Made by a program: the position numbers and the translations under genes. A stretch of DNA of 64,000 nucleotides from the IMG/VR virus record IMGVR_UViG_3300023202_000383, positions 192,508 to 256,507 of that record. The stretch is one strand, 5' to 3'. The notes under the pieces were generated by a model. It was not told the origin of the DNA and searched no databases. It worked only from the letters and a program-made list of their open reading frames with translations. Within the stretch, counting starts at the first letter, position 1. Each line of letters begins with the position of its first letter. Positions 1 through 64,000 of the stretch are shown in pieces.

Positions 1-43
1 CCAAAAACTATAGGCGCAAATAGAAAGGTACATAATAAGAAAT

Positions 44-427
44 TCAACTACGATTACTATAACACAAAACAATATTTACAAAAGTTGACCAAGAGCGAGA
101 TAAGATGGATAAATAATAACGCAAATGCTCGTGTAATGACTTACTGCGGCTTCGCTCTATAGCTAAGCATGTTCTGCGTATGTTGAATTTCGCATTGGCC
201 CACGAAAGCATCATTTGAGCTAGAGCTTTCGATGTATAATAGTGACAAGCAGAGTCTCCATTTACTAAATATTCTTCGTCTTCTTCACTCCACTCTATCT
301 TCTCAACTATTTCTGGAGTCATTAATATATGGGAATCATGGAATCCGTTCCAGAAATATAGTTTCATTCCTAATTTAATGATTACACCGTCTGCTGTTTT
401 CGGTCTATCGTCGACTTCTGATTTCAT
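44..427 (-). CDS. hypothetical protein
   Basis: 127-aa ORF co-oriented with and overlapping the upstream gene; no recognisable motif. Confidence 0.5.
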   Translation of the reverse strand: MKSEVDDRPKTADGVIIKLGMKLYFWNGFHDSHILMTPEIVEKIEWSEEDEEYLVNGDSACHYYTSKALAQMMLSWANAKFNIRRTCLAIERSRSKSLHEHLRYYLSILSRSWSTFVNIVLCYSNRS

Positions 428-1130
428 CTATTTCCATAAGCCTTTTAAATGACACTTGATAAATCGATGATTCTTTGTCCGCGTGGTCTAATGTTGTTTT
501 GTACCAATGATCCGCCTGATAGTAATCGCCTAAATGTTTATATTTTACATGTGCAAGCCTATATGCAATAAATGCCATGTTCTCTTTGTCTCTATTAGCT
601 TCTGCGATAGCCCATGACTTAAACATATACTTTTCCCAGACATCCCAGTATTCACCAAGATCTGGATGCTTGGTAAGATACGGCAACATAGTGTCTGCTG
701 CTATGTACTGAGCAGAAATGCTGCGATTGTTATCGCTAGACAATTCATATAAGATGTTGATACCATCTTGCCATGCGCCCTCTCCGATTTCTAATTTGCC
801 CCTCTTCCAGTCGGCCCATTGAGAGAACATAAGGATTGCCGTCGATTCGTATGCATATATATCGGTCTTGTCGATCTCTATGATCCTAAGTCCTATTTTT
901 ATTGGGATCTTATAGCTTCCAGGCGGATCATCCCACCCATTGTGGTGTTGAAAGTACGACATAGCATTGTATAATTTATCCTTGTCGAATTCTTTGTCCA
1001 GATTATTATAGACAGCCATATGCTTATTGTGGTCCGGATGCAGATTACTTTTGCGTTCGTGTTGAACGGTTTGGGGCGATGCACATCCGCCGACATAAAT
1101 TGCGATTATTAATGGCAGAATATATTTCAT
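405..1130 (-). CDS. putative lipoprotein
   Basis: N-terminal MKYILPLIIAIYVGGC: basic residue, hydrophobic stretch, lipobox-like GGC. Confidence 0.55.
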   Translation of the reverse strand: MKYILPLIIAIYVGGCASPQTVQHERKSNLHPDHNKHMAVYNNLDKEFDKDKLYNAMSYFQHHNGWDDPPGSYKIPIKIGLRIIEIDKTDIYAYESTAILMFSQWADWKRGKLEIGEGAWQDGINILYELSSDNNRSISAQYIAADTMLPYLTKHPDLGEYWDVWEKYMFKSWAIAEANRDKENMAFIAYRLAHVKYKHLGDYYQADHWYKTTLDHADKESSIYQVSFKRLMEIDEIRSRR

Positions 1131-1139
1131 TGGTATCCT

Positions 1140-1697
1140 CTAATGTCTTTCTCTTGCTTGTTTTGTGACAATCTTTGCCCGCATCTCTGCTCTTGTCTTT
1201 TCATAATCTATGAATACATATCCATGCTTATTGTTTTTGTCTGGACTATGCACCTCATAATTTATTATTTCCCATCCTATAGGTTTGAATTCTGGAAAGT
1301 AAGAGTCACCTTCAAACTTATCTCTTACTATTGTCAAGTACATCTTGTCGGCTATCTGCAGCCCCCTTTTAAAAATTGATGATCCGCCAATTAGAAATGT
1401 ATCATTTCCATATAATTTACATATTTTCATCGCATTGCACATACCTCTAGATATTACCAATCTATTGTCTTTTATATATTCATGCACTCCAGAAAATACA
1501 CTGGTTTTAGTCAACACTATGTTTTTTCTATCTACTAACGGTTTCCCGATTGATTCATATGTTTTTCTGCCCATTATGACATTGTTTCCAATAGTCAGTG
1601 ATTTAAATCTTTTAAGGTCGGCAGGCAGGTACCACGGCAACTTATTACCGGCCCCAATAACCCGGTTCTCTGACATCGCGGCGATAACTGCTATCAT
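1140..1697 (-). CDS. folA: dihydrofolate reductase
   Basis: IAAMSENRVIG, LPWYLPADLKRFK, IMGRKTYESIGKPL, FLIGG, FEGDSYFP motifs. Confidence 0.97.
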   Translation of the reverse strand: MIAVIAAMSENRVIGAGNKLPWYLPADLKRFKSLTIGNNVIMGRKTYESIGKPLVDRKNIVLTKTSVFSGVHEYIKDNRLVISRGMCNAMKICKLYGNDTFLIGGSSIFKRGLQIADKMYLTIVRDKFEGDSYFPEFKPIGWEIINYEVHSPDKNNKHGYVFIDYEKTRAEMRAKIVTKQARERH

Positions 1698-1769
1698 TAT
1701 ATTGTGGTGTTGTTCCGTTATGCCTGTGAAAATTCGCCCAAAGTATCTTTAAATGTATTCAAACAGAAT

Positions 1770-2456
1770 ATGAATATTGCCATTGCTATGATAGCTTGCC
1801 AGAGGCAATGTATTGGTACTCGGACTGCTATTAAAAATCTAAGATTCGGCGGGTTTTACGGGCAGGTAGATGTATTTGCTGAACCTGGTTGTGAAATTAA
1901 AAATTCAGAATTGGTAACGGTTCATAGAAATAGTGAGAACTTGGGCGGCCAGGCCAACTGGAGGCAAGCTTTATGTTGGCTTTTAGAGAATACTAATAGC
2001 AACCACCTGATGGTAGTTGAGGATGATGTGGATTATTGCATTAGTGCCAAGAGAGCTCTCTTGAAAGCAATAAATAAGCCATATGGGTACATTAGCTTGC
2101 ACACCCCAGAGAAGGACCGAGAAGCGTTAAAAACCGAATCTGGATGGGTGGATTATAATACCGGCTATGTCTGGGGGACGCAGGCAATTTGCTTCAGCAG
2201 GCACACTCTAGAGAAGTTCATTAGACACGATAAGTTATGGGAAGGTCAGGAAGAACCATATGATTTTATAATGTGTCAATTTTATAAGAACGAAATAAGT
2301 GAGCCAACATACTACCATGTCCCGTCCTTGGCCGATCACGTCGGGTGGGAGGAAACAACACTGGCAAACAAAGATATTAATCTATCGCCGAAGCATTTCA
2401 ACAAGAAATGGAGACGCGGGTTGATGTTCAACAAAGAGTGGACCGATGGTTATTGA
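1770..2456 (+). CDS. glycosyltransferase, GT-A fold (GT25/GT2-like)
   Basis: MVVEDD DxD-type motif, VWGTQAICFSR, PSLADHVG; ATG at 1770 preferred over the track start at 1704. Confidence 0.7.
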   Translation: MNIAIAMIACQRQCIGTRTAIKNLRFGGFYGQVDVFAEPGCEIKNSELVTVHRNSENLGGQANWRQALCWLLENTNSNHLMVVEDDVDYCISAKRALLKAINKPYGYISLHTPEKDREALKTESGWVDYNTGYVWGTQAICFSRHTLEKFIRHDKLWEGQEEPYDFIMCQFYKNEISEPTYYHVPSLADHVGWEETTLANKDINLSPKHFNKKWRRGLMFNKEWTDGY

Positions 2457-3171
2457 TATTAGTTTGTTCGATGTCGTTTTTGAACCGCTGCACGATAAAA
2501 GAGTTGGGTATGTCATTGGAGACGGAAATGTTGGTGATGATCTAATTAATGCAGCCACATTCCAGTTGATGGATAAATATGATATTGATTATGATATATG
2601 GTTGCCAGGAGACAATGCTAAATATGATGTGCTTACATATAGCGGCGGCGGCAATATGGGGTCATACTACCCGAAAACTTTAGCAGTAAGGAGAGAAGCA
2701 TTAAAGACTGGAATTCCAGTTATTATATTGCCGCAGTCATTTATGTGGCCGGAAGATCTTGGGTATTATAAAGTATACGCTAGGGAGTTAGCTAGCTTGG
2801 AATTATGTGATGGGATTTTGGCTCCTGATTTGGCTCTTGGCTATGAAGCAGATTTTGATATTGGCGAGCCTATTTATGATGAAGGCTTGTTCCTGCGAGG
2901 TGACAGGGAGGGCTTATTTGGGGATATAGGGAGCATTGGTGATCCTATATATATGGTAAAAGACTACATTGAATATGTTGAATTGGCTAGTAGATATAAT
3001 CATGTAATAACAGACAGACTACATTTTGCAATATCGGGTCTTTTGTGCAATCGCAAAGTTACGATTCTTCCAAATTCGTATCACAAAAACATGAGCATGT
3101 ATGAGACTTGGTTAAAAGACTTGGGGTGTAACTATTCAGACTCCCCAATCCTTCCCAGCGTTGGCGACTAA
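2446..3171 (+). CDS. polysaccharide pyruvyl transferase family protein
   Basis: GNVGDDLI, GGGNMG, LPQS, VITDRLHFAI, PNSYHKN motifs. Confidence 0.85.
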   Translation: MVIDISLFDVVFEPLHDKRVGYVIGDGNVGDDLINAATFQLMDKYDIDYDIWLPGDNAKYDVLTYSGGGNMGSYYPKTLAVRREALKTGIPVIILPQSFMWPEDLGYYKVYARELASLELCDGILAPDLALGYEADFDIGEPIYDEGLFLRGDREGLFGDIGSIGDPIYMVKDYIEYVELASRYNHVITDRLHFAISGLLCNRKVTILPNSYHKNMSMYETWLKDLGCNYSDSPILPSVGD

Positions 3172-3828
3172 TTGGCCTGCTTCGATGTTATTCAGGCTTA
3201 TATTCATGTTTCTATCCATCATTGACCTGTCTTGATTCTCGATGTTGCCATATCTGTCTTCGTCTCCGTGATCTATCCATTTTAATATATCTGTCGGTTG
3301 CCAATAAAACTTTATTCCTATTGCTCTGGCACGCATGATTAAATCGTCATCTTCGTACCCATACCCCTCAAACTCTTCATTATATCCACCCATATGGTAA
3401 AACCACCACCTTTTTATTGCTATCCTTCCGAATGCTCCATTCCAATGTTTGGGTTCACTTTTTGAGGCCATAAAATTATAGCCGCCATTGAATACCTCTC
3501 TCAGTTTTTGCATGTATTCCTTGGTTACTATGTTATCCGCGTCGAGATTTACTAATATTGCCCCATTGCCCATCTTATGTGCTATGTTTTTAGCATGTGG
3601 CGGCCTAAAATACTTTGGTTTATCGGTTCTTTTGAATTTTAACTTGCCCGTGTTGATATGGCTTTGCATATCATTGTATATCCATTCTTCTAATCCATCG
3701 GTTGAGCCATAATCTAGAACGACGAATTCCACATCATCTTGGCTATTATTTATGCTTTCTTGGAGTGTTTGTTTTAGATGGTGCAATCGATTCATGCAAG
3801 AAGTGCAAAAACTAATATACATATCCAT
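3136..3828 (-). CDS. glycosyltransferase family 2 / GT7-like
   Basis: VLDYGSTDG, NLDADN, GGYNEEFEGYGYEDDDL motifs. Confidence 0.85.
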   Translation of the reverse strand: MDMYISFCTSCMNRLHHLKQTLQESINNSQDDVEFVVLDYGSTDGLEEWIYNDMQSHINTGKLKFKRTDKPKYFRPPHAKNIAHKMGNGAILVNLDADNIVTKEYMQKLREVFNGGYNFMASKSEPKHWNGAFGRIAIKRWWFYHMGGYNEEFEGYGYEDDDLIMRARAIGIKFYWQPTDILKWIDHGDEDRYGNIENQDRSMMDRNMNISLNNIEAGQLVANAGKDWGV

Positions 3829-3859
3829 ATCCTTGGAGGTTGGACCATTTAAATACTAA

Positions 3860-3943
3860 TGCACGGAGAGGGACTTGAACCCCCAAGCCCTTTCGGGATC
3901 CGAGTTACAGTCGGAGATGCTACCAATTACGCTCTATCCGTGC
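3860..3943 (-). tRNA. tRNA-Tyr(GTA)
   Basis: Cloverleaf GCACGGA/TCCGTGC; anticodon arm TCCGA-CTGTAAC-TCGGA; long variable arm as expected for bacterial Tyr; TTCAAGT T-loop. Confidence 0.93.
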
Positions 3944-3962
3944 AGGCGTGAAAAGATAAATT

Positions 3963-4592
3963 ATGGAATTAAGACATCCTTTAAAGAATGATATATGGGC
4001 TCTGGAACTATTCGACTTTATGGAGGGCGGCTTCTTTGTAGAAGCTGGTTGTACCAATGGAAAAAGCGGTTCTGCTACGTGGAATCTCGAAAAAGAATAT
4101 GGATGGAATGGCCTGTGTGTGGAGCCAAACCACGTGATGTATGGGAAAATGATCAATGCTGGATGGAGATCATGTCATACAGCCAATGTTTGTTTATATG
4201 ATAAGGAAGGTGAAATAACTTTTGCCGAATACCATGATGGCTCTGATGTATTCAGGAGCCATATTATAAATAACTGCAATGACAAAAATTTGCCAAAACC
4301 AGACAAGATATCAGTGAGACGATGCGTTTCGTTAACATCTCTATTGGATGAAATATCGGCACCAAAGATTATTCACTACTGCTGCTTAGATGTTGAAGGA
4401 GCCGAGTATAAGGTACTCAAAGGCATAGATTTCAATAAGTATAAGATATTGTCTATGTCTGTAGAAGTTAGTAAGAATTTCACTACTAAATGTGCTAAAT
4501 TAATGCTTAAAAATGGGTATATTAGATCAACTAATAAATATACTGACAAACCATTTGAACAGTATTGGATTCACAATAGCATAACGCCCTAG
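3963..4592 (+). CDS. FkbM family methyltransferase
   Basis: FFVEAGCTNG, GLCVEPN, CLDVEGAEYKVLKGIDF motifs. Confidence 0.88.
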   Translation: MELRHPLKNDIWALELFDFMEGGFFVEAGCTNGKSGSATWNLEKEYGWNGLCVEPNHVMYGKMINAGWRSCHTANVCLYDKEGEITFAEYHDGSDVFRSHIINNCNDKNLPKPDKISVRRCVSLTSLLDEISAPKIIHYCCLDVEGAEYKVLKGIDFNKYKILSMSVEVSKNFTTKCAKLMLKNGYIRSTNKYTDKPFEQYWIHNSITP

Positions 4593-4657
4593 ACGGGGAT
4601 CGAACCCGCAGCCTTTCGCGTGACAAGCGAATGATCTTCCACTTGATCTTCTAGGGC
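4585..4657 (-). tRNA. tRNA-Asp(GTC)
   Basis: GCCCTAG/CTAGGGC acceptor, TTCGC-TTGTCAC-GCGAA anticodon arm, TTCGATC T-loop. Confidence 0.93.
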
Positions 4658-5014
4658 TTGTTCTCTATCTCTAAAATCGCATCAATCATGTCATCAACCA
4701 TCTCGAATGGGTCGAATGATGGATCGTGTGCTTCGTCCAACCTGAATTGTATTTCGTATTCAGCCTTTACGTCTACTGGCGATTTCCGTATTGCCGATAA
4801 GTCATAAAATGGGAATTCTGGTAGATCTTTTTCATATCTCTCTTATCGAATTGATCTTAGAACACCCAGCAATCCAGTCATTGCCAGATATCAAAAAGCA
4901 TCCGTACAGACTAACTGACTCATGTACAACATTTAATTGCAGGTCTAAATATATCTTGTCACGCAACAGCTTGTGTATTGCGTCGACTAACGAGTTTTCT
5001 TTAGTATATGGCAT
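4651..5014 (-). pseudogene. frameshifted small gene of the DPxF(D/N)P family
   Basis: 5' frame MPYTKENS...SIREI* stops at 4832. The +1 frame continues ERYEKDLPEF...HDPSFDPFEMVDDMIDAILEIENKP* with no own start. Shift near AGAGAG at about 4840. Confidence 0.55.
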
Positions 5015-5547
5015 AATATTCTCGCTATATTCCAAGCGTCGCTGTCACCCCTATGGTGTGTTCCTTCCATTGGGATTTTGCAGATCTCGCATGCTTCTTT
5101 AAGGCCAACTTCTCTTCTCAGTCCCGCAGCTATCGCAAACAATGTTTTTGCATTCAAATGCCGAGACCCGAAAGGATACCATATCTTGTGGGCTCTACAT
5201 ACCTTGTTGAATTGATTGCGGTCGTAATCGCCCCAGCTCGCCCAGAGTCGAGCGGTTGTGTCGTACTCTTCTTTGAGTATGGCACATGCTTCGGCCAGTG
5301 ATATTCCGTGTTCATCTATTTGCTCTTGAGTGATGGTTGTCAATTGGGTACAGAAATCACTAATGTTAGATCTGGTTGGGGTGACCAATATGCTTCTTTT
5401 TTCTTCAGGTCGAAGCGTTTTGACATTTATCGGGCATATCCCGATCTCTATGATGTCGCTTTCTTCCCCTCTCGGAGGCGATGTGTCCCAGCAAGTGGAC
5501 TCGATGTCGACCACGATTATTTTATCTTGCTTCTTATGTCTACTCAT
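4987..5547 (-). CDS. 3'-5' exonuclease, DEDDh (ERI1/KapD-like)
   Basis: VVDIESTCW, IIEIG, SWGDYD, HHRGDSDAWNIA motifs. Confidence 0.88.
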   Translation of the reverse strand: MSRHKKQDKIIVVDIESTCWDTSPPRGEESDIIEIGICPINVKTLRPEEKRSILVTPTRSNISDFCTQLTTITQEQIDEHGISLAEACAILKEEYDTTARLWASWGDYDRNQFNKVCRAHKIWYPFGSRHLNAKTLFAIAAGLRREVGLKEACEICKIPMEGTHHRGDSDAWNIARILCHILKKTR

Positions 5548-5568
5548 AATATCTCCTTATTGATTGAA

Positions 5569-5639
5569 TCCGCCCGGATGGAGTTGAACCAACGTCGGAC
5601 CGTTATCAGCGGTCTGCTCTACCGTTGAGCTACGGGCGG
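5569..5639 (-). tRNA. tRNA-Ile(GAT)
   Basis: CCGCCCG/CGGGCGG acceptor, GACCG-CTGATAA-CGGTC anticodon arm. Confidence 0.92.
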
Positions 5640-5714
5640 TTAAACTTGATCTATTAACTTCTGAATTCTTTTATAGGAATTGTAACAACTCTGAAGCTAG
5701 ATAGAAATAATAAA

Positions 5715-5797
5715 CACGCCGGGTAGGATTCGAACCTACAGGCCCTTTGCGGGCACGGTTTTGGAGACCGCTTGGCTCACCAATGCACTGCCGACGT
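5715..5797 (-). tRNA. long-variable-arm tRNA with Trp (CCA) anticodon
   Basis: ACGTCGG/CCGGCGT+G73; GCGGT-CTCCAAA-ACCGT; V-arm GCCC-GCAAA-GGGC; T-arm GTAGG-TTCGAAT-CCTAC; weak D-stem and C8. Confidence 0.8.
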
Positions 5798-5811
5798 ATA
5801 AGAATGGGGAA

Positions 5812-5884
5812 TGGACCTGGAGGGATTCCAACCCTCGACCTCTTCCTTGCAAGGGAAGCGTTCTCGCTACTGAACTACAGGCCC
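5812..5884 (-). tRNA. tRNA-Ala(TGC)
   Basis: GGGCCTG/CAGGTCC with G3:U70; CTTCC-CTTGCAA-GGAAG; T-loop TTGGAAT. Confidence 0.9.
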
Positions 5885-5917
5885 AAAATCGCAAACCGCA
5901 ATTGAAATTAAATCCAA

Positions 5918-5989
5918 TGGAGCCATTGGGATTCGAACCCAAGATTCTACCATGCCATGGTAGCGTGATCCCTGTTTCACCATAGCCCC
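5918..5989 (-). tRNA. tRNA-Ala(GGC)
   Basis: GGGGCTA/TGGCTCC with G3:U70; CTACC-ATGGCAT-GGTAG (A32-U38, typical of bacterial Ala-GGC). Confidence 0.93.
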
Positions 5990-6041
5990 ATGTGATAGGG
6001 CTTTTTATTACGCGACGCCCCGAATTCCACAAATACCGCAT

Positions 6042-6731
6042 TCAGTTTTTGTTTGCGTTGGCTTGTTCGCTAACATCCTCCCATTTTTCCCATTCTGCTT
6101 CTAGTTTGTCTCTCGGCAAATCTGGTAGGTGGTGCATGTGTATTACTTTTGGTCTAGCAACTAATTTAAAGTTTGACGACCTAACATTCCATTCTGGCGA
6201 AAGTTTTTGTACGTTTATGTCTCTGTTGAATATTAGGTGGTTTAGAACAGATTGGTCCGATGTCCACCCTTCTTGTTCACCTATCTCATTATATCTATCT
6301 ATTGCTTCGTCTAAAACATTTATCACTCTGTCATTCATCCTATAAAATATTACACCAGTATTTAAGTGGCCTGGGTTATATCCCAAAAACAGTTTCTTGT
6401 CGTAATCAACACTCATATCTTTAGCTGCTGCGATATCAAAATTAAACCACATCACATCTTCTGGCCGACTTAGTATCTCGGTATCTGAATCGAAGAAAAC
6501 TGTTTGGTCATATGGTGATGCTCGTAATGCTCGGAGTTTTGTCAAACCCCAATTATCATCCTGCTCTATTGGTCTCTGAGTTATTTTCATAGATCCTGCC
6601 AGGGGCAGAATCGCGTCTGTGAATATGGTTATTGGTATATCACTCAGTTTCCTTAGGCTTGCTATGCTATGCAAAGCCCATCTATTGTACATTTCTCCAG
6701 TAGCAATATAAACAGCCCCATATGTCGCCAT
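6042..6731 (-). CDS. glycosyltransferase, GT8-like
   Basis: FFDSDTEI, NTGVIFY, SDQSVLN, WNVR, IHMH motifs. Confidence 0.8.
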   Translation of the reverse strand: MATYGAVYIATGEMYNRWALHSIASLRKLSDIPITIFTDAILPLAGSMKITQRPIEQDDNWGLTKLRALRASPYDQTVFFDSDTEILSRPEDVMWFNFDIAAAKDMSVDYDKKLFLGYNPGHLNTGVIFYRMNDRVINVLDEAIDRYNEIGEQEGWTSDQSVLNHLIFNRDINVQKLSPEWNVRSSNFKLVARPKVIHMHHLPDLPRDKLEAEWEKWEDVSEQANANKN

Positions 6732-6740
6732 TATTTAAGT

Positions 6741-6917
6741 TCATTCTCCTCTGATTGCTTTATTTATTGACTTAGCCATATCTTTTACTAACTTCTCTTG
6801 TAAGTCAGTACCATGCAGCTTTTTAAGATTTTGTGTGGTTTCAAATGTCCATACTCCCATCAACTTACGTTCTTTTACAAATCGTTTGTAAATTTGATGT
6901 AGTAGACTTCCCCACAT
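6741..6917 (-). CDS. 58-aa protein resembling an internal segment of T4-type major capsid protein gp23
   Basis: Hand-translated ORF absent from the track: ...ERKLMGVWTFETTQNLKKLHGTDLQEKLVKDMAKSINKAI. Confidence 0.6.
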   Translation of the reverse strand: MWGSLLHQIYKRFVKERKLMGVWTFETTQNLKKLHGTDLQEKLVKDMAKSINKAIRGE

Positions 6918-6922
6918 ATCAA

Positions 6923-7273
6923 TTAAATACCGTCGCGGCTGCGGCGGGTATCCGACTCCGCGAGTGAATCGGCGATTTCGGTATTCTTGTGTGGGTATTC
7001 GCTGTCGAACTCAACAAGTAGTGCCAGTTGACTCCGCTCGTAACGCAAATGAGTATTGTCTAGATGCTCGAGCAAATTCAGCCAGAGTTCGTATCCCGCG
7101 CCAGTGACGTTGCAGTCTTTCGCTTCGACAACGAGCTTTTTCAGCGGGGATCGGCGCTCATCCAGTTCAATTGCGTATTCGTTTAGAATCTCTTGCACCT
7201 GCGAGGTGTCATCGAGCGTCCCCGAGAGCGTGATCCTCCGAGGTCCTCGAATGAGTTTGAATTTTTCAGCCAT
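6923..7273 (-). CDS. hypothetical protein, possibly STAS-like
   Basis: GC-rich ORF from ATG 7273; ITLSGTLDD...LVVEAKDC pattern loosely STAS-like. Confidence 0.5.
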   Translation of the reverse strand: MAEKFKLIRGPRRITLSGTLDDTSQVQEILNEYAIELDERRSPLKKLVVEAKDCNVTGAGYELWLNLLEHLDNTHLRYERSQLALLVEFDSEYPHKNTEIADSLAESDTRRSRDGI

Positions 7274-7347
7274 CTGTCTTCTCCTTCTCATTCTACGATT
7301 TTGGTTGAGACTCTTGGGATGCCGCAACCATTGTGATTGTAGCAGTT

Positions 7348-7785
7348 TCAGGTACTCTTAGGCCGAATGGATCGAAGATTCTTGTATTTCTCAAAATGAG
7401 GGCTGTCTTCTGGAATGAACAAATGATCGTGTGGCTGCATGTAGCGGATCGCGAAAGCAAGCACCGGACACGTGAGCACCGACTTCCACCGGGGATTGTA
7501 AACGGCGGGGGATCCACATCCATGGTAGAACTGGCCAAGCATGAGGCCCACATCTATAAAGATCGGCTTGATCTGGTCATATAATCTGTCAATCGGCTCG
7601 CATGGTTTGCCTTTGGCTAGCGGGTAGCTGTCGAAAAACGTGAGAAAGGTCTTCAGGTTTGTCGGGTCGGCCGGCATGCCATCTCGGTCGACGTCATGTA
7701 CGGGTTCTGTACGAAGAAAAAGCTCGATTTGTTCACACAGCTCTGTCTCAATATTGGCGCAGAAATTGTTGGGGCACGTTTCTTG
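7348..7785 (-). pseudogene. 5'-truncated GC-rich gene (DUF6875-like C-terminal half)
   Basis: Frame is open 7785-7348 but has no start at its 5' end; GLMLGQFY...NP...PVLAFAIRYMQPHD recalls DUF6875. Confidence 0.45.
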
Positions 7786-8050
7786 TTATATCTTCAGCTG
7801 CTTCTTGTTGATAAAAATAACTTGATACTACTAAATCCCACGGGTTTCTTACGAATGCGAATTTGAAATATTCTTCCCAACACCCAATATGTTCTTTTAA
7901 TTTAGACGCTGGTACATGGTGAGCATATGGCGAGTTAGGATCATTTTTTGATCGTATATCTGAATAATCATTCAGCGCATATCTAATGCTGCTACTGCCG
8001 GTCTTAGGTATAGCAATGAATATGAATTTGTACTTGTGTGACAGCCTCAC
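7748..8050 (-). pseudogene. sulfotransferase family 2, N-terminal fragment
   Basis: FIFIAIPKTGSSSI (5'-PSB loop) and FKFAFVRNPWDLVVSSYFY (3'-PB), then premature end at 100 aa. Confidence 0.7.
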
Positions 8051-8253
8051 TTGGCCAATTCTTCTAGCGGGGCACCATTTTCGTCTGCTATGATAATTCT
8101 ATGACCTTGTTCTTGGTGCTTCCTGATATAGTCGAAGGCCACCACCGATCTTCGTACAACTTCTCCCGGTGCGATATTTTGGTCTAATGCACGCTGTTCG
8201 ACAATTTCTTCAGCTTCACCTGTTAGGTTAACATTCATCTTCTTATCCTCCAC
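8047..8253 (-). CDS. ribbon-helix-helix-like DNA-binding protein
   Basis: MNVNLTGEAEEIVEQRA...GEVVRRSV beta-alpha-alpha pattern. Confidence 0.5.
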   Translation of the reverse strand: MEDKKMNVNLTGEAEEIVEQRALDQNIAPGEVVRRSVVAFDYIRKHQEQGHRIIIADENGAPLEELAK

Positions 8254-8270
8254 AATATATTTGTGGAGGA

Positions 8271-8663
8271 CTATTTGGAACTACATCTCTTTGCTATTGC
8301 TTCATAATAGATTTTGGCTTTTTCATACATATCTCTTTCCAGCCAGTGCAGTCTGCAAAATACACCGAGCAGAAAGATTCTCTTAAAGTTGTTCTCCATC
8401 TCCCCGTCGTAACCATATGCGAATTTTTTCTTTTCTATATCGAACACGACTGACGAAACTGGGTCCAGCTCGGCCTCTACTCGTCCATCGGGAAGTGCTG
8501 TGAGCGTACTGTATGATACACCGCACGCCGGATCATCGACAGAAATATAAAGCTTTTTGGCTTCCGGGTTTTCTATATCATATTTTATTTTATCATCATC
8601 AATCCAAATCAAGTTCATACCAAATGGGCCAGCGTCAGTGGATATTGTTATGCTAGTGTTCAT
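8271..8663 (-). CDS. hypothetical protein, tandem paralog family (W-x-D-D...D-x-x-(D/N)-P)
   Basis: LIWIDDDKIKYDIENPEAKKLYISV motif shared with neighbours. Confidence 0.65.
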   Translation of the reverse strand: MNTSITISTDAGPFGMNLIWIDDDKIKYDIENPEAKKLYISVDDPACGVSYSTLTALPDGRVEAELDPVSSVVFDIEKKKFAYGYDGEMENNFKRIFLLGVFCRLHWLERDMYEKAKIYYEAIAKRCSSK

Positions 8664-9027
8664 TATTGCTCGCTATTAATTCCAGATATTCTTTGGCACT
8701 TTTATTAAATAATTTTATGTTGTGCTTATCAAATATTATCGGAAAGTTTGTGAGGCTAGTATACACTCTGCTGTTTCTGGTCTGCGCCCATACTCTGTTT
8801 TCAATATCTATTAAATATCCACATTCTACTAAGTAATCGAATGATTTACCAAACGATACATAAATATGGCGTGCCTTCGGATTATCAACATCGAACCTTA
8901 CATTTATATTATCTAGCCATGCCAATTTTATGTCATATAAATCGCCACCAACATAGCATTTATATACGCCATTTATGGCAGTAGGTGCGCCGTCAACGTC
9001 AATCAGAAAAATATTACTCATTGCCAT
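8653..9027 (-). CDS. hypothetical protein, tandem paralog family
   Basis: LAWLDNINVRFDVDNPKARHIYVSF. Confidence 0.65.
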   Translation of the reverse strand: MAMSNIFLIDVDGAPTAINGVYKCYVGGDLYDIKLAWLDNINVRFDVDNPKARHIYVSFGKSFDYLVECGYLIDIENRVWAQTRNSRVYTSLTNFPIIFDKHNIKLFNKSAKEYLELIASNNEH

Positions 9028-9442
9028 AGTATTTATTCGTGTTCTTTTTGAGAAACGTTTCTGTAGTTTCTAATAGTTGCTCAAAATACTCTCTTCTGAA
9101 TCCGTTTTTTGACCATTTGGTGCTTATGTCTTCCCACCCCTTAATTTGTGGTCTTACATCATGTATTGTGTGTTTATGTGTACCACCTGATTTTCTAAGC
9201 TCTCCATCATAATGGACTGCAGAGATCCGTTTGTTAATGATGTCAATTACCCAGCATATAGGCTTATGGATTTGCACACACACTAATTCAGCGTCCGGAT
9301 TGTCAACGTCTTTTCTGACATATCCATTGTCATCAATCCATACTAATTCCATTTCGTTGATATATAATACCCTATTGAACAGGCTGTATTTTCTTGAACT
9401 CATTGGTATCGCCCTCGTGTCCGCAATCAGGGCAGCTACCAA
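9014..9442 (-). CDS. hypothetical protein, tandem paralog family
   Basis: LVWIDDNGYVRKDVDNPDAELVCVQI; true start probably downstream of 9442. Confidence 0.6.
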   Translation of the reverse strand: MVAALIADTRAIPMSSRKYSLFNRVLYINEMELVWIDDNGYVRKDVDNPDAELVCVQIHKPICWVIDIINKRISAVHYDGELRKSGGTHKHTIHDVRPQIKGWEDISTKWSKNGFRREYFEQLLETTETFLKKNTNKYYGNE

Positions 9443-9677
9443 TCATTTCGTTCATTGATGTGTCTGGGTGTATTTCTTTGCATGTGGCTTTTTCAGAACC
9501 ACAATTTGGGCATTTGTAATATGTAGGAGTAAACTCCATATGTGTGATTGACCCGTCATCTTCGATATTCAAGCCTAGGGAATTTGCGAATTTTTTGAAC
9601 CCAGGTGTAATCGATTCTGGGTCTAGCTTATTTGTTTCCTCTGACAGTACCTTATCAAGTTTATCTTTATAGTCCAT
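9372..9677 (-). CDS. zinc-ribbon protein
   Basis: CPNCG...CPDCGH. Confidence 0.6.
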   Translation of the reverse strand: MDYKDKLDKVLSEETNKLDPESITPGFKKFANSLGLNIEDDGSITHMEFTPTYYKCPNCGSEKATCKEIHPDTSMNEMIGSCPDCGHEGDTNEFKKIQPVQ

Positions 9678-9975
9678 CGTTGTTCCCTAAACGTTTTAAA
9701 GAAAATTCAGCGTCTGCTATATATGGACCTATAGTAGCAGGATCTGACTCCCAGCCGCATATTTGCATGGCGTCTGGCCCATCGGTTATTTTGGCTGGGC
9801 CATTGTAATATTCCATGACTCTAGATGCTCTCTTATTTTCTATATCTACTACAACTATTGATGTCCAATAGTTAATTAGAACACATATAGCTTCTGAATC
9901 CGGATCATCAATGTCATGGCGGATCCGCCCATCGTCATCAACCCATACTAAACAGTTGTCCAATTTATAAAACAT
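9667..9975 (-). CDS. hypothetical protein, tandem paralog family
   Basis: LVWVDDDGRIRHDIDDPDSEAICVLI. Confidence 0.65.
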   Translation of the reverse strand: MFYKLDNCLVWVDDDGRIRHDIDDPDSEAICVLINYWTSIVVVDIENKRASRVMEYYNGPAKITDGPDAMQICGWESDPATIGPYIADAEFSLKRLGNNDGL

Positions 9976-10018
9976 TATTGATTGGAGGTTCGAAACTGTG
10001 CTTTGCCATATATTTGAA

Positions 10019-10289
10019 CTCCCCTGCCTGGACTTGAACCAGGAACCTAGCGGTTACAGCTACCCGGAAATTTCTATCCGGACTGGACTTTCTCTTGGCC
10101 ATGTCTTTCGATTTAGGCCCATCCCGTAAAGTCTCTACACTTGCCCGGCTTTCGCCTGCTAGCTCGGTCGGGATTACCATGCCATTATGGGTTAGGCTTC
10201 CCCGAATTAGGGATGTTTTCACCATGTAGTTTCCTACATGGGCTGCAATTGTTTACAGCCGCTCGCTCTACCAATTGAGCTACAGAGGA
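10019..10289 (-). tRNA. tRNA-Asn(GTT), intron-containing (exons 10255-10289 and 10019-10056)
   Basis: TCCTCTG/CAGGGGA+G73; joining exons gives AGCGG-CTGTTAA-CCGCT. Confidence 0.9.
10057..10254 (-). mobile_element. group I intron (198 nt, no ORF) at tRNA position 35/36
   Basis: 5' exon ends in U; P1 GGCUGU/GCAGCC with U.G wobble; core AAUUCGGGGAA, AAUCCCGAC, GUAGAGACUUUACG, GAAAGUCCAGUC; terminal G. Confidence 0.88.
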
Positions 10290-10461
10290 ATATATTGATT
10301 TAGTTGGTGGCTGCCTTACCAAGTCGGCCATCCGCCAAAATTCATCGATCATTCGCAATACTCATTCGTTGGGCAAAGAACCACACCATATGGTGCTTTG
10401 CAGTCAGGACACGCTACACGAGCGATTCCCTCATTCCGCACCGACCGTTTCATGGCTTCCT

Positions 10462-10935
10462 TCAATACGGACTTTTGCTATCAAATCTTTTCCTAATGTT
10501 CATTATGTAATCTATGACAGCTATTATTTTGTCGATCACTTTTTGCGGATCATAATTTGGGTCGACATAGTCTCCAAATGGGAAATCGAAGATTGCACCG
10601 GCATTAATATCTATTATCACATGAAATTTGTTGGGGTCTCCGGTTCCGTCGTTAGTAATGTTTATATTTATTGAGCCCATTTCTGACATTATTGAAAGTC
10701 GATAAGTTTCGGCTTCTTCAAGAGCGAATTGGTCAGAGTTGTCAATTAGTTCAAAAACTGGCATTTTACTTGGTGGATACCATAAGTCCACCCTCTGGTA
10801 AAATCGATTCCTGACTTCCTTTAATATCAGCTTAGCCGTCCGCAACTTTGGTTCTCGTTTTACTCGTTTTACTGGCTTGCAGCTTCTTGACCTGCAATAA
10901 CAATCAACTGGGCATTTATATGGACCAGATGGCAT
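10462..10935 (-). CDS. hypothetical protein, DPxF(D/N)P family
   Basis: C-terminal DYVDPNYDPQKVIDKII. Confidence 0.6.
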   Translation of the reverse strand: MPSGPYKCPVDCYCRSRSCKPVKRVKREPKLRTAKLILKEVRNRFYQRVDLWYPPSKMPVFELIDNSDQFALEEAETYRLSIMSEMGSININITNDGTGDPNKFHVIIDINAGAIFDFPFGDYVDPNYDPQKVIDKIIAVIDYIMNIRKRFDSKSPY

Positions 10936-10959
10936 GTGCTATTAGTTCGGGCAGCTCTA

Positions 10960-11421
10960 TTATGATCCCATTTCAAATCCCATTAATTTGACATTGCTGT
11001 GTGGGGTGTTTGGTTTCTCGTAAATGTTCTCCAAAAACTTATGGTGGAAGTCTTTGGTTGTGTGAATCATCTCGTTGGCTAGCAATGCAACTTCTAGCCA
11101 TGTTGGGTCTTCAACTACGTCGCTCGTGTAAGGTTTGCCACCGCCAGATAACCACCCATGTTGTAATTCTTCAAACACCACTCTTCCTTCAACGGCGATA
11201 TCGTCGAGGTTGCTTAATGGGATTTTAAAAATGTTGTTTTTATATGTCTGGTAATACCCGCAATATATAACCTTGGGTTCAAAAAGAGAATTTTCCATTA
11301 TGTGTCTGATGACAAAGAATCTGTTGATTTTCCAATATAGCCAATTGTCGATGCTATATAATTTGTGGATGATCCAGTCAATAATGTTCGATATTTTGAT
11401 TTCTTTGAATTCAAAATTCAT
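10960..11421 (-). CDS. hypothetical protein
   Basis: 153-aa ORF tightly packed with neighbours. Confidence 0.6.
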   Translation of the reverse strand: MNFEFKEIKISNIIDWIIHKLYSIDNWLYWKINRFFVIRHIMENSLFEPKVIYCGYYQTYKNNIFKIPLSNLDDIAVEGRVVFEELQHGWLSGGGKPYTSDVVEDPTWLEVALLANEMIHTTKDFHHKFLENIYEKPNTPHSNVKLMGFEMGS

Positions 11422-12277
11422 TGATTATTATACCATATATATCGTCGCTGATCATCGTCGGATTTAAACACAATATGTAATTGGCAAGATTAGAGTTGCC
11501 GTGGACAAAATGATTGCACCTTGACAATAGTATAGAGTCCACCAATGCTTCTTTACCCATTTCATACGGGTCGCCAGCCGCATTTGCATGCGGTTCTCCG
11601 TCGTGCAGTCTTATCGCTGGCGTTGTTTGTATTCTTTTGCCGTACCTATCTGACATTCTATTTACCACAACCTGTGCATCTGTTCCGAGCAATATGTTGG
11701 CATCTGGATGCTTGTGCAGATACTTGTCTATTTTGCTCATATATAGATGATATGGCGGATTGCCCACATTAAGCAACTTGTTTAGGTATGGGACACCACC
11801 ATGTATCCTGCCTGGGCCTCTAATATGAACTCCAATTGTGTGACCACTTACTAAGTCACTATTAGAATCTGCTGCAGCAATAATTTCATCCCTAAATGGC
11901 AGATATTTGTTTATTATCTTGTTCGGTTTGTATCGATCTTTAGGTGGCAACAAGATTGTTGCCGGACCGTTGTATCTTTCTGGTTCTGGTATAGTAGGTC
12001 CGGTCCGTCGCATTATTCTATGCTGCGGATATGCTTCGAATATATCGATGTCATTTCTGGTATTGTTCGAGTCTAAAACATCGTTAAATGTGTGGTCTAT
12101 ACGATAAAAATATTGATCCCACGTATCGCCTGGTCCACCGGCGTTGTAATACTTGCTATTCCAATATGGCATTATGATAATATTATTATTGTCACCATAA
12201 GAAAACGCGGTAACTGCTCTACTTATCACAACTCCTATGCCATTGTTGGCAGTAAGTGTAACGCGTAACTTATTCAT
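11411..12277 (-). CDS. NodZ/GT23-like fucosyltransferase
   Basis: TIGVHIRG, ILLGTDAQ, EALVDSILLSRCNHFVHGNSN motifs of the GDP-fucose-using superfamily. Confidence 0.75.
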   Translation of the reverse strand: MNKLRVTLTANNGIGVVISRAVTAFSYGDNNNIIIMPYWNSKYYNAGGPGDTWDQYFYRIDHTFNDVLDSNNTRNDIDIFEAYPQHRIMRRTGPTIPEPERYNGPATILLPPKDRYKPNKIINKYLPFRDEIIAAADSNSDLVSGHTIGVHIRGPGRIHGGVPYLNKLLNVGNPPYHLYMSKIDKYLHKHPDANILLGTDAQVVVNRMSDRYGKRIQTTPAIRLHDGEPHANAAGDPYEMGKEALVDSILLSRCNHFVHGNSNLANYILCLNPTMISDDIYGIIINEF

Positions 12278-12594
12278 TGTGTTAAATTAGACAGGTATCG
12301 TGATATCATTTCTGTATCATATCTCGGTTTATAATATTTATCGATCTTTGATAATTTGATAACCCATTCGATCAGTTCCTGGGGGTTGAAATTGGGGTCT
12401 GTTATGTCATAATCTTTGCGCAGCGGGCACGCTGTCGCCCATCTTTGAACAATAGTTTCACTGTTAGATATCCTAGCGAGTTCATGCCCAATACCAGTTG
12501 CCTTAATTCTAGTATGGTCATTTAATCTCCATACATGTGTGCATGGAAGTTGGTCTGATATAGCACACGCGATTTCTAAGTGGAATTGCTTCAT
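12274..12594 (-). CDS. hypothetical protein, DPxF(D/N)P family
   Basis: YDITDPNFNPQELIEWV. Confidence 0.6.
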   Translation of the reverse strand: MKQFHLEIACAISDQLPCTHVWRLNDHTRIKATGIGHELARISNSETIVQRWATACPLRKDYDITDPNFNPQELIEWVIKLSKIDKYYKPRYDTEMISRYLSNLTQ

Positions 12595-12718
12595 AATGGG
12601 GAGATTACGCTCGCCGCTTTTTGGCCATTGCGAAGTTGGCTATCCATGCCGCCTCCCCGATAACTACTGATACATATGTGCGAAGCACATAATAATTTAT
12701 GTGTCAAACATAACTTAA

Positions 12719-12804
12719 CAGCGGCTGTAGGATTCGAACCTACGTGGGGCTTGTAGCCCTGCAGCTTCAAAGGCTGCCGCGATCGTCCACTCCGCCAAGC
12801 CGCT
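12719..12804 (-). tRNA. long-variable-arm tRNA with Gln (TTG) anticodon
   Basis: AGCGGCT/AGCCGCT+G73; D-arm GCG-GAGTGGACGAT-CGC; GCAGC-CTTTGAA-GCTGC; V-arm GGGCT-ACA-AGCCC; T-arm GTAGG-TTCGAAT-CCTAC. Confidence 0.88.
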
Positions 12805-12814
12805 AGGTGCAAAA

Positions 12815-13505
12815 ATGAGCAAATTAGATAATATTCCAAAAGATAGGTTTATAAAAACATATGAATCGTCTGAATCAATAAGCGATATGCTGCTAAAAAT
12901 GCGGATTAATTGCCGCTGGCGGAAACTATAAGACTCTTAAAAATAGACTCAAAATCTATGATCTTGACTACGACGAGCTTAAAAGCCGAGGACGTAATTC
13001 AGCAAATTCTAAGCTGATTACAAATAAAGGCGTGCCACTAGATGAAATTATGGTGGAAAATTCAACATATAAAAGAAGTAGCTTAAAACATAGGATCATA
13101 AGATCTGGAATAATTCCATATAAATGCGCTATCTGTGACCAGAATTCAACATGGCGCGGCGAGAATCTTACATTAATTCTAGATCATATCAATGGTGTTG
13201 GTAATGATCATAGAAAAGAGAATTTGAGATTCTTATGTCCAAATTGCAACAGCCAAACTCCAACATTTGCTGGTCGGAACATAGATTGGTCTGGTACAAA
13301 AAATAAGTGTGTCGATTGCAATAATATCATTACTAGAAAAGCGTTAAGATGTCCAAAATGTAATAGTATAAATAGGCGTAAAATCGAGTGGCCAGACAAT
13401 TTATCAGATTTGGTTGCTGAGTCGTCTAAATTAGCGGTTGCAAAATCTCTTGGAGTATCTAATGTTGCCGTTGCGAAACGCCTAAAGTATATAAACCAAG
13501 TTTAG
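12815..13505 (+). CDS. HNH homing endonuclease (apparent +1 frameshift at about 12902)
   Basis: CAICDQ...LILDHINGVGNDHRKENLRFLCPNCNSQT. Frame from ATG 12815 joins the 13032 frame if one base at 12902 is removed (KMGLIAAGGNYKTLK). Confidence 0.8.
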
Positions 13506-13517
13506 CTGCCTATTACA

Positions 13518-14183
13518 CTACGGGCCAATAGTGTTAAAACTCTTACATCTGTTCAGTCTCTTGCACGGCGTGCACTTCATGCATCGTTTGTATCCGGTCA
13601 TTTCCACAGTGTGGATGAAGTCTGGGCTTTCACAAACCCATAGTTTATTTAATATCGGTTTATTAAGTTTCTTTTCTATCTTCTTCAAATAGCTTATAAT
13701 GTGACCTTTGTGCGTGTTGATAAATGGCGTATATAGCGTTGGTGTGTGAGTATCTTCAAAGCTCATTAATTCCCAATGCGCTCTAAGCAGGTCTATTATG
13801 TCATTTATGTAATCTCTCGCTTCGTCGCCTCTATTGTATCCAACACAAATCTGATCGGCCTCGTGTTCCCCTGCAGCAAAAGCAGCTGCTTGTATCCACA
13901 GTGGTGGTTGAGAAAAACCATCTTTGGGCCGCCCGTAAACACTGATTTCAGTATTTACGAATTTTACTCTTTTATCGCATATTTGAAGATCTATATGGTA
14001 ATTGTCGTCATAGATCGATTCTAGATATTTTACTACCTGCCTTTCGCACCAGGCTTTGCCCGCATTGGCAGGCGACAGATCTACATATAAAGCGATAATT
14101 TTATCGGTAGTTTCCTCTAGAAGCTTGAAGAAGCAAGCTGTTGAGTCTAGGCCACCCGATAAAAGCAGAATAGTAGTCTTCAT
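13518..14183 (-). CDS. queC: QueC-like PP-loop ATPase (7-cyano-7-deazaguanine synthase family)
   Basis: MKTTILLLSGGLDST PP-loop, C-terminal WVCE...CMKCTPC zinc site; ATG 14183 (the track extension reads through tRNA-Glu). Confidence 0.72.
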   Translation of the reverse strand: MKTTILLLSGGLDSTACFFKLLEETTDKIIALYVDLSPANAGKAWCERQVVKYLESIYDDNYHIDLQICDKRVKFVNTEISVYGRPKDGFSQPPLWIQAAAFAAGEHEADQICVGYNRGDEARDYINDIIDLLRAHWELMSFEDTHTPTLYTPFINTHKGHIISYLKKIEKKLNKPILNKLWVCESPDFIHTVEMTGYKRCMKCTPCKRLNRCKSFNTIGP

Positions 14184-14185
14184 AA

Positions 14186-14257
14186 TGCTCCCAAGGGGAA
14201 TCGAACCCCTATTTCCTGCGTGAAAAGCAGGTGTCCTAGCCGTTAGACGATGGGAGC
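14186..14257 (-). tRNA. tRNA-Glu(TTC)
   Basis: GCTCCCA/TGGGAGC, CCTGC-TTTTCAC-GCAGG, TTCGATT T-loop. Confidence 0.93.
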
Positions 14258-14399
14258 ATATCGCCCCGTGCATACTCAACGGGGCGTTAGTAATAATCCA
14301 ACCTCGCTAGCTGGCTGACCTGGGCAACAGGTACCTTTACAACCCTGCCGGGAACTCCAGCATCGCAAGGATATGAACTTGTCAAAGATCACTTCTTAA

Positions 14400-14471
14400 T
14401 GGGTCAGACCGGGATTGAACCAGTGTCTCACGGGCTTCAACCGTGCGCTCTACCAACTGAGCTACTGACCC
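14400..14471 (-). tRNA. tRNA-Phe(GAA)
   Basis: GGGTCAG/CTGACCC, CACGG-TTGAAGC-CCGTG. Confidence 0.93.
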
Positions 14472-14529
14472 AAGACGCCCTGTGGCGTCTTATGCGATCG
14501 CCTTGTTGGCGATTTTGCTAATATTCTCC

Positions 14530-14949
14530 TTAAACTCCTTCAAAAGCGTTCCGGCTGCTTAAGGTCCCAGTACGCTCCTTCATCGCTCGCGGAACCTCTT
14601 CTCCAAGAAACTTCTCAAGCTCTTCGGGTGTATCGAACATGTGAGCGTTATTGGCTAACGTTACGCACATATTCTTTACGCTCTCGTCGTCTGCGTCTTC
14701 CCAAGAGTCGCATCCGCTGCATGATCCGTAGTAGTCAGTAAGGACTACAAGCTTGAAGAAGTCTGGTCCATACCAAACAGCATAAATATAGCCAACCATT
14801 CCCTGATAATCACCAGAGCAGTATTCGGCAATGACCATAGAATCCTTGAATAGGGATTCCATGATTTCAGTATGTCCGCCAGCATAACGCGGCTGAATCA
14901 TGATCTTGTCCCAATCCAACATATCTTTCAACATCAAATCGGCCATCAT
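14530..14949 (-). CDS. hypothetical protein
   Basis: GC-rich ORF; GGGAGG RBS before ATGATG at 14949. Confidence 0.7.
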   Translation of the reverse strand: MMADLMLKDMLDWDKIMIQPRYAGGHTEIMESLFKDSMVIAEYCSGDYQGMVGYIYAVWYGPDFFKLVVLTDYYGSCSGCDSWEDADDESVKNMCVTLANNAHMFDTPEELEKFLGEEVPRAMKERTGTLSSRNAFEGV

Positions 14950-14959
14950 GCGCCTCCCA

Positions 14960-15000
14960 ATAAAACAACGACCTTGCCCGGATTTACCGAGCAAGGTCGT
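14960..15000 (-). terminator. intrinsic terminator-like hairpin in the leader of the 14949 gene
   Basis: Perfect 10-bp stem ACGACCTTGC/GCAAGGTCGT followed by TGTTTTATT on the minus strand. Confidence 0.6.
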
Positions 15001-15133
15001 CAGTGGAGTAGTGGAATTGCTCGGTGAAGTTACGTCCTATTATCCTGGATATAGGCGTTATCTGCATTCGCTTCTTCAGCGAACCAGATTTGGCCAAATT
15101 GGATAAAGTTACGCATCATTTCGAGATCCTCAA

Positions 15134-15208
15134 TAGCGGGTACCAGTACCGCCCTGGTCTATCTTGGTCATGAGCCAAGCCTCTGCGCTCTATGCCGAGT
15201 CACCCGCG
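15134..15208 (-). ncRNA. tRNA-like cloverleaf with CAT anticodon loop and non-canonical T-loop
   Basis: 75 nt: GCGGGT/ACCCGC, CTC/GAG, CTTGG-CTCATGA-CCAAG, ACCAG-GGCGGTA-CTGGT. Confidence 0.6.
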
Positions 15209-15343
15209 TCATAAATTACTTTTGCCTAAAATACGTCGTCTGTTATGGCGCATCTTTGTTTTGCAAGAAATTATATAGGTCAGATGATTTTTATCAATCG
15301 TTTTGTAATGCATCTGTGCGATATCTAATAACGGAGAAAAATC

Positions 15344-15949
15344 ATGCAACTAGGATGGAAAAAGAGATGTTATAAAGCATATGGTGGTGATTATTATAAA
15401 TTTAGGCGTACTAATAAACAAGATGCATTATATAGAATGACTCAATATTCTGAAATGGTGTTGGCTTCTACATCGGTTGGAAATATTCTCGTGCCACGAT
15501 GGATAGCTGTTGCCGATTGTGACGATAATGACTCTTTTGTTGTAGCAAGGAATTGGCTGAAACAACATCTTAATGTTGGATTTGGAACCATATGCAGCTC
15601 TCCCGGTCGATTCTGGATTATAACTGATTATGTCAGCACATTTAGTAAGACAATTAAATTTATGAGCAACATTCCAGGTAATGACAAAAAATTCGTAAGA
15701 GATGGCTGCGTGAATGCTATTGCTATGAGAATAGGTCCAAAAGTTATAGAAAATAAAATGGGGCCATCCCCCTCTCAATTTGATATAGGGACTCTGTCAA
15801 ACCCCAAGGTCATTAAGTGGTTTGAAGAATTTCAAGGACTTTTGCAAGACCCCGATTACAAATTAGCTATTAAAAGGTTGGAATTGGAACTGGCTCGGCA
15901 GAGGGGAGATATTATGTCCCTAGCTGCTGATCCTGATTTTGTAGTTTAG
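15344..15949 (+). CDS. hypothetical protein
   Basis: 201-aa ORF with GGAG RBS. Confidence 0.7.
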   Translation: MQLGWKKRCYKAYGGDYYKFRRTNKQDALYRMTQYSEMVLASTSVGNILVPRWIAVADCDDNDSFVVARNWLKQHLNVGFGTICSSPGRFWIITDYVSTFSKTIKFMSNIPGNDKKFVRDGCVNAIAMRIGPKVIENKMGPSPSQFDIGTLSNPKVIKWFEEFQGLLQDPDYKLAIKRLELELARQRGDIMSLAADPDFVV

Positions 15950-16284
15950 TCTTCGGACTTATCTTTATCTTTTTTGGATTTCTTCTCTTTTGCTTTCTTC
16001 TTGGGTTTCTCTCCACCCGGATCAATAAATAGTTTGGCAGCAGATGCTGGGCCTATAGATTTGGCATATGCTGACATCGTTTTGAAGTTCGGATTCCTTC
16101 TAGATGTCTTGCCTTTAGATGCCTTTCCTAAGTGCCTAGATATAGTTGATGGATCGACCCCCAGTTCATTGGCAAGCTCTTCCTGAGACTTATCCAATTT
16201 ATCTAGAACATCTTGGGCGATGTTTGTTCTGTCTTTTAATTCCATCAGATGGAGGTTTTCTAATTTCATAATAAAATGATCCAA
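15946..16284 (-). CDS. XRE-type HTH protein with Lys-rich tail
   Basis: SQEELANELGVDPSTISRHLG helix-turn-helix; KPKKKAKEKKSKKDK tail. Confidence 0.75.
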   Translation of the reverse strand: MDHFIMKLENLHLMELKDRTNIAQDVLDKLDKSQEELANELGVDPSTISRHLGKASKGKTSRRNPNFKTMSAYAKSIGPASAAKLFIDPGGEKPKKKAKEKKSKKDKDKSED

Positions 16285-16385
16285 TCCAAATTTATTTTAT
16301 ATTTGCTGTAATTATGTTTGATGGTTACCCAAAGGACCAAAGAACTGGCAATCTGCGTCTAAAGTAAATATACAAAGAGGACATT

Positions 16386-19300
16386 GTGGCAGAACTTAAG
16401 GACTTCCATAACCCATCTTTTGTGGCGTGGCCACTATTTACTGACAGAACTGCCTATAAACCATTTGGGCAGCCTGTAATTCTTGTAGTGCCCCACGTCA
16501 GGGATGAAGAAGGCCGCAAATTTGCTAACAGCCTTCCCAGGCGAGTAAGCGTATGTATAGAAGAAGGCCCCGATCGGTGCCCAGTCGTCCAAAACCCAGG
16601 CGTTTTTTCTCCAGATTTAGATATATTCACCGTAGACCTCAATGAGAGGCAATTACTAGATCGCAAGATAGATCTAAATACTGTACAATATATAAATAGT
16701 GACGGAGATCTGCTCCCATCAGGGACGCAATGCGACCAAGCAGACATAGACAATAATGAGTGTCGATTTAGGTACACCACCAGAACTGGTTTAGTTGATG
16801 ATATATTATTCCTGAGCCATGCCGATTATTTTGATCTATCGGACATATTGTTGCCGACTGATTCTCTGCCTCCCGGCTTATATAATTTAGTTTATAAGGT
16901 TGATTTTAATGTAAGAAAAGTCAATGAAGACACTGACACATTTGTTTGTGTTGATCCAGATAATTTCAGAATCATCAGATCAACTTTCTTGTTCAATCAT
17001 CCAGGAGACGTCCTCCTGCAGATGGTTAATGGAACGCCAGCTCTTTACTTTACTGGTGAGTCTCGGTCTGATGATGAATTAATAGAATTCTATCGTCCGT
17101 TTTCGGATATACTGCAAGATATACACGATGAACAGAGATTTATCGAAGGCATAAATCATGTTTTTGATGTTCAATTCAATCTGATACCACACCTTGGCGC
17201 TTTGCTTGGGTGGGATATACCATATTTCCCGCGTTCGGCAGATAGTTTAAGGCGCGCTTTCCTTAGAAACACTGTCAGGTTCCAGAAGCTAAAGGGCACC
17301 AATCGTGTTGTCAGAGAATTGTTCGACCTGTTCGGATTCACTATAGATATCACCAACTTGTTCTGGTCCGCTGATGGATCGTCTTATGTTGGTCCTGGCG
17401 ATTCTACAAAACCTGAATTCATAATAGAGAAAAAGCAGGTTATAACAACAGAGCCAGTCTTGACAGAATACGATCAAGACGGATTCGGCAATCTAAATGT
17501 GCCGTTGCTGCGCAGGCCCGCTGAGGACTCCATAACTGTCAGGTCTTTTTTGGTTGAAGAAGGATCAGCAGCTGATGAAGAGCTCAAGAAAATAACTGGT
17601 GCATTGTCCGATGACATAGATAAATTCAATGACGAACTTAGGTCAGATGGGTGCGGCAATAGCCCAGCACAATCCATTCCGACAACGTTTATACCGGTCA
17701 CAATACCAGACGACGTAAGCACGGCAGTAGACAGTTTAGATGATGTGGCCGATCTTGATGGAGTTGCTGGCGATTCTACGATTTTTATCGGAGAAGATGG
17801 TAAAGCATCATCAATTAGGACGTCTAATCTTTCAACCGCACCGGTGTCGCTGACTAATATCAGGTTCGATTCAAACACCAACACTTTGTGTCTTGGGTTC
17901 GCTAGATATCTAGACTTCTCTGCTACTGGCACTGTCCTATATATTCTGGTGACCTATGGTTTTAATGACATAAGACCGCCAGAACAAATGGAGAACCTAC
18001 AGTCTAATAGGTTCGACATAGATATAGTCTTCAAGAACGGCCAGCTTCCAGATTCTGAGCTTCTTGAATTCTTGATCGACATGTTGTTTAAGGTCAAGGC
18101 ATTCCACTCGCTTTTGCGGGTTATCGGAATATCGTTTGATGATGAAACGATCGAAACGTACAATGTAAATGATTTGTGCGTCGGTGGTGACTTCTTGCAG
18201 AGATGTGACACTGACGCGGGCCAGTTGCAGGTTCCGCAAGAAGCCATAATACCGGAAGAATGCATACTGTCCTCCGACGATCCGTGTTTCACTATTCTTG
18301 AAGAGACATATGGATTCAGGGAACAAGATTTTACCTATAGAGATAGAGTTTTAAGAGGTCTTGAACAAGAATTCAATGCCTATAAAGCCCTAGACCCTAG
18401 AAATTGCAGGTTTACGCCTACCGGACAAGACAGGACCAAGGAGGACATAACTCAAGAAGTAGAGATCGAAGACGGCAAGAACACTTACTTTACCCCACAA
18501 AGAGAGTCTCTGTGTGATCTCGACGGTGATGACTTCTGTTATAGCGGAAGGGTTGCAGATCAGCTAATATTTCAGCCAACTATTCCATTCGTGGAAGTGT
18601 CCAGATTCAAGAAGTGCAGATTGAATCTGGGCGTTGGAGTATATTACACTTATCCAGCTCCAGATTGTGGGGTAAAGGTTCCGGGATTGCACTCTAGAGG
18701 AAGAAGTCTTCTGGGAAATACCCAGATAACCACACATGGTGCTACTAGAATATTCGGCAAATTCGATTCTACAGACCCTCCGAGATCTCTTTTGTATTCG
18801 GAACGTGGTGATCCAAGATTTGACAATTTGTTGGGTAACCTCACTAGATCATATGATGGGCTAATACCACAGGAATCCCGCAGCCTCCATTTCTCGGATG
18901 CATTATATTTAGAGAATTCGGTGTTCGCCAATCGACATCTGGCCATTCAGAGATTCCCTCTTGATGTTGAGAAAGACAATTTAGCATTCGCCCAACACAG
19001 ATTGCCGACACTCGGCAATCTCGAAAGCGATTTCACTCATTCAAGCTACAAGCTGAAACCACATGACGATGAATTAGAATGTGCATGCGAAATAAGATTT
19101 CCTAATAGCCTAGATGCAGAAATAACGATTGGGACCGATGGCGACGAATATCTATCGTATGATGACGAGTCATTCGCCATAGAGGCCAATGGTCTTCCAG
19201 CTGATATCTCGTCGTTAGGAACGCACGACACATCGACTTTCATAAATGCCGATGATGTCACACACAAAGTTTATTTGCAGCACGACAATGCTGGACTGTT

Positions 19301-20699
19301 AGACTCTGGCTTTAATCCATTTTTCGATCAGAATCTAGGCCATCCGTCCATAGAATTAGAATCAGCCATCGATTCTGTGTGCGTAATTGAGACAACCGAT
19401 CGTCCGATATTTAATTCAGCTGGCGTGTGCTCTTCTGGCGATATTAGCGATTACTCTGATGGCTATCCGGCAGTAAGTGGCTACCTGATGACTGATTTGG
19501 ATGATCAGGAATATTTCCCTGGCCTTAGTGACAAAGCCGCAGCTTGTTTAGAGAAGCTACTAGAAATTCCGGAAGAAATGGGCACTGGCTCTGATATACT
19601 GTTCTTACTGTCATCGCACATATTTGTAAATGATGGCGACGCTAGGTTTGGATTTTATAGACCATTCAGATTAGATTGTGGGTGCTTAACAATTGCGCCC
19701 GAATGTGATGAAGGCACTGGTGACTGCTTTGGTATTACCGTTCCTGATGACTGTCTTGGCGGAGCAGACTTTGACCAGGTAGAATTTGTAAACGATAGAA
19801 TGGCCCTTGAGGAGAATTTTGGTGCTAGGGATATATGCTTAGACGATCCAAATAGTAGCCTGTTCGAATTAAGACAATTACTAGACGGTACTGTGTCTCC
19901 TCGTGGAACACGAGGCGATGAGCCATTTCCACCGAACGGATCTTTTTCATTTAAAGACACATGGGGTACAATATTCGACGTCGAGTGGTCTACTACCGGA
20001 AACATATTTGAAATATCAATAACCACTAAGGAGCCTAGAATATGGGGCGAATCTTCACTAGATGGTGAAGTTGACAGTGGGACTGTGTTTAGAAGGGGAA
20101 TAAGAACAACTGTTGTTCAGAGATACAGAATCGTGGGGGACGAGTACGTGCTAATAGCGCATTCTTCGACTGCGCCGCCGCCTGTTCGAGGCGTGCCTGT
20201 AAGCTCAGATGTCGATCAAGACGTGATACAGTCTATAGATCTATTTGCACATTCCGGCAGAAATATATCATTCATTAATCCGTTCTTATTTAACTTAGAC
20301 TTTAGGATGCAAGATTGCTTCGGTGGACTCTCTATTCCTCTACATGAAGTTGATGAAGGACCGGCTTGGTCTGATGCAGACGACGACACAGATGGATTTA
20401 TATGGGCCGAACCGTGTGGGCTTGGTGGAACTGAACCTGGCGCACCTATAGGTGATTCTGATGTTACTGGGTTTGGATCTCTCGGCCCCATGTGCTGGTT
20501 GGATATATGGACCGAAGACGAAGAATGCGAATGTGCAATTATACCATCAAGTTCTAGCAGTGCAAGCAGCTCTAGCAGCTCTACTTCTAGTGCTAGCAGT
20601 TCGTCTAGTTCTGGTAGCAGCTCATCAGAATTTGATGTATGCGTGGAAATATTTGGGTCGTCAAGCTCTAGTGGGTCGTCGTCCAGTAGCTCGGCATAG
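16386..20699 (+). CDS. large virion structural protein (baseplate wedge / P2 gpI-like domain) with Ser-rich C-terminus
   Basis: LIPHLGALLGWDI...LRRAFLRN...KLKGTNRVVRELFDLFG matches the tail protein I pattern; acidic and Cys-rich; poly-Ser end. Confidence 0.7.
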   Translation: MAELKDFHNPSFVAWPLFTDRTAYKPFGQPVILVVPHVRDEEGRKFANSLPRRVSVCIEEGPDRCPVVQNPGVFSPDLDIFTVDLNERQLLDRKIDLNTVQYINSDGDLLPSGTQCDQADIDNNECRFRYTTRTGLVDDILFLSHADYFDLSDILLPTDSLPPGLYNLVYKVDFNVRKVNEDTDTFVCVDPDNFRIIRSTFLFNHPGDVLLQMVNGTPALYFTGESRSDDELIEFYRPFSDILQDIHDEQRFIEGINHVFDVQFNLIPHLGALLGWDIPYFPRSADSLRRAFLRNTVRFQKLKGTNRVVRELFDLFGFTIDITNLFWSADGSSYVGPGDSTKPEFIIEKKQVITTEPVLTEYDQDGFGNLNVPLLRRPAEDSITVRSFLVEEGSAADEELKKITGALSDDIDKFNDELRSDGCGNSPAQSIPTTFIPVTIPDDVSTAVDSLDDVADLDGVAGDSTIFIGEDGKASSIRTSNLSTAPVSLTNIRFDSNTNTLCLGFARYLDFSATGTVLYILVTYGFNDIRPPEQMENLQSNRFDIDIVFKNGQLPDSELLEFLIDMLFKVKAFHSLLRVIGISFDDETIETYNVNDLCVGGDFLQRCDTDAGQLQVPQEAIIPEECILSSDDPCFTILEETYGFREQDFTYRDRVLRGLEQEFNAYKALDPRNCRFTPTGQDRTKEDITQEVEIEDGKNTYFTPQRESLCDLDGDDFCYSGRVADQLIFQPTIPFVEVSRFKKCRLNLGVGVYYTYPAPDCGVKVPGLHSRGRSLLGNTQITTHGATRIFGKFDSTDPPRSLLYSERGDPRFDNLLGNLTRSYDGLIPQESRSLHFSDALYLENSVFANRHLAIQRFPLDVEKDNLAFAQHRLPTLGNLESDFTHSSYKLKPHDDELECACEIRFPNSLDAEITIGTDGDEYLSYDDESFAIEANGLPADISSLGTHDTSTFINADDVTHKVYLQHDNAGLLDSGFNPFFDQNLGHPSIELESAIDSVCVIETTDRPIFNSAGVCSSGDISDYSDGYPAVSGYLMTDLDDQEYFPGLSDKAAACLEKLLEIPEEMGTGSDILFLLSSHIFVNDGDARFGFYRPFRLDCGCLTIAPECDEGTGDCFGITVPDDCLGGADFDQVEFVNDRMALEENFGARDICLDDPNSSLFELRQLLDGTVSPRGTRGDEPFPPNGSFSFKDTWGTIFDVEWSTTGNIFEISITTKEPRIWGESSLDGEVDSGTVFRRGIRTTVVQRYRIVGDEYVLIAHSSTAPPPVRGVPVSSDVDQDVIQSIDLFAHSGRNISFINPFLFNLDFRMQDCFGGLSIPLHEVDEGPAWSDADDDTDGFIWAEPCGLGGTEPGAPIGDSDVTGFGSLGPMCWLDIWTEDEECECAIIPSSSSSASSSSSSTSSASSSSSSGSSSSEFDVCVEIFGSSSSSGSSSSSSA
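20547..20696 (+). repeat. Ser-rich low-complexity tract
   Basis: Encodes SSSSSASSSSSSTSSASSSSSSGSSSSE...GSSSSSGSSSSSSA with mixed Ser codons. Confidence 0.9.
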
Positions 20700-20749
20700 T
20701 TACGGTAAATATACTTAAGATAAGTATTGTATACTAACAGGAGGTCTGA

Positions 20750-22030
20750 ATGACGCTTCCAGACAATAGAATTAGATACCCGGCTGGACTGGTTGATTTT
20801 GCTGGGGAAGTTGGTCTTACTGGGCAAGACCATGATAGTTATCCTCTGCAAAATACACAAGCTCGATTTGACTGGATGCGGCTAACCCTAATAGGTTTGT
20901 TGAGCAATCAGTCTTCTGTGGGTGATGAGCCAACACAATTCAGGCAAGGCACTACGTGGTTTGATCTTGATGGTGGGCCAGATGGTGCTATGAAAGTCCG
21001 GATAAGGGAAGGGTCGGACGGTACCTGGACAACTCTTGCAGATGTAATACTTCTTGAAACAGTTGACGGCACTGTATTCACTTTAAGCGAATTCTTTCAG
21101 CAAGTTGCATTAGAGAATGGTATTGGTGATGCTACCTTAGTCGAAGCCGACCCAAACTCTCCGCAGCTATCGGTGACATTTAATTCCGGTACTGGTCAAT
21201 TTATTATCTCTTTCGACCAAACGGAAGTAGATCATAAATTTATTAAAAATTCCGGAACGAAAACGCATGCCCAGATAGATTCCCATATTGATAGCACTAG
21301 CAACCCGCACGGGGTCACAGCGACCCAAGTTGGCAAGGATACTGCACAATGGAATGCTAACAGGATTCTTGGTAATACGGTAGCTGGCACGCCGTTAGAT
21401 GATGAGGTGTTAAGATATGATAATTCTTCTAGCCAATGGATCCCTGGTAAGATAAATAATGATAATATAGAATCTGGTAGCATAACTGGAGACAACATAG
21501 CGTCTGGTACAATCGAGAACGAAAATCTCGCACCTGGTACAGCAAGACTAAAATTCCAGTTATTAGATGCTATAGAAGGAGCTTTCACCTCTGGCGAATG
21601 GATGGCGGGGTCGGAAGGCGATATGTCCAAGACGTTTGAAATCGTCTTATCCGACATAATTAGTGCGGGCGGAGGTAGTGGTTCTGGATTTGCGTTTTCT
21701 GATATTTCGATGTTCTGGGTAGATATCGAGTTTGACATAAGTACTGGAGGCGTATTGCCAGCCAGTTGCCAACTTCGTCAATTCAGCGATTCGGTTGTTG
21801 TTGGCAGCGGTGGTTCCGGGACTGGCGGAGGCCCTGTTCTTGAGAGCTTTGACACTATTTATGAGATAGGATCGACTGCTGGTACTGCACCAGATTCTAT
21901 TACAAAATTCAGAACAACTATATTGGTTCCAAGGATTGAGAACAGCAGATTAAGATTCCAACTGTACTCAGACGACGCGAACTTTTCGGAACTCAAGTTC
22001 GCTGTGGTCGGAATAATGTCATACTTCTAA
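20750..22030 (+). CDS. tail-fibre-like structural protein
   Basis: THAQIDSHIDSTSNPHGVTATQVG, DEVLRYDNSSSQW, ITGDNIASGTIENENLAPG are typical fibre repeats. Confidence 0.7.
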   Translation: MTLPDNRIRYPAGLVDFAGEVGLTGQDHDSYPLQNTQARFDWMRLTLIGLLSNQSSVGDEPTQFRQGTTWFDLDGGPDGAMKVRIREGSDGTWTTLADVILLETVDGTVFTLSEFFQQVALENGIGDATLVEADPNSPQLSVTFNSGTGQFIISFDQTEVDHKFIKNSGTKTHAQIDSHIDSTSNPHGVTATQVGKDTAQWNANRILGNTVAGTPLDDEVLRYDNSSSQWIPGKINNDNIESGSITGDNIASGTIENENLAPGTARLKFQLLDAIEGAFTSGEWMAGSEGDMSKTFEIVLSDIISAGGGSGSGFAFSDISMFWVDIEFDISTGGVLPASCQLRQFSDSVVVGSGGSGTGGGPVLESFDTIYEIGSTAGTAPDSITKFRTTILVPRIENSRLRFQLYSDDANFSELKFAVVGIMSYF

Positions 22031-22416
22031 TGGTTACTGCAGAACAGTTAGCCGAAATTATAGAGGAGATAGATCCATCCGCTAGAGAATGGGTCTATAA
22101 CAGATATTGTAGGCATTGCGGTAGATATTTATACTCTGATTCTGAATGCAACAAATGTGGTTCGCCAGCAGTCGATCCAGTGACTAGACCGTTGCCATTT
22201 CAAACATCTGCTACTGCCATTGAAAAATTAGTTGTATGGGCTAAGAAGATGGCTAAAAATGATGTTGATGCTGAGATTATACATAATATAAAATCTATCG
22301 TATATAAGTGGTACGATGTCGATGATGGTTCGTTTTCTAAGGATCCGAAAAAACATCATCAAGACATAATTGAATCAGTATATGACCACTTGAACCAGCA
22401 TGATAGAACAAGTTAG
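22030..22416 (+). CDS. hypothetical zinc-finger protein
   Basis: CRHCG...CNKCG. Confidence 0.6.
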   Translation: MVTAEQLAEIIEEIDPSAREWVYNRYCRHCGRYLYSDSECNKCGSPAVDPVTRPLPFQTSATAIEKLVVWAKKMAKNDVDAEIIHNIKSIVYKWYDVDDGSFSKDPKKHHQDIIESVYDHLNQHDRTS

Positions 22417-24223
22417 AATCTTAAGGGCCGGACCCAACAAGCATACTAAACAGGTATCTGCGAGGCGCGAGTGGGTTCCTGATGTATCAATAATAACGTC
22501 AGTATATAATGGCGATCAATTTATTAAGCAGTTTCTCGATGATATTATAAGACAAAGCATTTTTAATAAATGCGAACTTATAATGCTGAATTGCAACTCT
22601 CCAGGCTATGAAGACGCAATCATTAGGCATTATGCAAAAGAGCATAAGAATATTATATATAAGAAATTAGACCATGATCCAGGCATATACAACGCTTGGA
22701 TCATGGGTATAAAAATGGCTAGGGGTAGATATATCACAAATGCTAATCTCGACGACAGGAAGCACCCCCAGAATCTTGAAATCCTTAGGGATGAACTAGA
22801 TAACAACCCATCATATGATATTGTATGCGGTTTGACAAAGACTACGCCAATACCAAATGAGATGTGGGAGGATGTAAAATCCAACATAGTATGGTGGAGA
22901 GATGCACCTAATAACATAACAGTTGACTCATTGTTCAGAAAAGAAGACGGAGACATCGTTGGCAACAATGTTATACATTGCATGCCGATGTGGAGGAAGA
23001 AATTACATGCCAAATTTGGATATTTCGAAGAGTCGGAATACGGCACATTCTCTGATTGGGCTTTTTGGCTAAAATGTCTTTCTGGTGGTGCGCGGGCCAG
23101 AAAACTTAATCAAGTTATTGGTGTATACTTAGAAGATCCTGCGTCACACGGACATAGGAATTATGATTATAATATAGTCAACAAGATTATAGATGAATAT
23201 TGTATAAAAGGCAGATCGATAGGGTCGAAGATGAAGTCGGTCTATCATATTGAACACCATTATGATAGAAAATTAAATCTTGGGCAAGAAACATTAAAAC
23301 ACATATATGGAGAACACCGGTCTGGGTGGTCATATGCCATGAGTAGCCTCGTGTCTCTTCACACTGCAAATGGTGTCGCGCTCGACCCTTTCATAGAGAA
23401 GAAATTTAACTGGGGAAACAGCCCTGGTGATCTTAGGAACAATCACTCGCCGCACAATTACCCTTGGGTTGGATTTATTCACAACCCACCAAATATGCCA
23501 TGGTGGTTCCAATATGACCAATCGCCGCACGCAATATTTACTATGGAAAGCTGGAAGCAGAGTATGTTGCATTGCAAAGGCTTGTTCTGCTTGTCTAAAT
23601 ATCACAAAGATTGGCTAGAGACTAAGCTTGATGTGCCGGTGTGCAATCTCTACCATCCAACTGAGTTCCCAGAAGAAAAATTCGATTTAAATAGATATGC
23701 CGCAAATCAAGACAAGAAAATCATTCAAATTGGCTGGTGGCTTAGAAAACTAAATTCTATATATATGCTCCCAACTAAGAAGTTAAAAAGAGCGGTGTTG
23801 ATGCCTAACAAACCATATGTGGCTGAACTGTACAGGAAAGAGAGGGCGGTCAATAACCTTAATGTAGATGAGTCCACGGCAGAGAAAATTTCATTTGTTC
23901 CCAATAAATTATATGACTCACTTTTGGCTAGCAATCTTGTATTCGTTGATCTGTATGACTCAAGTGCTAATAACGCTGTTATTGAATGCATTGCTAGGAA
24001 TACTCCAATAGTGGTCAGGCGAGTACCGGCTGTAATCGAATATCTTGGCGAGGGCTATCCACTCTATTTCGATTATTTAGATGACGCAGCTGCAAAAGCT
24101 GAGAATTTCGAATTAGTATCAGAAGCCCATCAATACCTGTGCGACAATCCTATAAAGGAAAAGTTAACTAGAGAGTATTTTCTAGAATCGTTCGCTGAGT
24201 CAGAGATATATAAGTCATTATGA
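22400..24223 (+). CDS. two-domain glycosyltransferase (GT2 N-terminal plus GT-B-like C-terminal domain)
   Basis: VSIITSVYNG...YITNANLDDR; C-terminal WVGFIHNPP, LYHPTE, DLYDSSANNAVIECIARNTP. Confidence 0.8.
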   Translation: MIEQVRILRAGPNKHTKQVSARREWVPDVSIITSVYNGDQFIKQFLDDIIRQSIFNKCELIMLNCNSPGYEDAIIRHYAKEHKNIIYKKLDHDPGIYNAWIMGIKMARGRYITNANLDDRKHPQNLEILRDELDNNPSYDIVCGLTKTTPIPNEMWEDVKSNIVWWRDAPNNITVDSLFRKEDGDIVGNNVIHCMPMWRKKLHAKFGYFEESEYGTFSDWAFWLKCLSGGARARKLNQVIGVYLEDPASHGHRNYDYNIVNKIIDEYCIKGRSIGSKMKSVYHIEHHYDRKLNLGQETLKHIYGEHRSGWSYAMSSLVSLHTANGVALDPFIEKKFNWGNSPGDLRNNHSPHNYPWVGFIHNPPNMPWWFQYDQSPHAIFTMESWKQSMLHCKGLFCLSKYHKDWLETKLDVPVCNLYHPTEFPEEKFDLNRYAANQDKKIIQIGWWLRKLNSIYMLPTKKLKRAVLMPNKPYVAELYRKERAVNNLNVDESTAEKISFVPNKLYDSLLASNLVFVDLYDSSANNAVIECIARNTPIVVRRVPAVIEYLGEGYPLYFDYLDDAAAKAENFELVSEAHQYLCDNPIKEKLTREYFLESFAESEIYKSL

Positions 24224-24927
24224 AAATAACAGCCATAACTTTGTCAGTTAATTATGGTGATATTTTAAAAATGACTTTGTTGCATATGCTCGATCAGTTT
24301 GATTCAGTATATGTAGTTACCGACGAGCAGGATCGTTATACTAGGTCTTTAGCGCGTCGTTTAAATGCAAATCTTGTCGAGACCAACATATTTTATGATG
24401 GCGGAGCTAAATTTAATAAATCTAAAGCAATAAATTTAGCATATAGACTGGCAGATGCAAATGAATGGGTCGCACTAATAGATGCAGATATCATGCTGCC
24501 AGAAAACTTTAGAGATATTGCCAACAATCATATATGCAATATCGACCACTTATACTCAGCACCAAGGGTGGTTTATAATACATATGAAGACCTGATCAAC
24601 AATAATTACTCTAAAGACAATCTCGGTAAAAAGACCGGCTGGGGATACTTACAAATATTCCACCCAAAATGCCCAAAAATAAATAAATATCAATTATATA
24701 ATGAGAGATATCACGACGCTAGTAGTGGTGATGTAGAATTTCGATATCAATGGGGCGAAGACGAAATAATAACTTTGCCGATTGTCTTGAAGCACTTGGG
24801 GCCAGTAAAATCAAACTGGAGTGGTAGGAGGGCACCTGAATTTAGCCCGCCAAAAACATGGAAAGATTCTATTTCAAAGCTTCGGCCTGCATTGCTTCCA
24901 CCCTTGCTAGATGCAGATCGTGCTTAG
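24220..24927 (+). CDS. glycosyltransferase, GT-A fold
   Basis: [22 protein letters not shown] DxD motif, GYLQIF. Confidence 0.75.
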
Positions 24928-25879
24928 TCATATCCTCAATCAATTCTTTGAATCCATATTTTGGCTTCCATCCTAGTTTGTCTTTAGCTTTCGATGGATT
25001 ACCTATTAATCTTTCGACCTCTGTTGGTCTTAGATATCTTTCAGCAGTGTCGACGTGGCTTGTTGGATCAATATCTAAGTAATTGAAAGCTATATCTACA
25101 ACTTCTTTGACTGAATGGTCCTCGCCTGTAGCTATTACATAATCACCTGGTTCGTCTTGTTGAAGCATCAGCCACATTGCTTCAACATAATCCCTGCTAT
25201 GGCCCCAATCCCGCCTAGCATCTAAATTTCCTAGATATAGCTTATTCTGCAGCCCATGTTTTATTCTTCCAGCTGCCCTTGTTATCTTGCGTGTAACAAA
25301 TGTTTCTCCACGCCGTGCGCTTTCATGGTTGAATAAAATTCCACAATTTATGTGCATCCCGTAACCTTCTCTATAATTTGTAGCTATATTGTGAGCATAT
25401 AATTTAGCAGCAGCATATGGGCTTCTGGGATTAAATGGGGTAGATTCATCAGCTGGTTCTGATAGACTACCATACATTTCGCTACTTGACGCTTGATAAA
25501 ATCTTATATCTTTCTTTGTCCTTTCTTTGTACGCCCTTATAGCTTCTAGGAGCTTTAGCGTACCTATACCCACGACCTCGCCAGTATACACAGGCTGCAA
25601 GAAAGATACTTTCACGTGGCTTTGAGCGGCCAGGTTGTATACTTCATCGGGTTCGAGATGGTTTATAAGATTCGAGAGAGACCCAGCGTCGGTCACATCG
25701 CCATAATGCAAATGTAGTCGCTCATGGCCAAATATGTGGTCAATTCTATCTGTGTTGAACGTAGATGCTCTTCTAATTATGCCGTGAACTTCGTAGTCCT
25801 TTTCTAGAAGCAATTCTGCTAGGAAAGACCCATCCTGGCCCGATATCCCACTTATAAGCGCAGTTTTCTGAGGCACCAA
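24869..25879 (-). CDS. gmd: GDP-mannose 4,6-dehydratase
   Basis: [55 protein letters not shown]. Confidence 0.98.
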
Positions 25880-25925
25880 ATTCTCCTAATTCGCGGTTTC
25901 CACGGTGGAAACCAAAATAACAATC

Positions 25926-26030
25926 TTATTTCTTATTACTCTTGGAGCCTGCGATCAAGCATATTACGCCAAACAGAATAATTAGTGATGATATCGCAAC
26001 GCATGCCAAGATGAACGCTTCGTCATTCAC
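25926..26030 (-). CDS. 34-aa single-pass membrane peptide
   Basis: Hand-translated MNDEAFILACVAISSLIILFGVICLIAGSKSNKK; GTG start overlaps the upstream TGA. Confidence 0.4.
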   Translation of the reverse strand: MNDEAFILACVAISSLIILFGVICLIAGSKSNKK

Positions 26031-26470
26031 AGCTTACGCATCTTACAATGTTTGATCAAATTGATGTTGTCCGGTGTCGTCAGAAAGGTCCCGTCTTTAT
26101 TGACAAAACCTATCATATCTTCTCCGAGGACACTCGGGATCTTGAAAGCTTCTTTGGGATTTGCCACGATTGTGCAATGCTCAAATGATGCATCAGACCC
26201 GACCGTCAAGCAGCAGCATTTATGCTTGTCAGAACCCCTCGGAGGTCTAGAAGCACTGCTCAGCATAATCAGGTCGACGTTATCGATATCGGTAGAATGG
26301 ACCCCGTCTCTGCATTCCCACACGAAGGTCTTTTTATAAAGTGATCTAACGCCTTTTGGCGTCTTGCCGGGTGGATATATCGATACGTTTTCGAACGGGG
26401 TACCAGCAATAACCGCTAATTTAGCTTTTGTCTTTTTCATTTCTTTATATTTTCTCTCGGACATAAACAT
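26027..26470 (-). CDS. hypothetical protein
   Basis: ORF; ATG 26470 preferred. Confidence 0.6.
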   Translation of the reverse strand: MFMSERKYKEMKKTKAKLAVIAGTPFENVSIYPPGKTPKGVRSLYKKTFVWECRDGVHSTDIDNVDLIMLSSASRPPRGSDKHKCCCLTVGSDASFEHCTIVANPKEAFKIPSVLGEDMIGFVNKDGTFLTTPDNINLIKHCKMRKL

Positions 26471-26503
26471 TTTCTTTTGCGACGTGGCGTGACACAACCG
26501 TTC

Positions 26504-26824
26504 ATGGAGCCGATAAGTCACATGCTCGCTAGAGTTTTGGTTCTTGAGTTAGAGCTTATGGCATCAGTATATTCTGTCAATGAGAAAGATGGAGTCGGAA
26601 TATATACTTCGCATACGACGAGTGTACCAGCTAAAATATGCCGTGTGAGCGACAGCAAATGCGTTGTTTGGTCTTATCATCATAATATATCAACACCAAT
26701 AGAGCAGATGGTGTTTGAATATTCTATAGAGGACCCGTCGTTTGATCCTCAGAAATTGGCTAATGACGTCTGCAAGTTCGCTTTTGAAGCTGCGTGCATC
26801 GGGAAAGGTGTCCGAGAACAGTGA
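26504..26824 (+). CDS. hypothetical protein, DPxF(D/N)P family
   Basis: YSIEDPSFDPQKLANDV. Confidence 0.6.
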   Translation: MEPISHMLARVLVLELELMASVYSVNEKDGVGIYTSHTTSVPAKICRVSDSKCVVWSYHHNISTPIEQMVFEYSIEDPSFDPQKLANDVCKFAFEAACIGKGVREQ

Positions 26825-26965
26825 GGTTATGATTGCTTTAGTACGTAAAACTTCACGCAGTATAAGGAATCTAACCTATGTTTGAGAGAAATAATGGTTT
26901 TTCTCGCCGCTCGCGGGAGACACACTCCGGTGAACAAACGTCTTTCCCACTAACCGGAGACAATC

Positions 26966-27859
26966 ATGACGAATACGCAGAAGAGAAATCAGCTCGTTGG
27001 GCTGATGACCGAAGGTGCCAATAAGTTCAGTACCTTGGGTTTCATCGCGTGGTGGAACGTACGAGGTGTCGAGGTCACTCGTGACGAGTTGATCGAGATG
27101 CTCAAGAAGGCCGACCTCGATCCGAAGTATGCTCGTAAGCATAACTATCGCAGCTCCTTTATCCGGGCACTCAAGGCCTTGGAAGAGCAGCGGATTATCA
27201 GACTGGTTGAGGAGAACCCGACCAGAATGATCTATCAGTTCACCAGCGAAGTCAAGATCGAGGACCCCGATTCGCCGCACTTCCTGTACACTCCCGAAAC
27301 CAATGTGGTCGTCGACAAGACCGAGTACTTCGAGTCTCAGGACTTCGAGAAGGCTCTGATTAAGTGCGACGAACAATTTAAGCAGCATCTGGTCGATCTG
27401 TTCAACAAGGAGCGAGAGACGTACCGATCCGCTGATGTGACTCGGTACGTCAAGAGCATCTTCTCTGACAGTGCCGATATTATTCCGCTTCGGCAGCAGG
27501 GTAGCGTCTACTTCGTGCCGTACGTCTTTAAGGATGTGGTCGACAAGGTCCATAGCCTGCTGACTCAACTCGGCAGTTCCCTGGAGTTCGCACCGCTTCC
27601 CGATGTTGGTTCGAGCCGTTCGATGGTCGGCAATGTCGTGGTCGATATGATCTCTGCCGATCTGGACAAGATCAAGGAAGAGGTCCATGAGACTCAGACC
27701 CAATCGATCAAACGTGCCGATCGGTGGACCGAGTACCGTAACAACCAGCTGAACGAAATCGAGGCGAGACTCGATTTCTACGCCGATGCGGTCGACGATG
27801 ATGTCCTGGAGAACCTCAAGCAGCGCGTTTCGGAAGTTCGCGTTGAATTGAACAGGTAA
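26966..27859 (+). CDS. hypothetical protein (GC-rich, helical C-terminus)
   Basis: 297 aa, strong GC3 codon bias. Confidence 0.8.
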   Translation: MTNTQKRNQLVGLMTEGANKFSTLGFIAWWNVRGVEVTRDELIEMLKKADLDPKYARKHNYRSSFIRALKALEEQRIIRLVEENPTRMIYQFTSEVKIEDPDSPHFLYTPETNVVVDKTEYFESQDFEKALIKCDEQFKQHLVDLFNKERETYRSADVTRYVKSIFSDSADIIPLRQQGSVYFVPYVFKDVVDKVHSLLTQLGSSLEFAPLPDVGSSRSMVGNVVVDMISADLDKIKEEVHETQTQSIKRADRWTEYRNNQLNEIEARLDFYADAVDDDVLENLKQRVSEVRVELNR

Positions 27860-27860
27860 C

Positions 27861-28052
27861 CATGACTGACGAGTAGCTTGAAGGTGCATGCACCACCTTC
27901 AAAGGGATTGGCGGGTACCTACCGGAGCACCCGCCCTAACGACTTTCCGAACGGTGTGTAAGCACTTAGGCGGAATTAGCGAGCCGACGCAAGTGTTTGA
28001 GGTTAGGAGCCTCACGTCTAAATGACGCGGTGAAATTCCGGAGCTAGTGCAT
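27861..28052 (+). ncRNA. candidate multi-stem structured RNA
   Basis: GC-rich non-coding gap with at least five hairpins and end-closing complementarity. Confidence 0.4.
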
Positions 28053-28081
28053 GGGCGGTGGTGGGCGAGACGGACGGGGCG

Positions 28082-28115
28082 GACCGGGGCGAGGAAACTC
28101 GCTCCGGTCTTTTTT
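28082..28115 (+). terminator. intrinsic terminator
   Basis: GACCGGGGCGAG-GAAA-CTCGCTCCGGTC followed by T6. Confidence 0.85.
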
Positions 28116-28125
28116 GGAGAGAACT

Positions 28126-29073
28126 ATGAGTAAAGTCACACTGGACGACATAATACCTGAAATTGAATCTGTCTTCGGCAAGGTAGGAGTCAGACTCAAG
28201 AAAGATGGATTTATCCCTACCAAGTATGAGGAGGGTAAAGAGAAGGTATATGACGTGAAACGAGGAAGGAAAACCAGAAAAGCCAAAACTAAGAAATTTA
28301 GAGCCACATTAAAGCGCGATGGCATGCGCTTAGAAATTTCGTGGTGCATAAATTCTAATCATATAGTCAATGATATTAATGGTTACAACGGTACAGCTCA
28401 ATTCTTTGTCAGGCAGAAGACCGGCGGCTACAAGAGCATGGCCGTTCTAATTGGCAAAAACGGCAAATGCTCATATGGGTGGAAAACCGGTCATCCTATA
28501 AAGTCTGCATTTATAGAAGCATTGGACACTGAAGTTCATGATATAGATCCATCATGTCGCCGCAGGCGACCAAAGGACGCTGAGCAGAGAAAATTCAGGT
28601 CGACAAACATCAAGAAGCATCCGGTTTTAGTTAGGATCTTCAAAGGCAAATACAAAACATATTATATTGATAATAATGGCAAAGTAGCCGTCAGCGAGTT
28701 GCCTGTTAAAATAGATAATAATATTGAGTATACGCATTCCTACGCTGATATCAACGCCTCTGTTGTTGGGCTTATCGCCATAAAGGGCAATAAGGTAACT
28801 CAAGATGTGTCTAATCCAAGCAATGACGGTGTGCACTTTATTGTCGAACATCGCTTAGGAACCGAGCGCAATCGTGTAGTGTATGTAAACGATAATGCTG
28901 ACTATTATTATGAAGGCCATTACCATCACTACTATGACAATAAAGCAGAAAAATATGCACATAAATATACATTGCCAAAGAGTAGCAAAAAGGCACCACT
29001 AGATCAAAATGACCAAGGCATTATAAGGTTGGTTGTGCAAGTATTCATTGACGAATTTGCAGAGGACGCATAG
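28126..29073 (+). CDS. hypothetical protein
   Basis: ATG 28126 after GGAGAG; the track N-terminal extension lies in the terminator. Confidence 0.7.
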   Translation: MSKVTLDDIIPEIESVFGKVGVRLKKDGFIPTKYEEGKEKVYDVKRGRKTRKAKTKKFRATLKRDGMRLEISWCINSNHIVNDINGYNGTAQFFVRQKTGGYKSMAVLIGKNGKCSYGWKTGHPIKSAFIEALDTEVHDIDPSCRRRRPKDAEQRKFRSTNIKKHPVLVRIFKGKYKTYYIDNNGKVAVSELPVKIDNNIEYTHSYADINASVVGLIAIKGNKVTQDVSNPSNDGVHFIVEHRLGTERNRVVYVNDNADYYYEGHYHHYYDNKAEKYAHKYTLPKSSKKAPLDQNDQGIIRLVVQVFIDEFAEDA

Positions 29074-29156
29074 TGGTTTTTCGCCGCGCGGCTGTGCGCC
29101 ACGATCGATAGCAGCCAGCGGGTGGCTGTCAAACATAAAAGTGGAGATAGAACAAT

Positions 29157-29507
29157 ATGGGACAGCACTTCTACGTACCGAGCAACATCGTCGAGAAGGA
29201 ACTTGAGGTCAGCAAAGAGCTTGACCCCATCAAGAAACCCGATCTGACTCCGAAGCAGGTGATCGAAGAGCAGATTCTGGGGATTACCGGCAGACCCAAC
29301 AATTTCGACAAAGTCGTATTCAAGGAGTTGTGGTCCGACGAAGCCGGTACGCGGTTCCGCGTCAATGTCTTCACTAAGACGTACGAGAAAGACAGCGCCA
29401 TGCCCGACATTTCGATGGTTGACAGCTATTTCGTCCTGTTCAACAGCGAAATGGGATCGGTTGACCAGATCAGCCCATCTCCGAGACTGAAATTCCGCAA
29501 TAATTGA
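29157..29507 (+). CDS. hypothetical protein (GC-rich)
   Basis: GGAG RBS, GC3 bias. Confidence 0.7.
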   Translation: MGQHFYVPSNIVEKELEVSKELDPIKKPDLTPKQVIEEQILGITGRPNNFDKVVFKELWSDEAGTRFRVNVFTKTYEKDSAMPDISMVDSYFVLFNSEMGSVDQISPSPRLKFRNN

Positions 29508-29824
29508 TGAAGAACGTCATGCAAGCCATGGCGGAAGAGCTAGTCCGTAGACTATGCTATTGCGAGCTGGTGCGCAAAAAGTGGCCCTCAAACGGATTCC
29601 CACACTATAGATGGAATAGTGGTATTGGTGGAGAGCATGGTCTCATTGAGGTAATATATTCTGATTGTATATTGGCTGAATTTTGGCCAGACTGCTCCAC
29701 AGTATGGTATCCGAAGTCCAAAGGATGGCATTATATTCTTGAGGACCCAAATTTCGAGCCAGAATTTCTGGTGTACGAAATGTATGCGTACTTGGTTGCA
29801 CACTACCTACTAGGGTCTCGATGA
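29504..29824 (+). CDS. hypothetical protein, DPxF(D/N)P family
   Basis: YILEDPNFEPEFLVYEM. Confidence 0.6.
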   Translation: MMKNVMQAMAEELVRRLCYCELVRKKWPSNGFPHYRWNSGIGGEHGLIEVIYSDCILAEFWPDCSTVWYPKSKGWHYILEDPNFEPEFLVYEMYAYLVAHYLLGSR

Positions 29825-31908
29825 AGTTACCAGAAAACATAGAAGCTAGAGACTACCAGCTCCAGATCATATCCGAAACCATTGAAGCAATCGAGCGTGG
29901 GCATAAGTCTATTTTGATAGTCTCGCCAACTGGATCGGGCAAGACTATTACGGGGCACTTACTTCTGCATGAGCTTTACAATAGATATGGTTACAATGCT
30001 GGGTGGACCTCAATGCGTAGGTTCCTTTGGCGTCAAGCACGTAGATCGAATGAAAAATTGACGAAGTTTCCGCATGTCCGATATTTTAGTCTATTTGATA
30101 AAGACTTTCCAACCGACGTCGATGTGCGAGTGGAAGATGAGTGCCTTCCGGCACCCACTATAATAGAAACGGAAGATGGGCTAAAAACGATTAGAGAAAT
30201 CGTTGATTCAAAATATTCTGGAAGAGTGCTTTCATTCAACGGAACAAACAATGAATGGTGTGAGGTTACTAATTGGTATAAAAGAGACAACGATAAAACT
30301 TGGATTAATCCAACAAGAAACAACCCAAATAAATACACTGACACATTCAAGCAATTGTGGTGTACACCAGATCATACATTATTCTATATTGATGATCCAT
30401 TAAATCCTATCATAAAACAAATTGCAGCCAAAGACATTGCCGGAAAGTATCTTGTTGCAAAACCAACAAATTATAAACGAAACAACATAAATCCTTACTA
30501 TAATAGTGATCAGTTATCGGTCATAATTGGATCTGTCTTGGGTGATGGCTCGGTTGGCAAGTCTGGCAGAGTAAGACTGCAGCATTGCAGTATGCAATCT
30601 GAATATTTAGACTGGAAAGCCAAAATACTTGGTGGCAATAAATCAAGACATGATAAATGGTCTGGATATAGATGGAAGCACGACGGATTTAGAGACAATT
30701 TTGCCGTAACTAGCCAGACATCTAGAATAAGAGATATATGCTACATAAATAATCAAAAGAAAATCACAAACGACATAGTTGAAATGGCGGATATAAAGAC
30801 TGTTGCTATATGGTATATGGATGATGGGAGTATTAGTAGAAAACGTGCAGTGTTCCATACTGAAGGATTCGACAAAGAATCGGTAATAAACTGCCAGAAA
30901 ATATTGGCAAAGTTCGACATAAATAGCAAAATAGCTAAGTCGAAAACAAAATACCATATTATACAATTAAATGTAGAAAATACTAAGAAAATGATGGGAT
31001 TAATATCAAAATACAGATGCTCATCTATGAATTATAAATTTACAGAACATCATGACTTATATAAATGGGACAGCAAAAAATTAGACTTCGGAACAATCAA
31101 AATAAATCATATTAATAATAAACAAGGTAGGGCGATAAAAGGTAGGAAATTGAAGTATGACATAGAAGTCAAAAAGAATCATAACTTTTATGCCAATGGA
31201 TATTTAGTACACAATTGCCACCATAGCGCATGCAATACGTCTATTTGGCAGCGCGAGACCATCGACCCGGCAATTGACATTGGTTTGACGGCTACTAACT
31301 ATCGTACTGACAAGCTGAAGTTGGCTTATAGTAAGGTTGTCAACGGCCCAGATATAGATTTTCTTGTGAATAACGGCTTCTTGAGTCCTTATCACTTCTA
31401 TGCGCTCAGGCAGAGATGGAATGCAGACAACATAGCACGCTTGTATTTGTCGGACGCTGCCAGGTGGGGCAAAAGTGTGATCTTCTTATCCAAGGTGGAC
31501 AACTGCTATAAAGCAATGAATATTTTGTCCGATGCTGGAATAAAATGTGATGTTGTGCATGCTAATAGCGACCAAGAGAACCAGATCGAAGCGTTTATCA
31601 ACAATGACTTGCAAGTTTTGCTGAACGTCTTTGTTCTTACAGAAGGTTTCGACGTACCAGACTTGAAGACCGTATTTGTTAGATCTGCATCAGAGGGGCC
31701 GACAATACAGATGTGTGGACGAGTGCTTCGTACTCATGGCAGCAAAAAATATGCGCAAATAGTCCAGCCGTATTCTGCCAAGCATCCTTTCACCAATATA
31801 GCTGAGGCATCAAAGAAATTGGTGCAGAAGAGAGGCAATTGGGATGAAGTTTCTACGAATTCCTTAGTAGAGATAGCGTCTAAAGCTATATTTAGGAGAA
31901 GATGGTGA
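29821..31908 (+). CDS. SF2 DExH helicase containing an intein
   Basis: RDYQ Q-motif, SPTGSGKT, DE|CHH, GLTAT, LTEGFDVPDL, QMCGRVLR. Confidence 0.9.
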   Translation: MKLPENIEARDYQLQIISETIEAIERGHKSILIVSPTGSGKTITGHLLLHELYNRYGYNAGWTSMRRFLWRQARRSNEKLTKFPHVRYFSLFDKDFPTDVDVRVEDECLPAPTIIETEDGLKTIREIVDSKYSGRVLSFNGTNNEWCEVTNWYKRDNDKTWINPTRNNPNKYTDTFKQLWCTPDHTLFYIDDPLNPIIKQIAAKDIAGKYLVAKPTNYKRNNINPYYNSDQLSVIIGSVLGDGSVGKSGRVRLQHCSMQSEYLDWKAKILGGNKSRHDKWSGYRWKHDGFRDNFAVTSQTSRIRDICYINNQKKITNDIVEMADIKTVAIWYMDDGSISRKRAVFHTEGFDKESVINCQKILAKFDINSKIAKSKTKYHIIQLNVENTKKMMGLISKYRCSSMNYKFTEHHDLYKWDSKKLDFGTIKINHINNKQGRAIKGRKLKYDIEVKKNHNFYANGYLVHNCHHSACNTSIWQRETIDPAIDIGLTATNYRTDKLKLAYSKVVNGPDIDFLVNNGFLSPYHFYALRQRWNADNIARLYLSDAARWGKSVIFLSKVDNCYKAMNILSDAGIKCDVVHANSDQENQIEAFINNDLQVLLNVFVLTEGFDVPDLKTVFVRSASEGPTIQMCGRVLRTHGSKKYAQIVQPYSAKHPFTNIAEASKKLVQKRGNWDEVSTNSLVEIASKAIFRRRW
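30142..31215 (+). mobile_element. intein (358 aa) with LAGLIDADG endonuclease
   Basis: Starts CLPAPTII, ends FYANGYLVHN, +1 Cys; internal IIGSVLGDGS and WYMDDGS motifs. Confidence 0.92.
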
Positions 31909-32213
31909 TAAAGTTTAAGAACCCTAGGATCGTAAGACTTGACAATGATGGTTGGCCTACTGAAGAGCATTTAAGTGTGCCAAGCGAAGTTTATATTTTG
32001 ATGAATGGTGAAGTCATCTGGCTTGGTTGTCAGATATGCCTCCTAATTGACATAGAAAAGGCAGTATGTAAGAGATATTTAAATATGCTCAAGTGTCTAG
32101 TAAACGTAGAAGAGCATATGGGAGAGTGGGATTCGGTCAGTAGAATGCCATTAACTCAGCAAGCTTTTGAAGATGCAAAGAAGTGGCTAACTACGCACGA
32201 TTTTGCCAAGTAG
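31902..32213 (+). CDS. hypothetical protein
   Basis: ORF overlapping the helicase stop. Confidence 0.55.
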   Translation: MVIKFKNPRIVRLDNDGWPTEEHLSVPSEVYILMNGEVIWLGCQICLLIDIEKAVCKRYLNMLKCLVNVEEHMGEWDSVSRMPLTQQAFEDAKKWLTTHDFAK

Positions 32214-32901
32214 GGATATCTGTGACTTCTTTGCTCATGCCGTACTCGCGGTTCTGCTTGGCCCATATTTTGACTAATTTTGAAGCCTCATATATTCTTA
32301 TCAGTTCGTCTCTAGTTAGGCCCATTTCGAGAATTTCTCCAATCTCAGACCCCATTATGGCTGCTACTACTTTAAATGAAGCACTGGTCCTTAATGCGCA
32401 TCTATTTATTGAATTATATACCCAGCCCTTTTGATTCAACTTTTTAACCTCAGAAGCCGCGCGTACAGCCAGCCAGTCGTTGTTTTGTTTGCAGTTTCTA
32501 GCTCTTCTTTTGGCTCTTTTTACTTTTTCTGTCCGCTTTTTCGCTTCATCATGTGATATGTTATACGCGCTGTACTTAAGCACAACAGGGTACTTCCCGA
32601 GGCTCATAGATGATTTCTTTATCGTCCCATCGGGTGCTTCGCAACTAAACACGGCTGGCCTGTAGAATAATGAGTTACCCCAGTATATTGTCAGAGGCGA
32701 TTTTACCAATGTGTGTTTCAGAGTGCACCTTTTTGCAGTTACGGAATCGACAGCCCATGGTATTTCACCCGACACTACGCTCGATGATAAAAGTCCTGGA
32801 TTGGCGTCTTGCCCATCGAATTCGACTAAAATCTTCTGCTCAGGATGAAGCATTTTTGCTTCATCTATATCTAAATCCGGCCCGATAGCTGAATATATCA
32901 T
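32191..32901 (-). CDS. hypothetical protein
   Basis: 236-aa ORF, GGAG RBS. Confidence 0.65.
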   Translation of the reverse strand: MIYSAIGPDLDIDEAKMLHPEQKILVEFDGQDANPGLLSSSVVSGEIPWAVDSVTAKRCTLKHTLVKSPLTIYWGNSLFYRPAVFSCEAPDGTIKKSSMSLGKYPVVLKYSAYNISHDEAKKRTEKVKRAKRRARNCKQNNDWLAVRAASEVKKLNQKGWVYNSINRCALRTSASFKVVAAIMGSEIGEILEMGLTRDELIRIYEASKLVKIWAKQNREYGMSKEVTDIPTWQNRA

Positions 32902-32980
32902 CCTGTGCTCCTCTTTCTATTGTATATTTTGTCATGACTTTCAGCGCGCGGCGGCTGCGCCACGACAAGCGGAGGAAAGT

Positions 32981-33982
32981 ATGCACAATCTACCAACAAT
33001 AGAACATGAAGTTGCTCAGTTGTCCAAGATCCATGTTGATGACAACGACAGACTCACGCTGCCTGATGGCAGAGTGGTAGAATCAAGCGATAAATTCTGG
33101 TCTTCATGGTCTTCGATGTTTAAAATCGACACCAACATATTCAAGACCTTTTCGCACAAAGAGGTGTTTGGGAGGGTCGATGGTCGCGTAAGAGTAATTA
33201 TGGTTGATAATTTGGCAGTTGGATGTGCTGACCCATCTAAAACCATAGTTGAACCTGGCCACATAGATAGCCTCATGGATCTGGGCCCCATATATTCTAT
33301 ATATGGCGGTGGCATATATAATATGGTATTCCCGGTAAGATTCGACACAAAATTATACGTTGGCTCTGACGCCCTTAAGCCGCGATTTAGTGTTGACATC
33401 TATATCGATAGCGGGAGACTGCCTACAATACATCTCGCTGCCGCAAAGTTCGACGACACTATAATTGTTGCTAGAAACAGAGATTTTAAGGCTAACATCA
33501 ATCTCGGTAAGAGCCAAGATAAGGCACTTGATATTCTTAAACGCAATATAGTTTCTTTCAACGATGAAAGCGGCTACAAGGAATTGGCCGAGAAATTGAC
33601 CACAGGGTTTGCTTCATGGGCATCTTATTATGAATCGTCGTCTCTGTATAAGATTCTTGGGTCTGCACTAGCGGATCTAAGCCACAGCGATAGATCAAAA
33701 TATTTGAATATGCTCACGGAACTGTGCGGAGACCCACTTGAATGGTACGGTATTTCTACTGGCTCTGATATTTCTGACAAGAAGTCGAAGAAGATACCAG
33801 TAAAATCCAATGTTTATGACCTGATAAATTTCGCTGGATATGTCTCTACGAAGATCATCGCTAGTAGGTCGGGCAAAATGGAGATTGAAAATTGGATAGG
33901 TAAAGTCTTGATGGACGAGTTCGACCTCGAAAATAGCGTGAAGGCTTTTCCTAGATATGAAGACTTTTTCGATGAAAAATAA
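32981..33982 (+). CDS. hypothetical protein
   Basis: 333 aa, GGAGG RBS. Confidence 0.75.
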   Translation: MHNLPTIEHEVAQLSKIHVDDNDRLTLPDGRVVESSDKFWSSWSSMFKIDTNIFKTFSHKEVFGRVDGRVRVIMVDNLAVGCADPSKTIVEPGHIDSLMDLGPIYSIYGGGIYNMVFPVRFDTKLYVGSDALKPRFSVDIYIDSGRLPTIHLAAAKFDDTIIVARNRDFKANINLGKSQDKALDILKRNIVSFNDESGYKELAEKLTTGFASWASYYESSSLYKILGSALADLSHSDRSKYLNMLTELCGDPLEWYGISTGSDISDKKSKKIPVKSNVYDLINFAGYVSTKIIASRSGKMEIENWIGKVLMDEFDLENSVKAFPRYEDFFDEK

Positions 33983-34364
33983 CCCACACTGCAATTTTGT
34001 TAAGCCAAATACAAAAGATGAAATCGAGCAATTAATCTCGTATGAAATTACATATTGTGAAATAGATCGTTTGGTTTCTATACGCAGGTGTGGTCAAGCA
34101 ATCGAGATATCTGACAATATATGCGACCCAAACTCATATATATGGGTATTGATATATGTAGAATTTGACAAGATCGAGACTGCTAGTGGCCATATAATTT
34201 ATGACGGCTATAAAGCATATACATTAATGACTAATCAGCTGCAACACGAACTGCCTTTGTCAGGCAAGAATAAGGAAACACTAGACGACATCATGAAGCA
34301 TGTCCATGAGGCACCAGCGGTTCCATTCGGTGTTTATGATCTTTACAGTTTTATGGCTTTTTGA
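33957..34364 (+). CDS. hypothetical protein
   Basis: ICDPNSYIWVLI...IIYDG, weak member of the second paralog family. Confidence 0.55.
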   Translation: MKTFSMKNNPHCNFVKPNTKDEIEQLISYEITYCEIDRLVSIRRCGQAIEISDNICDPNSYIWVLIYVEFDKIETASGHIIYDGYKAYTLMTNQLQHELPLSGKNKETLDDIMKHVHEAPAVPFGVYDLYSFMAF

Positions 34365-34370
34365 GATAAT

Positions 34371-34850
34371 ATGACAATACAATATGAACCATATGTGTTT
34401 AAGGGTGATTGGAAGCTTTGGCGTATATGCACCATGGACGTCTGCCATGTAGATAGCAATGGCTGCGTAAGTTTAGATGACATATCAGATCCATCTAAAG
34501 ACGAGTTGTGGTTTCTGATAGGCATTTTAGCCAAGCATCCTAGGCATAGGAGCAACAAGTCCTCAGTTATGACTATTGTAACTGACGGCGAAGTGTGGTA
34601 TGATTGTACTATTACAAAATCTTCATTTATTGGGAAAATGACCAAAGTCGATGACAAAGGTGGGGATTTTATAATTAGTTTAGATCAATCACTACAGCAC
34701 GCTGACCTTCATGCTGATCCTATGGATCATGACAGTCCAGAAGCTTACATTATAGCTAGTAGTGTCCCTAGATTTGGATGCGGCTACGCGGACTTGTCGC
34801 CGGAATCCAAAGAGGTAATCCAGAATGCCATCAAAGAACGATTCGGTTAA
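34371..34850 (+). CDS. hypothetical protein, I(I/V)TDGxxW family
   Basis: DDISDPSKDELWFLI...IVTDGEVWY. Confidence 0.65.
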   Translation: MTIQYEPYVFKGDWKLWRICTMDVCHVDSNGCVSLDDISDPSKDELWFLIGILAKHPRHRSNKSSVMTIVTDGEVWYDCTITKSSFIGKMTKVDDKGGDFIISLDQSLQHADLHADPMDHDSPEAYIIASSVPRFGCGYADLSPESKEVIQNAIKERFG

Positions 34851-35385
34851 CGTGTCGTACATACCATTATTGGATGTGGACCACTCGACACCAATTGACT
34901 ATGCGCCGCATATTCTTCGCACAATCCAAGAAGGCGTTGGTCTAATAAGATACATATTTACATATGGTGGCGGGAAGATAGTGTTGTGTTTAAATAGGGC
35001 AAGAGACATCTATGACCATATGGATAAATGGTGTGACGGCGATATAGAAAATACGATGGTGATAAATGCCGAAAATGGCGACAATCGCTTTTCTCTATGT
35101 ATATTCCCCGTACAAGTTAATATTGGCGAAGATATAGTTGTCCCACTCCGGTATCAATCTACTAAAGGGCATGAAGCGCCAGAGTTGGGTCAAAAAGTCA
35201 AAGTTGGCATCGCTGATTCTAGTGGGTTGCCGCAGAAATATTTAATGCCTAGTGATATATACTGGCTTGGGAATCTCCGTACTTCTAGCGTGAAGTTCGA
35301 CGGCGAATCGGTCCAATCTAAGATCTTATCATTGCTTCGCGACGTTGGCGGCGACACCAGCGAGAGAGGAACGAACGATGGCTAA
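34825..35385 (+). CDS. hypothetical protein
   Basis: 186-aa ORF in an overlapping run. Confidence 0.6.
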   Translation: MPSKNDSVNVSYIPLLDVDHSTPIDYAPHILRTIQEGVGLIRYIFTYGGGKIVLCLNRARDIYDHMDKWCDGDIENTMVINAENGDNRFSLCIFPVQVNIGEDIVVPLRYQSTKGHEAPELGQKVKVGIADSSGLPQKYLMPSDIYWLGNLRTSSVKFDGESVQSKILSLLRDVGGDTSERGTNDG

Positions 35386-35953
35386 ACGCACATGGAAATG
35401 GCAACTCGCAGCTATCCAGAAGCTGATTCCAGACGCTCAGGTCGTGAGAGACGACGAGGGCTATCGGGTAGATGCTGCTGCTAAGATAGGCGGCTATACC
35501 GCCGCAGAGCGATTCGATGACCCATTTACTGAGATTGATAGCACCGCAGATAGCCCAGGTGAAGCAGTTATCAAATGGTATGACGCTGTAAGCTGCTCCG
35601 ATCCAACACTGTATGTGGCTTACAAAGGCAAGAAGTTCATGCCAGATCCAATTCGAGGCGAATGGCGTGAATTAAGCGACGAAGACGCAGAATGCCTTCT
35701 CGATACCAGAAAGTCATTCAGGGCGATCCAGCAATCCGAAGCTGTCAAGCCGCAGCACAGAGCGGTCAATATAGATAGTTTCGAAGATTACGAAGACCCG
35801 TCTGAATTGGAGAAGAAGGAAGACAAACCCGAACCTCAAAAAGATAGTGTCCTGGTAGACCATATAAAATTCGGTGCCAAAGCACTCGGACTGGCATTCT
35901 TGATAGGATTTGGCAGAGCCTGGTGGTCGAGCGATACCAGAGAACGCAGATAA
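35378..35953 (+). CDS. hypothetical protein with C-terminal hydrophobic segment
   Basis: ATG 35378 after GAGGA; FGAKALGLAFLIGFG. Confidence 0.65.
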   Translation: MAKRTWKWQLAAIQKLIPDAQVVRDDEGYRVDAAAKIGGYTAAERFDDPFTEIDSTADSPGEAVIKWYDAVSCSDPTLYVAYKGKKFMPDPIRGEWRELSDEDAECLLDTRKSFRAIQQSEAVKPQHRAVNIDSFEDYEDPSELEKKEDKPEPQKDSVLVDHIKFGAKALGLAFLIGFGRAWWSSDTRERR

Positions 35954-36126
35954 TTCTTGGCTCCATCAAACTACGTTACTGTGTCCCGTGCACTAGCGTA
36001 TGCTAGAGGAGAACACTTAGATTGGCGAGAGACAACTTAAAATTGAAAACATCTATCAGTCTCCGCAAAGCCAACCTACGTGTAAGTGACCACTAATTTA
36101 TAGTTCTACCAGTCACACTCCTAAGC

Positions 36127-36555
36127 ATGCGTGAAAACCCACAAAGTATCGATGTAGGTGTCAACAAAGGCTCGCCTTTTTGCATGGCCTTTTTGTTTGC
36201 CAAAGATGGCCTCAAGGTATATAGCGGGTCTATCGACAGAATCGAAAGCGCAACATCTACGATGCCAGTTTGCCATGGTATCGTGCACATATATTGTAAG
36301 ATTTCTAACATGCGGAAATATTGGTCTCTGTTTGGCAACAGGCGTGGCCTTGAATTGCTGAAACTCTCGTGGAGGAAGAACGATCGGAGATTCAGCGGCA
36401 GATATGTCAAAAAGAATCACAAATACATTCTATATAGTGGGGAAGTCGACGATTATTACGGCTTCGAACCTAGACCTCTAAAAGAATTTAAGCTTATTGC
36501 GTCGTGGAGGAGGTTACCTAGCGAATTTCTGAATGAACTGGAGCCATATCAATGA
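36127..36555 (+). CDS. hypothetical protein
   Basis: 142-aa ORF. Confidence 0.55.
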   Translation: MRENPQSIDVGVNKGSPFCMAFLFAKDGLKVYSGSIDRIESATSTMPVCHGIVHIYCKISNMRKYWSLFGNRRGLELLKLSWRKNDRRFSGRYVKKNHKYILYSGEVDDYYGFEPRPLKEFKLIASWRRLPSEFLNELEPYQ

Positions 36556-36914
36556 GAAAGAAAATCAGATGGTTCGAGTTCTTCGATAGTTCAAAGTATG
36601 TTGTGTCGAGAGTATTGGCTGTAGAAGCAGTAATGCTGGATAAGAAGCACCGCATTGTCAAAGCTGTTGATCGGCCTGGTGATGCATATTTCTCTATCAC
36701 GCTAATCATCATCCCTCGCGACGATCCACAGTCTACAAGGCATACCTCGATTATCTATGATTCACATAACAACAGATGGGTATGGGCCAATCACAAGAAG
36801 GTGGTCAGTTGGCCATCTAGATACAATCTCACGAAAGAGGACAAGTCGGTTATCGATAAGGCTGTCCATGAGTACGTAGCAACTGTCATAGACCCGGAGG
36901 TTTCTAATGCATAA
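36552..36914 (+). CDS. hypothetical protein
   Basis: ATGA overlap with the upstream gene. Confidence 0.6.
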   Translation: MRKKIRWFEFFDSSKYVVSRVLAVEAVMLDKKHRIVKAVDRPGDAYFSITLIIIPRDDPQSTRHTSIIYDSHNNRWVWANHKKVVSWPSRYNLTKEDKSVIDKAVHEYVATVIDPEVSNA

Positions 36915-37518
36915 AGAAAAGCGATACTTCGTGCACACTGGTGGTAACGGAGAAAAGTCACACAACAAGTTTTGGGTTGTGTGGCAAGAGGCAGAGAATT
37001 CCGTTTCTACTATGAATGGAAGGCTCGGCACAAAAGGCCAAACCCGAACGAAGGAGAGTGATAAAGGTCTCTCGTGGAGTTCGTACGAAGCGTCTAGATA
37101 TTATCAGACCAAAATTGACGAAAAGATGTACCGTAAGGGTTACCGCGAAGTAGATCAAGAGAAGTTCGAACTAATGAGCAAGTATGCCGAAGCTGTCGGA
37201 TCCGCCAATAAGTTGATGGCTACCGAGTGGGTTGGATTCGACAACAGTGAACTGTCAGTTCGCCCAATACCAAAGAATGATATCATGGACCCTGATGCAG
37301 ATATCGCGTTGCTGGCAACCGTTGAGACACGCAAGGTGATTGATGATTACAATGTGTTCGACATTGCCTATACAAATCACGGTGTCTATGCAAGACCTAA
37401 GAGGTATGTGGTCACCGGAATTGAGTCGGGTAGGTTCTCTGCAGTTGCAGAAGATAGCGACCTCGGTAAGATCGCCTATAAAGCGGTCGGTATCGTTGAA
37501 TTGAAGGTGGGAACATGA
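36907..37518 (+). CDS. WGR domain protein
   Basis: HNKFWVVWQE...MNGRLGTKGQ...KIDEKMYRKGYRE. Confidence 0.75.
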   Translation: MHKEKRYFVHTGGNGEKSHNKFWVVWQEAENSVSTMNGRLGTKGQTRTKESDKGLSWSSYEASRYYQTKIDEKMYRKGYREVDQEKFELMSKYAEAVGSANKLMATEWVGFDNSELSVRPIPKNDIMDPDADIALLATVETRKVIDDYNVFDIAYTNHGVYARPKRYVVTGIESGRFSAVAEDSDLGKIAYKAVGIVELKVGT

Positions 37519-37703
37519 AAATTATAATGGCTGGGACTGAATTGGACTTTGGTGCAAGCCCAACAAAGGGCGCAAAGGTCATAATCAACGACATCGATAT
37601 GAAAGATCTTATCATTGAAGTTGAAGCTGATAATGCCGAAGTTGTTATAGTTGATGGAATAATCACTATTAGAAAGAAACAAAGCGAGAATATTAAGCTA
37701 TAG
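37515..37703 (+). CDS. hypothetical protein
   Basis: 62 aa, ATGA overlap. Confidence 0.5.
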   Translation: MKIIMAGTELDFGASPTKGAKVIINDIDMKDLIIEVEADNAEVVIVDGIITIRKKQSENIKL

Positions 37704-38180
37704 ATTCTTAATTCTGTCGGCTGTATATTCCAATAGTGATAAGATGCCTGGTGATTTATAAGATTCTATACTTACACCAGCCATTTTAAGCATATTGAGC
37801 GTCGCTTGGAAGTCATTGTCATGCACACACACGCACTCTTGGGCGCTATATACTATTCTAGATATTCCCTTTTGAGCAAGCATTTTGGCGCACGTTGAGC
37901 ATGGCGGTCCGGTAACATAAGCAGTACCGCCAGTCAATAGGCCGTTGCTGAACATAATGGCATTCTGCTCAGCATGCACTAACCACATATACTTCTCTGG
38001 TCTAGTGCCAGGGATTTTAGAATCATCTATTCCTTGAATTGATCCGTTGTACCCGACGCCCAATATTCTGTGCTGGTCGTCAGTTATGACACAGCCATTC
38101 TTGTGTTCATGAGGATCAGAAGATCTGGCAGATACAAGAAACGCCATTGCTATAAAGTAATCATCCCATTCTGGCTTCAT
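37698..38180 (-). CDS. dCMP deaminase
   Basis: PEWDDYFIAMA, GVGYNG, HAEQNAI, PCSTCAK; ATG 38180. Confidence 0.93.
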   Translation of the reverse strand: MKPEWDDYFIAMAFLVSARSSDPHEHKNGCVITDDQHRILGVGYNGSIQGIDDSKIPGTRPEKYMWLVHAEQNAIMFSNGLLTGGTAYVTGPPCSTCAKMLAQKGISRIVYSAQECVCVHDNDFQATLNMLKMAGVSIESYKSPGILSLLEYTADRIKNL

Positions 38181-38253
38181 ATTGTACAAATACCTCACGT
38201 TTTGATTGCCAGCAGCGGCGCGGCGAGACACGCGGTAGCGGAGGAACGCACGT

Positions 38254-38901
38254 ATGAACGTCGATAAGTTTATGTATTTTTGGCCACCGAGAGCCAAGAC
38301 TTCAGTAAAATTCGGATCTGACCATCAGAAAAAGCTCGCTGATTCGAATTTGTGGGTCGCACAATTCAAGCTCAATGGGCAACGCAACCTGACATATATT
38401 GACCCAGATGGAAATTTTCAATTCTGGAATAGGCACAAAGAGGAACATAGAAGTTACAGTCCGCCCGATTTCCTCAGGGACGAACTTAGAGACGTTCTTG
38501 GAGTCGAACGAGGCAAATGGTCGGTGTTTGATGGTGAACTTCTCCACTTGAAGGATAAAACCATCAAGAACACTATCTATCTGTTTGACGTTCTAGTCTT
38601 TAATGGCAAATTCTTGTTGAATTCCACTTATTTCGATAGACATCAATTGCTTCGGGAAACAACAGGCACCACCGATGCTAGCAGAGACGACATTGCAATC
38701 AAGCCAACTAAGCACGTTTGGGTTGCAGACACATTGCGGCCTAACGAGTGGGACGATGCATGGAAGCATACCGACATTAGCTATATTGAAGGATTTGTAT
38801 TCAAGAAGGTCGATGCTAGATTGAAACCGTGCATCGTGGAGAAGAATAACACTGAGTGGCAAATTCGCTGCCGCAAACCAACCAAGAACTATCAGTTTTA
38901 A
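38254..38901 (+). CDS. ATP-dependent ligase, adenylation domain only
   Basis: QFKLNGQR (KxNG), FDGEL, YLFDVL, EGFVFKK, WQIRCR; no OB domain. Confidence 0.75.
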   Translation: MNVDKFMYFWPPRAKTSVKFGSDHQKKLADSNLWVAQFKLNGQRNLTYIDPDGNFQFWNRHKEEHRSYSPPDFLRDELRDVLGVERGKWSVFDGELLHLKDKTIKNTIYLFDVLVFNGKFLLNSTYFDRHQLLRETTGTTDASRDDIAIKPTKHVWVADTLRPNEWDDAWKHTDISYIEGFVFKKVDARLKPCIVEKNNTEWQIRCRKPTKNYQF

Positions 38902-38910
38902 AGGCATCAA

Positions 38911-39294
38911 ATGTACACAATAGGTAATATTATATACGGCATTCCGCTTACGGAAGAACTTGAAAGAGCATTAGACAAATGCGGCATCGAAGAAGTCGAG
39001 TGTGTCGATTTCAATACGTATTATAGTGGTCACAGCGATTATACACCGGGCTACTTAGGCGTTGAATTGAAGAGATTTGATGAATGCAGCGGGAACATTC
39101 TCCTTAGCGAATTAGATGTTGATCTGTCAGGATCGCAACGGAAAGAAGTGGAGAAATTGGTAAATGCGCTTCCGGAGAGGATCGAAGAATATGTTGATGA
39201 CGACCCTGAAGTTGGCGATGATGTGATGCAGCAAGTAAAACACATATTAAATGGGTTGAAGATCGACAAATACATCATTTGGAGCACCAGTTAA
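38911..39294 (+). CDS. hypothetical protein
   Basis: 127-aa ORF. Confidence 0.65.
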   Translation: MYTIGNIIYGIPLTEELERALDKCGIEEVECVDFNTYYSGHSDYTPGYLGVELKRFDECSGNILLSELDVDLSGSQRKEVEKLVNALPERIEEYVDDDPEVGDDVMQQVKHILNGLKIDKYIIWSTS

Positions 39295-39304
39295 GGAACA
39301 GCAA

Positions 39305-39637
39305 ATGCACAGAGCATGGGATGTCTATCGCACCGCACTAAACGAGCATACGGGACGTCTTTACCGTAAACATCTCGATACCGTTTTCTACAACGATGGC
39401 TGCGATGAGCAGTACGTCCATTCCTCGCTTATCAACCACGACGGTTTCCCTTCAGATATCGAAATTGAGGGAGATGGGCTTGCTATTTGTTCCGCTTGTG
39501 AGGAGACTATTCCCGTAAGTGCTGTGAATTGCCCCCATTGCAAAGCCTATCTCGAAGATGAGTACAAATATCCCCACGTTTTTCCAATCAGTCGTGAAGT
39601 TTTGGAATATGCAGGAGAACTAGATGAAGACAGTTAA
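39305..39637 (+). CDS. hypothetical zinc-ribbon protein
   Basis: CSACE...CPHCK. Confidence 0.65.
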   Translation: MHRAWDVYRTALNEHTGRLYRKHLDTVFYNDGCDEQYVHSSLINHDGFPSDIEIEGDGLAICSACEETIPVSAVNCPHCKAYLEDEYKYPHVFPISREVLEYAGELDEDS

Positions 39638-40079
39638 TGGGAAGCTAGAGGACAATGGAGACGGAACGTGGGCATTTACTTACATGAGCGAATCAGTCAC
39701 TCTGACTGATGAAGAGGTGAAGGAGTTCACGTCTCCGCCCCAAGAGTTGTCAGAGGAAGAATTACGCGAGATTGCAGAGGGAATCTACCACGGTAGGATT
39801 TTTTGTGACCGCCAGGTACATACTCCGCAAGAAATTCCAATGGTCTTCATGCCATTAGCACTTATGGATGACAAAGGCCGGGCTTCCATGATCTTGCAAG
39901 ACGCCAATTTTGTCTATGAGTATGTCGAGAAGGCCGGTCCTAGATCGATTAATGGCATGCCGTGCTTTTTCTCGATGCGATTTCTCACAACTGATCAAGC
40001 AAAAAAGGTTCTTGATTGTCATCACGAAATGGTAGAAGCACGTAAGGACGCCAATGAGACAGACGACGCTAGTAAATGA
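39624..40079 (+). CDS. hypothetical protein
   Basis: 151-aa ORF, GGAG RBS. Confidence 0.7.
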   Translation: MKTVNGKLEDNGDGTWAFTYMSESVTLTDEEVKEFTSPPQELSEEELREIAEGIYHGRIFCDRQVHTPQEIPMVFMPLALMDDKGRASMILQDANFVYEYVEKAGPRSINGMPCFFSMRFLTTDQAKKVLDCHHEMVEARKDANETDDASK

Positions 40080-41061
40080 CAAAATATGCGACCAAGTAAG
40101 AGCCGCATTGTCCAATAGCATTCATGATGTCCATGCTACTGCTAATTACTATCCATCCAACATGGTTTATGAGATCGTAGTACGGCATATGACGAATGTC
40201 ATATTTAAAGAAACGATTCCAGCATGCGATGGCTCGGTTTTATATGATTATATTGGTAAAATCAAGGATATCATCGATGATTATCTCGTAAGCTATAACA
40301 AATTGATGATTAAATGCGATCATTCAATAGAAGAAGTTAAGGTGCCACAGTCGTCATTCAAAATAGTTGATCATGGATTTGGTGCATGTTCATATCAGAG
40401 CGTTGGTTATACTAGATATTGTTGGGTTTGGTTCGATATTGTTGGTACACACCGACAATGGCTCAGATTCTATTGGAACAGGGACGATATCAAGCTGGAC
40501 AAAATAAAGGATACACTGGAAAGAGATCGTAAGAATCGAGTTTATGAAGATAGCATAGGCGATAACAATCCTCCAAATTGTTTCTTGGTCGATGATTCAT
40601 TAGAAACGATGGTTATGTCATTTATTGATGGCAACGAGAAGCTTCTCAATATGGCCAAGAATCTGCCATTAAATAGATTAGGAACGAGAGAAGACACCGA
40701 ATGGAGTATCGTAATAAAACTCCGGCAGGGCGATGATTTAGTTCCATGCACAAATGGGACATCTGGCAATCCAGACGCTGATCTATGGATTGTTATCATA
40801 GATAACAACAATCAATATACGAACAAAATCGTGAAGGGTTTTGGAATGTCTCTGAGAGACAGCGGCGCAAAGGCTTTTAATCTTGAGAAGGCAGACAGAC
40901 AATCGCCATTTATCGATGTAGACGAAGTGTCCATAATAAAGAGCAATAGATTTCACGCACAGTATCAGTACAAGATAACCGATCCGGTAAGAGAAGACGA
41001 TGAATACTTGCCAATGATATTAAAGGAGAATATGCCAAGTGACGTATCAGGAAGCCGTTAA
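40054..41061 (+). CDS. hypothetical protein
   Basis: 335-aa ORF. Confidence 0.65.
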   Translation: MRQTTLVNDKICDQVRAALSNSIHDVHATANYYPSNMVYEIVVRHMTNVIFKETIPACDGSVLYDYIGKIKDIIDDYLVSYNKLMIKCDHSIEEVKVPQSSFKIVDHGFGACSYQSVGYTRYCWVWFDIVGTHRQWLRFYWNRDDIKLDKIKDTLERDRKNRVYEDSIGDNNPPNCFLVDDSLETMVMSFIDGNEKLLNMAKNLPLNRLGTREDTEWSIVIKLRQGDDLVPCTNGTSGNPDADLWIVIIDNNNQYTNKIVKGFGMSLRDSGAKAFNLEKADRQSPFIDVDEVSIIKSNRFHAQYQYKITDPVREDDEYLPMILKENMPSDVSGSR

Positions 41062-41830
41062 CTTGGAGAGCGGGGATACTAGTGCCTTGCTGTTCAAGCT
41101 CGTAGAGTACTTTGAATCACATGGGTACTCCGTAAATACCAAGAAATTCTGGGTCGACGAATATGCTGGCCACGATGGGCGACATAAGAGAATATATATG
41201 GAGAAAGGAGAGAAACCTCCCACTAAGCCATCCGGTCTAGCAAAAGCATCATATATATCTGTGGTGGCCAAGAAAGAGACTACATCAGTTAGATTCAACG
41301 ATTTTGATAAATCTATTGATCTATATTACTCGACAAAACCACAATCAGAAGGCGGATCATATAGAAAGGTAGCTGGGGCATCGATAGATACCAATAAATT
41401 CTTCTACGAGAGAAATCTCAGATCGCTCCTTGATAAGATTGACACTATCAACAGAACCGGGTCTTTAAAATCGGCCATATTCTCAACCGTCGATTTTGAT
41501 GGCGATAGATTCATACATGGCATTGGTGTTACGACCATAAACAACACAATTTCTTCGGCCAGCGTTAAAGGGATCATCACAATAGATGACAATGGTAATA
41601 TTAGAGAAGTCAAAGATGATCCAGATGCAGATGCATGGTTCCTGATAGAAGTTCAGTACAGATATGTGAATAGGCAGCCTGCAGATATCATAACCGATGG
41701 TTCTAGTTGGGCACCAATACAAAAGAATCAGATAGTGTCTTTAGATCAGAGCATACCAAGGCTTACGCTCATAGATAGGGATTTAATTGAGGAAGCACTG
41801 GCCAGATATGTCAGCAAGCAGAATGGCTAG
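41039..41830 (+). CDS. hypothetical protein, I(I/V)TDGxxW family
   Basis: IDDNGNIREVKDDPDADAWFLIEV...IITDGSSW. Confidence 0.7.
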   Translation: MTYQEAVNLESGDTSALLFKLVEYFESHGYSVNTKKFWVDEYAGHDGRHKRIYMEKGEKPPTKPSGLAKASYISVVAKKETTSVRFNDFDKSIDLYYSTKPQSEGGSYRKVAGASIDTNKFFYERNLRSLLDKIDTINRTGSLKSAIFSTVDFDGDRFIHGIGVTTINNTISSASVKGIITIDDNGNIREVKDDPDADAWFLIEVQYRYVNRQPADIITDGSSWAPIQKNQIVSLDQSIPRLTLIDRDLIEEALARYVSKQNG

Positions 41831-43488
41831 ATCACTATTTGCCACTTCTTTTTGCCAATATCGTGCACTTTTTTGTAACCGTTAGATATAAGTTCAGATT
41901 CGCTCTGGTCTCTTCTTCTATGGTATCTGATGCCATTTCGCATCCAACAATACGTTGGTGGCACATCTTTGATTTTTTGCATTCTCATATGTTCGTAAAC
42001 CTTTCCATCGAACAGCCTATTATCGCTAAATGTTATAAGAGAGCCATTTATCAATTTATTTGATTTTATCCATTTCATTAGGTATGACCAGATCCCATGA
42101 ATTTTTATGGCCGGGTTTCTAGCCATCCTAGATATCTCCCAATCGTCTTTACAATTTATCCCACTAGGCTTTCTTATGGACAAGCATGCTGACAGATTTC
42201 CATAAGCAAATACCCCAATATTATAAGATGCCGGGACACCACCCATGTAATGATACATATCATAAAATAACTTAGCTTCCTGGTTATCTATTAATTTTAT
42301 TTCGCATTTTTGTGGCCTTACTGATCTTGTTGGTTTTGCGCCAATTCCTTTTATAATATCTCGTTTTCTAGATATTTCATCGCCAAACAACTTCAATTTG
42401 CCGACGTTATATAAATCTGATTGTGCGTCTCTTATTTTATCAACTGCGTCTAAAAATATATTATCGTCCCATTTCCATTTAGCCAGATTTATGCATCTAG
42501 CAGTTATTCTAATATTGTCCGATTTATATCCTCTGCGTGAATTAATTCTGTCTATAGATGGAGCAAGCGGGCCTGATATTCTGTTATCTAGCGGCACACC
42601 AGACAATCCGCATCTGAGGATTCCATCCGAACTATGATCCAATATCGTTTGTCTGATATCAGATTCTATTAAGTTGAATTTATATTTTCTAAGTGATCCG
42701 GGGTTTGTGTAGATTCCGTTTATTGCAGATTTTGTTCTTTGTTTTATAGTTTCGTGTTCTGCCCATCCCCAATCTTGGTTATTTTCTGTGTTCAAGCCGT
42801 ATATCGCAGCGCAGGCATCAATATCGTCCCATTTATTTCTACATAGACTATAAGTTAGTGCGACTATTCTAATATTATTTGGTTCATATCCCCTGGCATT
42901 GTCTATTCTATCAATAGACGGAGACAGGGGATCACTCATGGTGTCTAAAAGTTCGACTCCCGTTACAGAACATTTCATGTTGCATTCTTCTAGAATCCTT
43001 CTAACATCTTTTATCCCGATAGAAAATGATTTATGTCCAATTGCAGTTCTGATCTTACCATCTTTGACTTTTTTCCTTTTAGATTCAATAAGTTTGTGTT
43101 CAATTTTCAGACTTGATGGTCTAGTATAATCTGACTTGGAATATTTTTTGTAAGTTAGTTTTTTGCACTCTTTGCATTTACTGTCATAGTGCCATGCAGA
43201 TGTTGGTTCCTTGCAACAAGGAAAGAATGCATCAAAAGGTAATTCTTTTAAACAATTAGAGCATACTTTATGGTCTGGCTGGAGATTATTCTTTTCTTTT
43301 CGCCGCGACACATTCTTTTGTGCAGCAGCTTTTCTAGCATGATATCGCTCTCTTGCTGATTTATTTAGGCAATCTATGCATCTAGCAGTCAACCCATGTT
43401 TTTGCCCCGGCCTTCGTTTCTTTTTTCTAAATTTATCGACAGGAAGGCTATTCAAACATTTAGTACATTTTTTGGTATCTTCTGGCAT
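41827..43488 (-). CDS. homing-endonuclease-like protein: Zn fingers, two HNH-like domains, Hef-like GNAT C-terminus
   Basis: KKCTKC and KVCSNC; two PSIDRI(D/N)...GY..(N)NIRI repeats; KCEIKLID...HYMGG...WEISRM...ITFSDNRLFDGKVY. Confidence 0.75.
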   Translation of the reverse strand: MPEDTKKCTKCLNSLPVDKFRKKKRRPGQKHGLTARCIDCLNKSARERYHARKAAAQKNVSRRKEKNNLQPDHKVCSNCLKELPFDAFFPCCKEPTSAWHYDSKCKECKKLTYKKYSKSDYTRPSSLKIEHKLIESKRKKVKDGKIRTAIGHKSFSIGIKDVRRILEECNMKCSVTGVELLDTMSDPLSPSIDRIDNARGYEPNNIRIVALTYSLCRNKWDDIDACAAIYGLNTENNQDWGWAEHETIKQRTKSAINGIYTNPGSLRKYKFNLIESDIRQTILDHSSDGILRCGLSGVPLDNRISGPLAPSIDRINSRRGYKSDNIRITARCINLAKWKWDDNIFLDAVDKIRDAQSDLYNVGKLKLFGDEISRKRDIIKGIGAKPTRSVRPQKCEIKLIDNQEAKLFYDMYHYMGGVPASYNIGVFAYGNLSACLSIRKPSGINCKDDWEISRMARNPAIKIHGIWSYLMKWIKSNKLINGSLITFSDNRLFDGKVYEHMRMQKIKDVPPTYCWMRNGIRYHRRRDQSESELISNGYKKVHDIGKKKWQIVI

Positions 43489-43631
43489 TTTAAATCCTCT
43501 ATGTGTATTATACATTATATTTGAACGAGGGGACATCGAGGCAGAAGCATCACAATTTTTGCTGAAACGTCGCAGCGCGACAAGACGCTGCAAGAAGTCT
43601 CTCACCGCGTCTCAAAGATAAGGAGAAGCAA

Positions 43632-44864
43632 ATGCGGGTGAAGCAACTTAAAGAAGCGACCATGTTGTGTCGCGAAGCTGGCGTCACAGCTTTCGTATGG
43701 GGCCACCGTGGCGTTGGTAAGTCCTCGATCATTCGGCAGGTCTGCGATGAACACCAGATGGGATGCATCGACCTTCGATGCAGCCAGCTGGAAGCGTCCG
43801 ACCTCCGTGGTCTCCCCGACCGGATCGACGGTCGTACGGTGTTCTGTCCTCCGGAAGACATGCCGCGTGGCGGTCTGTCGTTCGAGGAATACGCCAAGCG
43901 ACTGGAAGACGATCCGGATAACGCCTACAAGCTGGCAGTCGAACTGCAGCCGCAGATCAACAACGGCATCCTGTTCCTGGACGAGTTGAATCGTGCACAA
44001 GATGACGTGATTCAGGCTGTGTTCCAGCTGGTTCTGGACCGCCGCCTGGGTCAGTACGCCCTGCCTCCGGGCTGGTCGGTGGTCGTCGCGGGCAACTACA
44101 TGGAAGGTTACATGACCAACGGGTTCACCGATGCAGCCTTCATCGATCGATTCTGCCACATGCAGCTGTCGGTCGGTGAGTCGACCCTCGAAGAGTGGGT
44201 CAACTACATGTCCAAGGTCCACGAGCAGGGTGCGACGCAGGTGATCGAATTCGCCTCGCAGAATGTCAAGCATCTCGACGGCGAAGTCAAGGGTGAGATG
44301 GGCTTCTCGGTCCAACCCTCCCGACGTTCGTGGGAAGCGGTTGTCCGTGTCGAAGCCGCCTTCAAGGAATCCAAGCACTCCTACTCCGAAGATACCCGCC
44401 ACGCTGTTTTGGCTGGTTTGCTCGGATGGGAACTGGCGACGTCCTATTCGCGATACAACTGCCCGGTCCGTCCAGACATGGTCATCAAGCAGGGTGTCAA
44501 GTCCCTCGAAGGCAAGCTGGCCAAGCTCAACCGCAACCAGCTGACCGGTCTGATGTGGGGCTTGGCTTCCAAGCTCAAGAACAAGGTGGACGAAGAGAAG
44601 GAAGGCAAGATCGCACTGGACTTCGTCCGGTGGATGTGCAAGCACGCGAACGACAAGGATATCGCAGTGGCGTTCTGTAACGTCATGGTCGGCGGTGACG
44701 AGTTCGTCCGCGAGCGGCACGCGATGATCTCCAACCCGAACATCGCCAACCTGTTCAAGAAGTACCGCAACAAGGATGCCAAGAAGACGTTCATCGACCG
44801 TCTGACGGACGATCCGGAACTGCAGGAGCTGGTGTCCCGAACCGCCTGGGGCAAGGAGAAGTAA
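43632..44864 (+). CDS. MoxR/dynein-related AAA+ ATPase (AAA_5-like)
   Basis: WGHRGVGKS Walker A, DLRGLP, ILFLDELNRA Walker B, AFIDRF, PSRRSWE. Confidence 0.9.
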   Translation: MRVKQLKEATMLCREAGVTAFVWGHRGVGKSSIIRQVCDEHQMGCIDLRCSQLEASDLRGLPDRIDGRTVFCPPEDMPRGGLSFEEYAKRLEDDPDNAYKLAVELQPQINNGILFLDELNRAQDDVIQAVFQLVLDRRLGQYALPPGWSVVVAGNYMEGYMTNGFTDAAFIDRFCHMQLSVGESTLEEWVNYMSKVHEQGATQVIEFASQNVKHLDGEVKGEMGFSVQPSRRSWEAVVRVEAAFKESKHSYSEDTRHAVLAGLLGWELATSYSRYNCPVRPDMVIKQGVKSLEGKLAKLNRNQLTGLMWGLASKLKNKVDEEKEGKIALDFVRWMCKHANDKDIAVAFCNVMVGGDEFVRERHAMISNPNIANLFKKYRNKDAKKTFIDRLTDDPELQELVSRTAWGKEK

Positions 44865-44870
44865 CCCGCA

Positions 44871-44918
44871 GCATACGGGGGCTACCGGTGATCAATTGCC
44901 GGTAGCCCTTCCGTATGC
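44871..44918 (+). terminator. long hairpin after the AAA ATPase
   Basis: GCATACGG-GGGCTACCGG / CCGGTAGCCC-TT-CCGTATGC, 18 bp with a 2-nt bulge; no clear U tract. Confidence 0.5.
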
Positions 44919-44960
44919 ATATGTTGTGTGAGGTATGTTCTCTATCCCTAGGAGGTCTGC

Positions 44961-45452
44961 ATGGACCGTCATGTTATAATCGACGAGGACCAAGATGTCC
45001 CTCAAACTACCGTAATAGAAGTAACAGACAGCGATTTCGAATCGATCGTTGATGCTATCAGTGGATGCATGGTTGGTGATGATGTGTTCACTATCGATGA
45101 TGCGATCAAAGCCAGAACGACCAGGATGCTTCTGAATCTGCAGTATTCAGAGCATACTGCTTTCATCTTCGACAAGTGGATGATAGAGACGTCGCTACTC
45201 ACTGTCCTACAACAAGGATATAAGTATTCAGAACACCGAGATGCCTAGTGCGCCCAAACCGACATAAACGGCCCGATAGTCGAAGTCAAGCGTATCGTAG
45301 ATGTCGAAATCGTTAGATTTGTCAAGGATGATAATGGCCCGTCGCTCAACAATGACAAGCATTGGCTGGTCAAGAATCCCGAAATCATCATACAAATGGT
45401 AGAGGACTTCATCAATGAGCAACAGCCCGATCATCGCGGAAGCTATTCTTAA
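44961..45452 (+). pseudogene. hypothetical gene with in-frame TAG at 45246-45248
   Basis: Same frame stays open for 67 codons after the TAG, with the same codon style and no independent start near its 5' end. Confidence 0.5.
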
Positions 45453-45702
45453 CGATATTATTGTAAAATGTATGTCGATCAAGGACTTGTCTATAGACAA
45501 GAACAACGAATATGTAAGATTATCTTCTAGTCAAGGAAGCGACGCTAAAATCAACGATAACAGAATAGATATTTGCATCAAGAAGAGATTAAGATTCGAT
45601 TCTGCTGATCCATCATTTAATCCCAATAAAATATCAGATTTGATATCATCTATTGTTAGGTTAGCCGAACCATCACTGGAGACAGGAAGTGCCCAAACCT
45701 GA
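45415..45702 (+). CDS. hypothetical protein, DPxF(D/N)P family
   Basis: FDSADPSFNPNKISDLI. Confidence 0.6.
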   Translation: MSNSPIIAEAILNDIIVKCMSIKDLSIDKNNEYVRLSSSQGSDAKINDNRIDICIKKRLRFDSADPSFNPNKISDLISSIVRLAEPSLETGSAQT

Positions 45703-46198
45703 TGTCAAAATAGCAATCTCCGCTATGAGCGGAATGATCGCTAAGATACGCGACAATGACAACAGGTTCAAATCGCAAGAACAGTTCGTGTTGGAATTCG
45801 GTAGGCATTGGGAGCCGATGCCACTTCCTGATGAATTTGAAGCCATGGAGCCAAAACAATGTTTTGGTAATGCATTCAATTTGGTTTTGGCGAACCGAGA
45901 CCTGACATATGTTGAGGGATATGGGATCTCTAACTCAGTTCCGATCCCTATTCAGCATGCCTGGGCTGTTGATAAATCCGGGAATGTTGTTGATCCTACT
46001 TGGGCAAATCCAGAAGAAAGATCATACTTCGGCATCCCGTTTAAATTCGATTTCGTCAGAGACACAGTGATAGAAAAAGAAACGTACGGCGTTATCGATG
46101 ATTGGGCGCGTGGATGGCCTCTATTGACTGAATTGTGGAAAGAACCTGAGAAATGGTTGGAATTACAGGAGATTGAAAATGTATCAGAAAGCACTTGA
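45689..46198 (+). CDS. hypothetical protein with transglutaminase-like Cys/His motif
   Basis: QCFGNAF...YVEGY...PIQHAWAV. Confidence 0.6.
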   Translation: MPKPDVKIAISAMSGMIAKIRDNDNRFKSQEQFVLEFGRHWEPMPLPDEFEAMEPKQCFGNAFNLVLANRDLTYVEGYGISNSVPIPIQHAWAVDKSGNVVDPTWANPEERSYFGIPFKFDFVRDTVIEKETYGVIDDWARGWPLLTELWKEPEKWLELQEIENVSEST

Positions 46199-46583
46199 CG
46201 TTGCAATAGCACACGCAGGACAAATGGACTCCGAATCGGTCGCTGTTCGACTAGTTTAACCTGTTCTAAATTCCCTTGTAACAGATATAAAAAGCCAAGC
46301 GATACTTGGAGAGGGGACAATGGTAGTTTTTATTATCAACAATTCAAGAGAAGTCGAGACGAATTGGTGGGTAATAGATATGTCGCTGTGGCGACCTGCT
46401 TCACTGGAAGAACAAGAAGTCTATAATGCTATTACCAACGCCATTAATGCCCCCGTAGGAAACAGGTGGTACTCGGAAATGGGATATAGAACTTCGGGCG
46501 TTCTGGGTCAATATGCGAAAAATGCATTACTTGTGCCGCCATGTAAAATAGACATTGTTGTGGAATGCTTTTCGGAAGTCTAG
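46179..46583 (+). pseudogene. hypothetical gene with in-frame TAA at 46257-46259
   Basis: ATG 46179 is in frame with ORF 46320-46583; a single TAA lies between them. Confidence 0.45.
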
Positions 46584-46598
46584 TCAGGAGGTTGTGTA

Positions 46599-47075
46599 AT
46601 GGGATGCGACATACATATCTGGGCAGAAACTAAGATCGATGGCAAGTGGCTGCTTTCTACAAAAGCCGCTGGCTTCAATAATCGGAGGCATGAATTTAAT
46701 CATTGTGCTCAAGACGAGGAAGAGAAGTGGAGAAACATGATTGTGGATGCTTCCCCATATGCTGGTCGTAATTATTATTTGTTTGCTATGTTGGCTAATG
46801 TTCGTAATTATCATAACGAAGTTGTGCCAATTTCGGAACCGCGAGGCGTTCCAGATGATGCATCAGATATATATTTAAAGATTGTTAAATTTTGGGATGG
46901 CGATGGGCATAGTCACAGCTATTTAACCTTAAAAGAATTACATGATGCGGTAAATGAAAGAGAAGCCGAATTTGCATCACAAACATATTTCATCAAGACG
47001 TACGAATACTTGCTAAAACTTGCATCAGATCCTAATGTAGAAGACGTTAGGCTAGTATTTTTCTTTGATAATTAA
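46599..47075 (+). CDS. conserved phage protein (MGCDIH family)
   Basis: MGCDIH start, RNYYLFAMLANVRN, PRGVPDD, DGHSHSY, RLVFFFDN. Confidence 0.8.
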   Translation: MGCDIHIWAETKIDGKWLLSTKAAGFNNRRHEFNHCAQDEEEKWRNMIVDASPYAGRNYYLFAMLANVRNYHNEVVPISEPRGVPDDASDIYLKIVKFWDGDGHSHSYLTLKELHDAVNEREAEFASQTYFIKTYEYLLKLASDPNVEDVRLVFFFDN

Positions 47076-47142
47076 TGCCTAGTATGCTAGCACAATTCGT
47101 GTTTGATCATCTTATATCGGCGGAAACGCTCGACGGAGTTTA

Positions 47143-47436
47143 TTGGAGCAATTCCAGAATAATGCAATAAATGTTTGGGGAAACGCCTTAGTAGAAATTA
47201 AATTTATGGATGGTTTAGTCAGACTGTCCGACGATGAATACGGAATATGGTACGATATTAAGTTTGATCTATGCAATCCGAGATTTGATATGAAACAATT
47301 AGTCGATTTAATAATCGATTGGGTTGAGCGAATCGACTATCAAGTATATGCATATATGCAAGAAAGAAGAAGAATTATGATTAACACGCTCCATAAATAT
47401 GCAATCGATGAAGTCAAAAGACTGGAAGAAGTTTGA
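47143..47436 (+). CDS. hypothetical protein, DPxF(D/N)P family
   Basis: FDLCNPRFDMKQLVDLI. Confidence 0.55.
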   Translation: MEQFQNNAINVWGNALVEIKFMDGLVRLSDDEYGIWYDIKFDLCNPRFDMKQLVDLIIDWVERIDYQVYAYMQERRRIMINTLHKYAIDEVKRLEEV

Positions 47437-47501
47437 TCCGATCAACAAAGATGAAGTAATTGAAGGCATGCAAGAATTGGTAAAAAGGTCAGTGGAAGCT
47501 A

Positions 47502-47975
47502 ATGTTTAAAACAATAAACATCAAAGACAAGACACACGCCATCCTATTTTGGAATGCAAAATGGTCAATATATAGAAGGAATCCAACTGATCACTATACA
47601 TCACATCCCATCACATATACGTCGATGGTATGGTTACCGCCAAACTCGATAACGTTGCCTAGATCGTTCGATCAGCTATCTGTTCCAGGCACGGAACCAA
47701 TGATGGTAATCAATATTAAGACTACGCCAGCGTCTACTAGACGCATGAATCGCACACCGAACCCGTTGGAGAGTTACATTTTGTCGAGACTTGATGGGAA
47801 AGCGTACTTAATAGAGATGGGCGAATATTGGAGTATGGTTAATGATAGAAAAGACGTAGTTCTACATGTAAGTGATTATACTAAATATTATTCACCAGAA
47901 ATACTTGGTCAAGAAGAATTTGATGATATAGTGAAAAAATTCAAGACCAAATTCAGAAAGAAACTTGGTCTATGA
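47502..47975 (+). CDS. hypothetical protein
   Basis: 157-aa ORF. Confidence 0.6.
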   Translation: MFKTINIKDKTHAILFWNAKWSIYRRNPTDHYTSHPITYTSMVWLPPNSITLPRSFDQLSVPGTEPMMVINIKTTPASTRRMNRTPNPLESYILSRLDGKAYLIEMGEYWSMVNDRKDVVLHVSDYTKYYSPEILGQEEFDDIVKKFKTKFRKKLGL

Positions 47976-48011
47976 GTTTTTGTTGCCGCCGAGCAGAGAC
48001 ACCTTCGACAG

Positions 48012-48467
48012 ATGGTGCAGAACGACAAAATACAGCTACCTAAGAAACGTCCATTCGTGACGCCCGCGCCGCCAAGAATATTTGACGGCCCAGATGGTAT
48101 GTTCTATTCATTCAAATATGGGGTTGTAACCAATCTAATTGGTATCTATCAATTCAGTGGTTATAGGTTTCTAACCAAAGATTATGCCAATCCAGGTTAC
48201 AAACCGCTACTGTTGTTCATAGCACGATACAGAACCACATGGATCCATGGTATGCGGCCTCCAGTTAGGTCACCCAAGCTGTTTGCTGTTGATGATGATG
48301 GAGACGGTTACTGGTCTATTGGATCTAAATCTAAGACATGGAACATACGCACTCTGCTAGAACAAGATTACTGGATTCAGAAGACTAGCAGAACCACATT
48401 GTGCACCGATGTTTTAGATGCCGTTTCCCCAATGATCAAGCGATTCGGCAGTAAGATCAATGAATAG
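48012..48467 (+). CDS. hypothetical protein
   Basis: 151-aa ORF. Confidence 0.55.
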   Translation: MVQNDKIQLPKKRPFVTPAPPRIFDGPDGMFYSFKYGVVTNLIGIYQFSGYRFLTKDYANPGYKPLLLFIARYRTTWIHGMRPPVRSPKLFAVDDDGDGYWSIGSKSKTWNIRTLLEQDYWIQKTSRTTLCTDVLDAVSPMIKRFGSKINE

Positions 48468-48507
48468 CATCAGAATTGGGATTTAACTCTAAAACAAAAC
48501 GAGGAGA

Positions 48508-48954
48508 ATGACACTCAAGCCAAAGAAAAGAAGATTGCCAGAGAGCAAAACAAAGTTGCCTGTAAGCAAATTAATATGGCTAAGGCTTGTGTCATTGAAC
48601 TATATCGGCCACGTTAAAACAAAATATCGAAAGCGACGAAATATATTCCTCGACAAGATAGAGAGTATACCAGTCAACGTAGGATATTACCACTACGAGG
48701 TATCTGATGTCGCTAGACCCGGTTCGGACGCATATATATTGGTTGGGGTAGAAATGAAATGTAGAAATATCAAGGGTAACCCAGTAGTTGAGGCATTCGT
48801 TATTAGTAACGACTTGAAATATGTGTGGCGAATGAAGAATAAGAACCCGCTTGGGTCTGAAGTCGAAATAACGTACGAGCCATACGAAGTGCCAACTGTG
48901 CGACAAGTTAAAACATGGCTTAGGAAGCATTTTGACGCCTATGGTCCACAATAA
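48508..48954 (+). CDS. hypothetical protein
   Basis: GAGGAG RBS, 148 aa. Confidence 0.65.
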   Translation: MTLKPKKRRLPESKTKLPVSKLIWLRLVSLNYIGHVKTKYRKRRNIFLDKIESIPVNVGYYHYEVSDVARPGSDAYILVGVEMKCRNIKGNPVVEAFVISNDLKYVWRMKNKNPLGSEVEITYEPYEVPTVRQVKTWLRKHFDAYGPQ

Positions 48955-49369
48955 CATAAAAGCTAAACCTAGAAGAGAGAAAAAACTCTCTGAATCGCCG
49001 CATATTGGTACGGTTGATCTTAAGAATTCTAGATTTATATCTTTAGCATATATTGAATCTAAAGGAAGCGTACATTATTTTAGAATTCTTCCGCCAGATG
49101 ACCCAAATAAGAAGATATATCTGTGCGCACATTTAATATGTTATACTCATCGCAGTCATCGTTGTATGCCCAGATTTTTAAACCTTCTGATAGATTTCGA
49201 TAAAAAACACGTGTGGCATATCCACAAGCCCCACCAAGATCGCAATAAGGGGGAAGGCGTTGTTATGGTAACGATGGTTCAAAATGATCGAGACATTCCA
49301 CAGCAAGGTGCTATAGATAATTGGGTTGAAGAGACTATAAAGAGAACGAATGTCTACGTGGATAAATAA
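48932..49369 (+). CDS. hypothetical protein
   Basis: ORF in an overlapping run. Confidence 0.55.
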   Translation: MTPMVHNNIKAKPRREKKLSESPHIGTVDLKNSRFISLAYIESKGSVHYFRILPPDDPNKKIYLCAHLICYTHRSHRCMPRFLNLLIDFDKKHVWHIHKPHQDRNKGEGVVMVTMVQNDRDIPQQGAIDNWVEETIKRTNVYVDK

Positions 49370-49730
49370 ACCGTATCTCCAACATACATTTCCAGTTAGT
49401 GACACAGAACTTGCTGGAAAGATGCATAAGCGGGATAATATTGACGATTTTGATATACGATTAGTCCGTGTTGTATCGTTTAGAAAATACCAAAAAAGTG
49501 CATGGATAGTTAATCTATCAAATGAAATTATCAGCCCCAACATTAACGAAGAAGAATTGTGTTGGTGTTTGATTGGTTCGTGTGTAATTCTTACAGATGG
49601 TATCAAATATTCTCGTATATTATTGTACAATCCTAGTAGACTATATTATATGACTTCTAGCATACGTAGATCTTTCTTTAATTTCTTTAAATGGGAAGTG
49701 CACGAAAAGATTAATGAATTAATGGAATGA
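49350..49730 (+). CDS. hypothetical protein
   Basis: ORF in an overlapping run. Confidence 0.55.
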   Translation: MSTWINKPYLQHTFPVSDTELAGKMHKRDNIDDFDIRLVRVVSFRKYQKSAWIVNLSNEIISPNINEEELCWCLIGSCVILTDGIKYSRILLYNPSRLYYMTSSIRRSFFNFFKWEVHEKINELME

Positions 49731-49747
49731 ATTAATGGACGCTACTA

Positions 49748-50065
49748 ATGAATATTAAAATCGTATTAGCAAAAATGTTGGCTGAAAAATTGACCACGTA
49801 TTTCGATTGCAATATTATAATAGATGATCAAAACCGGGCGGTAGTATCATTATGGGCACAAATAGATAATAGTGGAGATCAATTATTGCTTGCTCATGTT
49901 GGAGAAGAATATATAGACTTCCCAAGATTATTCTACAAATATGATATAAACAACCCAGAATTCGATCCTGAAAGATTTTCTGAGGTTATTGCTTCTGATA
50001 TCATAAAATTAGATCTTAAATTGAGCTTCCCTATGTTGTTTTCCAGAAGAAGGACCAATCAATGA
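49748..50065 (+). CDS. hypothetical protein, DPxF(D/N)P family
   Basis: YDINNPEFDPERFSEVI. Confidence 0.6.
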   Translation: MNIKIVLAKMLAEKLTTYFDCNIIIDDQNRAVVSLWAQIDNSGDQLLLAHVGEEYIDFPRLFYKYDINNPEFDPERFSEVIASDIIKLDLKLSFPMLFSRRRTNQ

Positions 50066-50715
50066 GCGACGAACAGAACAAAAATGCCGAGACGCCAGAT
50101 GTGGAGGCCAAGAAATGGGTCGAGTGGGCAAATTATTATTTTCGCTGCCAAAGCGTCCCGTTGCTCACATCCGAGCAACGTAACGTGGTTATGACCGCCC
50201 TCGTCAACGCGATTAAGACGGAGCGGGAGAGGGCGATCGAGGGGTTGTCAGCAGACGAGATCAACAACCTGCCAGATTCCGTGCGTCGGTACATCGCGGC
50301 GATAGAAACAAAGTGCGACCCTGCTGGCGACATACGTTTGATTGCGGACCTCAAGGAACAACGAGATGCCCTAATCAAGCGGCTCGAACAGGCCGAGCGG
50401 GAGCGGGACGAGGCATTGCGTTGGAAAGAATCGGCGATGTCTGTAACTCCACCTATACAGGACATTGGCCGCGAACTTGACCTTAATCTTGGCGAGTCGA
50501 TTCACGACAAGATTTTGCCCGGCATCAAAGAACAGAAAGTCACCATTGCCCGCCTCACCGACCTGCTGCGGGAAGCGAGACCGTACATCGGGCACGCCCC
50601 GTATTGCGACTATCTACACAGCGGAAGGACGAAGCCGTGCGATTGCAAGCAACTAGACGTGTGCTTACGCATCAACTCCGCCTTGGCCGAAAGCGAGGAC
50701 ACCGATGCCGACTGA
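50062..50715 (+). CDS. hypothetical coiled-coil protein (GC-rich)
   Basis: 217 aa, ATGA overlap. Confidence 0.65.
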   Translation: MSDEQNKNAETPDVEAKKWVEWANYYFRCQSVPLLTSEQRNVVMTALVNAIKTERERAIEGLSADEINNLPDSVRRYIAAIETKCDPAGDIRLIADLKEQRDALIKRLEQAERERDEALRWKESAMSVTPPIQDIGRELDLNLGESIHDKILPGIKEQKVTIARLTDLLREARPYIGHAPYCDYLHSGRTKPCDCKQLDVCLRINSALAESEDTDAD

Positions 50716-50971
50716 CCACAGACAGACGGAGGACGATCATGTGCGCCTGCTGGTAGAGCGGCTGTGTCCGCCAGACCTTGCGTTCAGTGTGACACGGTAT
50801 GACGTTGGCCGGTGGCACATCGTAATCGCGAGTGCGCCCGAGCCGCCTCATTACGTCATCGAGCGAGTAGTAAATGTTCGCGGGGCTGTTTTTCCAGAAG
50901 GAATCATCACGCGTAACGTTGACGAAATGGTGACGCACATCCTCGAAAGGATTGCCCAACATGCCGAATGA
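50705..50971 (+). CDS. hypothetical protein (GC-rich)
   Basis: 88 aa, overlapping the upstream stop. Confidence 0.5.
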   Translation: MPTDHRQTEDDHVRLLVERLCPPDLAFSVTRYDVGRWHIVIASAPEPPHYVIERVVNVRGAVFPEGIITRNVDEMVTHILERIAQHAE

Positions 50972-51013
50972 CCCCAGACACCTTGCAACAACCAGAGATT
51001 GAGCCACAGCAGC

Positions 51014-52516
51014 TTACCGCTCGTAGACAAATCTTAACTTCTTGCTACCCCATACCTTCACATAGCCATTTGTTTCAGCGTATTCACGCTCTTTCATTTT
51101 CATCTTCACAGCACGCTGATAGAGCGTTTTCTTATGCATTGTCCACCCATTCTCATCAGTATACCAATAACTTGGTGGTACATCTCCGTCGGGCTTGAAA
51201 TTCAACGACTTATACACAGCACCATCATGATTAAAAGTGGTATCACAATACGATATTATTAACTTGTACTTATCTGGCAGTTTTTTTAGACACCTGCTAA
51301 CAAACCACGACGCGAAATTCTTCTTCTGATAGCGAGGGTGAATACATAACCTAGATAATTCGCGGCATTCTTTCTTCTTATATCTGCCAGTCCTAATATT
51401 GTGACGTACCAACGGTGAAAAAACGCAAACAGCAATCAACTCTTCTTCAAGATAGGCACCATAACAAATTCCGCCTCGACCAGCATCGGATAGGTAATGA
51501 TATTTCGAAAGAAGAAGCCTGTATTCGCTAGCTGGACAGTCATTAATTTCTACATTATTGAAATCGTATTCGACAGTATTCAGTTTAGTAATTCCGAGCC
51601 AATATTTGAGCAATTCGACCACTTTATTATAATTGTGAAATTCATGCTCCCAAATGCATTTCAATTCGTACTGATTTGGGAAGTTATTTGCGACGTATGA
51701 TGCCTTCCGTTTATCATTAGCATGCCCTCGATCTGTAGAATGCCAGTATTCGCCTTGGCATTCTATAAGGAGATCTGGTGCGTTCTGCCTAGGGATGACG
51801 CAATCAAAGCTATATGGCCCGATTTTGGTCTGTAAATCGTCTTGTTTGCTATTGTGCTCTCTGTAATAAGAAATATTTAAGTCGTCTAGGATAGAATAGA
51901 GTGTTTCTTGTATAGATGAGACCTTTGGCATATTATCTCTAGCTAGAGACAAGGACTCGCAGATTTTGGCTCTATATTCGGGATTCTCCCATGACTTTTT
52001 AGTTGCTTCTGATATCTTACGCCTATATTCTTGATTCCCCCACGCCTCTTTGGATACCTGCCCCAAAATTTCTGTCATTTTGTCTCTGTATTTCCCATCC
52101 AACCACCTCTTTTTGCCGAGTTCTGACATCTTTTGTTTAAATTCTGGGGTAACTTTCTTGCGGTTAATCTCTGTCATTCTTTCAGCGAAATCGTCACTCT
52201 GCCTAAAAGCACTCATCCTGTCTCGTAATTCAGGATCATTCCAAATTTCTTTGCTATTGGTTACAATTTTGTTTCTATACCTATCATCCTTCCATGCTTC
52301 TTTTGCTCCTTTCCTAGATGCTTTTCTTTTCTCTGGATCGTTTGCTACACACTTGGCGCATTCCCATGGTATTTGATTTCTTATAACCTCGGATTTCTTG
52401 CGAATGGATTTTGTGCCCTCGCTGCCGCAATTATCACATTCAACGACTACCTTTGGCCTATGTCCAGATAGATCTATTCTATTAAATTTTTCTAGCGTCT
52501 TATTCCAATTTATCAT
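51014..52516 (-). CDS. endonuclease-GNAT fusion (Vsr/DUF559-like PD-(D/E)xK plus Mom-like acetyltransferase)
   Basis: Basic W-repeat N-terminus; YSFDCVIP..LIECQGEYWH..ELKCIWEHE; ELSRLCIHPRYQKKNFASWFVSRC..IISYCDTTFNHDGAVYK. Confidence 0.75.
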   Translation of the reverse strand: MINWNKTLEKFNRIDLSGHRPKVVVECDNCGSEGTKSIRKKSEVIRNQIPWECAKCVANDPEKRKASRKGAKEAWKDDRYRNKIVTNSKEIWNDPELRDRMSAFRQSDDFAERMTEINRKKVTPEFKQKMSELGKKRWLDGKYRDKMTEILGQVSKEAWGNQEYRRKISEATKKSWENPEYRAKICESLSLARDNMPKVSSIQETLYSILDDLNISYYREHNSKQDDLQTKIGPYSFDCVIPRQNAPDLLIECQGEYWHSTDRGHANDKRKASYVANNFPNQYELKCIWEHEFHNYNKVVELLKYWLGITKLNTVEYDFNNVEINDCPASEYRLLLSKYHYLSDAGRGGICYGAYLEEELIAVCVFSPLVRHNIRTGRYKKKECRELSRLCIHPRYQKKNFASWFVSRCLKKLPDKYKLIISYCDTTFNHDGAVYKSLNFKPDGDVPPSYWYTDENGWTMHKKTLYQRAVKMKMKEREYAETNGYVKVWGSKKLRFVYER

Positions 52517-52732
52517 AATTTATTTTTGAGCCGTGATATGGCAATATGGTTATTGTCTTTTAAATACAATATCAGTTGTTGCGCGACAACAAACGCTTCA
52601 CAGCAAGCTAGAAATGCGTCAACACATCAAAAATAACTCATTGGATTCGCGAAGCCGTTTTGTGCCAATTGTTGCCGCCATGCTGCAGCGACACAGCAGC
52701 GTGTGAGGGAACGTCTTTCTGGAGAACATGCT

Positions 52733-54361
52733 ATGATGACACCTGAGGAAAAGTTGGTAGCTGCACGATGTCGTTTGATGACACGTGAGCCATGGTACGG
52801 GCATATGGCCATGATGATCACGTGGAAGAAGTCCGACATGAATTGGGTCGATGATGAAGCGGCCCGATCGATCGGCATTAAGATCGCCAGCACCGGCGAG
52901 ATTACTGCTTACTGGTATCAGGATTGGGTTGAGCGGATGTCGCTCAAGCAGATCTACGGTACTATCGAACACATGATCAATCACCTGGTTCGCCTGCACC
53001 CGGTTCGGGCTGGTGAGCATGAGAAGGCTCCGTGGAACATCGCGACCGACATGGCCGTAAATGGTTCTGCCAACAGCCCCCACATCGGATATAAGGACGA
53101 GAACGGCAAGACCGTCCTCCCTTGCTCATATGATGTGTCCAAGGGAAGCGACACCTGGACAATCCCCAACTACGACGACGCTTTGGTGTTCGCAGACAAG
53201 AAGGGGATCGGCGTCGACAATGTTAAGCCGCACGGCGACAGTCTCGTGTTCGTGCCCAATGACTGGCCTAGTGACGAATCAGCCGAATTCTACTACGAGA
53301 AGTTGATCGAGCAATTCGGTGACGATGGCCAGCAGGGCCAGCAGGGCCAGCAGTGCGATGGTGAAGGCCAGGACCAATGCCAAACGTGCGGTGGCAGCGG
53401 GCAAGCTCCCGACGACGAAGATGGCGACGAAGACCAGCAGGGCCAAGGCCAAGGTCAGGGTCAGGATGATGACCAGCAGGGCCAGGGCCAAGGCCAAGGT
53501 CAGGGTCAGGATGATGACCAGCAGGGCCAGGGTGGTGGCGGTGGCCAACCCCAGGGCGAATGCAGCGACAGCAGCGGTGAAAGTGATGGTCAGGGAAGCG
53601 GCAGCCCGTGCCCCGATTGTCAGGGAACCGGCAAGGAAGGCGGTCAAAGCGGCGGCAACGGCCAGGCCAAGCACAACTACGGCCCATTCCAGAATAACGC
53701 TGTCGACGACCACAGCACGTGGACACAGTCCGATATCAGCCACGACGAGGCACGGCAGCTGGTCCATGATATGGTCAAGGAAGCGACCGACAAGAGCCAG
53801 GGTCACACACCCGGTCACTTGGCACAGGCGATCGACGAACTCAAGAAACCGATCGTCCGGTGGCGTGAAATCCTGCGTCAGATCATCGGCACGCACGTTG
53901 GCAACCGTCGCAAGACGTATGCCCGACGCAACCGCCGATATGATATCTGGGGTATCAAGGGCATCAGCCATCACGCAGCCGCAACCGTGTCGGTGATCAT
54001 CGACACGTCCGGATCAATCGGAACCAAGGAACTGGAACAGTTCTTCGGTGAAATCGAGGCGATCAGTTACCGTGCCAAGGTCAACGTTCTGCAGTGGGAC
54101 CACGCATTCCAGGGCTTCGACCAGTACCGCCGAGGTGACTGGAAGAAGATCACTGCTAATGGACGTGGGGGCACGGATATGGCAGCCCCGGTCAAGTGGT
54201 TAGAAGAGAATGGCCAGGTCGCTGATCTGCAGATTATGCTGACCGATGGCTATTGCAATTGGCCCGCGCCACGTGAGTATCCGATGGTGTTCTGCATCAC
54301 GACCGACAATACTTCGGAACCTGAGTGGGGTGTGTCGATCCGCATGAAGATCACTGAGTGA
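52733..54361 (+). CDS. DUF2201-type metallopeptidase-like plus VWA domain protein (AAA partner)
   Basis: WNIATDMAVN, VDDHSTW, VRWREILR, IIDTSGSI MIDAS, GRGGTD, IMLTDG. Confidence 0.88.
   Translation: MMTPEEKLVAARCRLMTREPWYGHMAMMITWKKSDMNWVDDEAARSIGIKIASTGEITAYWYQDWVERMSLKQIYGTIEHMINHLVRLHPVRAGEHEKAPWNIATDMAVNGSANSPHIGYKDENGKTVLPCSYDVSKGSDTWTIPNYDDALVFADKKGIGVDNVKPHGDSLVFVPNDWPSDESAEFYYEKLIEQFGDDGQQGQQGQQCDGEGQDQCQTCGGSGQAPDDEDGDEDQQGQGQGQGQDDDQQGQGQGQGQGQDDDQQGQGGGGGQPQGECSDSSGESDGQGSGSPCPDCQGTGKEGGQSGGNGQAKHNYGPFQNNAVDDHSTWTQSDISHDEARQLVHDMVKEATDKSQGHTPGHLAQAIDELKKPIVRWREILRQIIGTHVGNRRKTYARRNRRYDIWGIKGISHHAAATVSVIIDTSGSIGTKELEQFFGEIEAISYRAKVNVLQWDHAFQGFDQYRRGDWKKITANGRGGTDMAAPVKWLEENGQVADLQIMLTDGYCNWPAPREYPMVFCITTDNTSEPEWGVSIRMKITE
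53432..53533 (+). repeat. imperfect tandem repeat encoding (DDDQQGQGQGQGQ)n
   Basis: GACCAGCAGGGCCA...GGTCAGGGTCAGGATGAT units repeated. Confidence 0.85.
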
Positions 54362-54403
54362 TATCCATGTGATGACCGCAGCCATGTCGGTCAAATATAT
54401 TTC

Positions 54404-55921
54404 ATGATCGATTGGGAAGCAAGCAAAGCTGAGTTCGGAACCACCATGGGTCTAAAAGGCAATAGACCCATGGTGGTTGTTTTATGTGACAAGTGCAAGT
54501 CTAAAGGATCTATTCGGATTCGCAACAAATCTCTGATCAAAAAGACTGGCGACCGCACATGGCTGTGTAGATCATGCGTGAATAACCAACCTAACAAGAT
54601 AGCAAAACTTAAGAATGCTTCTAAAAAATTATGGGAAAATGATAAGTATAGATCAAAAAATTTAAGCTCAGTCAGAAGTGCAGAAAATCGCAAAAAGCTT
54701 AGCGACAATTGGTATAAAAATATGAAATCAATTGTCGCCAGTGACGAATATAAATCAAAGCAAAGAAAATCATCAATCAAATCATGGCGTGATAGTAAGT
54801 ATGCAAGCAAGATTATCAAGTCATCAACAGAGATGTGGAATAATGCTTCTTTACGTGACAAGATGTTGTCATCTAGAAGAACTGATAAATATAGAGAGAA
54901 TCAGCGTATAAAGGCAATAGAACGGTGGCAAGACCCTAATTATATAAAGAAGCAGGACTCTGCAAAAGCTAGAGCGGTTAGATCACCAGAGAACTTGGCG
55001 AAATTGCGAGCCAACCAGAAAAAAGTGTCATCAATACAAAATATGTTGTATTCAATCCTCGATGATTTAGAAGTTAAATATTATAGAGAATACAATGATA
55101 AAATAGATGATCACGAGGTCAAGATTGGTCCATATAACTTCGACTGTTTGGTGCCACGTGACAACAAGCCAGACTTGCTAATAGAATGTCAGGGCGAATA
55201 CTGGCATTCTATTAGAGAAGGCAGCGATAAAGCTAAAGCATCATATATATCAAACAACCACAGCGATAAGTATGAGCTTAAATATATATGGGAGCATGAA
55301 TTTCATAATAAGAATAGAGTTGTTGAGCTTGTTAAATATTGGTTAGGCATTGCCGCGATTGACTCAATAGAATTCGATTTTGATTCAGTTGAGATAAGAA
55401 AATGTCCACCAAAAGATTATAAACTTTTGCTTGGCAAATATCATTATCTTCCAACAGCAGGTCGCGGTGGCATCGCTTTTGGTGCATATTTGGAGTCCGG
55501 GTTAATAGCTGTATGTATTTTTTCTCCGATGCCTCGGCAAAACATGCCATATAATAATAAATCGCATAGAGAATTGTCTAGGTTATGTATTCACCCTCGC
55601 TACCAGAAGAAGAATTTTGCGTCGTGGTTTGTGTCGCGGTGTATCAAATTGCTACCGACAAAATACAAAACAATAATATCATATTGTGATACTACATTCA
55701 ACCATGATGGGGCGGTCTATAAAGCATGCAATTTCAAATTGGATGGTGAAGTTAAGCCAGATTATTGGTATGCTAGCAAAAGCGGCTGGATTATGCATAA
55801 AAGAACAATGTATGGGCATGCAACAAAGATGAAGAAAAATGAATCCGATTATGCCAAAGAGATGGGCTACAAGAAAATATGGGGCAGCAAGAAATTAAGA
55901 TTTGTTTTTGACAGATCATGA
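54404..55921 (+). CDS. endonuclease-GNAT fusion, paralog of 51014-52516
   Basis: YNFDCLVP..LIECQGEYWH..IWEHE; ELSRLCIHPRYQKKNFASWFVSRC..IISYCDTTFNHDGAVYK identical to the paralog. Confidence 0.75.
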   Translation: MIDWEASKAEFGTTMGLKGNRPMVVVLCDKCKSKGSIRIRNKSLIKKTGDRTWLCRSCVNNQPNKIAKLKNASKKLWENDKYRSKNLSSVRSAENRKKLSDNWYKNMKSIVASDEYKSKQRKSSIKSWRDSKYASKIIKSSTEMWNNASLRDKMLSSRRTDKYRENQRIKAIERWQDPNYIKKQDSAKARAVRSPENLAKLRANQKKVSSIQNMLYSILDDLEVKYYREYNDKIDDHEVKIGPYNFDCLVPRDNKPDLLIECQGEYWHSIREGSDKAKASYISNNHSDKYELKYIWEHEFHNKNRVVELVKYWLGIAAIDSIEFDFDSVEIRKCPPKDYKLLLGKYHYLPTAGRGGIAFGAYLESGLIAVCIFSPMPRQNMPYNNKSHRELSRLCIHPRYQKKNFASWFVSRCIKLLPTKYKTIISYCDTTFNHDGAVYKACNFKLDGEVKPDYWYASKSGWIMHKRTMYGHATKMKKNESDYAKEMGYKKIWGSKKLRFVFDRS

Positions 55922-56001
55922 TTTCTTGCTGCAACACGCTGTGTCACAGCAAAGTAAGGCCAGAGGAAAAGAGTGATGATTGATTACCCCGAAGGAGAGA
56001 A

Positions 56002-56388
56002 ATGAAACTTAATAAACTAATTACCGAAAGTCGCCTACCAAAAGTAGGCATTTTCTGGATAATTGGCGGTGATGTGATCAGCTTCCTAGAAGAAGCCAGA
56101 GATGTGTCTAGCATTAGTGGATTTAAGGATGCTACACATGATCACCACACAATGTGGGATAAAGTTGTGACCTCTTATCCTAAATTCAGAAATATGGAAT
56201 ATTATGAAGTCCCCAGAGGCAGAGTCCTGTTTGCTGGTCCTCGCGAACGATATGAAATTATAACGAGCAAGAAGATAGCCGAAAACGGCAAGTATATTAG
56301 AAAAATCATGCGAGAATTCTCTCTGCCGATTTCTAAAACAGCGATTGTGATGGATGAGCACTACGAAATAGAACCTGATTTAGACTAG
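56002..56388 (+). CDS. hypothetical protein
   Basis: GGAGAG RBS; VGIFW...PRGRV. Confidence 0.7.
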   Translation: MKLNKLITESRLPKVGIFWIIGGDVISFLEEARDVSSISGFKDATHDHHTMWDKVVTSYPKFRNMEYYEVPRGRVLFAGPRERYEIITSKKIAENGKYIRKIMREFSLPISKTAIVMDEHYEIEPDLD

Positions 56389-56417
56389 CCTTCAGAGAGC
56401 AAGCTGACGCCCGGAGA

Positions 56418-56816
56418 ATGAAGACTCCAGAGAACCATGGGGCCGGATCGGCAATGGTCCGGCCCTGTGTGTTTAACGAAATGACATACTGCAATAGAGA
56501 ATGCTTCCAGTTCCTCATAACCCATCGTGTCTATGAATCGCTTGTATGCAGATATAATTGGTTTATAAAACATTCCACAGTGAATTTTGATGGTGAGAAA
56601 TGTGATAGATTCGATGTTTATATGGGCCTAGATGTCGGTGTAGTCAGAATAACGAGAAATAAAGTATCGATAAATGGCATAACAGACCAATATGATATAA
56701 GCGATCCAAAATTTAACCCAGATAATTTTGCCGCAGCTATCATACATAACGTCGTAGAGCAACGATGCCGCCGGTTGAGACTATCAGATGGCTTGGCACA
56801 CAACCTTTACGCGTGA
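56418..56816 (+). CDS. hypothetical protein, DPxF(D/N)P family
   Basis: YDISDPKFNPDNFAAAI. Confidence 0.6.
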   Translation: MKTPENHGAGSAMVRPCVFNEMTYCNRECFQFLITHRVYESLVCRYNWFIKHSTVNFDGEKCDRFDVYMGLDVGVVRITRNKVSINGITDQYDISDPKFNPDNFAAAIIHNVVEQRCRRLRLSDGLAHNLYA

Positions 56817-57070
56817 TTAATAGGCTCCGCGATTGGGAATTGTTGTCGAATTTCAATAGAACCATAGTTATAAATTATGTGATTGATAATGATGAACTAA
56901 TGGATTTGGATGATATGTCCAGATATATGAAAGTGTCAAAGAGAACAATTCACAAATGGATAAAATCTGGTATAATTCCTAACCCAGACATGTCAGTGAG
57001 CAGGACCAAGCGTTGGTTCAAATCAACCATCATAAAAATGATGAAAGGTAACAAATGCAAAGCACAGTAA
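56765..57070 (+). CDS. excisionase/AlpA-like HTH protein
   Basis: LMDLDDMSRYMKVSKRTIHKWIKSGIIP...RWFKS; true start probably near 56879-56900. Confidence 0.7.
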   Translation: MPPVETIRWLGTQPLRVINRLRDWELLSNFNRTIVINYVIDNDELMDLDDMSRYMKVSKRTIHKWIKSGIIPNPDMSVSRTKRWFKSTIIKMMKGNKCKAQ

Positions 57071-58719
57071 ATCCTACCGTACAAAAGTTGGGCATCAAAT
57101 CACCATATCGTTTACTCGAAAAGATGTATGAGGATTGTGCGCAAAATCAATTTATACGTGAATTTACAGAAAATGCAATAGAAGCGATCGATGGCATGCA
57201 AAGCGAAATATATTGGGGCTATATTAAAATCGGCAGTGTGAATAAGTTATTTGTGGCAGATAACGGGCCAGGTATGACTGGAGATGAGCTATTTCAATAT
57301 ATTGGTAATCTGGCGGCCTCTAAGGTTATTCGATCTCAGCATGGTGTGGGTGCCAAAATATCGGCAATAGTAGAAAATAGACTTGGATTGATATACGTGT
57401 CGTGAAGCAATCCAGAAAACCCATCTGCAATAAAATTTTATGTCAATTCGAGCGGCGAAATACTTACACGTAAAGTAGATGTACCAGATTGGGCGTATGA
57501 CAAGAAGTTCGATTTTATTGAAAGTAGCGGCACGATAGTCGTGTTTCTAGGTAATAGCGGCAATGAGGACACGACCAAGACCAGCAAAAATGGTCAAGAT
57601 TGGATATCAGACTACATCGCTAGTCGGTATTATAAGCTACCGCCAAATGTTTCCGTAAAGCACAAAACATACTCTGCGCGAAAGAAGCGTACTGCATATC
57701 CGCAGTCATACTACCTCAATAAATATCATTCAAGCAAGGGGAAAGTTAAGGTCAGCAATGCTGACGTCCATTGGTGGATACTGAAAAACGTCGACAGAAG
57801 ATCCTATACTAGAGGCCATGCAGGAATTTTGCATGACGATGAATTATACGTGCGGTTTGGTGGGCATGATGGTCATAAAATTCTTAAGGGATTTGGGATA
57901 TTTTATGGCTACAAAAATGTAGTGATATATGTAGAACCACATGACGCGAAGCCGACTATATCACGCGGCGATCTTGGTGTTATCGACACCAATGGTAATC
58001 GAGTGAATGCACAAGAGTTGATGCAGACGTGGCAATCAGAATTTTACCAGAAGATGCCACGCAAGCTGAAGAAATTCGTGAAGTCAAAGTCAAAGTCAAA
58101 GAATACCAAGAAATACAGCAAGTTTGATGATAAGTTCTTTGAATTCACCAAACGATTTACCAAGATGTTCTTGGCAGGCAAATCTCCCACCATCTTTGGC
58201 AACAGGCTGGTCTCAAATAAAACGAAAACGCAGGGTGGTACCGGCGGGGGTGGCGGTGGCGGTGGCGGGGGCGGCAATAACAAAACCAATTCTGCTCATA
58301 CACATGGCAATGGCTCTAGCAGGAGAGGTCTTAAGATTCCTAATATCACTTTTGTCAATGCAGACAATGACCCGGATAATTCTGATTTAAAGGGCAGTTT
58401 GGGCCGATACGTACCATCTGTCGACATGATTTATATAAATATGGATTATGAATGGATCAATCACATCATAGATGATGTGCAGAGGAATTTCGATGACGGC
58501 CCAGAATTTAGAGACAGGGTTGAAGAATTCACTATGGCGGTTCTAAGGGAATATTATACTAGTTATGTATGGTACAATACTCTCCCTGGCCGCGATTCAG
58601 ATTCCAACTGGTTCGAAGACAAAGCATTTACAGATGCATTCGGTGCCGCCATAGTCAATAGTGTTGGTGATATTAAGAACAGAGTGAGCGTCAGTCTCAA
58701 ACACAGGCCAATAATATGA
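57055..58719 (+). pseudogene. GHKL (Hsp90/MORC-like) ATPase split by in-frame TGA at 57403-57405
   Basis: IREFTENAIEA, VADNGPGM, HGVGAK before the stop; the frame stays open after it, contains SGTIVVFLG, and runs into ORF 57541-58719. Confidence 0.7.
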
Positions 58720-59423
58720 CGTCACAGCAAGCGCATGTGGATAAAGCCATAATATATAATTTTCCAGGCAGCAAGAAAAGGCATGTTGTATTTGCTGGGG
58801 ATCGTGTATGCGGCTTTGTCGACCATCTAGATCTTGATAGCAAAGTGGGTAGGCCAAATAGTAAGAAGGCCAAAATAGCTCCAATAGAAATTTCCCATCT
58901 AAAGGTGATATCCGAAGTCAGAGATGACAAAGGAAATAGTTGCTATTCACCTGGAAGGCAAGCAGGATTTGTGCAAGCGATGCTTGGATGCATTGTTTTC
59001 CGGCACTCCAATAAAGAAAGCGGAAGAATGAGCAAGCTCACACCAGGCAATCCAGTAAGCGACCTGCGACGCGTTGGTACTCGCGACGCATTCCATGTTC
59101 CATGCGTGCTTGTGCAATCTAAGGAACCGGTAAAACCCAGGGACAAGGTTAGATTTATCGATGATAAATGCAAGATAGTGAGGGTCTGCGGAAACAGCGA
59201 GCAGCCGCATGGCATAGTTGATCCGTTTATCACAGTCATGCCTAATGACAAAGAAGCATTTTGGATATTTCTTATGCCTGGGATCGTTAAGGGTTTGGTC
59301 CATTCATTCCAAATGGACCTTCCTCCCAGTTCCCTTGAAGCTGAACTTGAGGCACGAAGGCGGGAAGACCCGAATTGTACTGAATGCTATCAAATTGAAA
59401 GAGGCCGAGTAGTCAGGTGGTGA
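58716..59423 (+). CDS. hypothetical phage protein
   Basis: RDAFHVPC...GIVDPFI...FWIFLMPG. Confidence 0.65.
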   Translation: MTSQQAHVDKAIIYNFPGSKKRHVVFAGDRVCGFVDHLDLDSKVGRPNSKKAKIAPIEISHLKVISEVRDDKGNSCYSPGRQAGFVQAMLGCIVFRHSNKESGRMSKLTPGNPVSDLRRVGTRDAFHVPCVLVQSKEPVKPRDKVRFIDDKCKIVRVCGNSEQPHGIVDPFITVMPNDKEAFWIFLMPGIVKGLVHSFQMDLPPSSLEAELEARRREDPNCTECYQIERGRVVRW

Positions 59424-59519
59424 CATCGTGGCTGAATGGTAAAGCAACTGCCTTCTGGGCAGGTAGGGTCTAGCGAAACCTCGTGACCGATAGCTACGGG
59501 TAAGAGGGTTCGATACACT

Positions 59520-59972
59520 ATGAAACAGCTAAAGAAATATCCTCTTGCTGATGCTTATGATCTGTATTTGTTGGCTCTTAAGCTACGTCTAAATGAATTA
59601 AAAATCAAGAATCAATATTATAAAAATCGCCGGACTATCTATATTCAACACAGCAAAAACGTCACTCTAGAAGCGTCTATAAGCGAGAAATGGGCTGATA
59701 CCGGACATATAATTATCATATTGAAAGTTGATTTCAATGAGTTGTTCGATGGATGGTGGAAAATCGTCGACAGTTTTAATGTCCCCATCAAGTTAGTGCA
59801 CGATCCAGGTCTTGATCCTAAGCCAGCTGTAAAAAGAATAGTCAAAATTGTCAACGAAACCAAGCCGCTGGACGAGTTGGTTTGCCAAATTGTTAAAGAT
59901 CACGAGAAATTTGTGAGTGAATCACACGGGAAAATTGAGCAATGGACAAAAAGCAGCCAATTAAAGCTATGA
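59520..59972 (+). CDS. hypothetical protein, weak DPxF(D/N)P family member
   Basis: VHDPGLDPKPAVKRI. Confidence 0.55.
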   Translation: MKQLKKYPLADAYDLYLLALKLRLNELKIKNQYYKNRRTIYIQHSKNVTLEASISEKWADTGHIIIILKVDFNELFDGWWKIVDSFNVPIKLVHDPGLDPKPAVKRIVKIVNETKPLDELVCQIVKDHEKFVSESHGKIEQWTKSSQLKL

Positions 59973-60442
59973 AGAAAGAAATTCATGTTTCAAAGTGGTG
60001 GAATACCAACTGGCATGTACCGTATGTGTCATTTGAAAAGTCAACTAATTACAAAGTGCTAGCTATTGACGATGCAATGGAATTGACTCTCCCTGTTGCT
60101 AGGATTTATAGCCTACAAGATGTTGACTTATCAGACCCCGACATAAAAGTATGTATAGGATTTAGAACTGGCGCGGGATCAACTGACGCTGGTATTATTC
60201 CAAACCGCGATTGCTTTGCAATTGATGGTAAATTTTATTATAGAATCTCGCACTCTGAGCTATTAGCTAGTGCATTGGCACCGGTATCATGCCGGGCCAG
60301 AGTAGCAACAGGATTGAAATCACAAAAGAATGGCAGAATGGTTTTGTTCCTTAGGTCGATGGAAACCACAGAGTATTCTAGAAAATTGCTTAACGAAACT
60401 ATGTCTAGAATTGCTGATGAGGTACATTGGGTAAATGAGTAG
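59942..60442 (+). CDS. hypothetical protein
   Basis: ORF in an overlapping run. Confidence 0.55.
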   Translation: MDKKQPIKAMKKEIHVSKWWNTNWHVPYVSFEKSTNYKVLAIDDAMELTLPVARIYSLQDVDLSDPDIKVCIGFRTGAGSTDAGIIPNRDCFAIDGKFYYRISHSELLASALAPVSCRARVATGLKSQKNGRMVLFLRSMETTEYSRKLLNETMSRIADEVHWVNE

Positions 60443-60887
60443 GTGGTCGCATTATCCCGGCGGTTCTGAGATGAATGTTGAAGCCATATTGGCCAATCCT
60501 GACTTCCATGCAGAGACAGCGATGCGTATTTTGTCTCTGAATGGTAGGACCACAGATATGCTAATATACAAATTAGGAAGCATGATAGATCTTACTGAAA
60601 TAATTAAAGCTGGAGAAATAGAATTCTTCAAGAAATACATTCGCACGGGTTTCATCAAAATTGAAGACTTGAAAGAGCTTCCTCTTGAAATTTGGCAATT
60701 AAACAAGAAAGCATCTCTTAGAGGTCGCCACTTGACACCTGAGATCTGCATTTTTGCTGATGATTATGCATATCATATTATAGACGAAAAAAGAAGCAGC
60801 ATTCGAATTAAGTGGGCAGGTAAGGGAGCAAAAGCTAAAAAGGAGAGGCTTTTGCAAGCTGACTTAGATTGGGAAGTTATAAAATGA
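60435..60887 (+). CDS. hypothetical protein
   Basis: ORF in an overlapping run. Confidence 0.6.
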   Translation: MSRWSHYPGGSEMNVEAILANPDFHAETAMRILSLNGRTTDMLIYKLGSMIDLTEIIKAGEIEFFKKYIRTGFIKIEDLKELPLEIWQLNKKASLRGRHLTPEICIFADDYAYHIIDEKRSSIRIKWAGKGAKAKKERLLQADLDWEVIK

Positions 60888-61117
60888 AAATTGAAGATCT
60901 TACATTCCAGAGAGAATACAGTGGCGTCAAGATTATATCTTCTTTCGATAAAATGAAAGAGGAAGTTGTTATGGAACCTGGTCTTTTAGAGGCCATCGTA
61001 GAATCTCAGAGCTATAGTGCAATAACTTCCCATAATGGTGCATACTGGACTTGGTACCCATCATCTCAAGGCCCAACAGAAGACGAACCGTGGGAGCTTA
61101 ATGGTTTTGGTGACTAG
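60869..61117 (+). CDS. hypothetical protein
   Basis: Probable ATG at 60884 overlapping the upstream stop. Confidence 0.55.
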   Translation: MGSYKMKIEDLTFQREYSGVKIISSFDKMKEEVVMEPGLLEAIVESQSYSAITSHNGAYWTWYPSSQGPTEDEPWELNGFGD

Positions 61118-61181
61118 TTTCTTCTGTTGATTTCGCCCGCAGCAACAAAGCGACACAAGACAGCAGGAAAGGGAGCCGCTT

Positions 61182-62180
61182 ATGGCACGCTTGTGCTACA
61201 TCAACAAGACGTTCTGGACGGTCAAACGCCGACTCATGCAGATCGGTGAAATGACCGAGGCTACAGATAACAGGCGATATAGAGATTATCTCCACGATCT
61301 TGTCGATGGCAATAAATATTTTTTAGATTATTTGGGCAATCGGGGTGAAAACTGTTGGTTATACTTCGAGAAGCAAGTTCCAGTCGCTTTAATCACTTGC
61401 CATTGGCAAAAAAGAGAATGCATTGATCGTAGTGGCCACAATTATGCCAGTGAGAAACTGTTGCGTGTTCTGGAAAGAGCTGTTTCTGACTTTAGCAGTG
61501 CATGCTCTCTCGTTGATGTGATGTTCGATATAGCAGAAAGTTTGGATCTGGAACTTACCGAAATTCCCGAATGCTTGAATGATATCTATGCTGGTAGCAA
61601 TGCATGTGAAAGGTTTGTCAACTATTGTCTCAGAACAAACAAGCCGTCTGAGCATGTAAACGAAATCTTGAGAGATATATTCGAGGACCCTGATAGCCGG
61701 AGTTTGGCAAGGAAGTACATGAAGCACTTCGATATGGACTTGCCTCTGCCGAAACCACACAAGTTTATTGATGTTGCAGATATTGAGTACAAATTCACAG
61801 AAGGCCGATTTAATGATATTTTAGAAATCACCAAGGGCACAAAATTGCTCACAAGTCAAATAGAGTTTCATAGATTCGTCACTCTCAAGCCAAACGGCGA
61901 CATAGTGTTTGATTTGTATGATTCTAATGTCGGCAAACCATATGCTATGATCGACATTGAGATAAGTGGGCACCGAACTATGTACAAAGACATGACCATA
62001 ATTACCGATGGCGAAGAATGGCATGAAATAGCCCAGGAAAATGGCAAAGCCAATATTCGCACTACCGATAACGGCAATGCACTGGACAGGAACGACCAAA
62101 GGATGATCAAACGCATGGTGTCTATCCAGGTCGATTCAATCTCTGAAGGAGGTAGCGATGCCACCGATGAAAATGAATAG
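61182..62180 (+). CDS. hypothetical protein, I(I/V)TDGxxW family
   Basis: C-terminal LKPNGDIVFDL...IITDGEEWH. Confidence 0.7.
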   Translation: MARLCYINKTFWTVKRRLMQIGEMTEATDNRRYRDYLHDLVDGNKYFLDYLGNRGENCWLYFEKQVPVALITCHWQKRECIDRSGHNYASEKLLRVLERAVSDFSSACSLVDVMFDIAESLDLELTEIPECLNDIYAGSNACERFVNYCLRTNKPSEHVNEILRDIFEDPDSRSLARKYMKHFDMDLPLPKPHKFIDVADIEYKFTEGRFNDILEITKGTKLLTSQIEFHRFVTLKPNGDIVFDLYDSNVGKPYAMIDIEISGHRTMYKDMTIITDGEEWHEIAQENGKANIRTTDNGNALDRNDQRMIKRMVSIQVDSISEGGSDATDENE

Positions 62181-62862
62181 AGTCAGAAACCTGATATCAT
62201 CCAGGTTGAGCGACTTAGGAATATCAGATACGTCTTATTCGACGTCATTCAGAATCAGGTCGGATGATGGCAAGAGAGCTAATCTCGTCTTGGAAGCAGC
62301 CACAGCGAGACGATTCAGAGTGATCGATGAGTATGGTCAAGTTGGTCTTGACAAAGATGCCGATCTTAGATTTTCTAGAAATGCTGATGGCGTGGAGGAA
62401 TTCATCAAGTGGCTGTGCGATAAATATAAATTTGTCGACGAGATGGCGAATCCGGAAAAGTATATTCCAACCAATACTCCGTTCACCAGTAAGGGACCAT
62501 TTTATGACAAATACGGTGGTATGAGACTGAGCATATTTAATTCTGCGAAAGTAGTGCAGGTTTGCTCATTCGACAAGGATACCAATCTGATCAGCAAATC
62601 TGACGTAATGGACCCCGGTATGGAGCCGTGGTTCTTGGTGAAGGTTAGTGGTGACGGCGTTGGGTGCAAGATTCTGACTGATGGAGAAGTGTGGTATCCA
62701 ACAAAAGCCAAGGGTGACAGCTACGTGGCAGCCACATTCGGCAACAGCAATGATGTTGAGAACATGCCGGAACTTCCCAACAAGTATGACCAGATTTTGG
62801 TTAGAACCGAAATCAAGCGGTTCGTAGATGCTACCTTGGAAGGAGAGGAAAATGCGTCCTAG
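62158..62862 (+). CDS. hypothetical protein, I(I/V)TDGxxW family
   Basis: SDVMDPGMEPWFLVKV...ILTDGEVWY. Confidence 0.7.
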   Translation: MPPMKMNRVRNLISSRLSDLGISDTSYSTSFRIRSDDGKRANLVLEAATARRFRVIDEYGQVGLDKDADLRFSRNADGVEEFIKWLCDKYKFVDEMANPEKYIPTNTPFTSKGPFYDKYGGMRLSIFNSAKVVQVCSFDKDTNLISKSDVMDPGMEPWFLVKVSGDGVGCKILTDGEVWYPTKAKGDSYVAATFGNSNDVENMPELPNKYDQILVRTEIKRFVDATLEGEENAS

Positions 62863-63304
62863 ACCATTCAACTTCAATGGGTCGAGCGACTACAAGATTG
62901 GTAACGTGAGAAGTTGCACTCTTGTTGGTCTGAAACCCGATGACAATATTATAACATCTGATATCGAAAACCCAAATATCGAACTGTGGTTTGTGTTTGA
63001 AGTGCGATTCGTCCCATACTTGGCAAAGATGTCCAATAAATATGCACGGGATGGATGTATTGTTACTAACGGAGACGAATGGTATTATTTTAAATTAGCC
63101 GATATTCATACGACCGCTGTAACAACTACGGCTTCTTTTCTTGGTAAATATAAATTCGAGCTTGTTGGTCCAGATGAATTAGATGAAATATTTATGGGCG
63201 ACAATCTTCCTAGGCCGCACCCCATCAACTTGCCTACAATCAAATCTATGATTGACGATTATATGGCTAGAAATAAAGTCAAATTCGCATTCGATACAAA
63301 ATGA
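62828..63304 (+). CDS. hypothetical protein, I(I/V)TDGxxW family
   Basis: SDIENPNIELWFVFEV...IVTNGDEWY. Confidence 0.7.
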   Translation: MLPWKERKMRPRPFNFNGSSDYKIGNVRSCTLVGLKPDDNIITSDIENPNIELWFVFEVRFVPYLAKMSNKYARDGCIVTNGDEWYYFKLADIHTTAVTTTASFLGKYKFELVGPDELDEIFMGDNLPRPHPINLPTIKSMIDDYMARNKVKFAFDTK

Positions 63305-63483
63305 ATTGCACGACACTATCAATTATATATTATATGATCAATGTAGTTTTCTTCCTGTCCTTATTGTCGATGTCTGACAGTTCTAAGGATGGATTTACTC
63401 CAAAGCAAATCATAGCAGCCTTCCTATGGCCTATAGTTTGGGTCATAGGTTTGTACTACCTTTTATTTGGAAAGCAACGTTGA
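63301..63483 (+). CDS. small two-helix membrane protein
   Basis: Two hydrophobic segments, AAFLWPIVW. Confidence 0.55.
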   Translation: MNCTTLSIIYYMINVVFFLSLLSMSDSSKDGFTPKQIIAAFLWPIVWVIGLYYLLFGKQR

Positions 63484-63745
63484 TATGAAACGAAATCTAC
63501 CCAAGCGATGCGCTGCCTGTGGAAGCAGTAATCTGGATTGGGTTTCCAAGCCCTATCAGACATCATTCAAGTATGAAGGGAAGAGCCATGATCTATCGCT
63601 TCCTGGCTTGACCCTTGCGCAATGCCAGAAGTGCGGCGAGAGGTTTTTTGACGAACAAGCAGAGCATGAGATTGATCTTGCCATGCGCTGTGCTTTGGGC
63701 GTATTGCCTGCTAATCATAAGGGCGATGACGCCCAAGAGAATTAA
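63467..63745 (+). CDS. YgiT/MqsA-type zinc-finger protein (no HTH)
   Basis: CAACGS...FKYEGKS..LPGL..AQCQKCGERFFD. Confidence 0.7.
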   Translation: MESNVDMKRNLPKRCAACGSSNLDWVSKPYQTSFKYEGKSHDLSLPGLTLAQCQKCGERFFDEQAEHEIDLAMRCALGVLPANHKGDDAQEN

Positions 63746-63760
63746 AATTAGGAGTATATT

Positions 63761-64000
63761 GTGAACAGTAAACGCAAAAATGAACCCCAAGAACCAGTAA
63801 AGTACAGATTATTCCTCGATGGATACGATGAAATCGAGATGGAATCCAAAATGGATATTAAGGGCAAATGGTGGGAAGCAATGAAATGCCATTATAGGAC
63901 ATTTGAAGTGTGCGATATTTTGGGCAGTTCATACGCCATTGCCACTAATAGAGTAATTATGGTCGAAGTGCCCGAAGATATTAACTTGGGCAATAAATAG
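63761..64000 (+). CDS. hypothetical protein
   Basis: GTG start after AGGAG; ends in TAG at the window edge. Confidence 0.55.
   Translation: MNSKRKNEPQEPVKYRLFLDGYDEIEMESKMDIKGKWWEAMKCHYRTFEVCDILGSSYAIATNRVIMVEVPEDINLGNK

What the first reader, a model, noticed from the sequence alone, without database searches (positions are those of the whole stretch)
15134..15208. tRNA mimic with a CAU anticodon loop but no TpsiC loop
Seen: CGCGGGU-GA-CUC-(13 nt)-GAG-G-CUUGG-CUCAUGA-CCAAG-AUAG-ACCAG-GGCGGUA-CUGGU-ACCCGCU-A. It is 75 nt, all four stems pair, and C1:U72 is mismatched as in initiator tRNAs. The T-loop is GGCGGUA and the fMet three-GC anticodon stem is absent. Stems are intact while the loops needed for ribosome/EF-Tu use are changed, which suggests selection for shape. 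Known: host toxins and anticodon nucleases (for example VapC) cut tRNA-fMet. Inference: a decoy RNA for such nucleases, or a sensor domain of the leader.
Basis: partly seen in the sequence, partly recalled or inferred. Interest (0 to 1): 0.7.

Follow-up and report, generated by a model that had tools for sequence, protein, structure and literature searches.

The report
Unusual phage initiator tRNA gene
The 75-nt cloverleaf is real and belongs to a conserved, mostly phage-borne family of initiator-type methionine tRNAs with a rebuilt "elbow" that standard tRNA finders miss, so it is more likely a working tRNA than a decoy.

Summary
Window 15208-15134 (minus strand) folds into a 75-nt cloverleaf with 19 Watson-Crick pairs, a CAU anticodon, a C1xU72 mismatch, A73 and the T-loop GGCGGUA. 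ARAGORN at default settings and Rfam's tRNA model both miss it. A strict cloverleaf descriptor found none in 100 shuffles of the window.

It is not a one-off. Pattern scans plus a covariance model found the same design in five other distinct phage contigs and three bacterial MAG contigs: N1-GCGGG, CUCAURA, GGCGGUA, CCCGC-N72-A73. The anticodon, T and D stems covary fully (98.6% of cells paired, 14 of 19 pairs changed on both sides).

Across a wider set of phage and Patescibacteria initiator-like tRNAs, U55 goes with GG in the D-loop and G55 goes with AG. The elbow looks rebuilt, not lost.

Three further points favour a working tRNA:
- Two phage members encode CCA.
- In one Candidatus Zambryskibacteria MAG this type is the only initiator-type tRNA found.
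- Two distant syntenic phages carry a canonical initiator tRNA at the same position.

Best reading: a non-canonical but functional phage initiator tRNA gene (confidence about 0.6). The decoy, pseudogene and leader readings remain possible. No expression data were available.

The parts
15134..15208 (-). Initiator-type tRNA(CAU) gene with a non-canonical elbow. Acceptor 15208-15202 and 15141-15135. D-arm 15199-15181. Anticodon arm 15179-15163, with CAU at 15172-15170. Variable loop 15162-15159. T-arm 15158-15142, with T-loop GGCGGUA at 15153-15147. Discriminator A at 15134.
   Evidence: Sequence. Strict cloverleaf descriptor. Covariance model R1 and family covariation.
15270..15297 (-). Sigma-70-like promoter, TTGATA-16 nt-TATAAT (11 of 12 matches). 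It would start transcription about 55 nt upstream of the tRNA 5' end.
   Evidence: Consensus scan. Prediction only.
15030..15119 (-). 29-codon ORF with a GAGGA ribosome-binding site, starting 15 nt after the tRNA 3' end. It is probably co-transcribed. Whether it codes is unproven.
   Evidence: No family match. Weak positional parallel in L016.
14966..15002 (-). Strong intrinsic-terminator-like hairpin (16 pairs plus a U run) that closes a unit of about 300 nt: promoter, tRNA, small ORF.
14530..14949 (-). Downstream gene of about 139 aa, a viral family of unknown function (phrog_12588). Homologs in L016 and L064 also lie just downstream of an initiator tRNA. This gene is the synteny anchor.

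Best explanation
This is a real gene for a structurally non-canonical initiator-type methionine tRNA, carried by a jumbo phage that also encodes 35 ordinary tRNAs.

Proposed mechanism (inferred, not shown):
1. It is transcribed from its own sigma-70-like promoter.
2. The ends are trimmed as for the phage's other tRNAs. None of them encodes CCA and all are followed by T or TT, so CCA must be added after transcription.
3. MetRS charges it through CAU, A73, G2:C71 and C3:G70.
4. It serves as an initiator, using the 1:72 mismatch and the G30:C40 and G31:C39 pairs.

The usual D-loop/T-loop elbow (G18-Psi55, T54-A58) appears replaced by an alternative one: A18 with G55, G19:C56 kept, a purine-purine G54/G58 pair, and A60. 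The alternative is conserved across a mostly phage-borne family.

Why phages keep this variant is unknown. The likeliest benefit is an initiator tRNA supply that host elbow-reading factors treat differently from the host's own initiator.
For: 1. The cloverleaf is not chance: 0 hits in 100 shuffles.
2. Family. The same T-loop, acceptor and anticodon loop occur in phage contigs L177, L180, L181, L182 (identical to L185) and L184, and in MAG contigs L332, L338 and L352.
3. Covariation. 98.6% of cells are paired, 14 of 19 pairs change on both sides, no shuffle of 500 reaches this, and slid controls give 35-48% paired (the wider set agrees).
4. Tertiary covariation. Among 116 phage GCGGG...CCCGCUA CAU tRNAs, 91 of 92 with U55 have GG in the D-loop. 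Of 23 with G55, 17 have only AG. The Patescibacteria initiators show the same pattern. The window has AUAG with G55.
5. Tail. CCA is encoded after A73 in L177 and L184. The window's 3' trailer starts with TT, like the phage's other 35 tRNA genes.
6. MAG G001 has 38 tRNAs. Its only initiator-type one is of this kind, with its own promoter and terminator in a chromosomal context.
7. Synteny. L016 and L064 carry canonical initiator tRNAs just upstream of homologs of the 140-aa gene. In L016 a tRNA-Glu(UUC) also follows.
8. The phage's two other CAU tRNAs are not initiator-like.
9. Two of three G:C pairs is the commonest state among phage initiator-like tRNAs.
10. Precedent: eukaryotic initiator tRNA has a purine-purine A54/A58 pair plus A60 (PMC7566577).
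Against: - No expression, processing or charging data. No RNA run was listed.
- The D-arm is the most aberrant in the family. The stem is only 3 bp and is flipped (CUC/GAG against GAG/CUC), the loop is 13 nt, G8 replaces U8, and U11:A24 replaces the initiator-typical A11:U24.
- The cloverleaf lies 4 kcal/mol above the predicted minimum-energy fold.
- The closest relatives are about 99.7% identical over the 8.4 kb compared, and identical across the 400-nt intergenic region, so they say nothing about constraint on this particular copy.
- The held record is about 70% complete, so a canonical initiator tRNA could lie in the missing part.
- The family alignment was fitted to the model, and the acceptor and loops were partly fixed by the search patterns. 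Only the stem covariation and the unrequested matches are independent evidence.
Confidence: 0.6

Rival explanations
1. A non-translating tRNA-like RNA. It would be made and folded like an initiator tRNA but act as bait or competitor for a host factor that attacks or marks initiator tRNA (a VapC-type nuclease, a GNAT acetyltransferase, or another tRNA-directed defence). Alternatively it could act as a regulator.
For: The family is mostly phage-borne: six distinct phage lineages including this one, against three contigs in the species-genome collection. The elbow contacts used by many tRNA-handling enzymes are changed. The A38-C39 step, where VapC is reported to cut, is kept. Phage tRNAs are known to counter tRNA-targeting defences (PMC10264068; PMC11464382).
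Against: Nothing here links the element to any nuclease or toxin gene. Encoded CCA, strict conservation of the MetRS and formylase determinants, and sole-initiator status in MAG G001 all fit a working tRNA better.
Confidence: 0.15
2. This copy is a recently inactivated pseudogene of an otherwise functional tRNA family, decaying inside the tRNA cluster.
For: It has the most deviant D-arm in the family (flipped 3-bp stem, 13-nt loop, G8, U11:A24). The cloverleaf is not the minimum-energy fold. The detectors miss it.
Against: All 19 stem pairs are Watson-Crick and every family-invariant nucleotide is intact. A near-consensus promoter lies upstream. The D-stem flip keeps all three pairs complementary, which is the opposite of decay. 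The sequence is identical in contigs from five samples.
Confidence: 0.12
3. A cis-acting leader or processing element. The tRNA shape would serve as an RNase P/RNase Z cleavage signal or a 5' stabiliser for the small ORF and the 140-aa gene downstream.
For: The 29-codon ORF's ribosome-binding site begins 6 nt after the discriminator. Promoter, tRNA, ORF and terminator form one compact unit. L016 has a small ORF at the same position.
Against: Family members sit in quite different contexts: next to tRNA-Cys, at the head of a tRNA cluster, or stand-alone with their own promoter and terminator. Conservation of CAU and of the identity nucleotides would not be needed for a processing signal.
Confidence: 0.08
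4. A chance cloverleaf in intergenic DNA.
For: The thermodynamic z-score is weak (-1.3).
Against: No hit in 100 shuffles. There are covarying homologs and a syntenic canonical initiator tRNA.
Confidence: 0.01

Closest known systems
Bacterial initiator tRNA (tRNA-fMet, e.g. E. coli metZWV/metY products)
   Same: CAU anticodon in a CUCAURA loop, an unpaired 1:72, A73, G2:C71, C3:G70, G4:C69, and the acceptor sequence N-GCGGG/CCCGC. G30:C40 and G31:C39 are kept. Canonical examples occupy the syntenic position in L016 and L064.
   Different: T-loop GGCGGUA in place of T-Psi-C-R-A-N-N. The D-loop lacks G18 (AG in place of GG). G8 replaces U8. U72 replaces A72. 29:41 is U:A. U11:A24 replaces A11:U24. 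Rfam's tRNA model and default ARAGORN do not detect it.
Eukaryotic cytoplasmic initiator tRNA (and eukaryotic tRNA-Ala(AGC)) T-loops with A54/A58 and A60
   Same: An initiator tRNA whose T-loop has a purine-purine 54/58 pair and a purine at position 60, in place of T54-A58 and a pyrimidine at 60 (PMC7566577). One phage relative, L249, even has AUCGAAA.
   Different: Here the pair is G54/G58, and position 55 is G where the eukaryotic form keeps Psi, with a matching A18. The context is bacterial or phage. The cited paper reports that such pairs were not seen in bacterial or archaeal tRNAs.
Phage-encoded tRNAs proposed or shown to bypass host tRNA-targeting defences (anticodon-loop variants, PMC10264068; T5 tRNA-Lys against PARIS, PMC11464382)
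   Same: A phage-borne variant of a host-essential tRNA, within a large phage tRNA set.
   Different: In those cases the changes are in the anticodon loop and the tRNAs are otherwise canonical. Here the anticodon loop is canonical and the elbow is changed. No defence link has been shown.
tRNA-like structures and mimics (tmRNA tRNA-like domain, YrlA, plant-virus 3' tRNA-like structures)
   Same: tRNA shape with departures from the tRNA consensus.
   Different: No Rfam family matched. This element has a complete anticodon arm with a conserved anticodon, and it has stand-alone tRNA-gene contexts.

Membership tests
tRNA (general; Rfam RF00005) | Cloverleaf geometry: 7-bp acceptor stem, 5-bp anticodon stem with 7-nt loop, 5-bp T stem with 7-nt loop, D stem | tested here: met
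   The D stem is only 3 bp. Stem covariation in relatives.
tRNA (general; Rfam RF00005) | Scores above the family's gathering threshold (29 bits), or is detected by ARAGORN | tested here: not met
   No RF00005 match even at E<=10. ARAGORN at default misses it. The phage relatives are missed too.
tRNA (general; Rfam RF00005) | Conserved elbow nucleotides U8, A14, G18-G19, T54-Psi55-C56, A58 | tested here: not met
   The element has G8, a D-loop with AG and no GG, and the T-loop G54 G55 C56 G57 G58 U59 A60. Only C56 and R57 are kept. The substitutions covary across relatives.
tRNA (general; Rfam RF00005) | U33 and a 7-nt anticodon loop with a purine at position 37 | tested here: met
   The loop is CUCAUGA.
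tRNA (general; Rfam RF00005) | Mature 3' CCA end and aminoacylation | not testable with these tools
   CCA is not encoded here, nor in any of the phage's 35 tRNA genes. The trailer starts with TT like theirs. CCA is encoded in relatives L177 and L184.
Bacterial initiator tRNA (tRNA-fMet) | CAU anticodon, A73, G2:C71, C3:G70 (MetRS and formylase determinants, from established knowledge) | tested here: met
   These positions are invariant in the family alignment.
Bacterial initiator tRNA (tRNA-fMet) | No Watson-Crick pair at 1:72 | tested here: met
   C1xU72. Position 1 varies among relatives (U, C, A or G opposite U72), so some relatives have a pair or a wobble there.
Bacterial initiator tRNA (tRNA-fMet) | Three consecutive G:C pairs at 29-31:39-41 | tested here: not met
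   The pairs are U29:A41, G30:C40 and G31:C39, so two of three. Two is the commonest state in 116 phage initiator-like tRNAs.
Bacterial initiator tRNA (tRNA-fMet) | A11:U24 in the D stem | tested here: not met
   The window has U11:A24. Several relatives (L184, L332) keep A11:U24.
Bacterial initiator tRNA (tRNA-fMet) | Occupies the genomic position of an initiator tRNA in relatives | tested here: met
   L016 and L064 have canonical initiator tRNAs just upstream of homologs of the 140-aa gene.
GGCGGUA-T-loop initiator-type tRNAs (group defined here) | N1-GCGGG acceptor, CUCAURA loop, T-loop GGCGGUA, CCCGC-N72-A73, AG in the D-loop, covarying D, anticodon and T stems | tested here: met
   No nuclease or toxin gene is linked in the neighbourhood, which holds a QueC-like gene, an HNH endonuclease, an HTH protein and unknowns.

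The most novel reading that the evidence does not exclude
A lineage of initiator tRNAs with a rebuilt elbow (A18 with G55, G54/G58, A60) circulates mainly in phages and is invisible to standard tRNA finders. It would give phages an initiator tRNA that host elbow-reading factors (tRNA nucleases, modification or quality-control enzymes, possibly ribosomal or RNase P contacts) treat differently from the host's own. That would amount to a counter-defence or takeover device acting at translation initiation. At least one ultra-small Patescibacteria genome has adopted the same design as its only initiator tRNA.
Probability: 0.3. Interest if true: 0.75.

Novelty: new variant of a known kind. Interest (0 to 1): 0.6.

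Why it matters
If these RNAs are working initiator tRNAs, several things follow.

- **tRNA structure.** The T54-Psi55 / G18 elbow is treated as near-universal. This would show it can be replaced by a different, co-evolving set of contacts in bacteria and phages, with a parallel to the purine-rich T-loop of eukaryotic initiators.
- **Annotation.** Neither ARAGORN nor the Rfam tRNA model finds the phage members, so phage and MAG tRNA inventories may be missing initiator tRNAs. This jumbo phage would otherwise be scored as lacking one.
- **Phage biology.** It raises a testable question: why do phages preferentially carry initiator tRNAs with altered elbows, and is the reason evasion of tRNA-directed host defences?

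Tried and rejected
**Searches that found no informative relative**
- Megablast and blastn of the 2-kb neighbourhood against GenBank phages: no match.
- The search for related loci with the 140-aa and the 201-aa neighbours in viral contigs: nothing.
- The 201-aa neighbour has no homolog other than itself.
- An exact 19-mer of the anticodon arm hit only unrelated coding DNA.
- Five contigs carrying the neighbour gene are essentially the same phage. Four are about 99.5-99.95% identical over up to 8.4 kb, and the 400-nt intergenic region is identical, so they give no covariation.
- More distant homologs of the 140-aa gene (L010-L012, L014, L015) are not syntenic and lack the element.
- The 301-kb contig behind L007 could not be searched for a canonical initiator tRNA.

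**Scans that were mostly noise or negative**
- The genome-contig scan gave 48 hits, about the number expected by chance. Only 3 were real by the covariance model.
- A degenerate T-loop pattern on G001 gave only noise.
- A sample of 401 Patescibacteria genomes held the R54-G55-C56-R57-R58-N59-A60 type only in G001.
- 101 Bacteroidota genomes had no G55-type initiator.

**Other dead ends**
- Thermodynamic folding alone does not support the cloverleaf.
- No RNA sequencing run was listed for the locus.
- The 140-aa neighbour has no assignable function from Pfam, PHROGs or the Atlas. It does not accompany the other family members.
- Five literature searches found no description of this T-loop type. 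That does not prove it is undescribed.

**Explanations considered and dropped**
- attP or integration-site remnant: the whole cloverleaf is present, and it lies deep inside phage DNA.
- tRNA-Ile2 (lysidine type) or elongator tRNA-Met: the acceptor stem is initiator-type.

Full report
**1. What is there**

- Acceptor stem: CGCGGGU / ACCCGCU, six Watson-Crick pairs under an unpaired C1xU72.
- Positions 8-9: GA.
- D-arm: a 3-bp stem (CUC/GAG) round a 13-nt loop.
- Anticodon arm: CUUGG-CUCAUGA-CCAAG, with CAU at 15172-15170.
- Variable loop: AUAG.
- T-arm: ACCAG-GGCGGUA-CUGGU.
- Discriminator: A.

ARAGORN finds nine ordinary tRNA genes in the window but not this one. Rfam's tRNA model gives nothing even at E<=10 on a 501-nt slice. 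With a loosened threshold ARAGORN reports a tRNA-Met(CAU) in a shifted register.

A strict descriptor asks for 19 Watson-Crick pairs in tRNA geometry. It hits only this element and tRNA-Glu in the real window, and nothing in 100 shuffles, both strands. The shape is therefore not chance.

Thermodynamics alone would not have shown this. The cloverleaf is -23.8 kcal/mol against a minimum-energy fold of -27.9, and the z-score is -1.3.

One detail of the finding needs correcting. Two of the three initiator G:C pairs are still present (G30:C40 and G31:C39).

**2. Setting**

The window is the last 64 kb of a 256.5-kb IMG/VR record classed as a provirus and estimated 70% complete. This is a jumbo phage with 35 tRNA genes.
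- Its two detected CAU tRNAs have paired 1:72 ends and non-initiator acceptor stems. The phage therefore has no canonical initiator tRNA in the part held.
- The element sits at the head of a minus-strand block. The order is: a near-consensus promoter (TTGATA-16 nt-TATAAT, 15297-15270), about 55 nt of leader, the element, a 29-codon ORF with a GAGGA ribosome-binding site (15119-15030), a strong terminator-like hairpin (15002-14966), a gene of about 139 aa of unknown function, then tRNA-Phe, tRNA-Glu and a QueC-like gene.
- None of the phage's tRNA genes encodes CCA, and all are followed by T or TT. The element is followed by TTGAGG.

**3. Relatives by synteny**

Close relatives are uninformative. 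Contigs from five samples carry the neighbour gene. Four of them match the window at about 99.5-99.95% over up to 8.4 kb, and all are identical across the intergenic region where they cover it.

The 140-aa neighbour has more distant homologs. Two of those loci are telling.
- In L016 (61% identical protein) a bona fide initiator tRNA lies about 170 nt upstream of the homolog. It scores 50.9 bits with Rfam and has an A1xA72 mismatch and three G:C pairs. A tRNA-Glu(UUC) follows, as in the window.
- In L064 an initiator tRNA with U1xU72 lies about 240 nt upstream.
- The 5' leaders of L016 and the window share short blocks, but the similarity is only marginally significant.

The element thus stands where related phages keep an initiator tRNA.

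**4. A family with the same odd T-loop**

I scanned IMG/VR for patterns built from the element's loops and acceptor, then scored the hits with a covariance model of the element (R1).
- The same design appeared in five further distinct phage contigs: L177, L180, L181, L182 (identical to L185) and L184.
- It also appeared in three contigs of bacterial MAGs: L332 (Candidatus Zambryskibacteria), L338 (Patescibacteria, with an insertion of about 50 nt) and L352 (Actinomycetota).
- The invariant features are positions 2-6 GCGGG with CCCGC opposite, A73 (usually after U72), the loop CUCAURA, and the T-loop GGCGGUA.
- The first scan did not ask for the 3' acceptor strand, and it turned out identical in L177.
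- The stems covary completely. On eight sequences, 98.6% of cells are paired and 14 of 19 pairs change on both sides. All five anticodon-stem pairs, all five T-stem pairs and all three D-stem pairs change on both sides. No shuffle of 500 reaches the observed values, and sliding the partner by 1-3 columns drops pairing to 35-48%. A wider set of ten gives the same picture.

Caveats: the alignment was fitted to the model, and the loops and part of the acceptor were fixed by the search patterns. The stem covariation is independent of both.

Rfam's tRNA model misses all the phage members at E<=1. ARAGORN misses them too.

**5. The elbow looks rebuilt, not lost**

A broader scan for phage CAU tRNAs of the form GCGGG...CCCGCUA gave 122 unique sequences.
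- About a quarter have T-loops with G at position 55, for example UGCAAUU, UGCGAAU, CGCAAYU, AGCGUUA, GGCAGCA and GGCGGUA.
- Of 92 well-folded ones with U55, 91 have GG in the D-loop.
- Of 23 with G55, 17 have only AG there. The other six have an AG next to an incidental GG.
- A sample of 141 Patescibacteria genomes shows the same coupling. About 17 have UGC- or GGC-type T-loops, nearly always with an xAGx D-loop. Those with UUC have xGGx.

This is covariation of the tertiary 18:55 contact, with the G19:C56 pair retained. The window fits the pattern, with AUAG in the D-loop and G55-C56 in the T-loop.

In the GGCGGUA and GGCAGCA loops, positions 54 and 58 are both G and position 60 is A. In the AGCGUUA type they are A54 and U58. 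A purine-purine 54/58 pair together with a purine at 60 is the known signature of eukaryotic initiator tRNA. It has been reported as not seen in bacterial tRNAs (PMC7566577).

**6. Signs that family members work as tRNAs**

- L177 and L184 encode CCA directly after A73, as do the ordinary tRNA genes beside them. Of 24 phage tRNAs whose position 55 is not U (23 G, 1 C), 18 encode CCA.
- In L332 the gene stands alone between a promoter-like site and a terminator. The neighbourhood is chromosomal, with a release factor and a sigma factor.
- That MAG (G001) yields 38 distinct tRNAs. Its only two CAU tRNAs are an elongator-like one and this one, and no canonical initiator was found. The MAG is small and may be incomplete.
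- The determinants that E. coli MetRS and formyltransferase use are all present in the window's copy: CAU, A73, G2:C71, C3:G70 and an unpaired 1:72. This rests on established knowledge.
- Having two of three G:C pairs is the commonest state among phage initiator-like tRNAs.

**7. Distribution**

The GGCGGUA type is rare in cells.
- Three contigs were found across the species-genome collection.
- One of 401 sampled Patescibacteria genomes has it.
- No G55-type initiator was found in 101 Bacteroidota genomes.

It was found in six distinct phage lineages including this one. The contexts are clearly viral: a PurZ-like gene in L177, and a tail fibre and an integrase in L182.

**8. Interpretation**

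The best reading is a functional, non-canonical initiator tRNA gene (about 0.6). The steps are transcription from its own promoter, end-trimming as for its neighbours, CCA addition, charging by MetRS, and use in initiation. All of these steps are inferred. None is shown.

Weak points of this particular copy:
- The D-arm is the most deviant in the family: flipped 3-bp stem, 13-nt loop, G8, and U11:A24 in place of A11:U24.
- There is no expression evidence.
- Part of the genome is unseen.

Rivals:
- A non-translating bait or regulator, about 0.15. It is compatible with the phage bias but has no direct support.
- A recently dead copy, about 0.12. Perfect stems and intact invariant positions argue against it.
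- A leader or processing signal for the small ORF, about 0.08. The varied contexts of the family argue against it.
- Chance, about 0.01.

**9. Novelty**

It is a tRNA, so the kind is known. Three things appear new:
- The particular elbow: A18 with G55, G54/G58 and A60.
- Its tertiary covariation and its bias toward phages.
- Its invisibility to the Rfam tRNA model and, for the phage members, to ARAGORN.

My searches of the open-access library found no description of it. That is not proof of absence. I rate it a new variant of a known kind.

Noticed in passing
window 5811-5885 (-): tRNA-Ala(UGC) has the D-loop AGUAGCGA and the T-loop UUGGAAU. The universal G19:C56 elbow pair appears flipped to C19:G56, yet the gene scores 68 bits with Rfam.
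   Followed up: partly
whole genome G000 (35 tRNA genes); window 3859-14472 for nine of them: No tRNA gene encodes CCA, and nearly all are followed directly by T or TT. This suggests RNase Z-type 3' processing followed by CCA addition in the host.
   Followed up: partly
window 15030-15119 (-): A 29-codon ORF with a GAGGA ribosome-binding site starts 15 nt after the tRNA. L016 has an ORF of about 30 codons at the same position, also beginning ATGCGT. Whether it codes is unproven.
   Followed up: partly
window 14530-14949 (-): A protein of about 139 aa from a viral family of unknown function (phrog_12588), with invariant R..AGGH and YYGSCSGCDSWE motifs. Of 167 homolog loci, 23 have tRNA genes within 1.5 kb. 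Three (the window, L016 and L064) lie just downstream of an initiator-type tRNA.
   Followed up: partly
L011 300-2100 and 9700-10100: An unrelated phage tRNA cluster has paired duplicates (Phe/Phe, Trp/Trp, Lys/Lys, Glu/Glu). One copy of each pair is 80-91 nt long. These may be intron-bearing or otherwise odd tRNAs.
   Followed up: no
G001 (Candidatus Zambryskibacteria MAG; loci L364-L396, L332): 12 of 38 tRNAs lack the canonical GUUCRA T-loop start: GUCCGA in seven, GUGCRA in three, GGGCGG in one and GUUUCGA in one. Psi55 is apparently dispensable in this organism.
   Followed up: partly
L338 2411-2521 (-): A GGCGGUA-type initiator-like tRNA in a Patescibacteria contig carries an insertion of about 50 nt in the D region. 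This may be an intron.
   Followed up: no
L249 3408-3480 (+): A phage CAU tRNA has the T-loop AUCGAAA, the same loop as eukaryotic initiator tRNA (A54, A60).
   Followed up: no
genome G000 132690-132764 (-) and 143995-144067 (+), outside the window: ARAGORN calls a 'tRNA-Stop(UUA)' on the strand opposite the surrounding tRNA cluster, and a tRNA with a 2-nt anticodon call. These may be a suppressor or an odd-loop tRNA, or false calls.
   Followed up: no
window 13032-13505 (+) and 13518-14183 (-): An HNH endonuclease gene and a QueC-like (7-deazaguanine pathway) gene are interleaved with the tRNA genes.
   Followed up: no
window 16386-20699 (+): A 1437-aa ORF with no family assigned here ends in a long serine-rich tail.
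   Followed up: no

What the first reader, a model, noticed from the sequence alone, without database searches (positions are those of the whole stretch)
51014..55921. Inverted pair of nuclease plus Mom-like acetyltransferase fusions flanking the VWA gene
Seen: two 500-aa paralogs point outward on either side of the GC-rich VWA gene. They share a Zn-knuckle start, basic Trp-repeat helices, a Vsr/DUF559-like nuclease (FDC...LIECQGEYWH...IWEHE) and a C-terminal domain with long identical blocks (ELSRLCIHPRYQKKNFASWFVSRC, IISYCDTTFNHDGAVYK). Known (from memory): that pattern matches the Mu Mom GNAT family, which modifies adenine in DNA and blocks restriction. Inference: a single-polypeptide cut-and-protect element, either a homing endonuclease that self-immunises or a phage restriction-modification weapon against competing DNA. 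The inverted pair resembles a composite element able to carry or invert the VWA gene.
Basis: partly seen in the sequence, partly recalled or inferred. Interest (0 to 1): 0.75.

Follow-up and report, generated by a model that had tools for sequence, protein, structure and literature searches.

The report
Hef-type homing endonuclease genes flanking VWA
The two genes are real and are members of the known Hef-type family of selfish phage homing endonucleases, whose cutting domain is always followed by a domain resembling the DNA-modifying enzyme Mom; what that second domain does is still untested.

Summary
Gene A (51014-52516, minus, 500 aa) and gene B (54404-55921, plus, 505 aa) are 50% identical. 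They point away from a GC-rich VWA gene (52703-54361).

Each protein has four parts:
- a four-cysteine zinc ribbon;
- basic Trp/Tyr-Arg-Lys helical repeats;
- a Vsr-like nuclease, whose best structural match is the homing endonuclease I-Bth0305I;
- a C-terminal GNAT domain, whose best match in the PDB is phage Mu Mom.

They are not a special pair. The 256.5 kb jumbo-phage record holds at least ten full paralogs with swapped N-terminal DNA-binding modules. Related phages have or lack such genes between the same conserved neighbours. The core is homologous to Hef-type homing endonucleases of T4-like and Campylobacter phages (profile comparison 99%).

Mom-nuclease fusions in jumbo phages were already described in 2021 and read as restriction plus protection. 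So this is a new member of a known kind.

The composite or invertible-element idea is not supported. The arms are about 70% identical and the longest shared word is 26 nt. A and B are not sister genes, and no inverted form was seen.

The Mom-like pocket is strongly conserved, but A and B have Thr where Mom has its essential Arg151. "Cut and protect" therefore remains open and untested.

The parts
51014..52516 (-). Gene A, a 500-aa Hef-type homing endonuclease. Approximate parts: zinc ribbon aa 1-60, helical repeats 61-195, Vsr-like nuclease 196-312, Mom-like GNAT 313-500.
   Evidence: ORF. Pfam Mom E 1.3e-17 and PHROG 3339 'homing endonuclease'. The core profile matches residues 196-500.
51017..51583 (-). 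Mom-like GNAT domain of A
   Evidence: Pfam PF25680 matches residues 322-498. Alignment to Mu Mom keeps H58, Y59, R111, D149 and Y159; R151 is Thr.
51584..51931 (-). Vsr-like (EDxHD-type) nuclease domain of A
   Evidence: Carries the Asp (FDC), Glu...His (IECQGEYWH), Asp-Lys and WEHE motifs, aligned with B and the other paralogs.
52703..54361 (+). VWA gene: DUF2201_N metallopeptidase-like domain plus DUF2201 VWA domain. It is the cochaperone half of a MoxR-vWA pair and a conserved neighbour, not cargo.
   Evidence: Pfam hits. The pairing with the ATPase gene is conserved in L013, L015, L016 and L019. The pair is described for group 2.2 jumbo phages in PMC7824862.
53312..53640 (+). GC-rich Gln/Gly/Asp low-complexity insert inside the VWA gene. 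It includes a perfect 45-bp tandem duplication (53438-53527).
   Evidence: Repeat families D1-D3. Public assemblies break here.
54404..55921 (+). Gene B, a 505-aa Hef-type homing endonuclease. Parts: zinc ribbon aa 1-60, helical repeats 61-204, Vsr-like nuclease 205-322, Mom-like GNAT 323-505.
   Evidence: ORF. AlphaFold model with mean pLDDT 90.7. Pfam Mom E 5e-19.
55016..55369 (+). Vsr-like (EDxHD-type) nuclease domain of B
   Evidence: The domain model's top hits are 3r3p (I-Bth0305I, Z 11.7), 1cw0 (Vsr, Z 10.2) and 3hrl (Z 10.1). The sequence profile hits 3r3p at E 1.3e-5. D247, G264, H268, D275, K278, W296 and E297 are invariant.
55370..55918 (+). Mom-like GNAT domain of B, with a two-helix insertion before the last strands
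   Evidence: Best PDB match is Mu Mom 8bv8: Foldseek E 1.7e-9 and VIA Z 15.2 over 156 residues. H347, Y348, R393, S407, D429 and Y439 are invariant.
54439..54478 (+). Perfect 16-bp stem with an 8-nt loop, followed by a T-run, 35 nt inside the ORF of B. It looks like an intrinsic terminator. Its role is unknown.
   Evidence: Found. dG is -29.5 kcal/mol. It is absent at this place in the other nine paralogs and in three relatives.
41827..43605 (-). Third family member in the window (592 aa). It has zinc ribbons, two Endo VII/HNH-like modules and a Mom-like C-terminal domain, but no Vsr-like domain.
   Evidence: PHROG 3322/1035 at E 1e-26 to 1e-29 on residues 102-261. PHROG 559/3339 on residues 406-589. 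Weak Pfam Mom hit. A homologue occupies the same place in L015.
43632..44864 (+). MoxR-like AAA+ ATPase gene, the conserved partner of the VWA gene
   Evidence: Pfam AAA families and PHROG 1297 'ATPase' E 6e-57. It lies next to the VWA gene in L013 and L016.

Best explanation
A and B are two of at least ten free-standing Hef-type homing endonuclease genes. These are selfish genes that have settled in intergenic sites of a roughly 256 kb T4-related jumbo phage, here on either side of the conserved MoxR-VWA chaperone genes.

Inferred mechanism:
1. The variable N-terminal part (a zinc ribbon and basic helical repeats in A and B; zinc-ribbon/DUF723/HTH modules in other copies) picks a long DNA target in or near the neighbouring conserved gene.
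2. The Vsr-like EDxHD nuclease cuts a co-infecting relative that lacks the gene.
3. Recombinational repair copies the endonuclease gene, and flanking DNA, into the cut genome.

The C-terminal Mom-like GNAT domain is an obligate part of the catalytic core of the whole Hef family. I think it most likely holds or distorts DNA at the cut site, through its basic cleft, its helix-turn-helix-like insertion and possibly a flipped base in the conserved pocket. Acyl or aminoacyl transfer to adenine is a live alternative.

Shown here: the domain identities, family membership, copy number, purifying selection and presence/absence among relatives. Inferred: cleavage, homing and the role of the Mom-like domain.
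For: Nuclease:
- Its best structural and sequence matches in the PDB are the homing endonuclease I-Bth0305I, then Vsr.
- The counterparts of I-Bth0305I D196, H213 and D222 are invariant.

Link to Hef:
- B aligns with Campylobacter phage Hef58 across the nuclease and the C-terminal domain.
- An own-genome paralog is 35% identical (E 2e-46) to the Hef-like gene that sits between nrdA and nrdB in a T4-like phage.
- A profile-profile comparison of the two C-terminal domain sets gives 99% probability, E 2.7e-18.
- PMC3239194 places Hef-type enzymes in the Vsr-like EDxHD family. PMC2988022 states that U5 Hef cleaves nrdB.

Selfish-element signature:
- There are ten full paralogs plus fragments in one genome.
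- The core is constant and the N-terminal modules are swapped.
- All copies are AT-rich, 32-40% GC.

Presence/absence among relatives:
- L013 and L016 have ATPase and VWA adjacent, with no such gene.
- L015 has one where A is. L019 has one where B is.
- L020 has one between two genes that are 89 bp apart in this genome.

Selection and prior annotation:
- About half of the identical residues between A and B use different codons, which points to old paralogs under purifying selection in both domains.
- PHROG 3339 'homing endonuclease' matches B almost end to end.
Against: - No cleavage site or homing event was observed, and the targets are unknown.
- The relatives are too diverged (VWA 43-58% identical at the protein level) to show co-conversion tracts.
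- The Mom-like pocket is far better conserved than a plain DNA-binding role needs. H58, R111, S124 and Y159 are near-invariant in two clades. This favours catalysis or specific ligand binding.
- The published reading of these fusions is restriction plus momylation (PMC7824862), not homing.
- The homodimer prediction gave no answer.
Confidence: 0.8

Rival explanations
1. Cut-and-protect enzyme. The Mom-like domain is an active acyl or aminoacyl transferase that modifies adenine at or near the enzyme's own target, using an aminoacyl-tRNA as Mu Mom does. The carrier genome is then immune while unmodified competitor DNA is cut. This is a self-immunising homing endonuclease.
For: - The Mom pocket is conserved. 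H347, Y348, R393, S407, D429 and Y439 are invariant in 71 homologues of B.
- In 120 canonical Hef proteins H58, R111, S124, R151 and Y159 are kept in 118-120.
- The two-helix insertion that Mom needs for activity is present (PMC13219725).
- Mom is the best PDB match.
- No stand-alone Mom exists in the genome, so any such activity would come from these proteins.
Against: - Each clade lacks one residue that Mu Mom needs. R151 is Thr in A, B and at least 90% of their clade. D149 is Asn in 111 of 120 canonical Hefs. R151A and D149A cripple Mom (PMC13219725).
- Ten paralogs would each need a matching modification specificity.
- From my memory of the abstract of Sandegren et al. 2005, which I could not read here, Hef also cuts DNA of its own phage in vitro.
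Confidence: 0.22
2. Phage restriction-modification weapon, as proposed for jumbo-phage Mom-REase fusions. Momylation protects the whole phage genome, and the fused nuclease degrades host or superinfecting DNA in a largely sequence-unspecific way.
For: This is the published inference for the same architecture in group 2 jumbo phages (PMC7824862). A nuclease and a Mom-family domain share one polypeptide.
Against: - Ten diverged copies carry different long DNA-binding modules.
- The genes show intergenic presence/absence between conserved genes.
- They are homologous to Hef and I-Bth0305I, which are site-specific homing enzymes.
- One Mom-essential residue is missing in each clade.
Confidence: 0.08
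3. Composite mobile or invertible element. The inverted pair A/B moves or flips the VWA gene by recombination between the two copies.
For: The orientation is inverted on either side of one gene. One 72-nt block is 64/72 identical.
Against: - The arms are only 71-72% identical, and the longest exact shared word is 26 nt.
- A and B are not sister genes in the tree.
- Relatives have A-like or B-like genes singly, beside a VWA gene in the same orientation.
- No recombinase domain is found in A, B or VWA.
- Contigs from three runs cross A into VWA and VWA into B, with no strand-changing joint (contigs only, so rare forms could be missed).
Confidence: 0.02

Closest known systems
Hef-type homing endonucleases. 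Examples: Hef of T-even-like phage U5; Hef-like genes of T4-like, Campylobacter (Hef58/59), RaK2 and LIMEstone (F-LimVII) phages.
   Same: - The same constant core: a Vsr-like nuclease directly followed by the same C-terminal domain (hhalign 99%; BLASTP).
- Free-standing genes between conserved genes.
- Several copies per genome.
- Variable zinc-ribbon or HTH N-termini.
   Different: - A and B belong to a diverged, so far purely metagenomic clade, only 24-29% identical to cultured-phage Hefs.
- Their C-terminal domain is closer to Mom: Pfam Mom matches above threshold, with 'HY' and 'CDTT' in place of the canonical 'HL' and 'NRR'.
- They carry a different N-terminal repeat module.
I-Bth0305I (PDB 3R3P), prototype of the EDxHD / Vsr-like homing endonuclease family
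   Same: It is the best structural and profile match of the nuclease domain, and the catalytic Asp, His and Asp are conserved. It also has a modular N-terminal DNA-binding region.
   Different: I-Bth0305I is intron-encoded, 266 aa long, and ends with the nuclease domain. It has no Mom-like domain (PMC3239194).
Phage Mu Mom (PDB 8BV8), the Gly-tRNA-dependent N6-adenine modifying GNAT
   Same: - GNAT fold with the extra two-helix insertion, and the best PDB match.
- Pfam family match.
- Counterparts of H58, Y59, R111, S124, D149 and Y159 are kept.
   Different: - Only about 15% identical.
- Fused behind a nuclease instead of standing alone.
- The essential R151 is Thr.
- There is no com-like regulator.
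- There are ten copies per genome.
- Activity is unknown.
Mom-REase fusion proteins of group 2 jumbo phages (Iyer et al. 2021, PMC7824862)
   Same: This appears to be the very architecture and phage group described. The same paper also describes the neighbouring MoxR-vWA pair with an N-terminal metallopeptidase.
   Different: That paper reads them as a restriction-plus-protection system and mentions neither Hef nor homing. The evidence here (copy number, modular N-termini, empty sites, Hef homology) points to homing endonucleases.

Membership tests
EDxHD / Vsr-like homing endonucleases (Hef type) | Nuclease domain with the Vsr-like variant of the restriction-endonuclease fold | tested here: met
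   The domain model (pLDDT 88.8) matches 3r3p at Z 11.7, 1cw0 at Z 10.2 and 3hrl at Z 10.1. Foldseek's top hit is 3r3p with TM 0.74.
EDxHD / Vsr-like homing endonucleases (Hef type) | Conserved catalytic residues: Asp (I-Bth0305I D196), His (H213) and Asp (D222), with Asn/His at position 208 | tested here: met
   B D247, H268 and D275 are invariant in 71 and in 66 sequences. Gln, Asn, Asp or His occupies the position-208 equivalent.
EDxHD / Vsr-like homing endonucleases (Hef type) | Sequence homology to Hef proteins across the nuclease and the C-terminal domain | tested here: met
   E 4e-13; E 2e-46 for an own-genome paralog; hhalign 99%.
EDxHD / Vsr-like homing endonucleases (Hef type) | Free-standing gene with presence/absence polymorphism between conserved genes | tested here: met
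   L013 and L016 are empty. L015, L019 and L020 are occupied. The L020 site is empty in the own genome, with an 89-bp gap.
EDxHD / Vsr-like homing endonucleases (Hef type) | Site-specific double-strand cleavage near its own locus, and homing in mixed infection | not testable with these tools
   This needs enzyme assays or phage crosses. It is known only for U5 Hef, from the literature (PMC2988022).
Mom family (PF25680), DNA adenine-modifying GNAT | Match to the family profile above the curated threshold | tested here: met
   64.5 bits (A) and 69.1 bits (B) against a cut-off of 27.1.
Mom family (PF25680), DNA adenine-modifying GNAT | GNAT fold with a helix-turn-helix-like insertion before the last strand | tested here: met
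   8bv8 is the top hit and covers chain residues 37-222. Helices 466-475 and 480-486 lie between strands in the model.
Mom family (PF25680), DNA adenine-modifying GNAT | Essential residues R111, S124, D149 and R151 of Mu Mom | tested here: not met
   R111, D149 and probably S124 are kept. R151 is Thr in A, in B and in at least 90% of their clade. It is Arg in six other paralogs of the same genome.
Mom family (PF25680), DNA adenine-modifying GNAT | Aminoacyl-tRNA-dependent modification of N6 of adenine in double-stranded DNA | not testable with these tools
   This needs nucleoside LC-MS or an in vitro assay.
Composite transposon / invertible segment | Long, near-identical inverted repeats and a recombinase | tested here: not met
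   The arms are 71-72% identical and the longest exact word is 26 nt. No recombinase domain is found in A, B or VWA.
Composite transposon / invertible segment | Both orientations present in the population | tested here: inconclusive
   No strand-changing joints in three runs, but only assembled contigs were available.
Single-polypeptide restriction-modification enzyme | Catalytically competent modification domain that protects self DNA from the fused nuclease | tested here: inconclusive
   The pocket is largely conserved, but one Mom-essential residue is replaced in each clade. There are no biochemical data.

The most novel reading that the evidence does not exclude
Hef-type homing endonucleases, several thousand proteins including A and B, may be bifunctional. 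Their Mom-like domain would use an aminoacyl-tRNA or another acyl donor to mark adenines at the enzyme's own target, giving the carrier genome chemical immunity to its own selfish nuclease. This would be a homing endonuclease with a built-in epigenetic antidote. It would also explain why Hef-type enzymes can cut unmodified copies of their own locus in vitro.
Probability: 0.2. Interest if true: 0.8.

Novelty: new member of a known kind. Interest (0 to 1): 0.4.

Why it matters
On its own this is an ordinary, if well-preserved, cluster of selfish endonuclease genes in a jumbo phage.

Its value is that it joins two literatures that do not cite each other: Hef-type homing endonucleases, and the 'Mom-REase fusions' of jumbo phages. 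In both clades sampled here (71 relatives of A and B, 120 canonical Hefs), the Hef core carries a Mom-like GNAT domain with a strongly conserved pocket. The searches found about 500 and 2,500 relatives respectively.

Mom was shown in 2026 to be a tRNA-dependent DNA aminoacyl transferase. The function of this domain in a widespread class of homing endonucleases can therefore now be tested directly.

Tried and rejected
- Megablast of the locus against cultured phages found nothing.
- NCBIfam gave no meaningful family for A, B, a canonical paralog, the 592-aa member or VWA.
- The homodimer prediction for B's nuclease-plus-Mom core gave no answer and is not evidence either way.
- hhalign of canonical Hef C-terminal domains directly against the single Mu Mom sequence was weak (3.6%, E 0.012). 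The A/B clade against Mu Mom was modest (31%, E 5e-4). The Mom link rests on Pfam, on structure, and on the strong A/B-to-Hef profile match.
- Sandegren et al. 2005 is not in the held library. What I say about Hef cutting its own DNA is from memory.
- Literature searches for Mom + Vsr + GNAT, and for Hef-like + GNAT, found no paper that names the Hef C-terminal domain as Mom-like. One GenBank annotation does read 'putative nuclease/acetyltransferase'.
- Recent duplication or gene conversion between A and B was rejected. Half of the identical residues use different codons, and the tree separates the two genes.
- Proximity of GC-rich islands to Hef-like genes gives p about 0.03 if counted naively, but about 0.24 when the linked islands are merged. 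I treat it as not shown.
Full report
**The observation**

The window is the last 64 kb of a 256,507-bp IMG/VR virus record.

- ORF A (51014-52516, minus strand, 500 aa) and ORF B (54404-55921, plus strand, 505 aa) lie on either side of a 552-aa ORF (52703-54361, plus strand). Both point away from it.
- A and B are 50% identical over their whole length.
- The middle gene carries Pfam DUF2201_N (a putative metallopeptidase) and DUF2201 (VWA-like). It is 57.4% GC in a 41.1% GC genome.

**Domain anatomy**

An AlphaFold2 model of B, built on 71 homologues, has mean pLDDT 90.7. It shows four parts.

1. A small beta-hairpin zinc ribbon. Its four cysteines (28, 31, 55, 58) are invariant or at least 90% conserved.
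2. About 140 residues of helical hairpins. They carry a repeated Trp...Tyr-Arg-x-Lys motif and have no Pfam family apart from sub-threshold GerD hits.
3. An alpha/beta nuclease domain, residues about 205-322.
4. A GNAT domain, residues about 323-505.

The nuclease domain was folded on its own (pLDDT 88.8).
- By structure it best matches the catalytic domain of the homing endonuclease I-Bth0305I (3r3p: Z 11.7, Foldseek TM 0.74). E. coli Vsr (1cw0, Z 10.2) and a DUF559-like protein (3hrl, Z 10.1) follow.
- A sequence profile of the domain also finds 3r3p first among PDB sequences (E 1.3e-5).
- The counterparts of the I-Bth0305I active-site residues D196, H213 and D222 are invariant. They are B D247, H268 and D275.

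For the GNAT domain, the best hit in the whole PDB is phage Mu Mom (8bv8).
- Foldseek gives E 1.7e-9. VIA gives Z 15.2 over 156 residues.
- Pfam's Mom family matches at more than twice its gathering score.

**Comparison with the Mom active site**

Mu Mom transfers glycine from Gly-tRNA(Gly) to N6 of adenine in double-stranded DNA.
- R111, S124 and R151 are essential, and D149A is strongly impaired.
- H58, Y59, Y159 and W181 matter.
- A helix-turn-helix-like insertion (about residues 175-209) is required (PMC13219725).

I aligned Mu Mom (L012:1378-2103) with the paralogs.
- A and B keep H58/Y59 (the 'HY' motif), R111 (in 'ELSRL'), D149 and Y159.
- A serine invariant in 71 sequences sits one residue out of register with S124, at the start of the equivalent helix.
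- The two-helix insertion is present.
- R151, however, is Thr in A and B, and in at least 90% of their clade ('CDTT').

So the domain belongs to the Mom family by profile and by fold, but it fails one tested catalytic criterion.

**Not a pair but a multigene family**

BLASTP and phmmer against all ORFs of the record find ten full-length paralogs. In genome coordinates they start at about 33.7, 36.8, 63.3, 67.9, 75.5, 111.3, 190.4, 234.3, 243.5 (A) and 246.9 kb (B). There are also fragments at about 41.1-41.9 and 113.5 kb.

- The paralogs share the nuclease-plus-Mom-like core. Their N-terminal modules differ: zinc ribbon plus helical repeats, or DUF4379/DUF723 zinc-ribbon repeats, or an HTH.
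- One member lies in the window just upstream of the ATPase gene (41827-43605, minus strand). It has the Mom-like domain behind two Endo VII/HNH-like modules, and it has no Vsr-like domain.
- All copies are AT-rich, 32-40% GC.
- There is no stand-alone Mom gene in the record.
- Between A and B, about half of the identical residues use different codons. DNA identity is 0.50, 0.67 and 0.67 for the N-terminal, nuclease and Mom-like parts. The longest shared exact word is 26 nt.
- In a maximum-likelihood tree of 49 core sequences, A and B fall in different groups, with many metagenomic proteins between them.

They are old paralogs under purifying selection in both domains, not a recent inverted duplication.

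**Evidence of mobility**

The VWA gene and the AAA+ ATPase gene at 43632-44864 form the MoxR-vWA pair described for T4-related 'group 2.2' jumbo phages (PMC7824862). Related phages arrange this region as follows.

| Locus | Arrangement |
|---|---|
| L013, L016 | ATPase and VWA directly adjacent, no endonuclease gene |
| L015 | 415-aa family member on the minus strand between ATPase and VWA, where A is; a homologue of the 592-aa gene upstream of the ATPase |
| L019 | 500-aa member, 57% identical to B, directly downstream of VWA, where B is; nothing A-like upstream |

A separate case is L020. It is syntenic with own-genome region 90-104 kb. There a 545-aa member sits between a helicase gene and an intein-bearing gene. 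The orthologues of those two genes are separated by only 89 bp in this genome.

This mosaic of occupied and empty intergenic sites between conserved genes is the classic signature of free-standing homing endonuclease genes.

**Relation to known families**

- PHROG 3339 ('homing endonuclease') matches B nearly end to end.
- tblastn against cultured phages finds weak matches (24-29% identity) that span both domains. The hits are 'Hef-like homing endonucleases' of Campylobacter phages, with four to six copies per genome, and of Caulobacter phage Cr30 and others.
- B aligns with Hef58 of phage NCTC12673 across both domains (E 4e-13).
- Own-genome paralog 63349-65016 is 35% identical (E 2e-46) to the Hef-like gene of T4-like phage N2. 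That gene sits between nrdA and nrdB, the locus of the original hef of phage U5 (PMC2988022).
- A profile of the A/B-clade Mom-like domain matches a profile of canonical Hef C-terminal domains at 99% probability, E 2.7e-18, over 165 columns.
- Taylor et al. place Hef-type enzymes in the Vsr-like EDxHD family together with I-Bth0305I (PMC3239194).
- The canonical Hef family is large: 2,504 database proteins at E <= 1e-5. Sources name them 'Hef-like homing endonuclease', and in one case 'putative nuclease/acetyltransferase'.
- The A/B clade adds about 500 more, all metagenomic.
- Iyer et al. [quoted passage not shown] They interpreted these as restriction plus protective momylation (PMC7824862).

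**What the Mom-like domain does**

In 120 canonical Hef proteins, the Mom-site residues are as follows.

| Mu Mom residue | In 120 canonical Hef proteins |
|---|---|
| H58 | kept in 119 |
| Y59 | Leu in 116 |
| R111 | kept in 119 |
| S124 | kept in 118 |
| D149 | Asn in 111, Asp in 9 |
| R151 | kept in 120 |
| Y159 | kept in 120 |

In the A/B clade all are kept except R151, which is Thr.

- The pocket is therefore under strong constraint in both clades. This argues for a real biochemical role, either catalysis or binding of a specific ligand such as a flipped base.
- Each clade nevertheless lacks one residue that Mu Mom needs. This argues against an identical reaction.
- The variable N-termini presumably supply target specificity, so the constant nuclease-plus-Mom-like unit looks like the catalytic engine.
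- The Mom-like module also occurs behind a different nuclease type in the 592-aa protein. This suggests it is a portable accessory of such endonucleases.

I favour a role in DNA holding or distortion, or in assembly, at the cut site. I put about 0.2 on true cut-and-protect chemistry. These tools cannot decide between the two.

**The composite or inversion idea**

- The arms are 71-72% identical.
- No recombinase domain is present.
- The A-like and B-like positions are occupied independently in other phages.
- Contigs from three public runs that hold this phage run from A into VWA and from VWA into B, with no strand-changing joints. They break only at a 45-bp tandem repeat inside the VWA gene.
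- Contigs cannot exclude rare forms, but nothing supports inversion or joint mobility.

**Verdict**

The genes are new members of a known kind: Hef-type, Vsr-like homing endonucleases with a Mom-like domain. They sit in a jumbo phage that carries at least ten of them. The function of the Mom-like domain is the one open and testable question.

Noticed in passing
window 54439-54478: A perfect 16-bp stem with an 8-nt loop, followed by a T-run, lies 35 nt inside the ORF of B and 78 nt after the VWA stop codon (dG -29.5 kcal/mol). It looks like an intrinsic terminator. It is absent from the other nine paralogs and from three relatives. It may limit read-through into the endonuclease gene. In L019 a weaker hairpin instead covers the start codon.
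   Followed up: partly
window 41827-43605 (-): A 592-aa protein joins zinc ribbons and two tandem Endo VII/HNH-like modules (motif 'SIDRI[DN]', with Arg where HNH motifs, as I recall them, have His) to a Mom-like domain that keeps HY, R111, the D-x-R motif and Y159. It has no Vsr-like nuclease. A homologue sits at the same place in L015.
   Followed up: partly
window 53312-53640, inside the VWA gene: A Gln/Gly/Asp-rich low-complexity insert contains two CxxCxGxG motifs, which from my own knowledge resemble the DnaJ zinc-finger motif, and a perfect 45-bp tandem duplication. It makes this VWA protein about 90-150 aa longer than its relatives. Public assemblies break at this point.
   Followed up: partly
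window 29821-31908 (+): A DNA helicase ORF has a LAGLIDADG homing-endonuclease match in its middle (residues 230-409), which suggests an intein. Related contig L020 also has inteins in its terminase gene and in one other gene.
   Followed up: no
window 3859-14472 (-): Nine tRNA genes lie here (Tyr, Asp, Ile, Trp, Ala x2, Gln, Glu, Phe). None is tRNA-Gly, the co-substrate of Mu Mom.
   Followed up: no
G000 29.2-32.5, 115.5-117.2, 236-237.7, 242.5-243.7 and 245-247 kb: Five of the seven GC-rich islands (over 52% GC in a 41% genome) lie within 2 kb of a Hef-like gene. These include the ATPase and VWA genes. This could reflect DNA imported by endonuclease-driven co-conversion. The association is not significant once the linked islands are merged (p about 0.24).
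   Followed up: partly
G000 41125-41920 and 113542-113898: Short ORFs match parts of the Hef-like core. They are probably decayed copies of the family.
   Followed up: no

What the first reader, a model, noticed from the sequence alone, without database searches (positions are those of the whole stretch)
57055..58719. GHKL ATPase split by one TGA inside the ATP-binding fold
Seen: LIYVS*SNPE. The 45 codons after the stop are open and include the final GHKL strand (SGTIVVFLG), so neither half can form the domain alone. Joined length is 554 codons. From memory, homologs have Trp at this position (GLIYxSW). Inference: a TGG-to-TGA lesion, or conditional UGA readthrough by the odd CCA type II tRNA. 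If the latter, the unusual Trp and Gln tRNAs would gate a set of stop-interrupted genes (with 45246 TAG and 46257 TAA). An excisionase-like HTH gene overlaps its start.
Basis: partly seen in the sequence, partly recalled or inferred. Interest (0 to 1): 0.6.

Follow-up and report, generated by a model that had tools for sequence, protein, structure and literature searches.

The report
Phage GHKL ATPase gene broken by TGA
A large phage carries a MORC/Hsp90-like ATPase gene cut by a single TGA stop where relatives have tryptophan, most likely an ordinary recent nonsense mutation and not a tRNA-controlled switch.

Summary
The frame 57055-58719 is one gene of 554 codons, and codon 117 (57403-57405) is TGA. 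A family profile matches it end to end as a single copy (E 1e-110, one TGA inside). The stop falls in the motif G-[LIV]-x-Y-x-S-W. Trp holds that column in 130 of 147 homologues and in 79 of 79 bacterial genome copies, all of them intact.

The family is large and unnamed, about 600 aa, with a GHKL plus S5-like fold resembling Hsp90, MORC, MutL and rIIA. It is found in many phyla, mostly on mobile DNA, with no conserved neighbour.

The genome uses the standard code. ORFs cover 92.6% of it, and TGA ends 129 of 336 ORFs, this gene included. There is no UCA tRNA and no RNA structure after the stop. The same TGA allele is on six contigs from at least three metagenome samples, so it is not a sequencing error. 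No intact allele or close relative was found.

Best reading: a young TGG-to-TGA lesion, with at most a few percent background read-through by tRNA-Trp. A TGA lesion would land on Trp 24-46% of the time by chance. The idea of a tRNA-gated set of interrupted genes is not supported. Only one other candidate exists (TAG at 45246, an ORFan). The phage's aberrant tRNA-Trp(CCA) keeps a read-through reading possible but unproven.

The parts
56765..57070 (+). Small HTH_17 (excisionase/AlpA-like) DNA-binding gene that overlaps the ATPase start by 16 nt.
   Evidence: Pfam HTH_17 E 1.3e-6, 29.0 bits, above the cutoff of 27. PHROGs hits to DNA-binding and excisionase families.
57055..57402 (+). N-terminal 116 codons of the GHKL ATPase. 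They carry motif I (E36..N40), motif II (D69-x-G-x-G) and motif III (G97-x-G-A-K).
   Evidence: 24 of 28 family-conserved columns are retained.
57403..57405 (+). In-frame TGA (codon 117) at the conserved Trp of the G-[LIV]-x-Y-x-S-W strand. The local context is UCG UGA AGC.
   Evidence: Present on six contigs from at least three samples.
57406..57540 (+). 45 start-less codons after the stop. They encode further beta-strands of the ATP-binding fold, including the G159-T160 motif.
   Evidence: Coding score 0.29. Aligned to strands E133-184 of the P0002 model.
57541..58719 (+). The rest of the frame. Metagenome annotators call it a 392-aa ORF starting at GTG. It holds the S5-like middle domain, a poly-Gly linker (about 58234-58275) and a helical C-terminal domain, and it ends in TGA.
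   Evidence: The profile match runs over model positions 4-562 of 609 across both parts. 36 of 52 conserved columns are retained.
5715..5797 (-). Phage tRNA-Trp(CCA) with a 13-nt variable arm and a degenerate D stem. Any link to the TGA is unproven.
   Evidence: ARAGORN. Rfam tRNA 37.3 bits, with mismatched 10:25 and 11:24 pairs and a G27.U43 top pair.

Best explanation
The locus is a single gene for a roughly 553-residue GHKL (Bergerat-fold) ATPase with an S5-like middle domain. It is a divergent phage member of a large, unnamed family carried on mobile elements and prophages. By fold it belongs with ATP-driven dimerising clamps of the Hsp90/MORC/MutL/rIIA kind. That functional reading is inferred from the fold and has not been shown.

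In this phage the conserved Trp codon 117 has become TGA, which takes one G-to-A transition from TGG. Under the standard code that this genome uses, translation ends there. The product is a 116-residue fragment that lacks more than half of the ATP-binding beta-sheet, so the gene is functionally knocked out or strongly knocked down. No second lesion is present and the catalytic motifs are intact, so the mutation is evolutionarily young. It is the consensus allele in every sample that contains this phage. A small amount of full-length protein, of the order of a few percent, could still arise from ordinary near-cognate decoding of UGA by tRNA-Trp. That would be a by-product of the lesion, not a designed switch.
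For: One gene: the family profile hits the genome once, over model positions 4-562 of 609, E 1.3e-110, with one TGA inside.

Stop at a conserved Trp: W in 130 of 147 homologues and in 79 of 79 bacterial genome copies, with 80 of 80 of those ORFs intact.

Standard code: ORFs cover 92.6% of the genome under table 11. Stops are TAA 134, TGA 129 and TAG 73. The median in-frame extension after TGA is 9 codons, the same as for the other stops. This gene's own terminator is also TGA.

No decoding apparatus: none of the 35 tRNAs has anticodon UCA, and there is no significant RNA structure after the stop (z = +0.9).

Not an artefact: the same TGA is on six contigs from JGI samples 3300023202, 3300023214 and 3300022719 and from assemblies of SRR23862438 and SRR23862439. 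One of these contigs differs from the window by a nearby SNP.

Chance expectation: 24-46% of single-step TGA lesions in this gene would come from TGG.

Fold and family: profile against PDB sequences gives GRP94/TRAP1/Topo VI-B at E 2e-8. The AlphaFold model of homologue P0002 has pLDDT 89. Foldseek matches TRAP1/Hsp90, MORC2/3 and MutL-N at E 1e-11 to 1e-9, and phage rIIA and topoisomerase ATPases at about 1e-10.

The fragment is non-functional: W lies at the end of strand 124-130 of the model, and strands 133-184 follow it. The next in-frame start lies beyond the G-T motif.
Against: The 437 codons after the stop are perfectly open and retain motif IV and most conserved columns. That is also what a gene still under selection through read-through would look like.

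The stop sits exactly on Trp, the residue that near-cognate decoding of UGA would restore.

No intact (TGG) allele was found in any sample. A 554-aa allele would have fallen within the length range of the word search. The broken allele is therefore not visibly a minority variant.

The phage encodes its own aberrant tRNA-Trp(CCA) and an ochre-type suppressor tRNA, so it may alter how stop codons are decoded.

The population is almost clonal (0-1 SNP per several kb), so fixation of the allele across samples carries little weight either way.
Confidence: 0.66

Rival explanations
1. Functional leaky stop. The TGA is retained because low-level decoding as Trp keeps a potentially costly ATPase at a few percent of normal output. 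The decoder would be host tRNA-Trp, boosted by the phage's own tRNA-Trp(CCA). That tRNA has an altered hinge region that might favour a C:A wobble.
For: The stop is on a conserved Trp. The downstream frame and the motifs are intact. The phage tRNA-Trp(CCA) has mismatched 10:25 and 11:24 pairs, C24, a G27.U43 top pair in the anticodon stem and a long variable arm next to positions 44/45. Changes at positions 9, 24, 27 and 43 of E. coli tRNA-Trp(CCA) are reported to give UGA read-through (PMC13092985). In E. coli, UGA read-through is about 2-4% and rises when tRNA-Trp is over-expressed (PMC10570021). The base after the stop is A, which I recall as a leaky context for UGA in E. coli; this is from memory and was not checked.
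Against: The same tRNA would also read through the 129 genes that end in TGA, and those show no extra back-up stops. It is one gene in 336. There is no stimulatory RNA structure. No relatives are available to show that the stop is conserved. The anticodon stem still has 5 pairs. The tRNA scores only 37 bits and may be poorly functional. Its G73 and long variable arm are also the elements SerRS is reported to recognise (PMC7609411), so it might not carry Trp at all.
Confidence: 0.2
2. Two functional polypeptides. A 116-aa N-fragment and a 392-aa protein re-initiated at GTG 57541 either act separately or reassemble.
For: Metagenome gene callers annotate exactly these two ORFs.
Against: The 45 codons between the stop and GTG score as coding but would belong to neither product. 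They contain strands of the ATP-binding sheet and the G-T motif. No convincing Shine-Dalgarno sequence precedes 57541 (read directly from the sequence). None of 80 bacterial genome homologues is split this way.
Confidence: 0.05
3. Assembly or sequencing error. The true codon is TGG.
For: It is a single-base difference from the expected codon.
Against: The identical TGA appears on six contigs from at least three JGI samples and in independent Logan assemblies.
Confidence: 0.02
4. Genome-wide TGA reassignment (code 4 or 25), or selenocysteine insertion at this codon.
For: The TGA aligns with Trp, as it would in organisms that use code 4.
Against: TGA terminates 129 of 336 ORFs, with short extensions, and coding density is 92.6% under table 11. 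There is no tRNA(UCA) or tRNA-Sec in the genome (one Ser tRNA scores below the tRNA-Sec cutoff). There is no SECIS-like hairpin. Homologues have Trp at this column, not Cys.
Confidence: 0.01

Closest known systems
Prokaryotic MORC / paraMORC GHKL+S5 ATPases of restriction-modification and conflict systems (Iyer, Abhiman and Aravind 2008, PMC2292703)
   Same: Both have a GHKL ATP-binding domain followed by an S5-like domain and a family-specific C-terminal extension. Both occur in mobile or defence regions, sometimes beside a cytosine methylase and Vsr (locus L005) or in restriction-modification islands (P0002 context). Foldseek matches MORC2/3 and MutL-N.
   Different: There is no conserved helicase, nuclease or methylase partner; neighbours differ in all 80 loci. 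Pfam MORC models do not hit. No PADLOC model hits, and that library includes the GHL-ATPase defence protein Tiamat, mentioned in a 2026 preprint. Which paraMORC family it belongs to, if any, was not tested.
Phage T4 rIIA-type proteins (N-terminal GHKL ATPase with a variable C-terminus; PMC7824862)
   Same: Both are phage-borne GHKL ATPases in T4-like or jumbo phages. Structure search of the viral library returns many rIIA proteins at E about 1e-10. This genome has T4-like gp32 and gp15 genes.
   Different: No PHROG family, rIIA included, matches either half. TM-scores are only about 0.3, which is generic GHKL+S5 similarity. No rIIB-like partner was seen.
Hsp90 / TRAP1 / GRP94
   Same: These are the best matches by sequence profile (E 2e-8) and by fold (E 1e-11) over the N-terminal and middle domains.
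   Different: Identity is only 11-15% and TM about 0.35. The C-terminal domain differs. NCBIfam HtpG scores 15-21 bits against a cutoff of 371.
Near-cognate UGA read-through by tRNA-Trp(CCA), including the Hirsh G24A, A9C and 4-bp anticodon-stem variants (PMC13092985, PMC10570021)
   Same: A UGA at a Trp position, together with a tRNA-Trp(CCA) altered at the hinge (positions 24, 25, 27:43 and the variable region).
   Different: No function has been shown here. The anticodon stem keeps 5 pairs (G.U at the top). The long variable arm has no precedent among those variants. Only one gene is affected.
Stop-codon-recoded phages with suppressor tRNAs
   Same: A large phage with many tRNAs, including a suppressor-type tRNA (anticodon UUA).
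   Different: Recoded phages have hundreds of in-frame TAG or TGA codons and fragmented ORFs under table 11. Here coding density is 92.6% and all three stops terminate genes. The suppressor matches TAA, not TGA.

Membership tests
GHKL (Bergerat-fold) ATPase superfamily | Motifs I (E-x3-N), II (D-x-G-x-G), III (G-x-x-G-x-G or G-x-G-A-K type lid) and IV (G-T) in the right order. | tested here: met
   E36/N40, D69-N-G-P-G, G97-V-G-A-K and G159-T160 are present and align with columns that are at least 90% conserved. Profile against PDB sequences gives E 2e-8. Pfam HATPase_c_3 alone is sub-threshold.
GHKL (Bergerat-fold) ATPase superfamily | An intact, continuous ATP-binding domain. | tested here: not met
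   TGA at codon 117 separates motifs I-III from motif IV and from at least four strands of the sheet.
MORC/paraMORC-type GHKL+S5 module | An S5-fold (transducer) domain directly after the GHKL domain. | tested here: met
   The model of homologue P0002 aligns over 400-460 columns with MORC3, MORC2, MutL LN40 and the Hsp90 N-terminal plus middle domains. The phage protein aligns with the family profile through that region. The phage protein itself was not folded.
MORC/paraMORC-type GHKL+S5 module | Conserved operon partners (SF2 helicase, nuclease, methylase). | tested here: not met
   No neighbour cluster larger than 2 among 80 loci. Contexts are heterogeneous.
Programmed stop-codon read-through / recoding site | The stop is conserved at the same position in related genomes. 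| not testable with these tools
   No close relatives in the phage, IMG/VR, metagenome or genome collections. All distant homologues have a sense codon, mostly Trp.
Programmed stop-codon read-through / recoding site | A stimulatory downstream RNA structure or a dedicated suppressor tRNA. | tested here: not met
   The fold of 57395-57480 is no better than shuffled sequence (z = +0.93). There is no UCA-anticodon tRNA.
TGA-to-Trp genetic code (table 4) | Many in-frame TGA codons, with TGA not used as a terminator. | tested here: not met
   129 of 336 ORFs end in TGA, with a median extension of 9 codons. There is one TGA-interrupted gene.
Selenoprotein gene | A SECIS hairpin after the UGA, and Cys or Sec in homologues. 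| tested here: not met
   No hairpin. Homologues have Trp.
T4 rIIA family | Sequence membership (PHROG/Pfam rIIA models). | tested here: not met
   No PHROG hit at E <= 0.1 for either half. There is only fold-level similarity.

The most novel reading that the evidence does not exclude
The phage's structurally aberrant tRNA-Trp(CCA) has a long variable arm, an unpaired 10:25/11:24 hinge and a G27.U43 top pair. It could be a natural phage-encoded Hirsh-like opal suppressor. Once expressed, it would decode UGA as Trp and so switch on the GHKL ATPase only during infection, possibly in concert with the phage's UUA suppressor tRNA acting on the TAG/TAA-interrupted ORF at 45246.
Probability: 0.08. 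Interest if true: 0.75.

Novelty: new member of a known kind. Interest (0 to 1): 0.3.

Why it matters
As it stands, this is an ordinary premature stop in an accessory phage gene. It is useful mainly as an annotation correction: the two ORFs called in public metagenomes (116 aa and 392 aa) are one broken gene.

Two by-products have more value. First, the gene belongs to a very large, unnamed, standalone GHKL+S5 ATPase family: 2225 clusters at 50% identity, found across many bacterial phyla and in prophages. It has no Pfam, PHROG or PADLOC model and deserves characterisation as a candidate conflict or defence protein.

Second, the phage's tRNA set is unusual. It includes type II-like Trp, Gln and Cys tRNAs and a UUA suppressor. 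If the tRNA-Trp(CCA) really reads UGA, it would be a natural phage example of suppression through changes outside the anticodon, and this gene would be its obvious reporter.

Tried and rejected

Close relatives, to test whether the stop is conserved: blastn and tblastn against phage records; protein-pattern scans of IMG/VR with the ATPase and with the downstream gene; a metagenome scan that returned only a 31%-identical relative; and tRNA-pattern scans of viral and genome collections. All were empty.

Recurrent breaks at the same site: four family representatives start at a Met just after the Trp. They turned out to be a contig end, an N-gap and a frameshift, each with the Trp codon intact.

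Other interrupted genes: a genome-wide scan of in-frame extensions. The extension past the TGA at 46196 is not coding-like. The 46257 TAA is followed by a ribosome-binding site and an ATG. Ten same-frame TAA gene pairs showed no domain spanning the stop. The ligase-like ORF 38254-38901 and the following ORF look like separate genes. The TAG at 45246 remains a candidate but has no homologues.

Family naming: PADLOC, PHROGs and NCBIfam gave nothing usable. Cluster names are all 'hypothetical protein'.

A blastn of the phage tRNA-Trp against E. coli genomes found nothing, so the comparison with E. coli tRNA-Trp rests on the positions named in PMC13092985.

I read the gene through only with X at the break. 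I did not name code 4, because the genome does not show it. For the same reason I did not look up a hypothetical Trp-containing full-length sequence.

Full report
**What is there.** The window is the last 64 kb of a 256.5-kb IMG/VR virus record. The record is 41% GC and carries 35 tRNA genes, T4-like gp32 and gp15 genes and two Mom-like DNA-modification genes near the locus. On the + strand, an ORF runs from ATG 57055 to TGA 57403-57405 and encodes 116 residues ending ...GLIYVS. The same frame then continues without a stop for 437 codons to TGA 58717-58719. The first ATG, GTG or TTG after the internal stop is GTG 57541, 45 codons downstream. Public metagenome annotations call two genes here, of 116 aa and 392 aa. 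A codon-usage score trained on this genome's long ORFs gives the 45 start-less codons 0.29, against 0.21 +/- 0.09 for real coding chunks and -0.56 for off-frame chunks. They are therefore coding sequence that neither annotated ORF accounts for. An HTH_17 gene (56765-57070) overlaps the start.

**It is one gene, and the stop replaces a conserved Trp.** A word search with the 437-aa part found two full-length relatives of about 610 aa. Both read G-[VL]-[IV]-Y-x-S-W-K-D-G where the phage reads G-L-I-Y-V-S-stop-S-N-P. A profile search of 1.84 billion cluster representatives found 2225 family members (707 at E <= 1e-30), nearly all 580-650 aa. In an alignment of 151 of them, the column opposite the stop is Trp in 130 of 147 residues. 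The rest are K, F, Y or L, and the flanking G, Y and S are more than 90% conserved. A scan of species-representative bacterial genomes kept 80 loci from at least ten phyla. All 80 have an intact ORF, and 79 of the 79 that match the motif have Trp. Searched against the phage genome, the family profile gives a single match covering model positions 4-562 of 609, E 1.3e-110, with one TGA inside. Four representatives begin at a Met just after the Trp, which hinted at recurrent breaks. They turned out to be a contig end, an N-gap and a frameshift, each with the Trp intact. The TGA is unique to this phage.

**What the protein is.** Pfam gives only sub-threshold HATPase_c and HATPase_c_3 hits. PHROGs, PADLOC and NCBIfam give nothing useful. 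The family profile matches GRP94, TRAP1, Hsp90 and Topo VI-B N-domains among PDB sequences at E 2e-8 to 2e-6. An AlphaFold model of homologue P0002, built on 121 sequences, has pLDDT 89 and pTM 0.82. Foldseek aligns 400-460 columns of it with TRAP1/Hsp90, MORC2/3 and MutL LN40 (E 1e-11 to 1e-9), and with phage rIIA and topoisomerase ATPase subunits in the viral library. The protein is thus a GHKL domain plus an S5-like transducer domain, then a disordered linker (poly-Gly in the phage) and a helical C-terminal domain. The phage copy keeps motifs I-IV. It retains 24 of 28 conserved columns before the stop and 36 of 52 after it, against a family mean of 92%. It is a divergent member, and its losses lie mainly in the C-terminal domain. 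Source databases name the family only 'hypothetical protein'. ESM Atlas neighbours are HATPase-bearing clusters whose commonest known phylum is Uroviricota. Genomic contexts are integrative elements and defence or restriction-modification islands: an integrase with ParA; Vsr with a cytosine methylase; an E1/E2 pair beside Eco57I- and XamI-type genes; and an SMC-like ATPase. No neighbour is conserved. The closest described concept is the prokaryotic MORC/paraMORC radiation (PMC2292703). Membership of a particular paraMORC family was not tested. That the protein acts as an ATP-driven dimerising clamp on DNA or protein complexes is inferred from the fold alone.

**What the stop does.** In the model, the Trp ends strand 124-130, and strands 133-141, 148-151, 164-166 and 179-184 of the same sheet follow it. 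The 116-aa product therefore cannot form the ATP-binding domain. A product started at GTG 57541 would lack motifs I-IV altogether.

**Is TGA read as sense here?** Under table 11, a simple greedy ORF set of 336 ORFs covers 92.6% of the genome. TAA, TGA and TAG end 134, 129 and 73 of them. The in-frame extension past the stop has a median of 9-10 codons for all three. The ATPase gene itself ends in TGA. No tRNA in the genome has anticodon UCA. RNA folding of 57395-57480 is no better than shuffled sequence (z = +0.93), so there is no SECIS-like or read-through-stimulating hairpin. Reassignment and selenocysteine insertion are excluded.

**Is there a set of interrupted genes?** I scored every start-less in-frame extension of 18 codons or more beyond a predicted stop. 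Two stand out: this TGA (0.29) and the TAG at 45246 (0.23-0.26). Everything else scores 0.21 or less over short stretches. The 45246 case (ORF 44961-45248 plus 67 codons) may be a second nonsense-interrupted gene, but it has no homologues at all, so the residue that was replaced cannot be known. The extension after the TGA at 46196 is not coding-like. The 46257 TAA precedes a GGAGAGGGG ribosome-binding site and an ATG. The genome does encode a well-formed tRNA with anticodon UUA (genome c[132690-132764], 55.9 bits). I therefore joined ten same-frame gene pairs separated by TAA, with X at the stop, and scanned Pfam. No domain spans a junction. One or two interrupted genes with different stop codons among 336 is what sporadic mutation gives. 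It is not a regulon.

**Is it real, and how old?** The 116-aa ORF with its TGA is on six contigs: JGI 3300023202, 3300023214 and 3300022719, and Logan assemblies of SRR23862438 and SRR23862439. All read ...TCG TGA AGC.... The contig from 3300022719 differs from the window by one nearby SNP. A second contig from that sample has two synonymous changes in the poly-Gly tract. Sequencing error is therefore excluded. The population is almost clonal, so the repeated observation says little about selection. No intact 554-aa allele appeared in the word search, although its length range covered that size. The lack of any second lesion in 437 codons means the mutation is young or the frame is still under selection. 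The data cannot separate these two.

**How much does 'stop at Trp' say?** I counted single-step routes to TGA in this gene: TGG 10 (counting the mutated codon itself as a former TGG), CGA 5, and 27 transversion routes. A random TGA lesion comes from Trp 24% of the time with transition/transversion ratio kappa = 1, 35% with kappa = 2, and 46% with kappa = 4. The coincidence therefore favours the read-through idea by a factor of only two to four.

**The tRNA.** Infernal places tRNA-Trp(CCA) at 5715-5797 on the minus strand, at 37.3 bits against 55-74 for most of the phage's other tRNAs. It has A1:U72, G73, a normal CUCCAAA anticodon loop and a 13-nt variable arm. Position 8 is C. The 10:25 (G.A) and 11:24 (U.C) pairs are mismatched, and G27.U43 tops a 5-pair anticodon stem. 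In E. coli tRNA-Trp(CCA), changes at A9, G24, C27 and G43, which lie in the same hinge, are reported to permit UGA decoding (PMC13092985). Over-expressing normal tRNA-Trp raises the 2-4% background UGA read-through (PMC10570021). A few percent of full-length ATPase is therefore plausible whatever the origin of the stop, and a stronger effect of the phage tRNA cannot be excluded. Against a designed switch, the same tRNA would act on 129 ordinary TGA terminators. G73 together with a long variable arm are the elements SerRS is reported to recognise (PMC7609411), so the amino acid this tRNA carries is uncertain.

**Verdict.** A real, single, in-frame TGA at a conserved Trp codon of a divergent MORC/Hsp90-like GHKL ATPase gene in a large T4-like phage.
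- A young TGG-to-TGA nonsense mutation with, at most, background read-through: about 0.66.
- A retained leaky stop that exploits tRNA-Trp: about 0.2.
- Two functional pieces: about 0.05.
- Assembly or sequencing error, or reassignment/selenocysteine: 0.03 or less together.

Throughout, the gene was read through only with X at the break, and no alternative genetic code was named.

Noticed in passing
outside the window: genome C1 132690-132764, minus strand (locus L010:3692-3764): A well-formed 73-75-nt tRNA with anticodon UUA (ochre-suppressor type), scoring 55.9 bits on the Rfam tRNA model. It lies on the strand opposite to the surrounding tRNA cluster. Its acceptor stem is the same as that of the phage tRNA-Arg(ACG). 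TAA is the commonest stop in the genome (134 of 336 ORFs).
   Followed up: partly
window 5715-5797 (-), 12719-12804 (-); genome 154024-154108 (+): The only Trp(CCA), Gln(UUG) and Cys(GCA) tRNAs of the phage all have long, type II-like variable arms. The Trp and Gln tRNAs share an identical T arm with the phage tRNA-Leu(CAA), which suggests descent from a type II tRNA. G73 plus a long arm raises the question of which amino acid they carry.
   Followed up: partly
window 44961-45449 (+): A 95-aa ORF ends in TAG at 45246-45248. The next 49 start-less codons in the same frame score as coding (0.23-0.26). This may be a second nonsense-interrupted gene, but it is an ORFan with no homologues in 5.8 billion clusters.
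   Followed up: partly
genome C1 143995-144067 (+): ARAGORN reports a tRNA with an irregular anticodon loop ('tg', Gln or Pro). Infernal scores it 62.9 bits as a tRNA.
   Followed up: no
window 3862-3941 (-): The phage tRNA-Tyr(GTA) scores only 26.9 bits, below the Rfam cutoff. It ends in G73 and has a variable arm nearly identical to that of the tRNA-Trp.
   Followed up: no
window 51014-55921: Two Mom-like DNA-modification genes (51014-52516 on the minus strand, 54404-55921 on the plus strand) flank a DUF2201/VWA-type gene (about 52703-54361). A MoxR-like AAA ATPase lies at 43632-44864. Together these make a conflict and DNA-modification neighbourhood around the ATPase gene.
   Followed up: no
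window 38254-39294 (+): A 215-aa ORF carries only the nucleotidyltransferase domain of an ATP-dependent DNA ligase. A TAA follows it, then a 127-130-aa ORF in the same frame. The downstream part has its own ribosome-binding site and ATG and does not look like a ligase OB domain, so these are probably two genes.
   Followed up: partly
window 58234-58275 (+): A poly-Gly tract (13 Gly) sits in the linker of the ATPase. A contig from sample 3300022719 has two synonymous GGT-to-GGC differences here.
   Followed up: no
beyond the window end (locus L002:12939-13179): The 301-kb JGI contig continues past the end of the IMG/VR record with a ClpP-like protease gene. The 332-kb contig ends exactly at the window end. 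The 'provirus' call and the 70% completeness estimate may reflect trimming of a larger phage genome.
   Followed up: no
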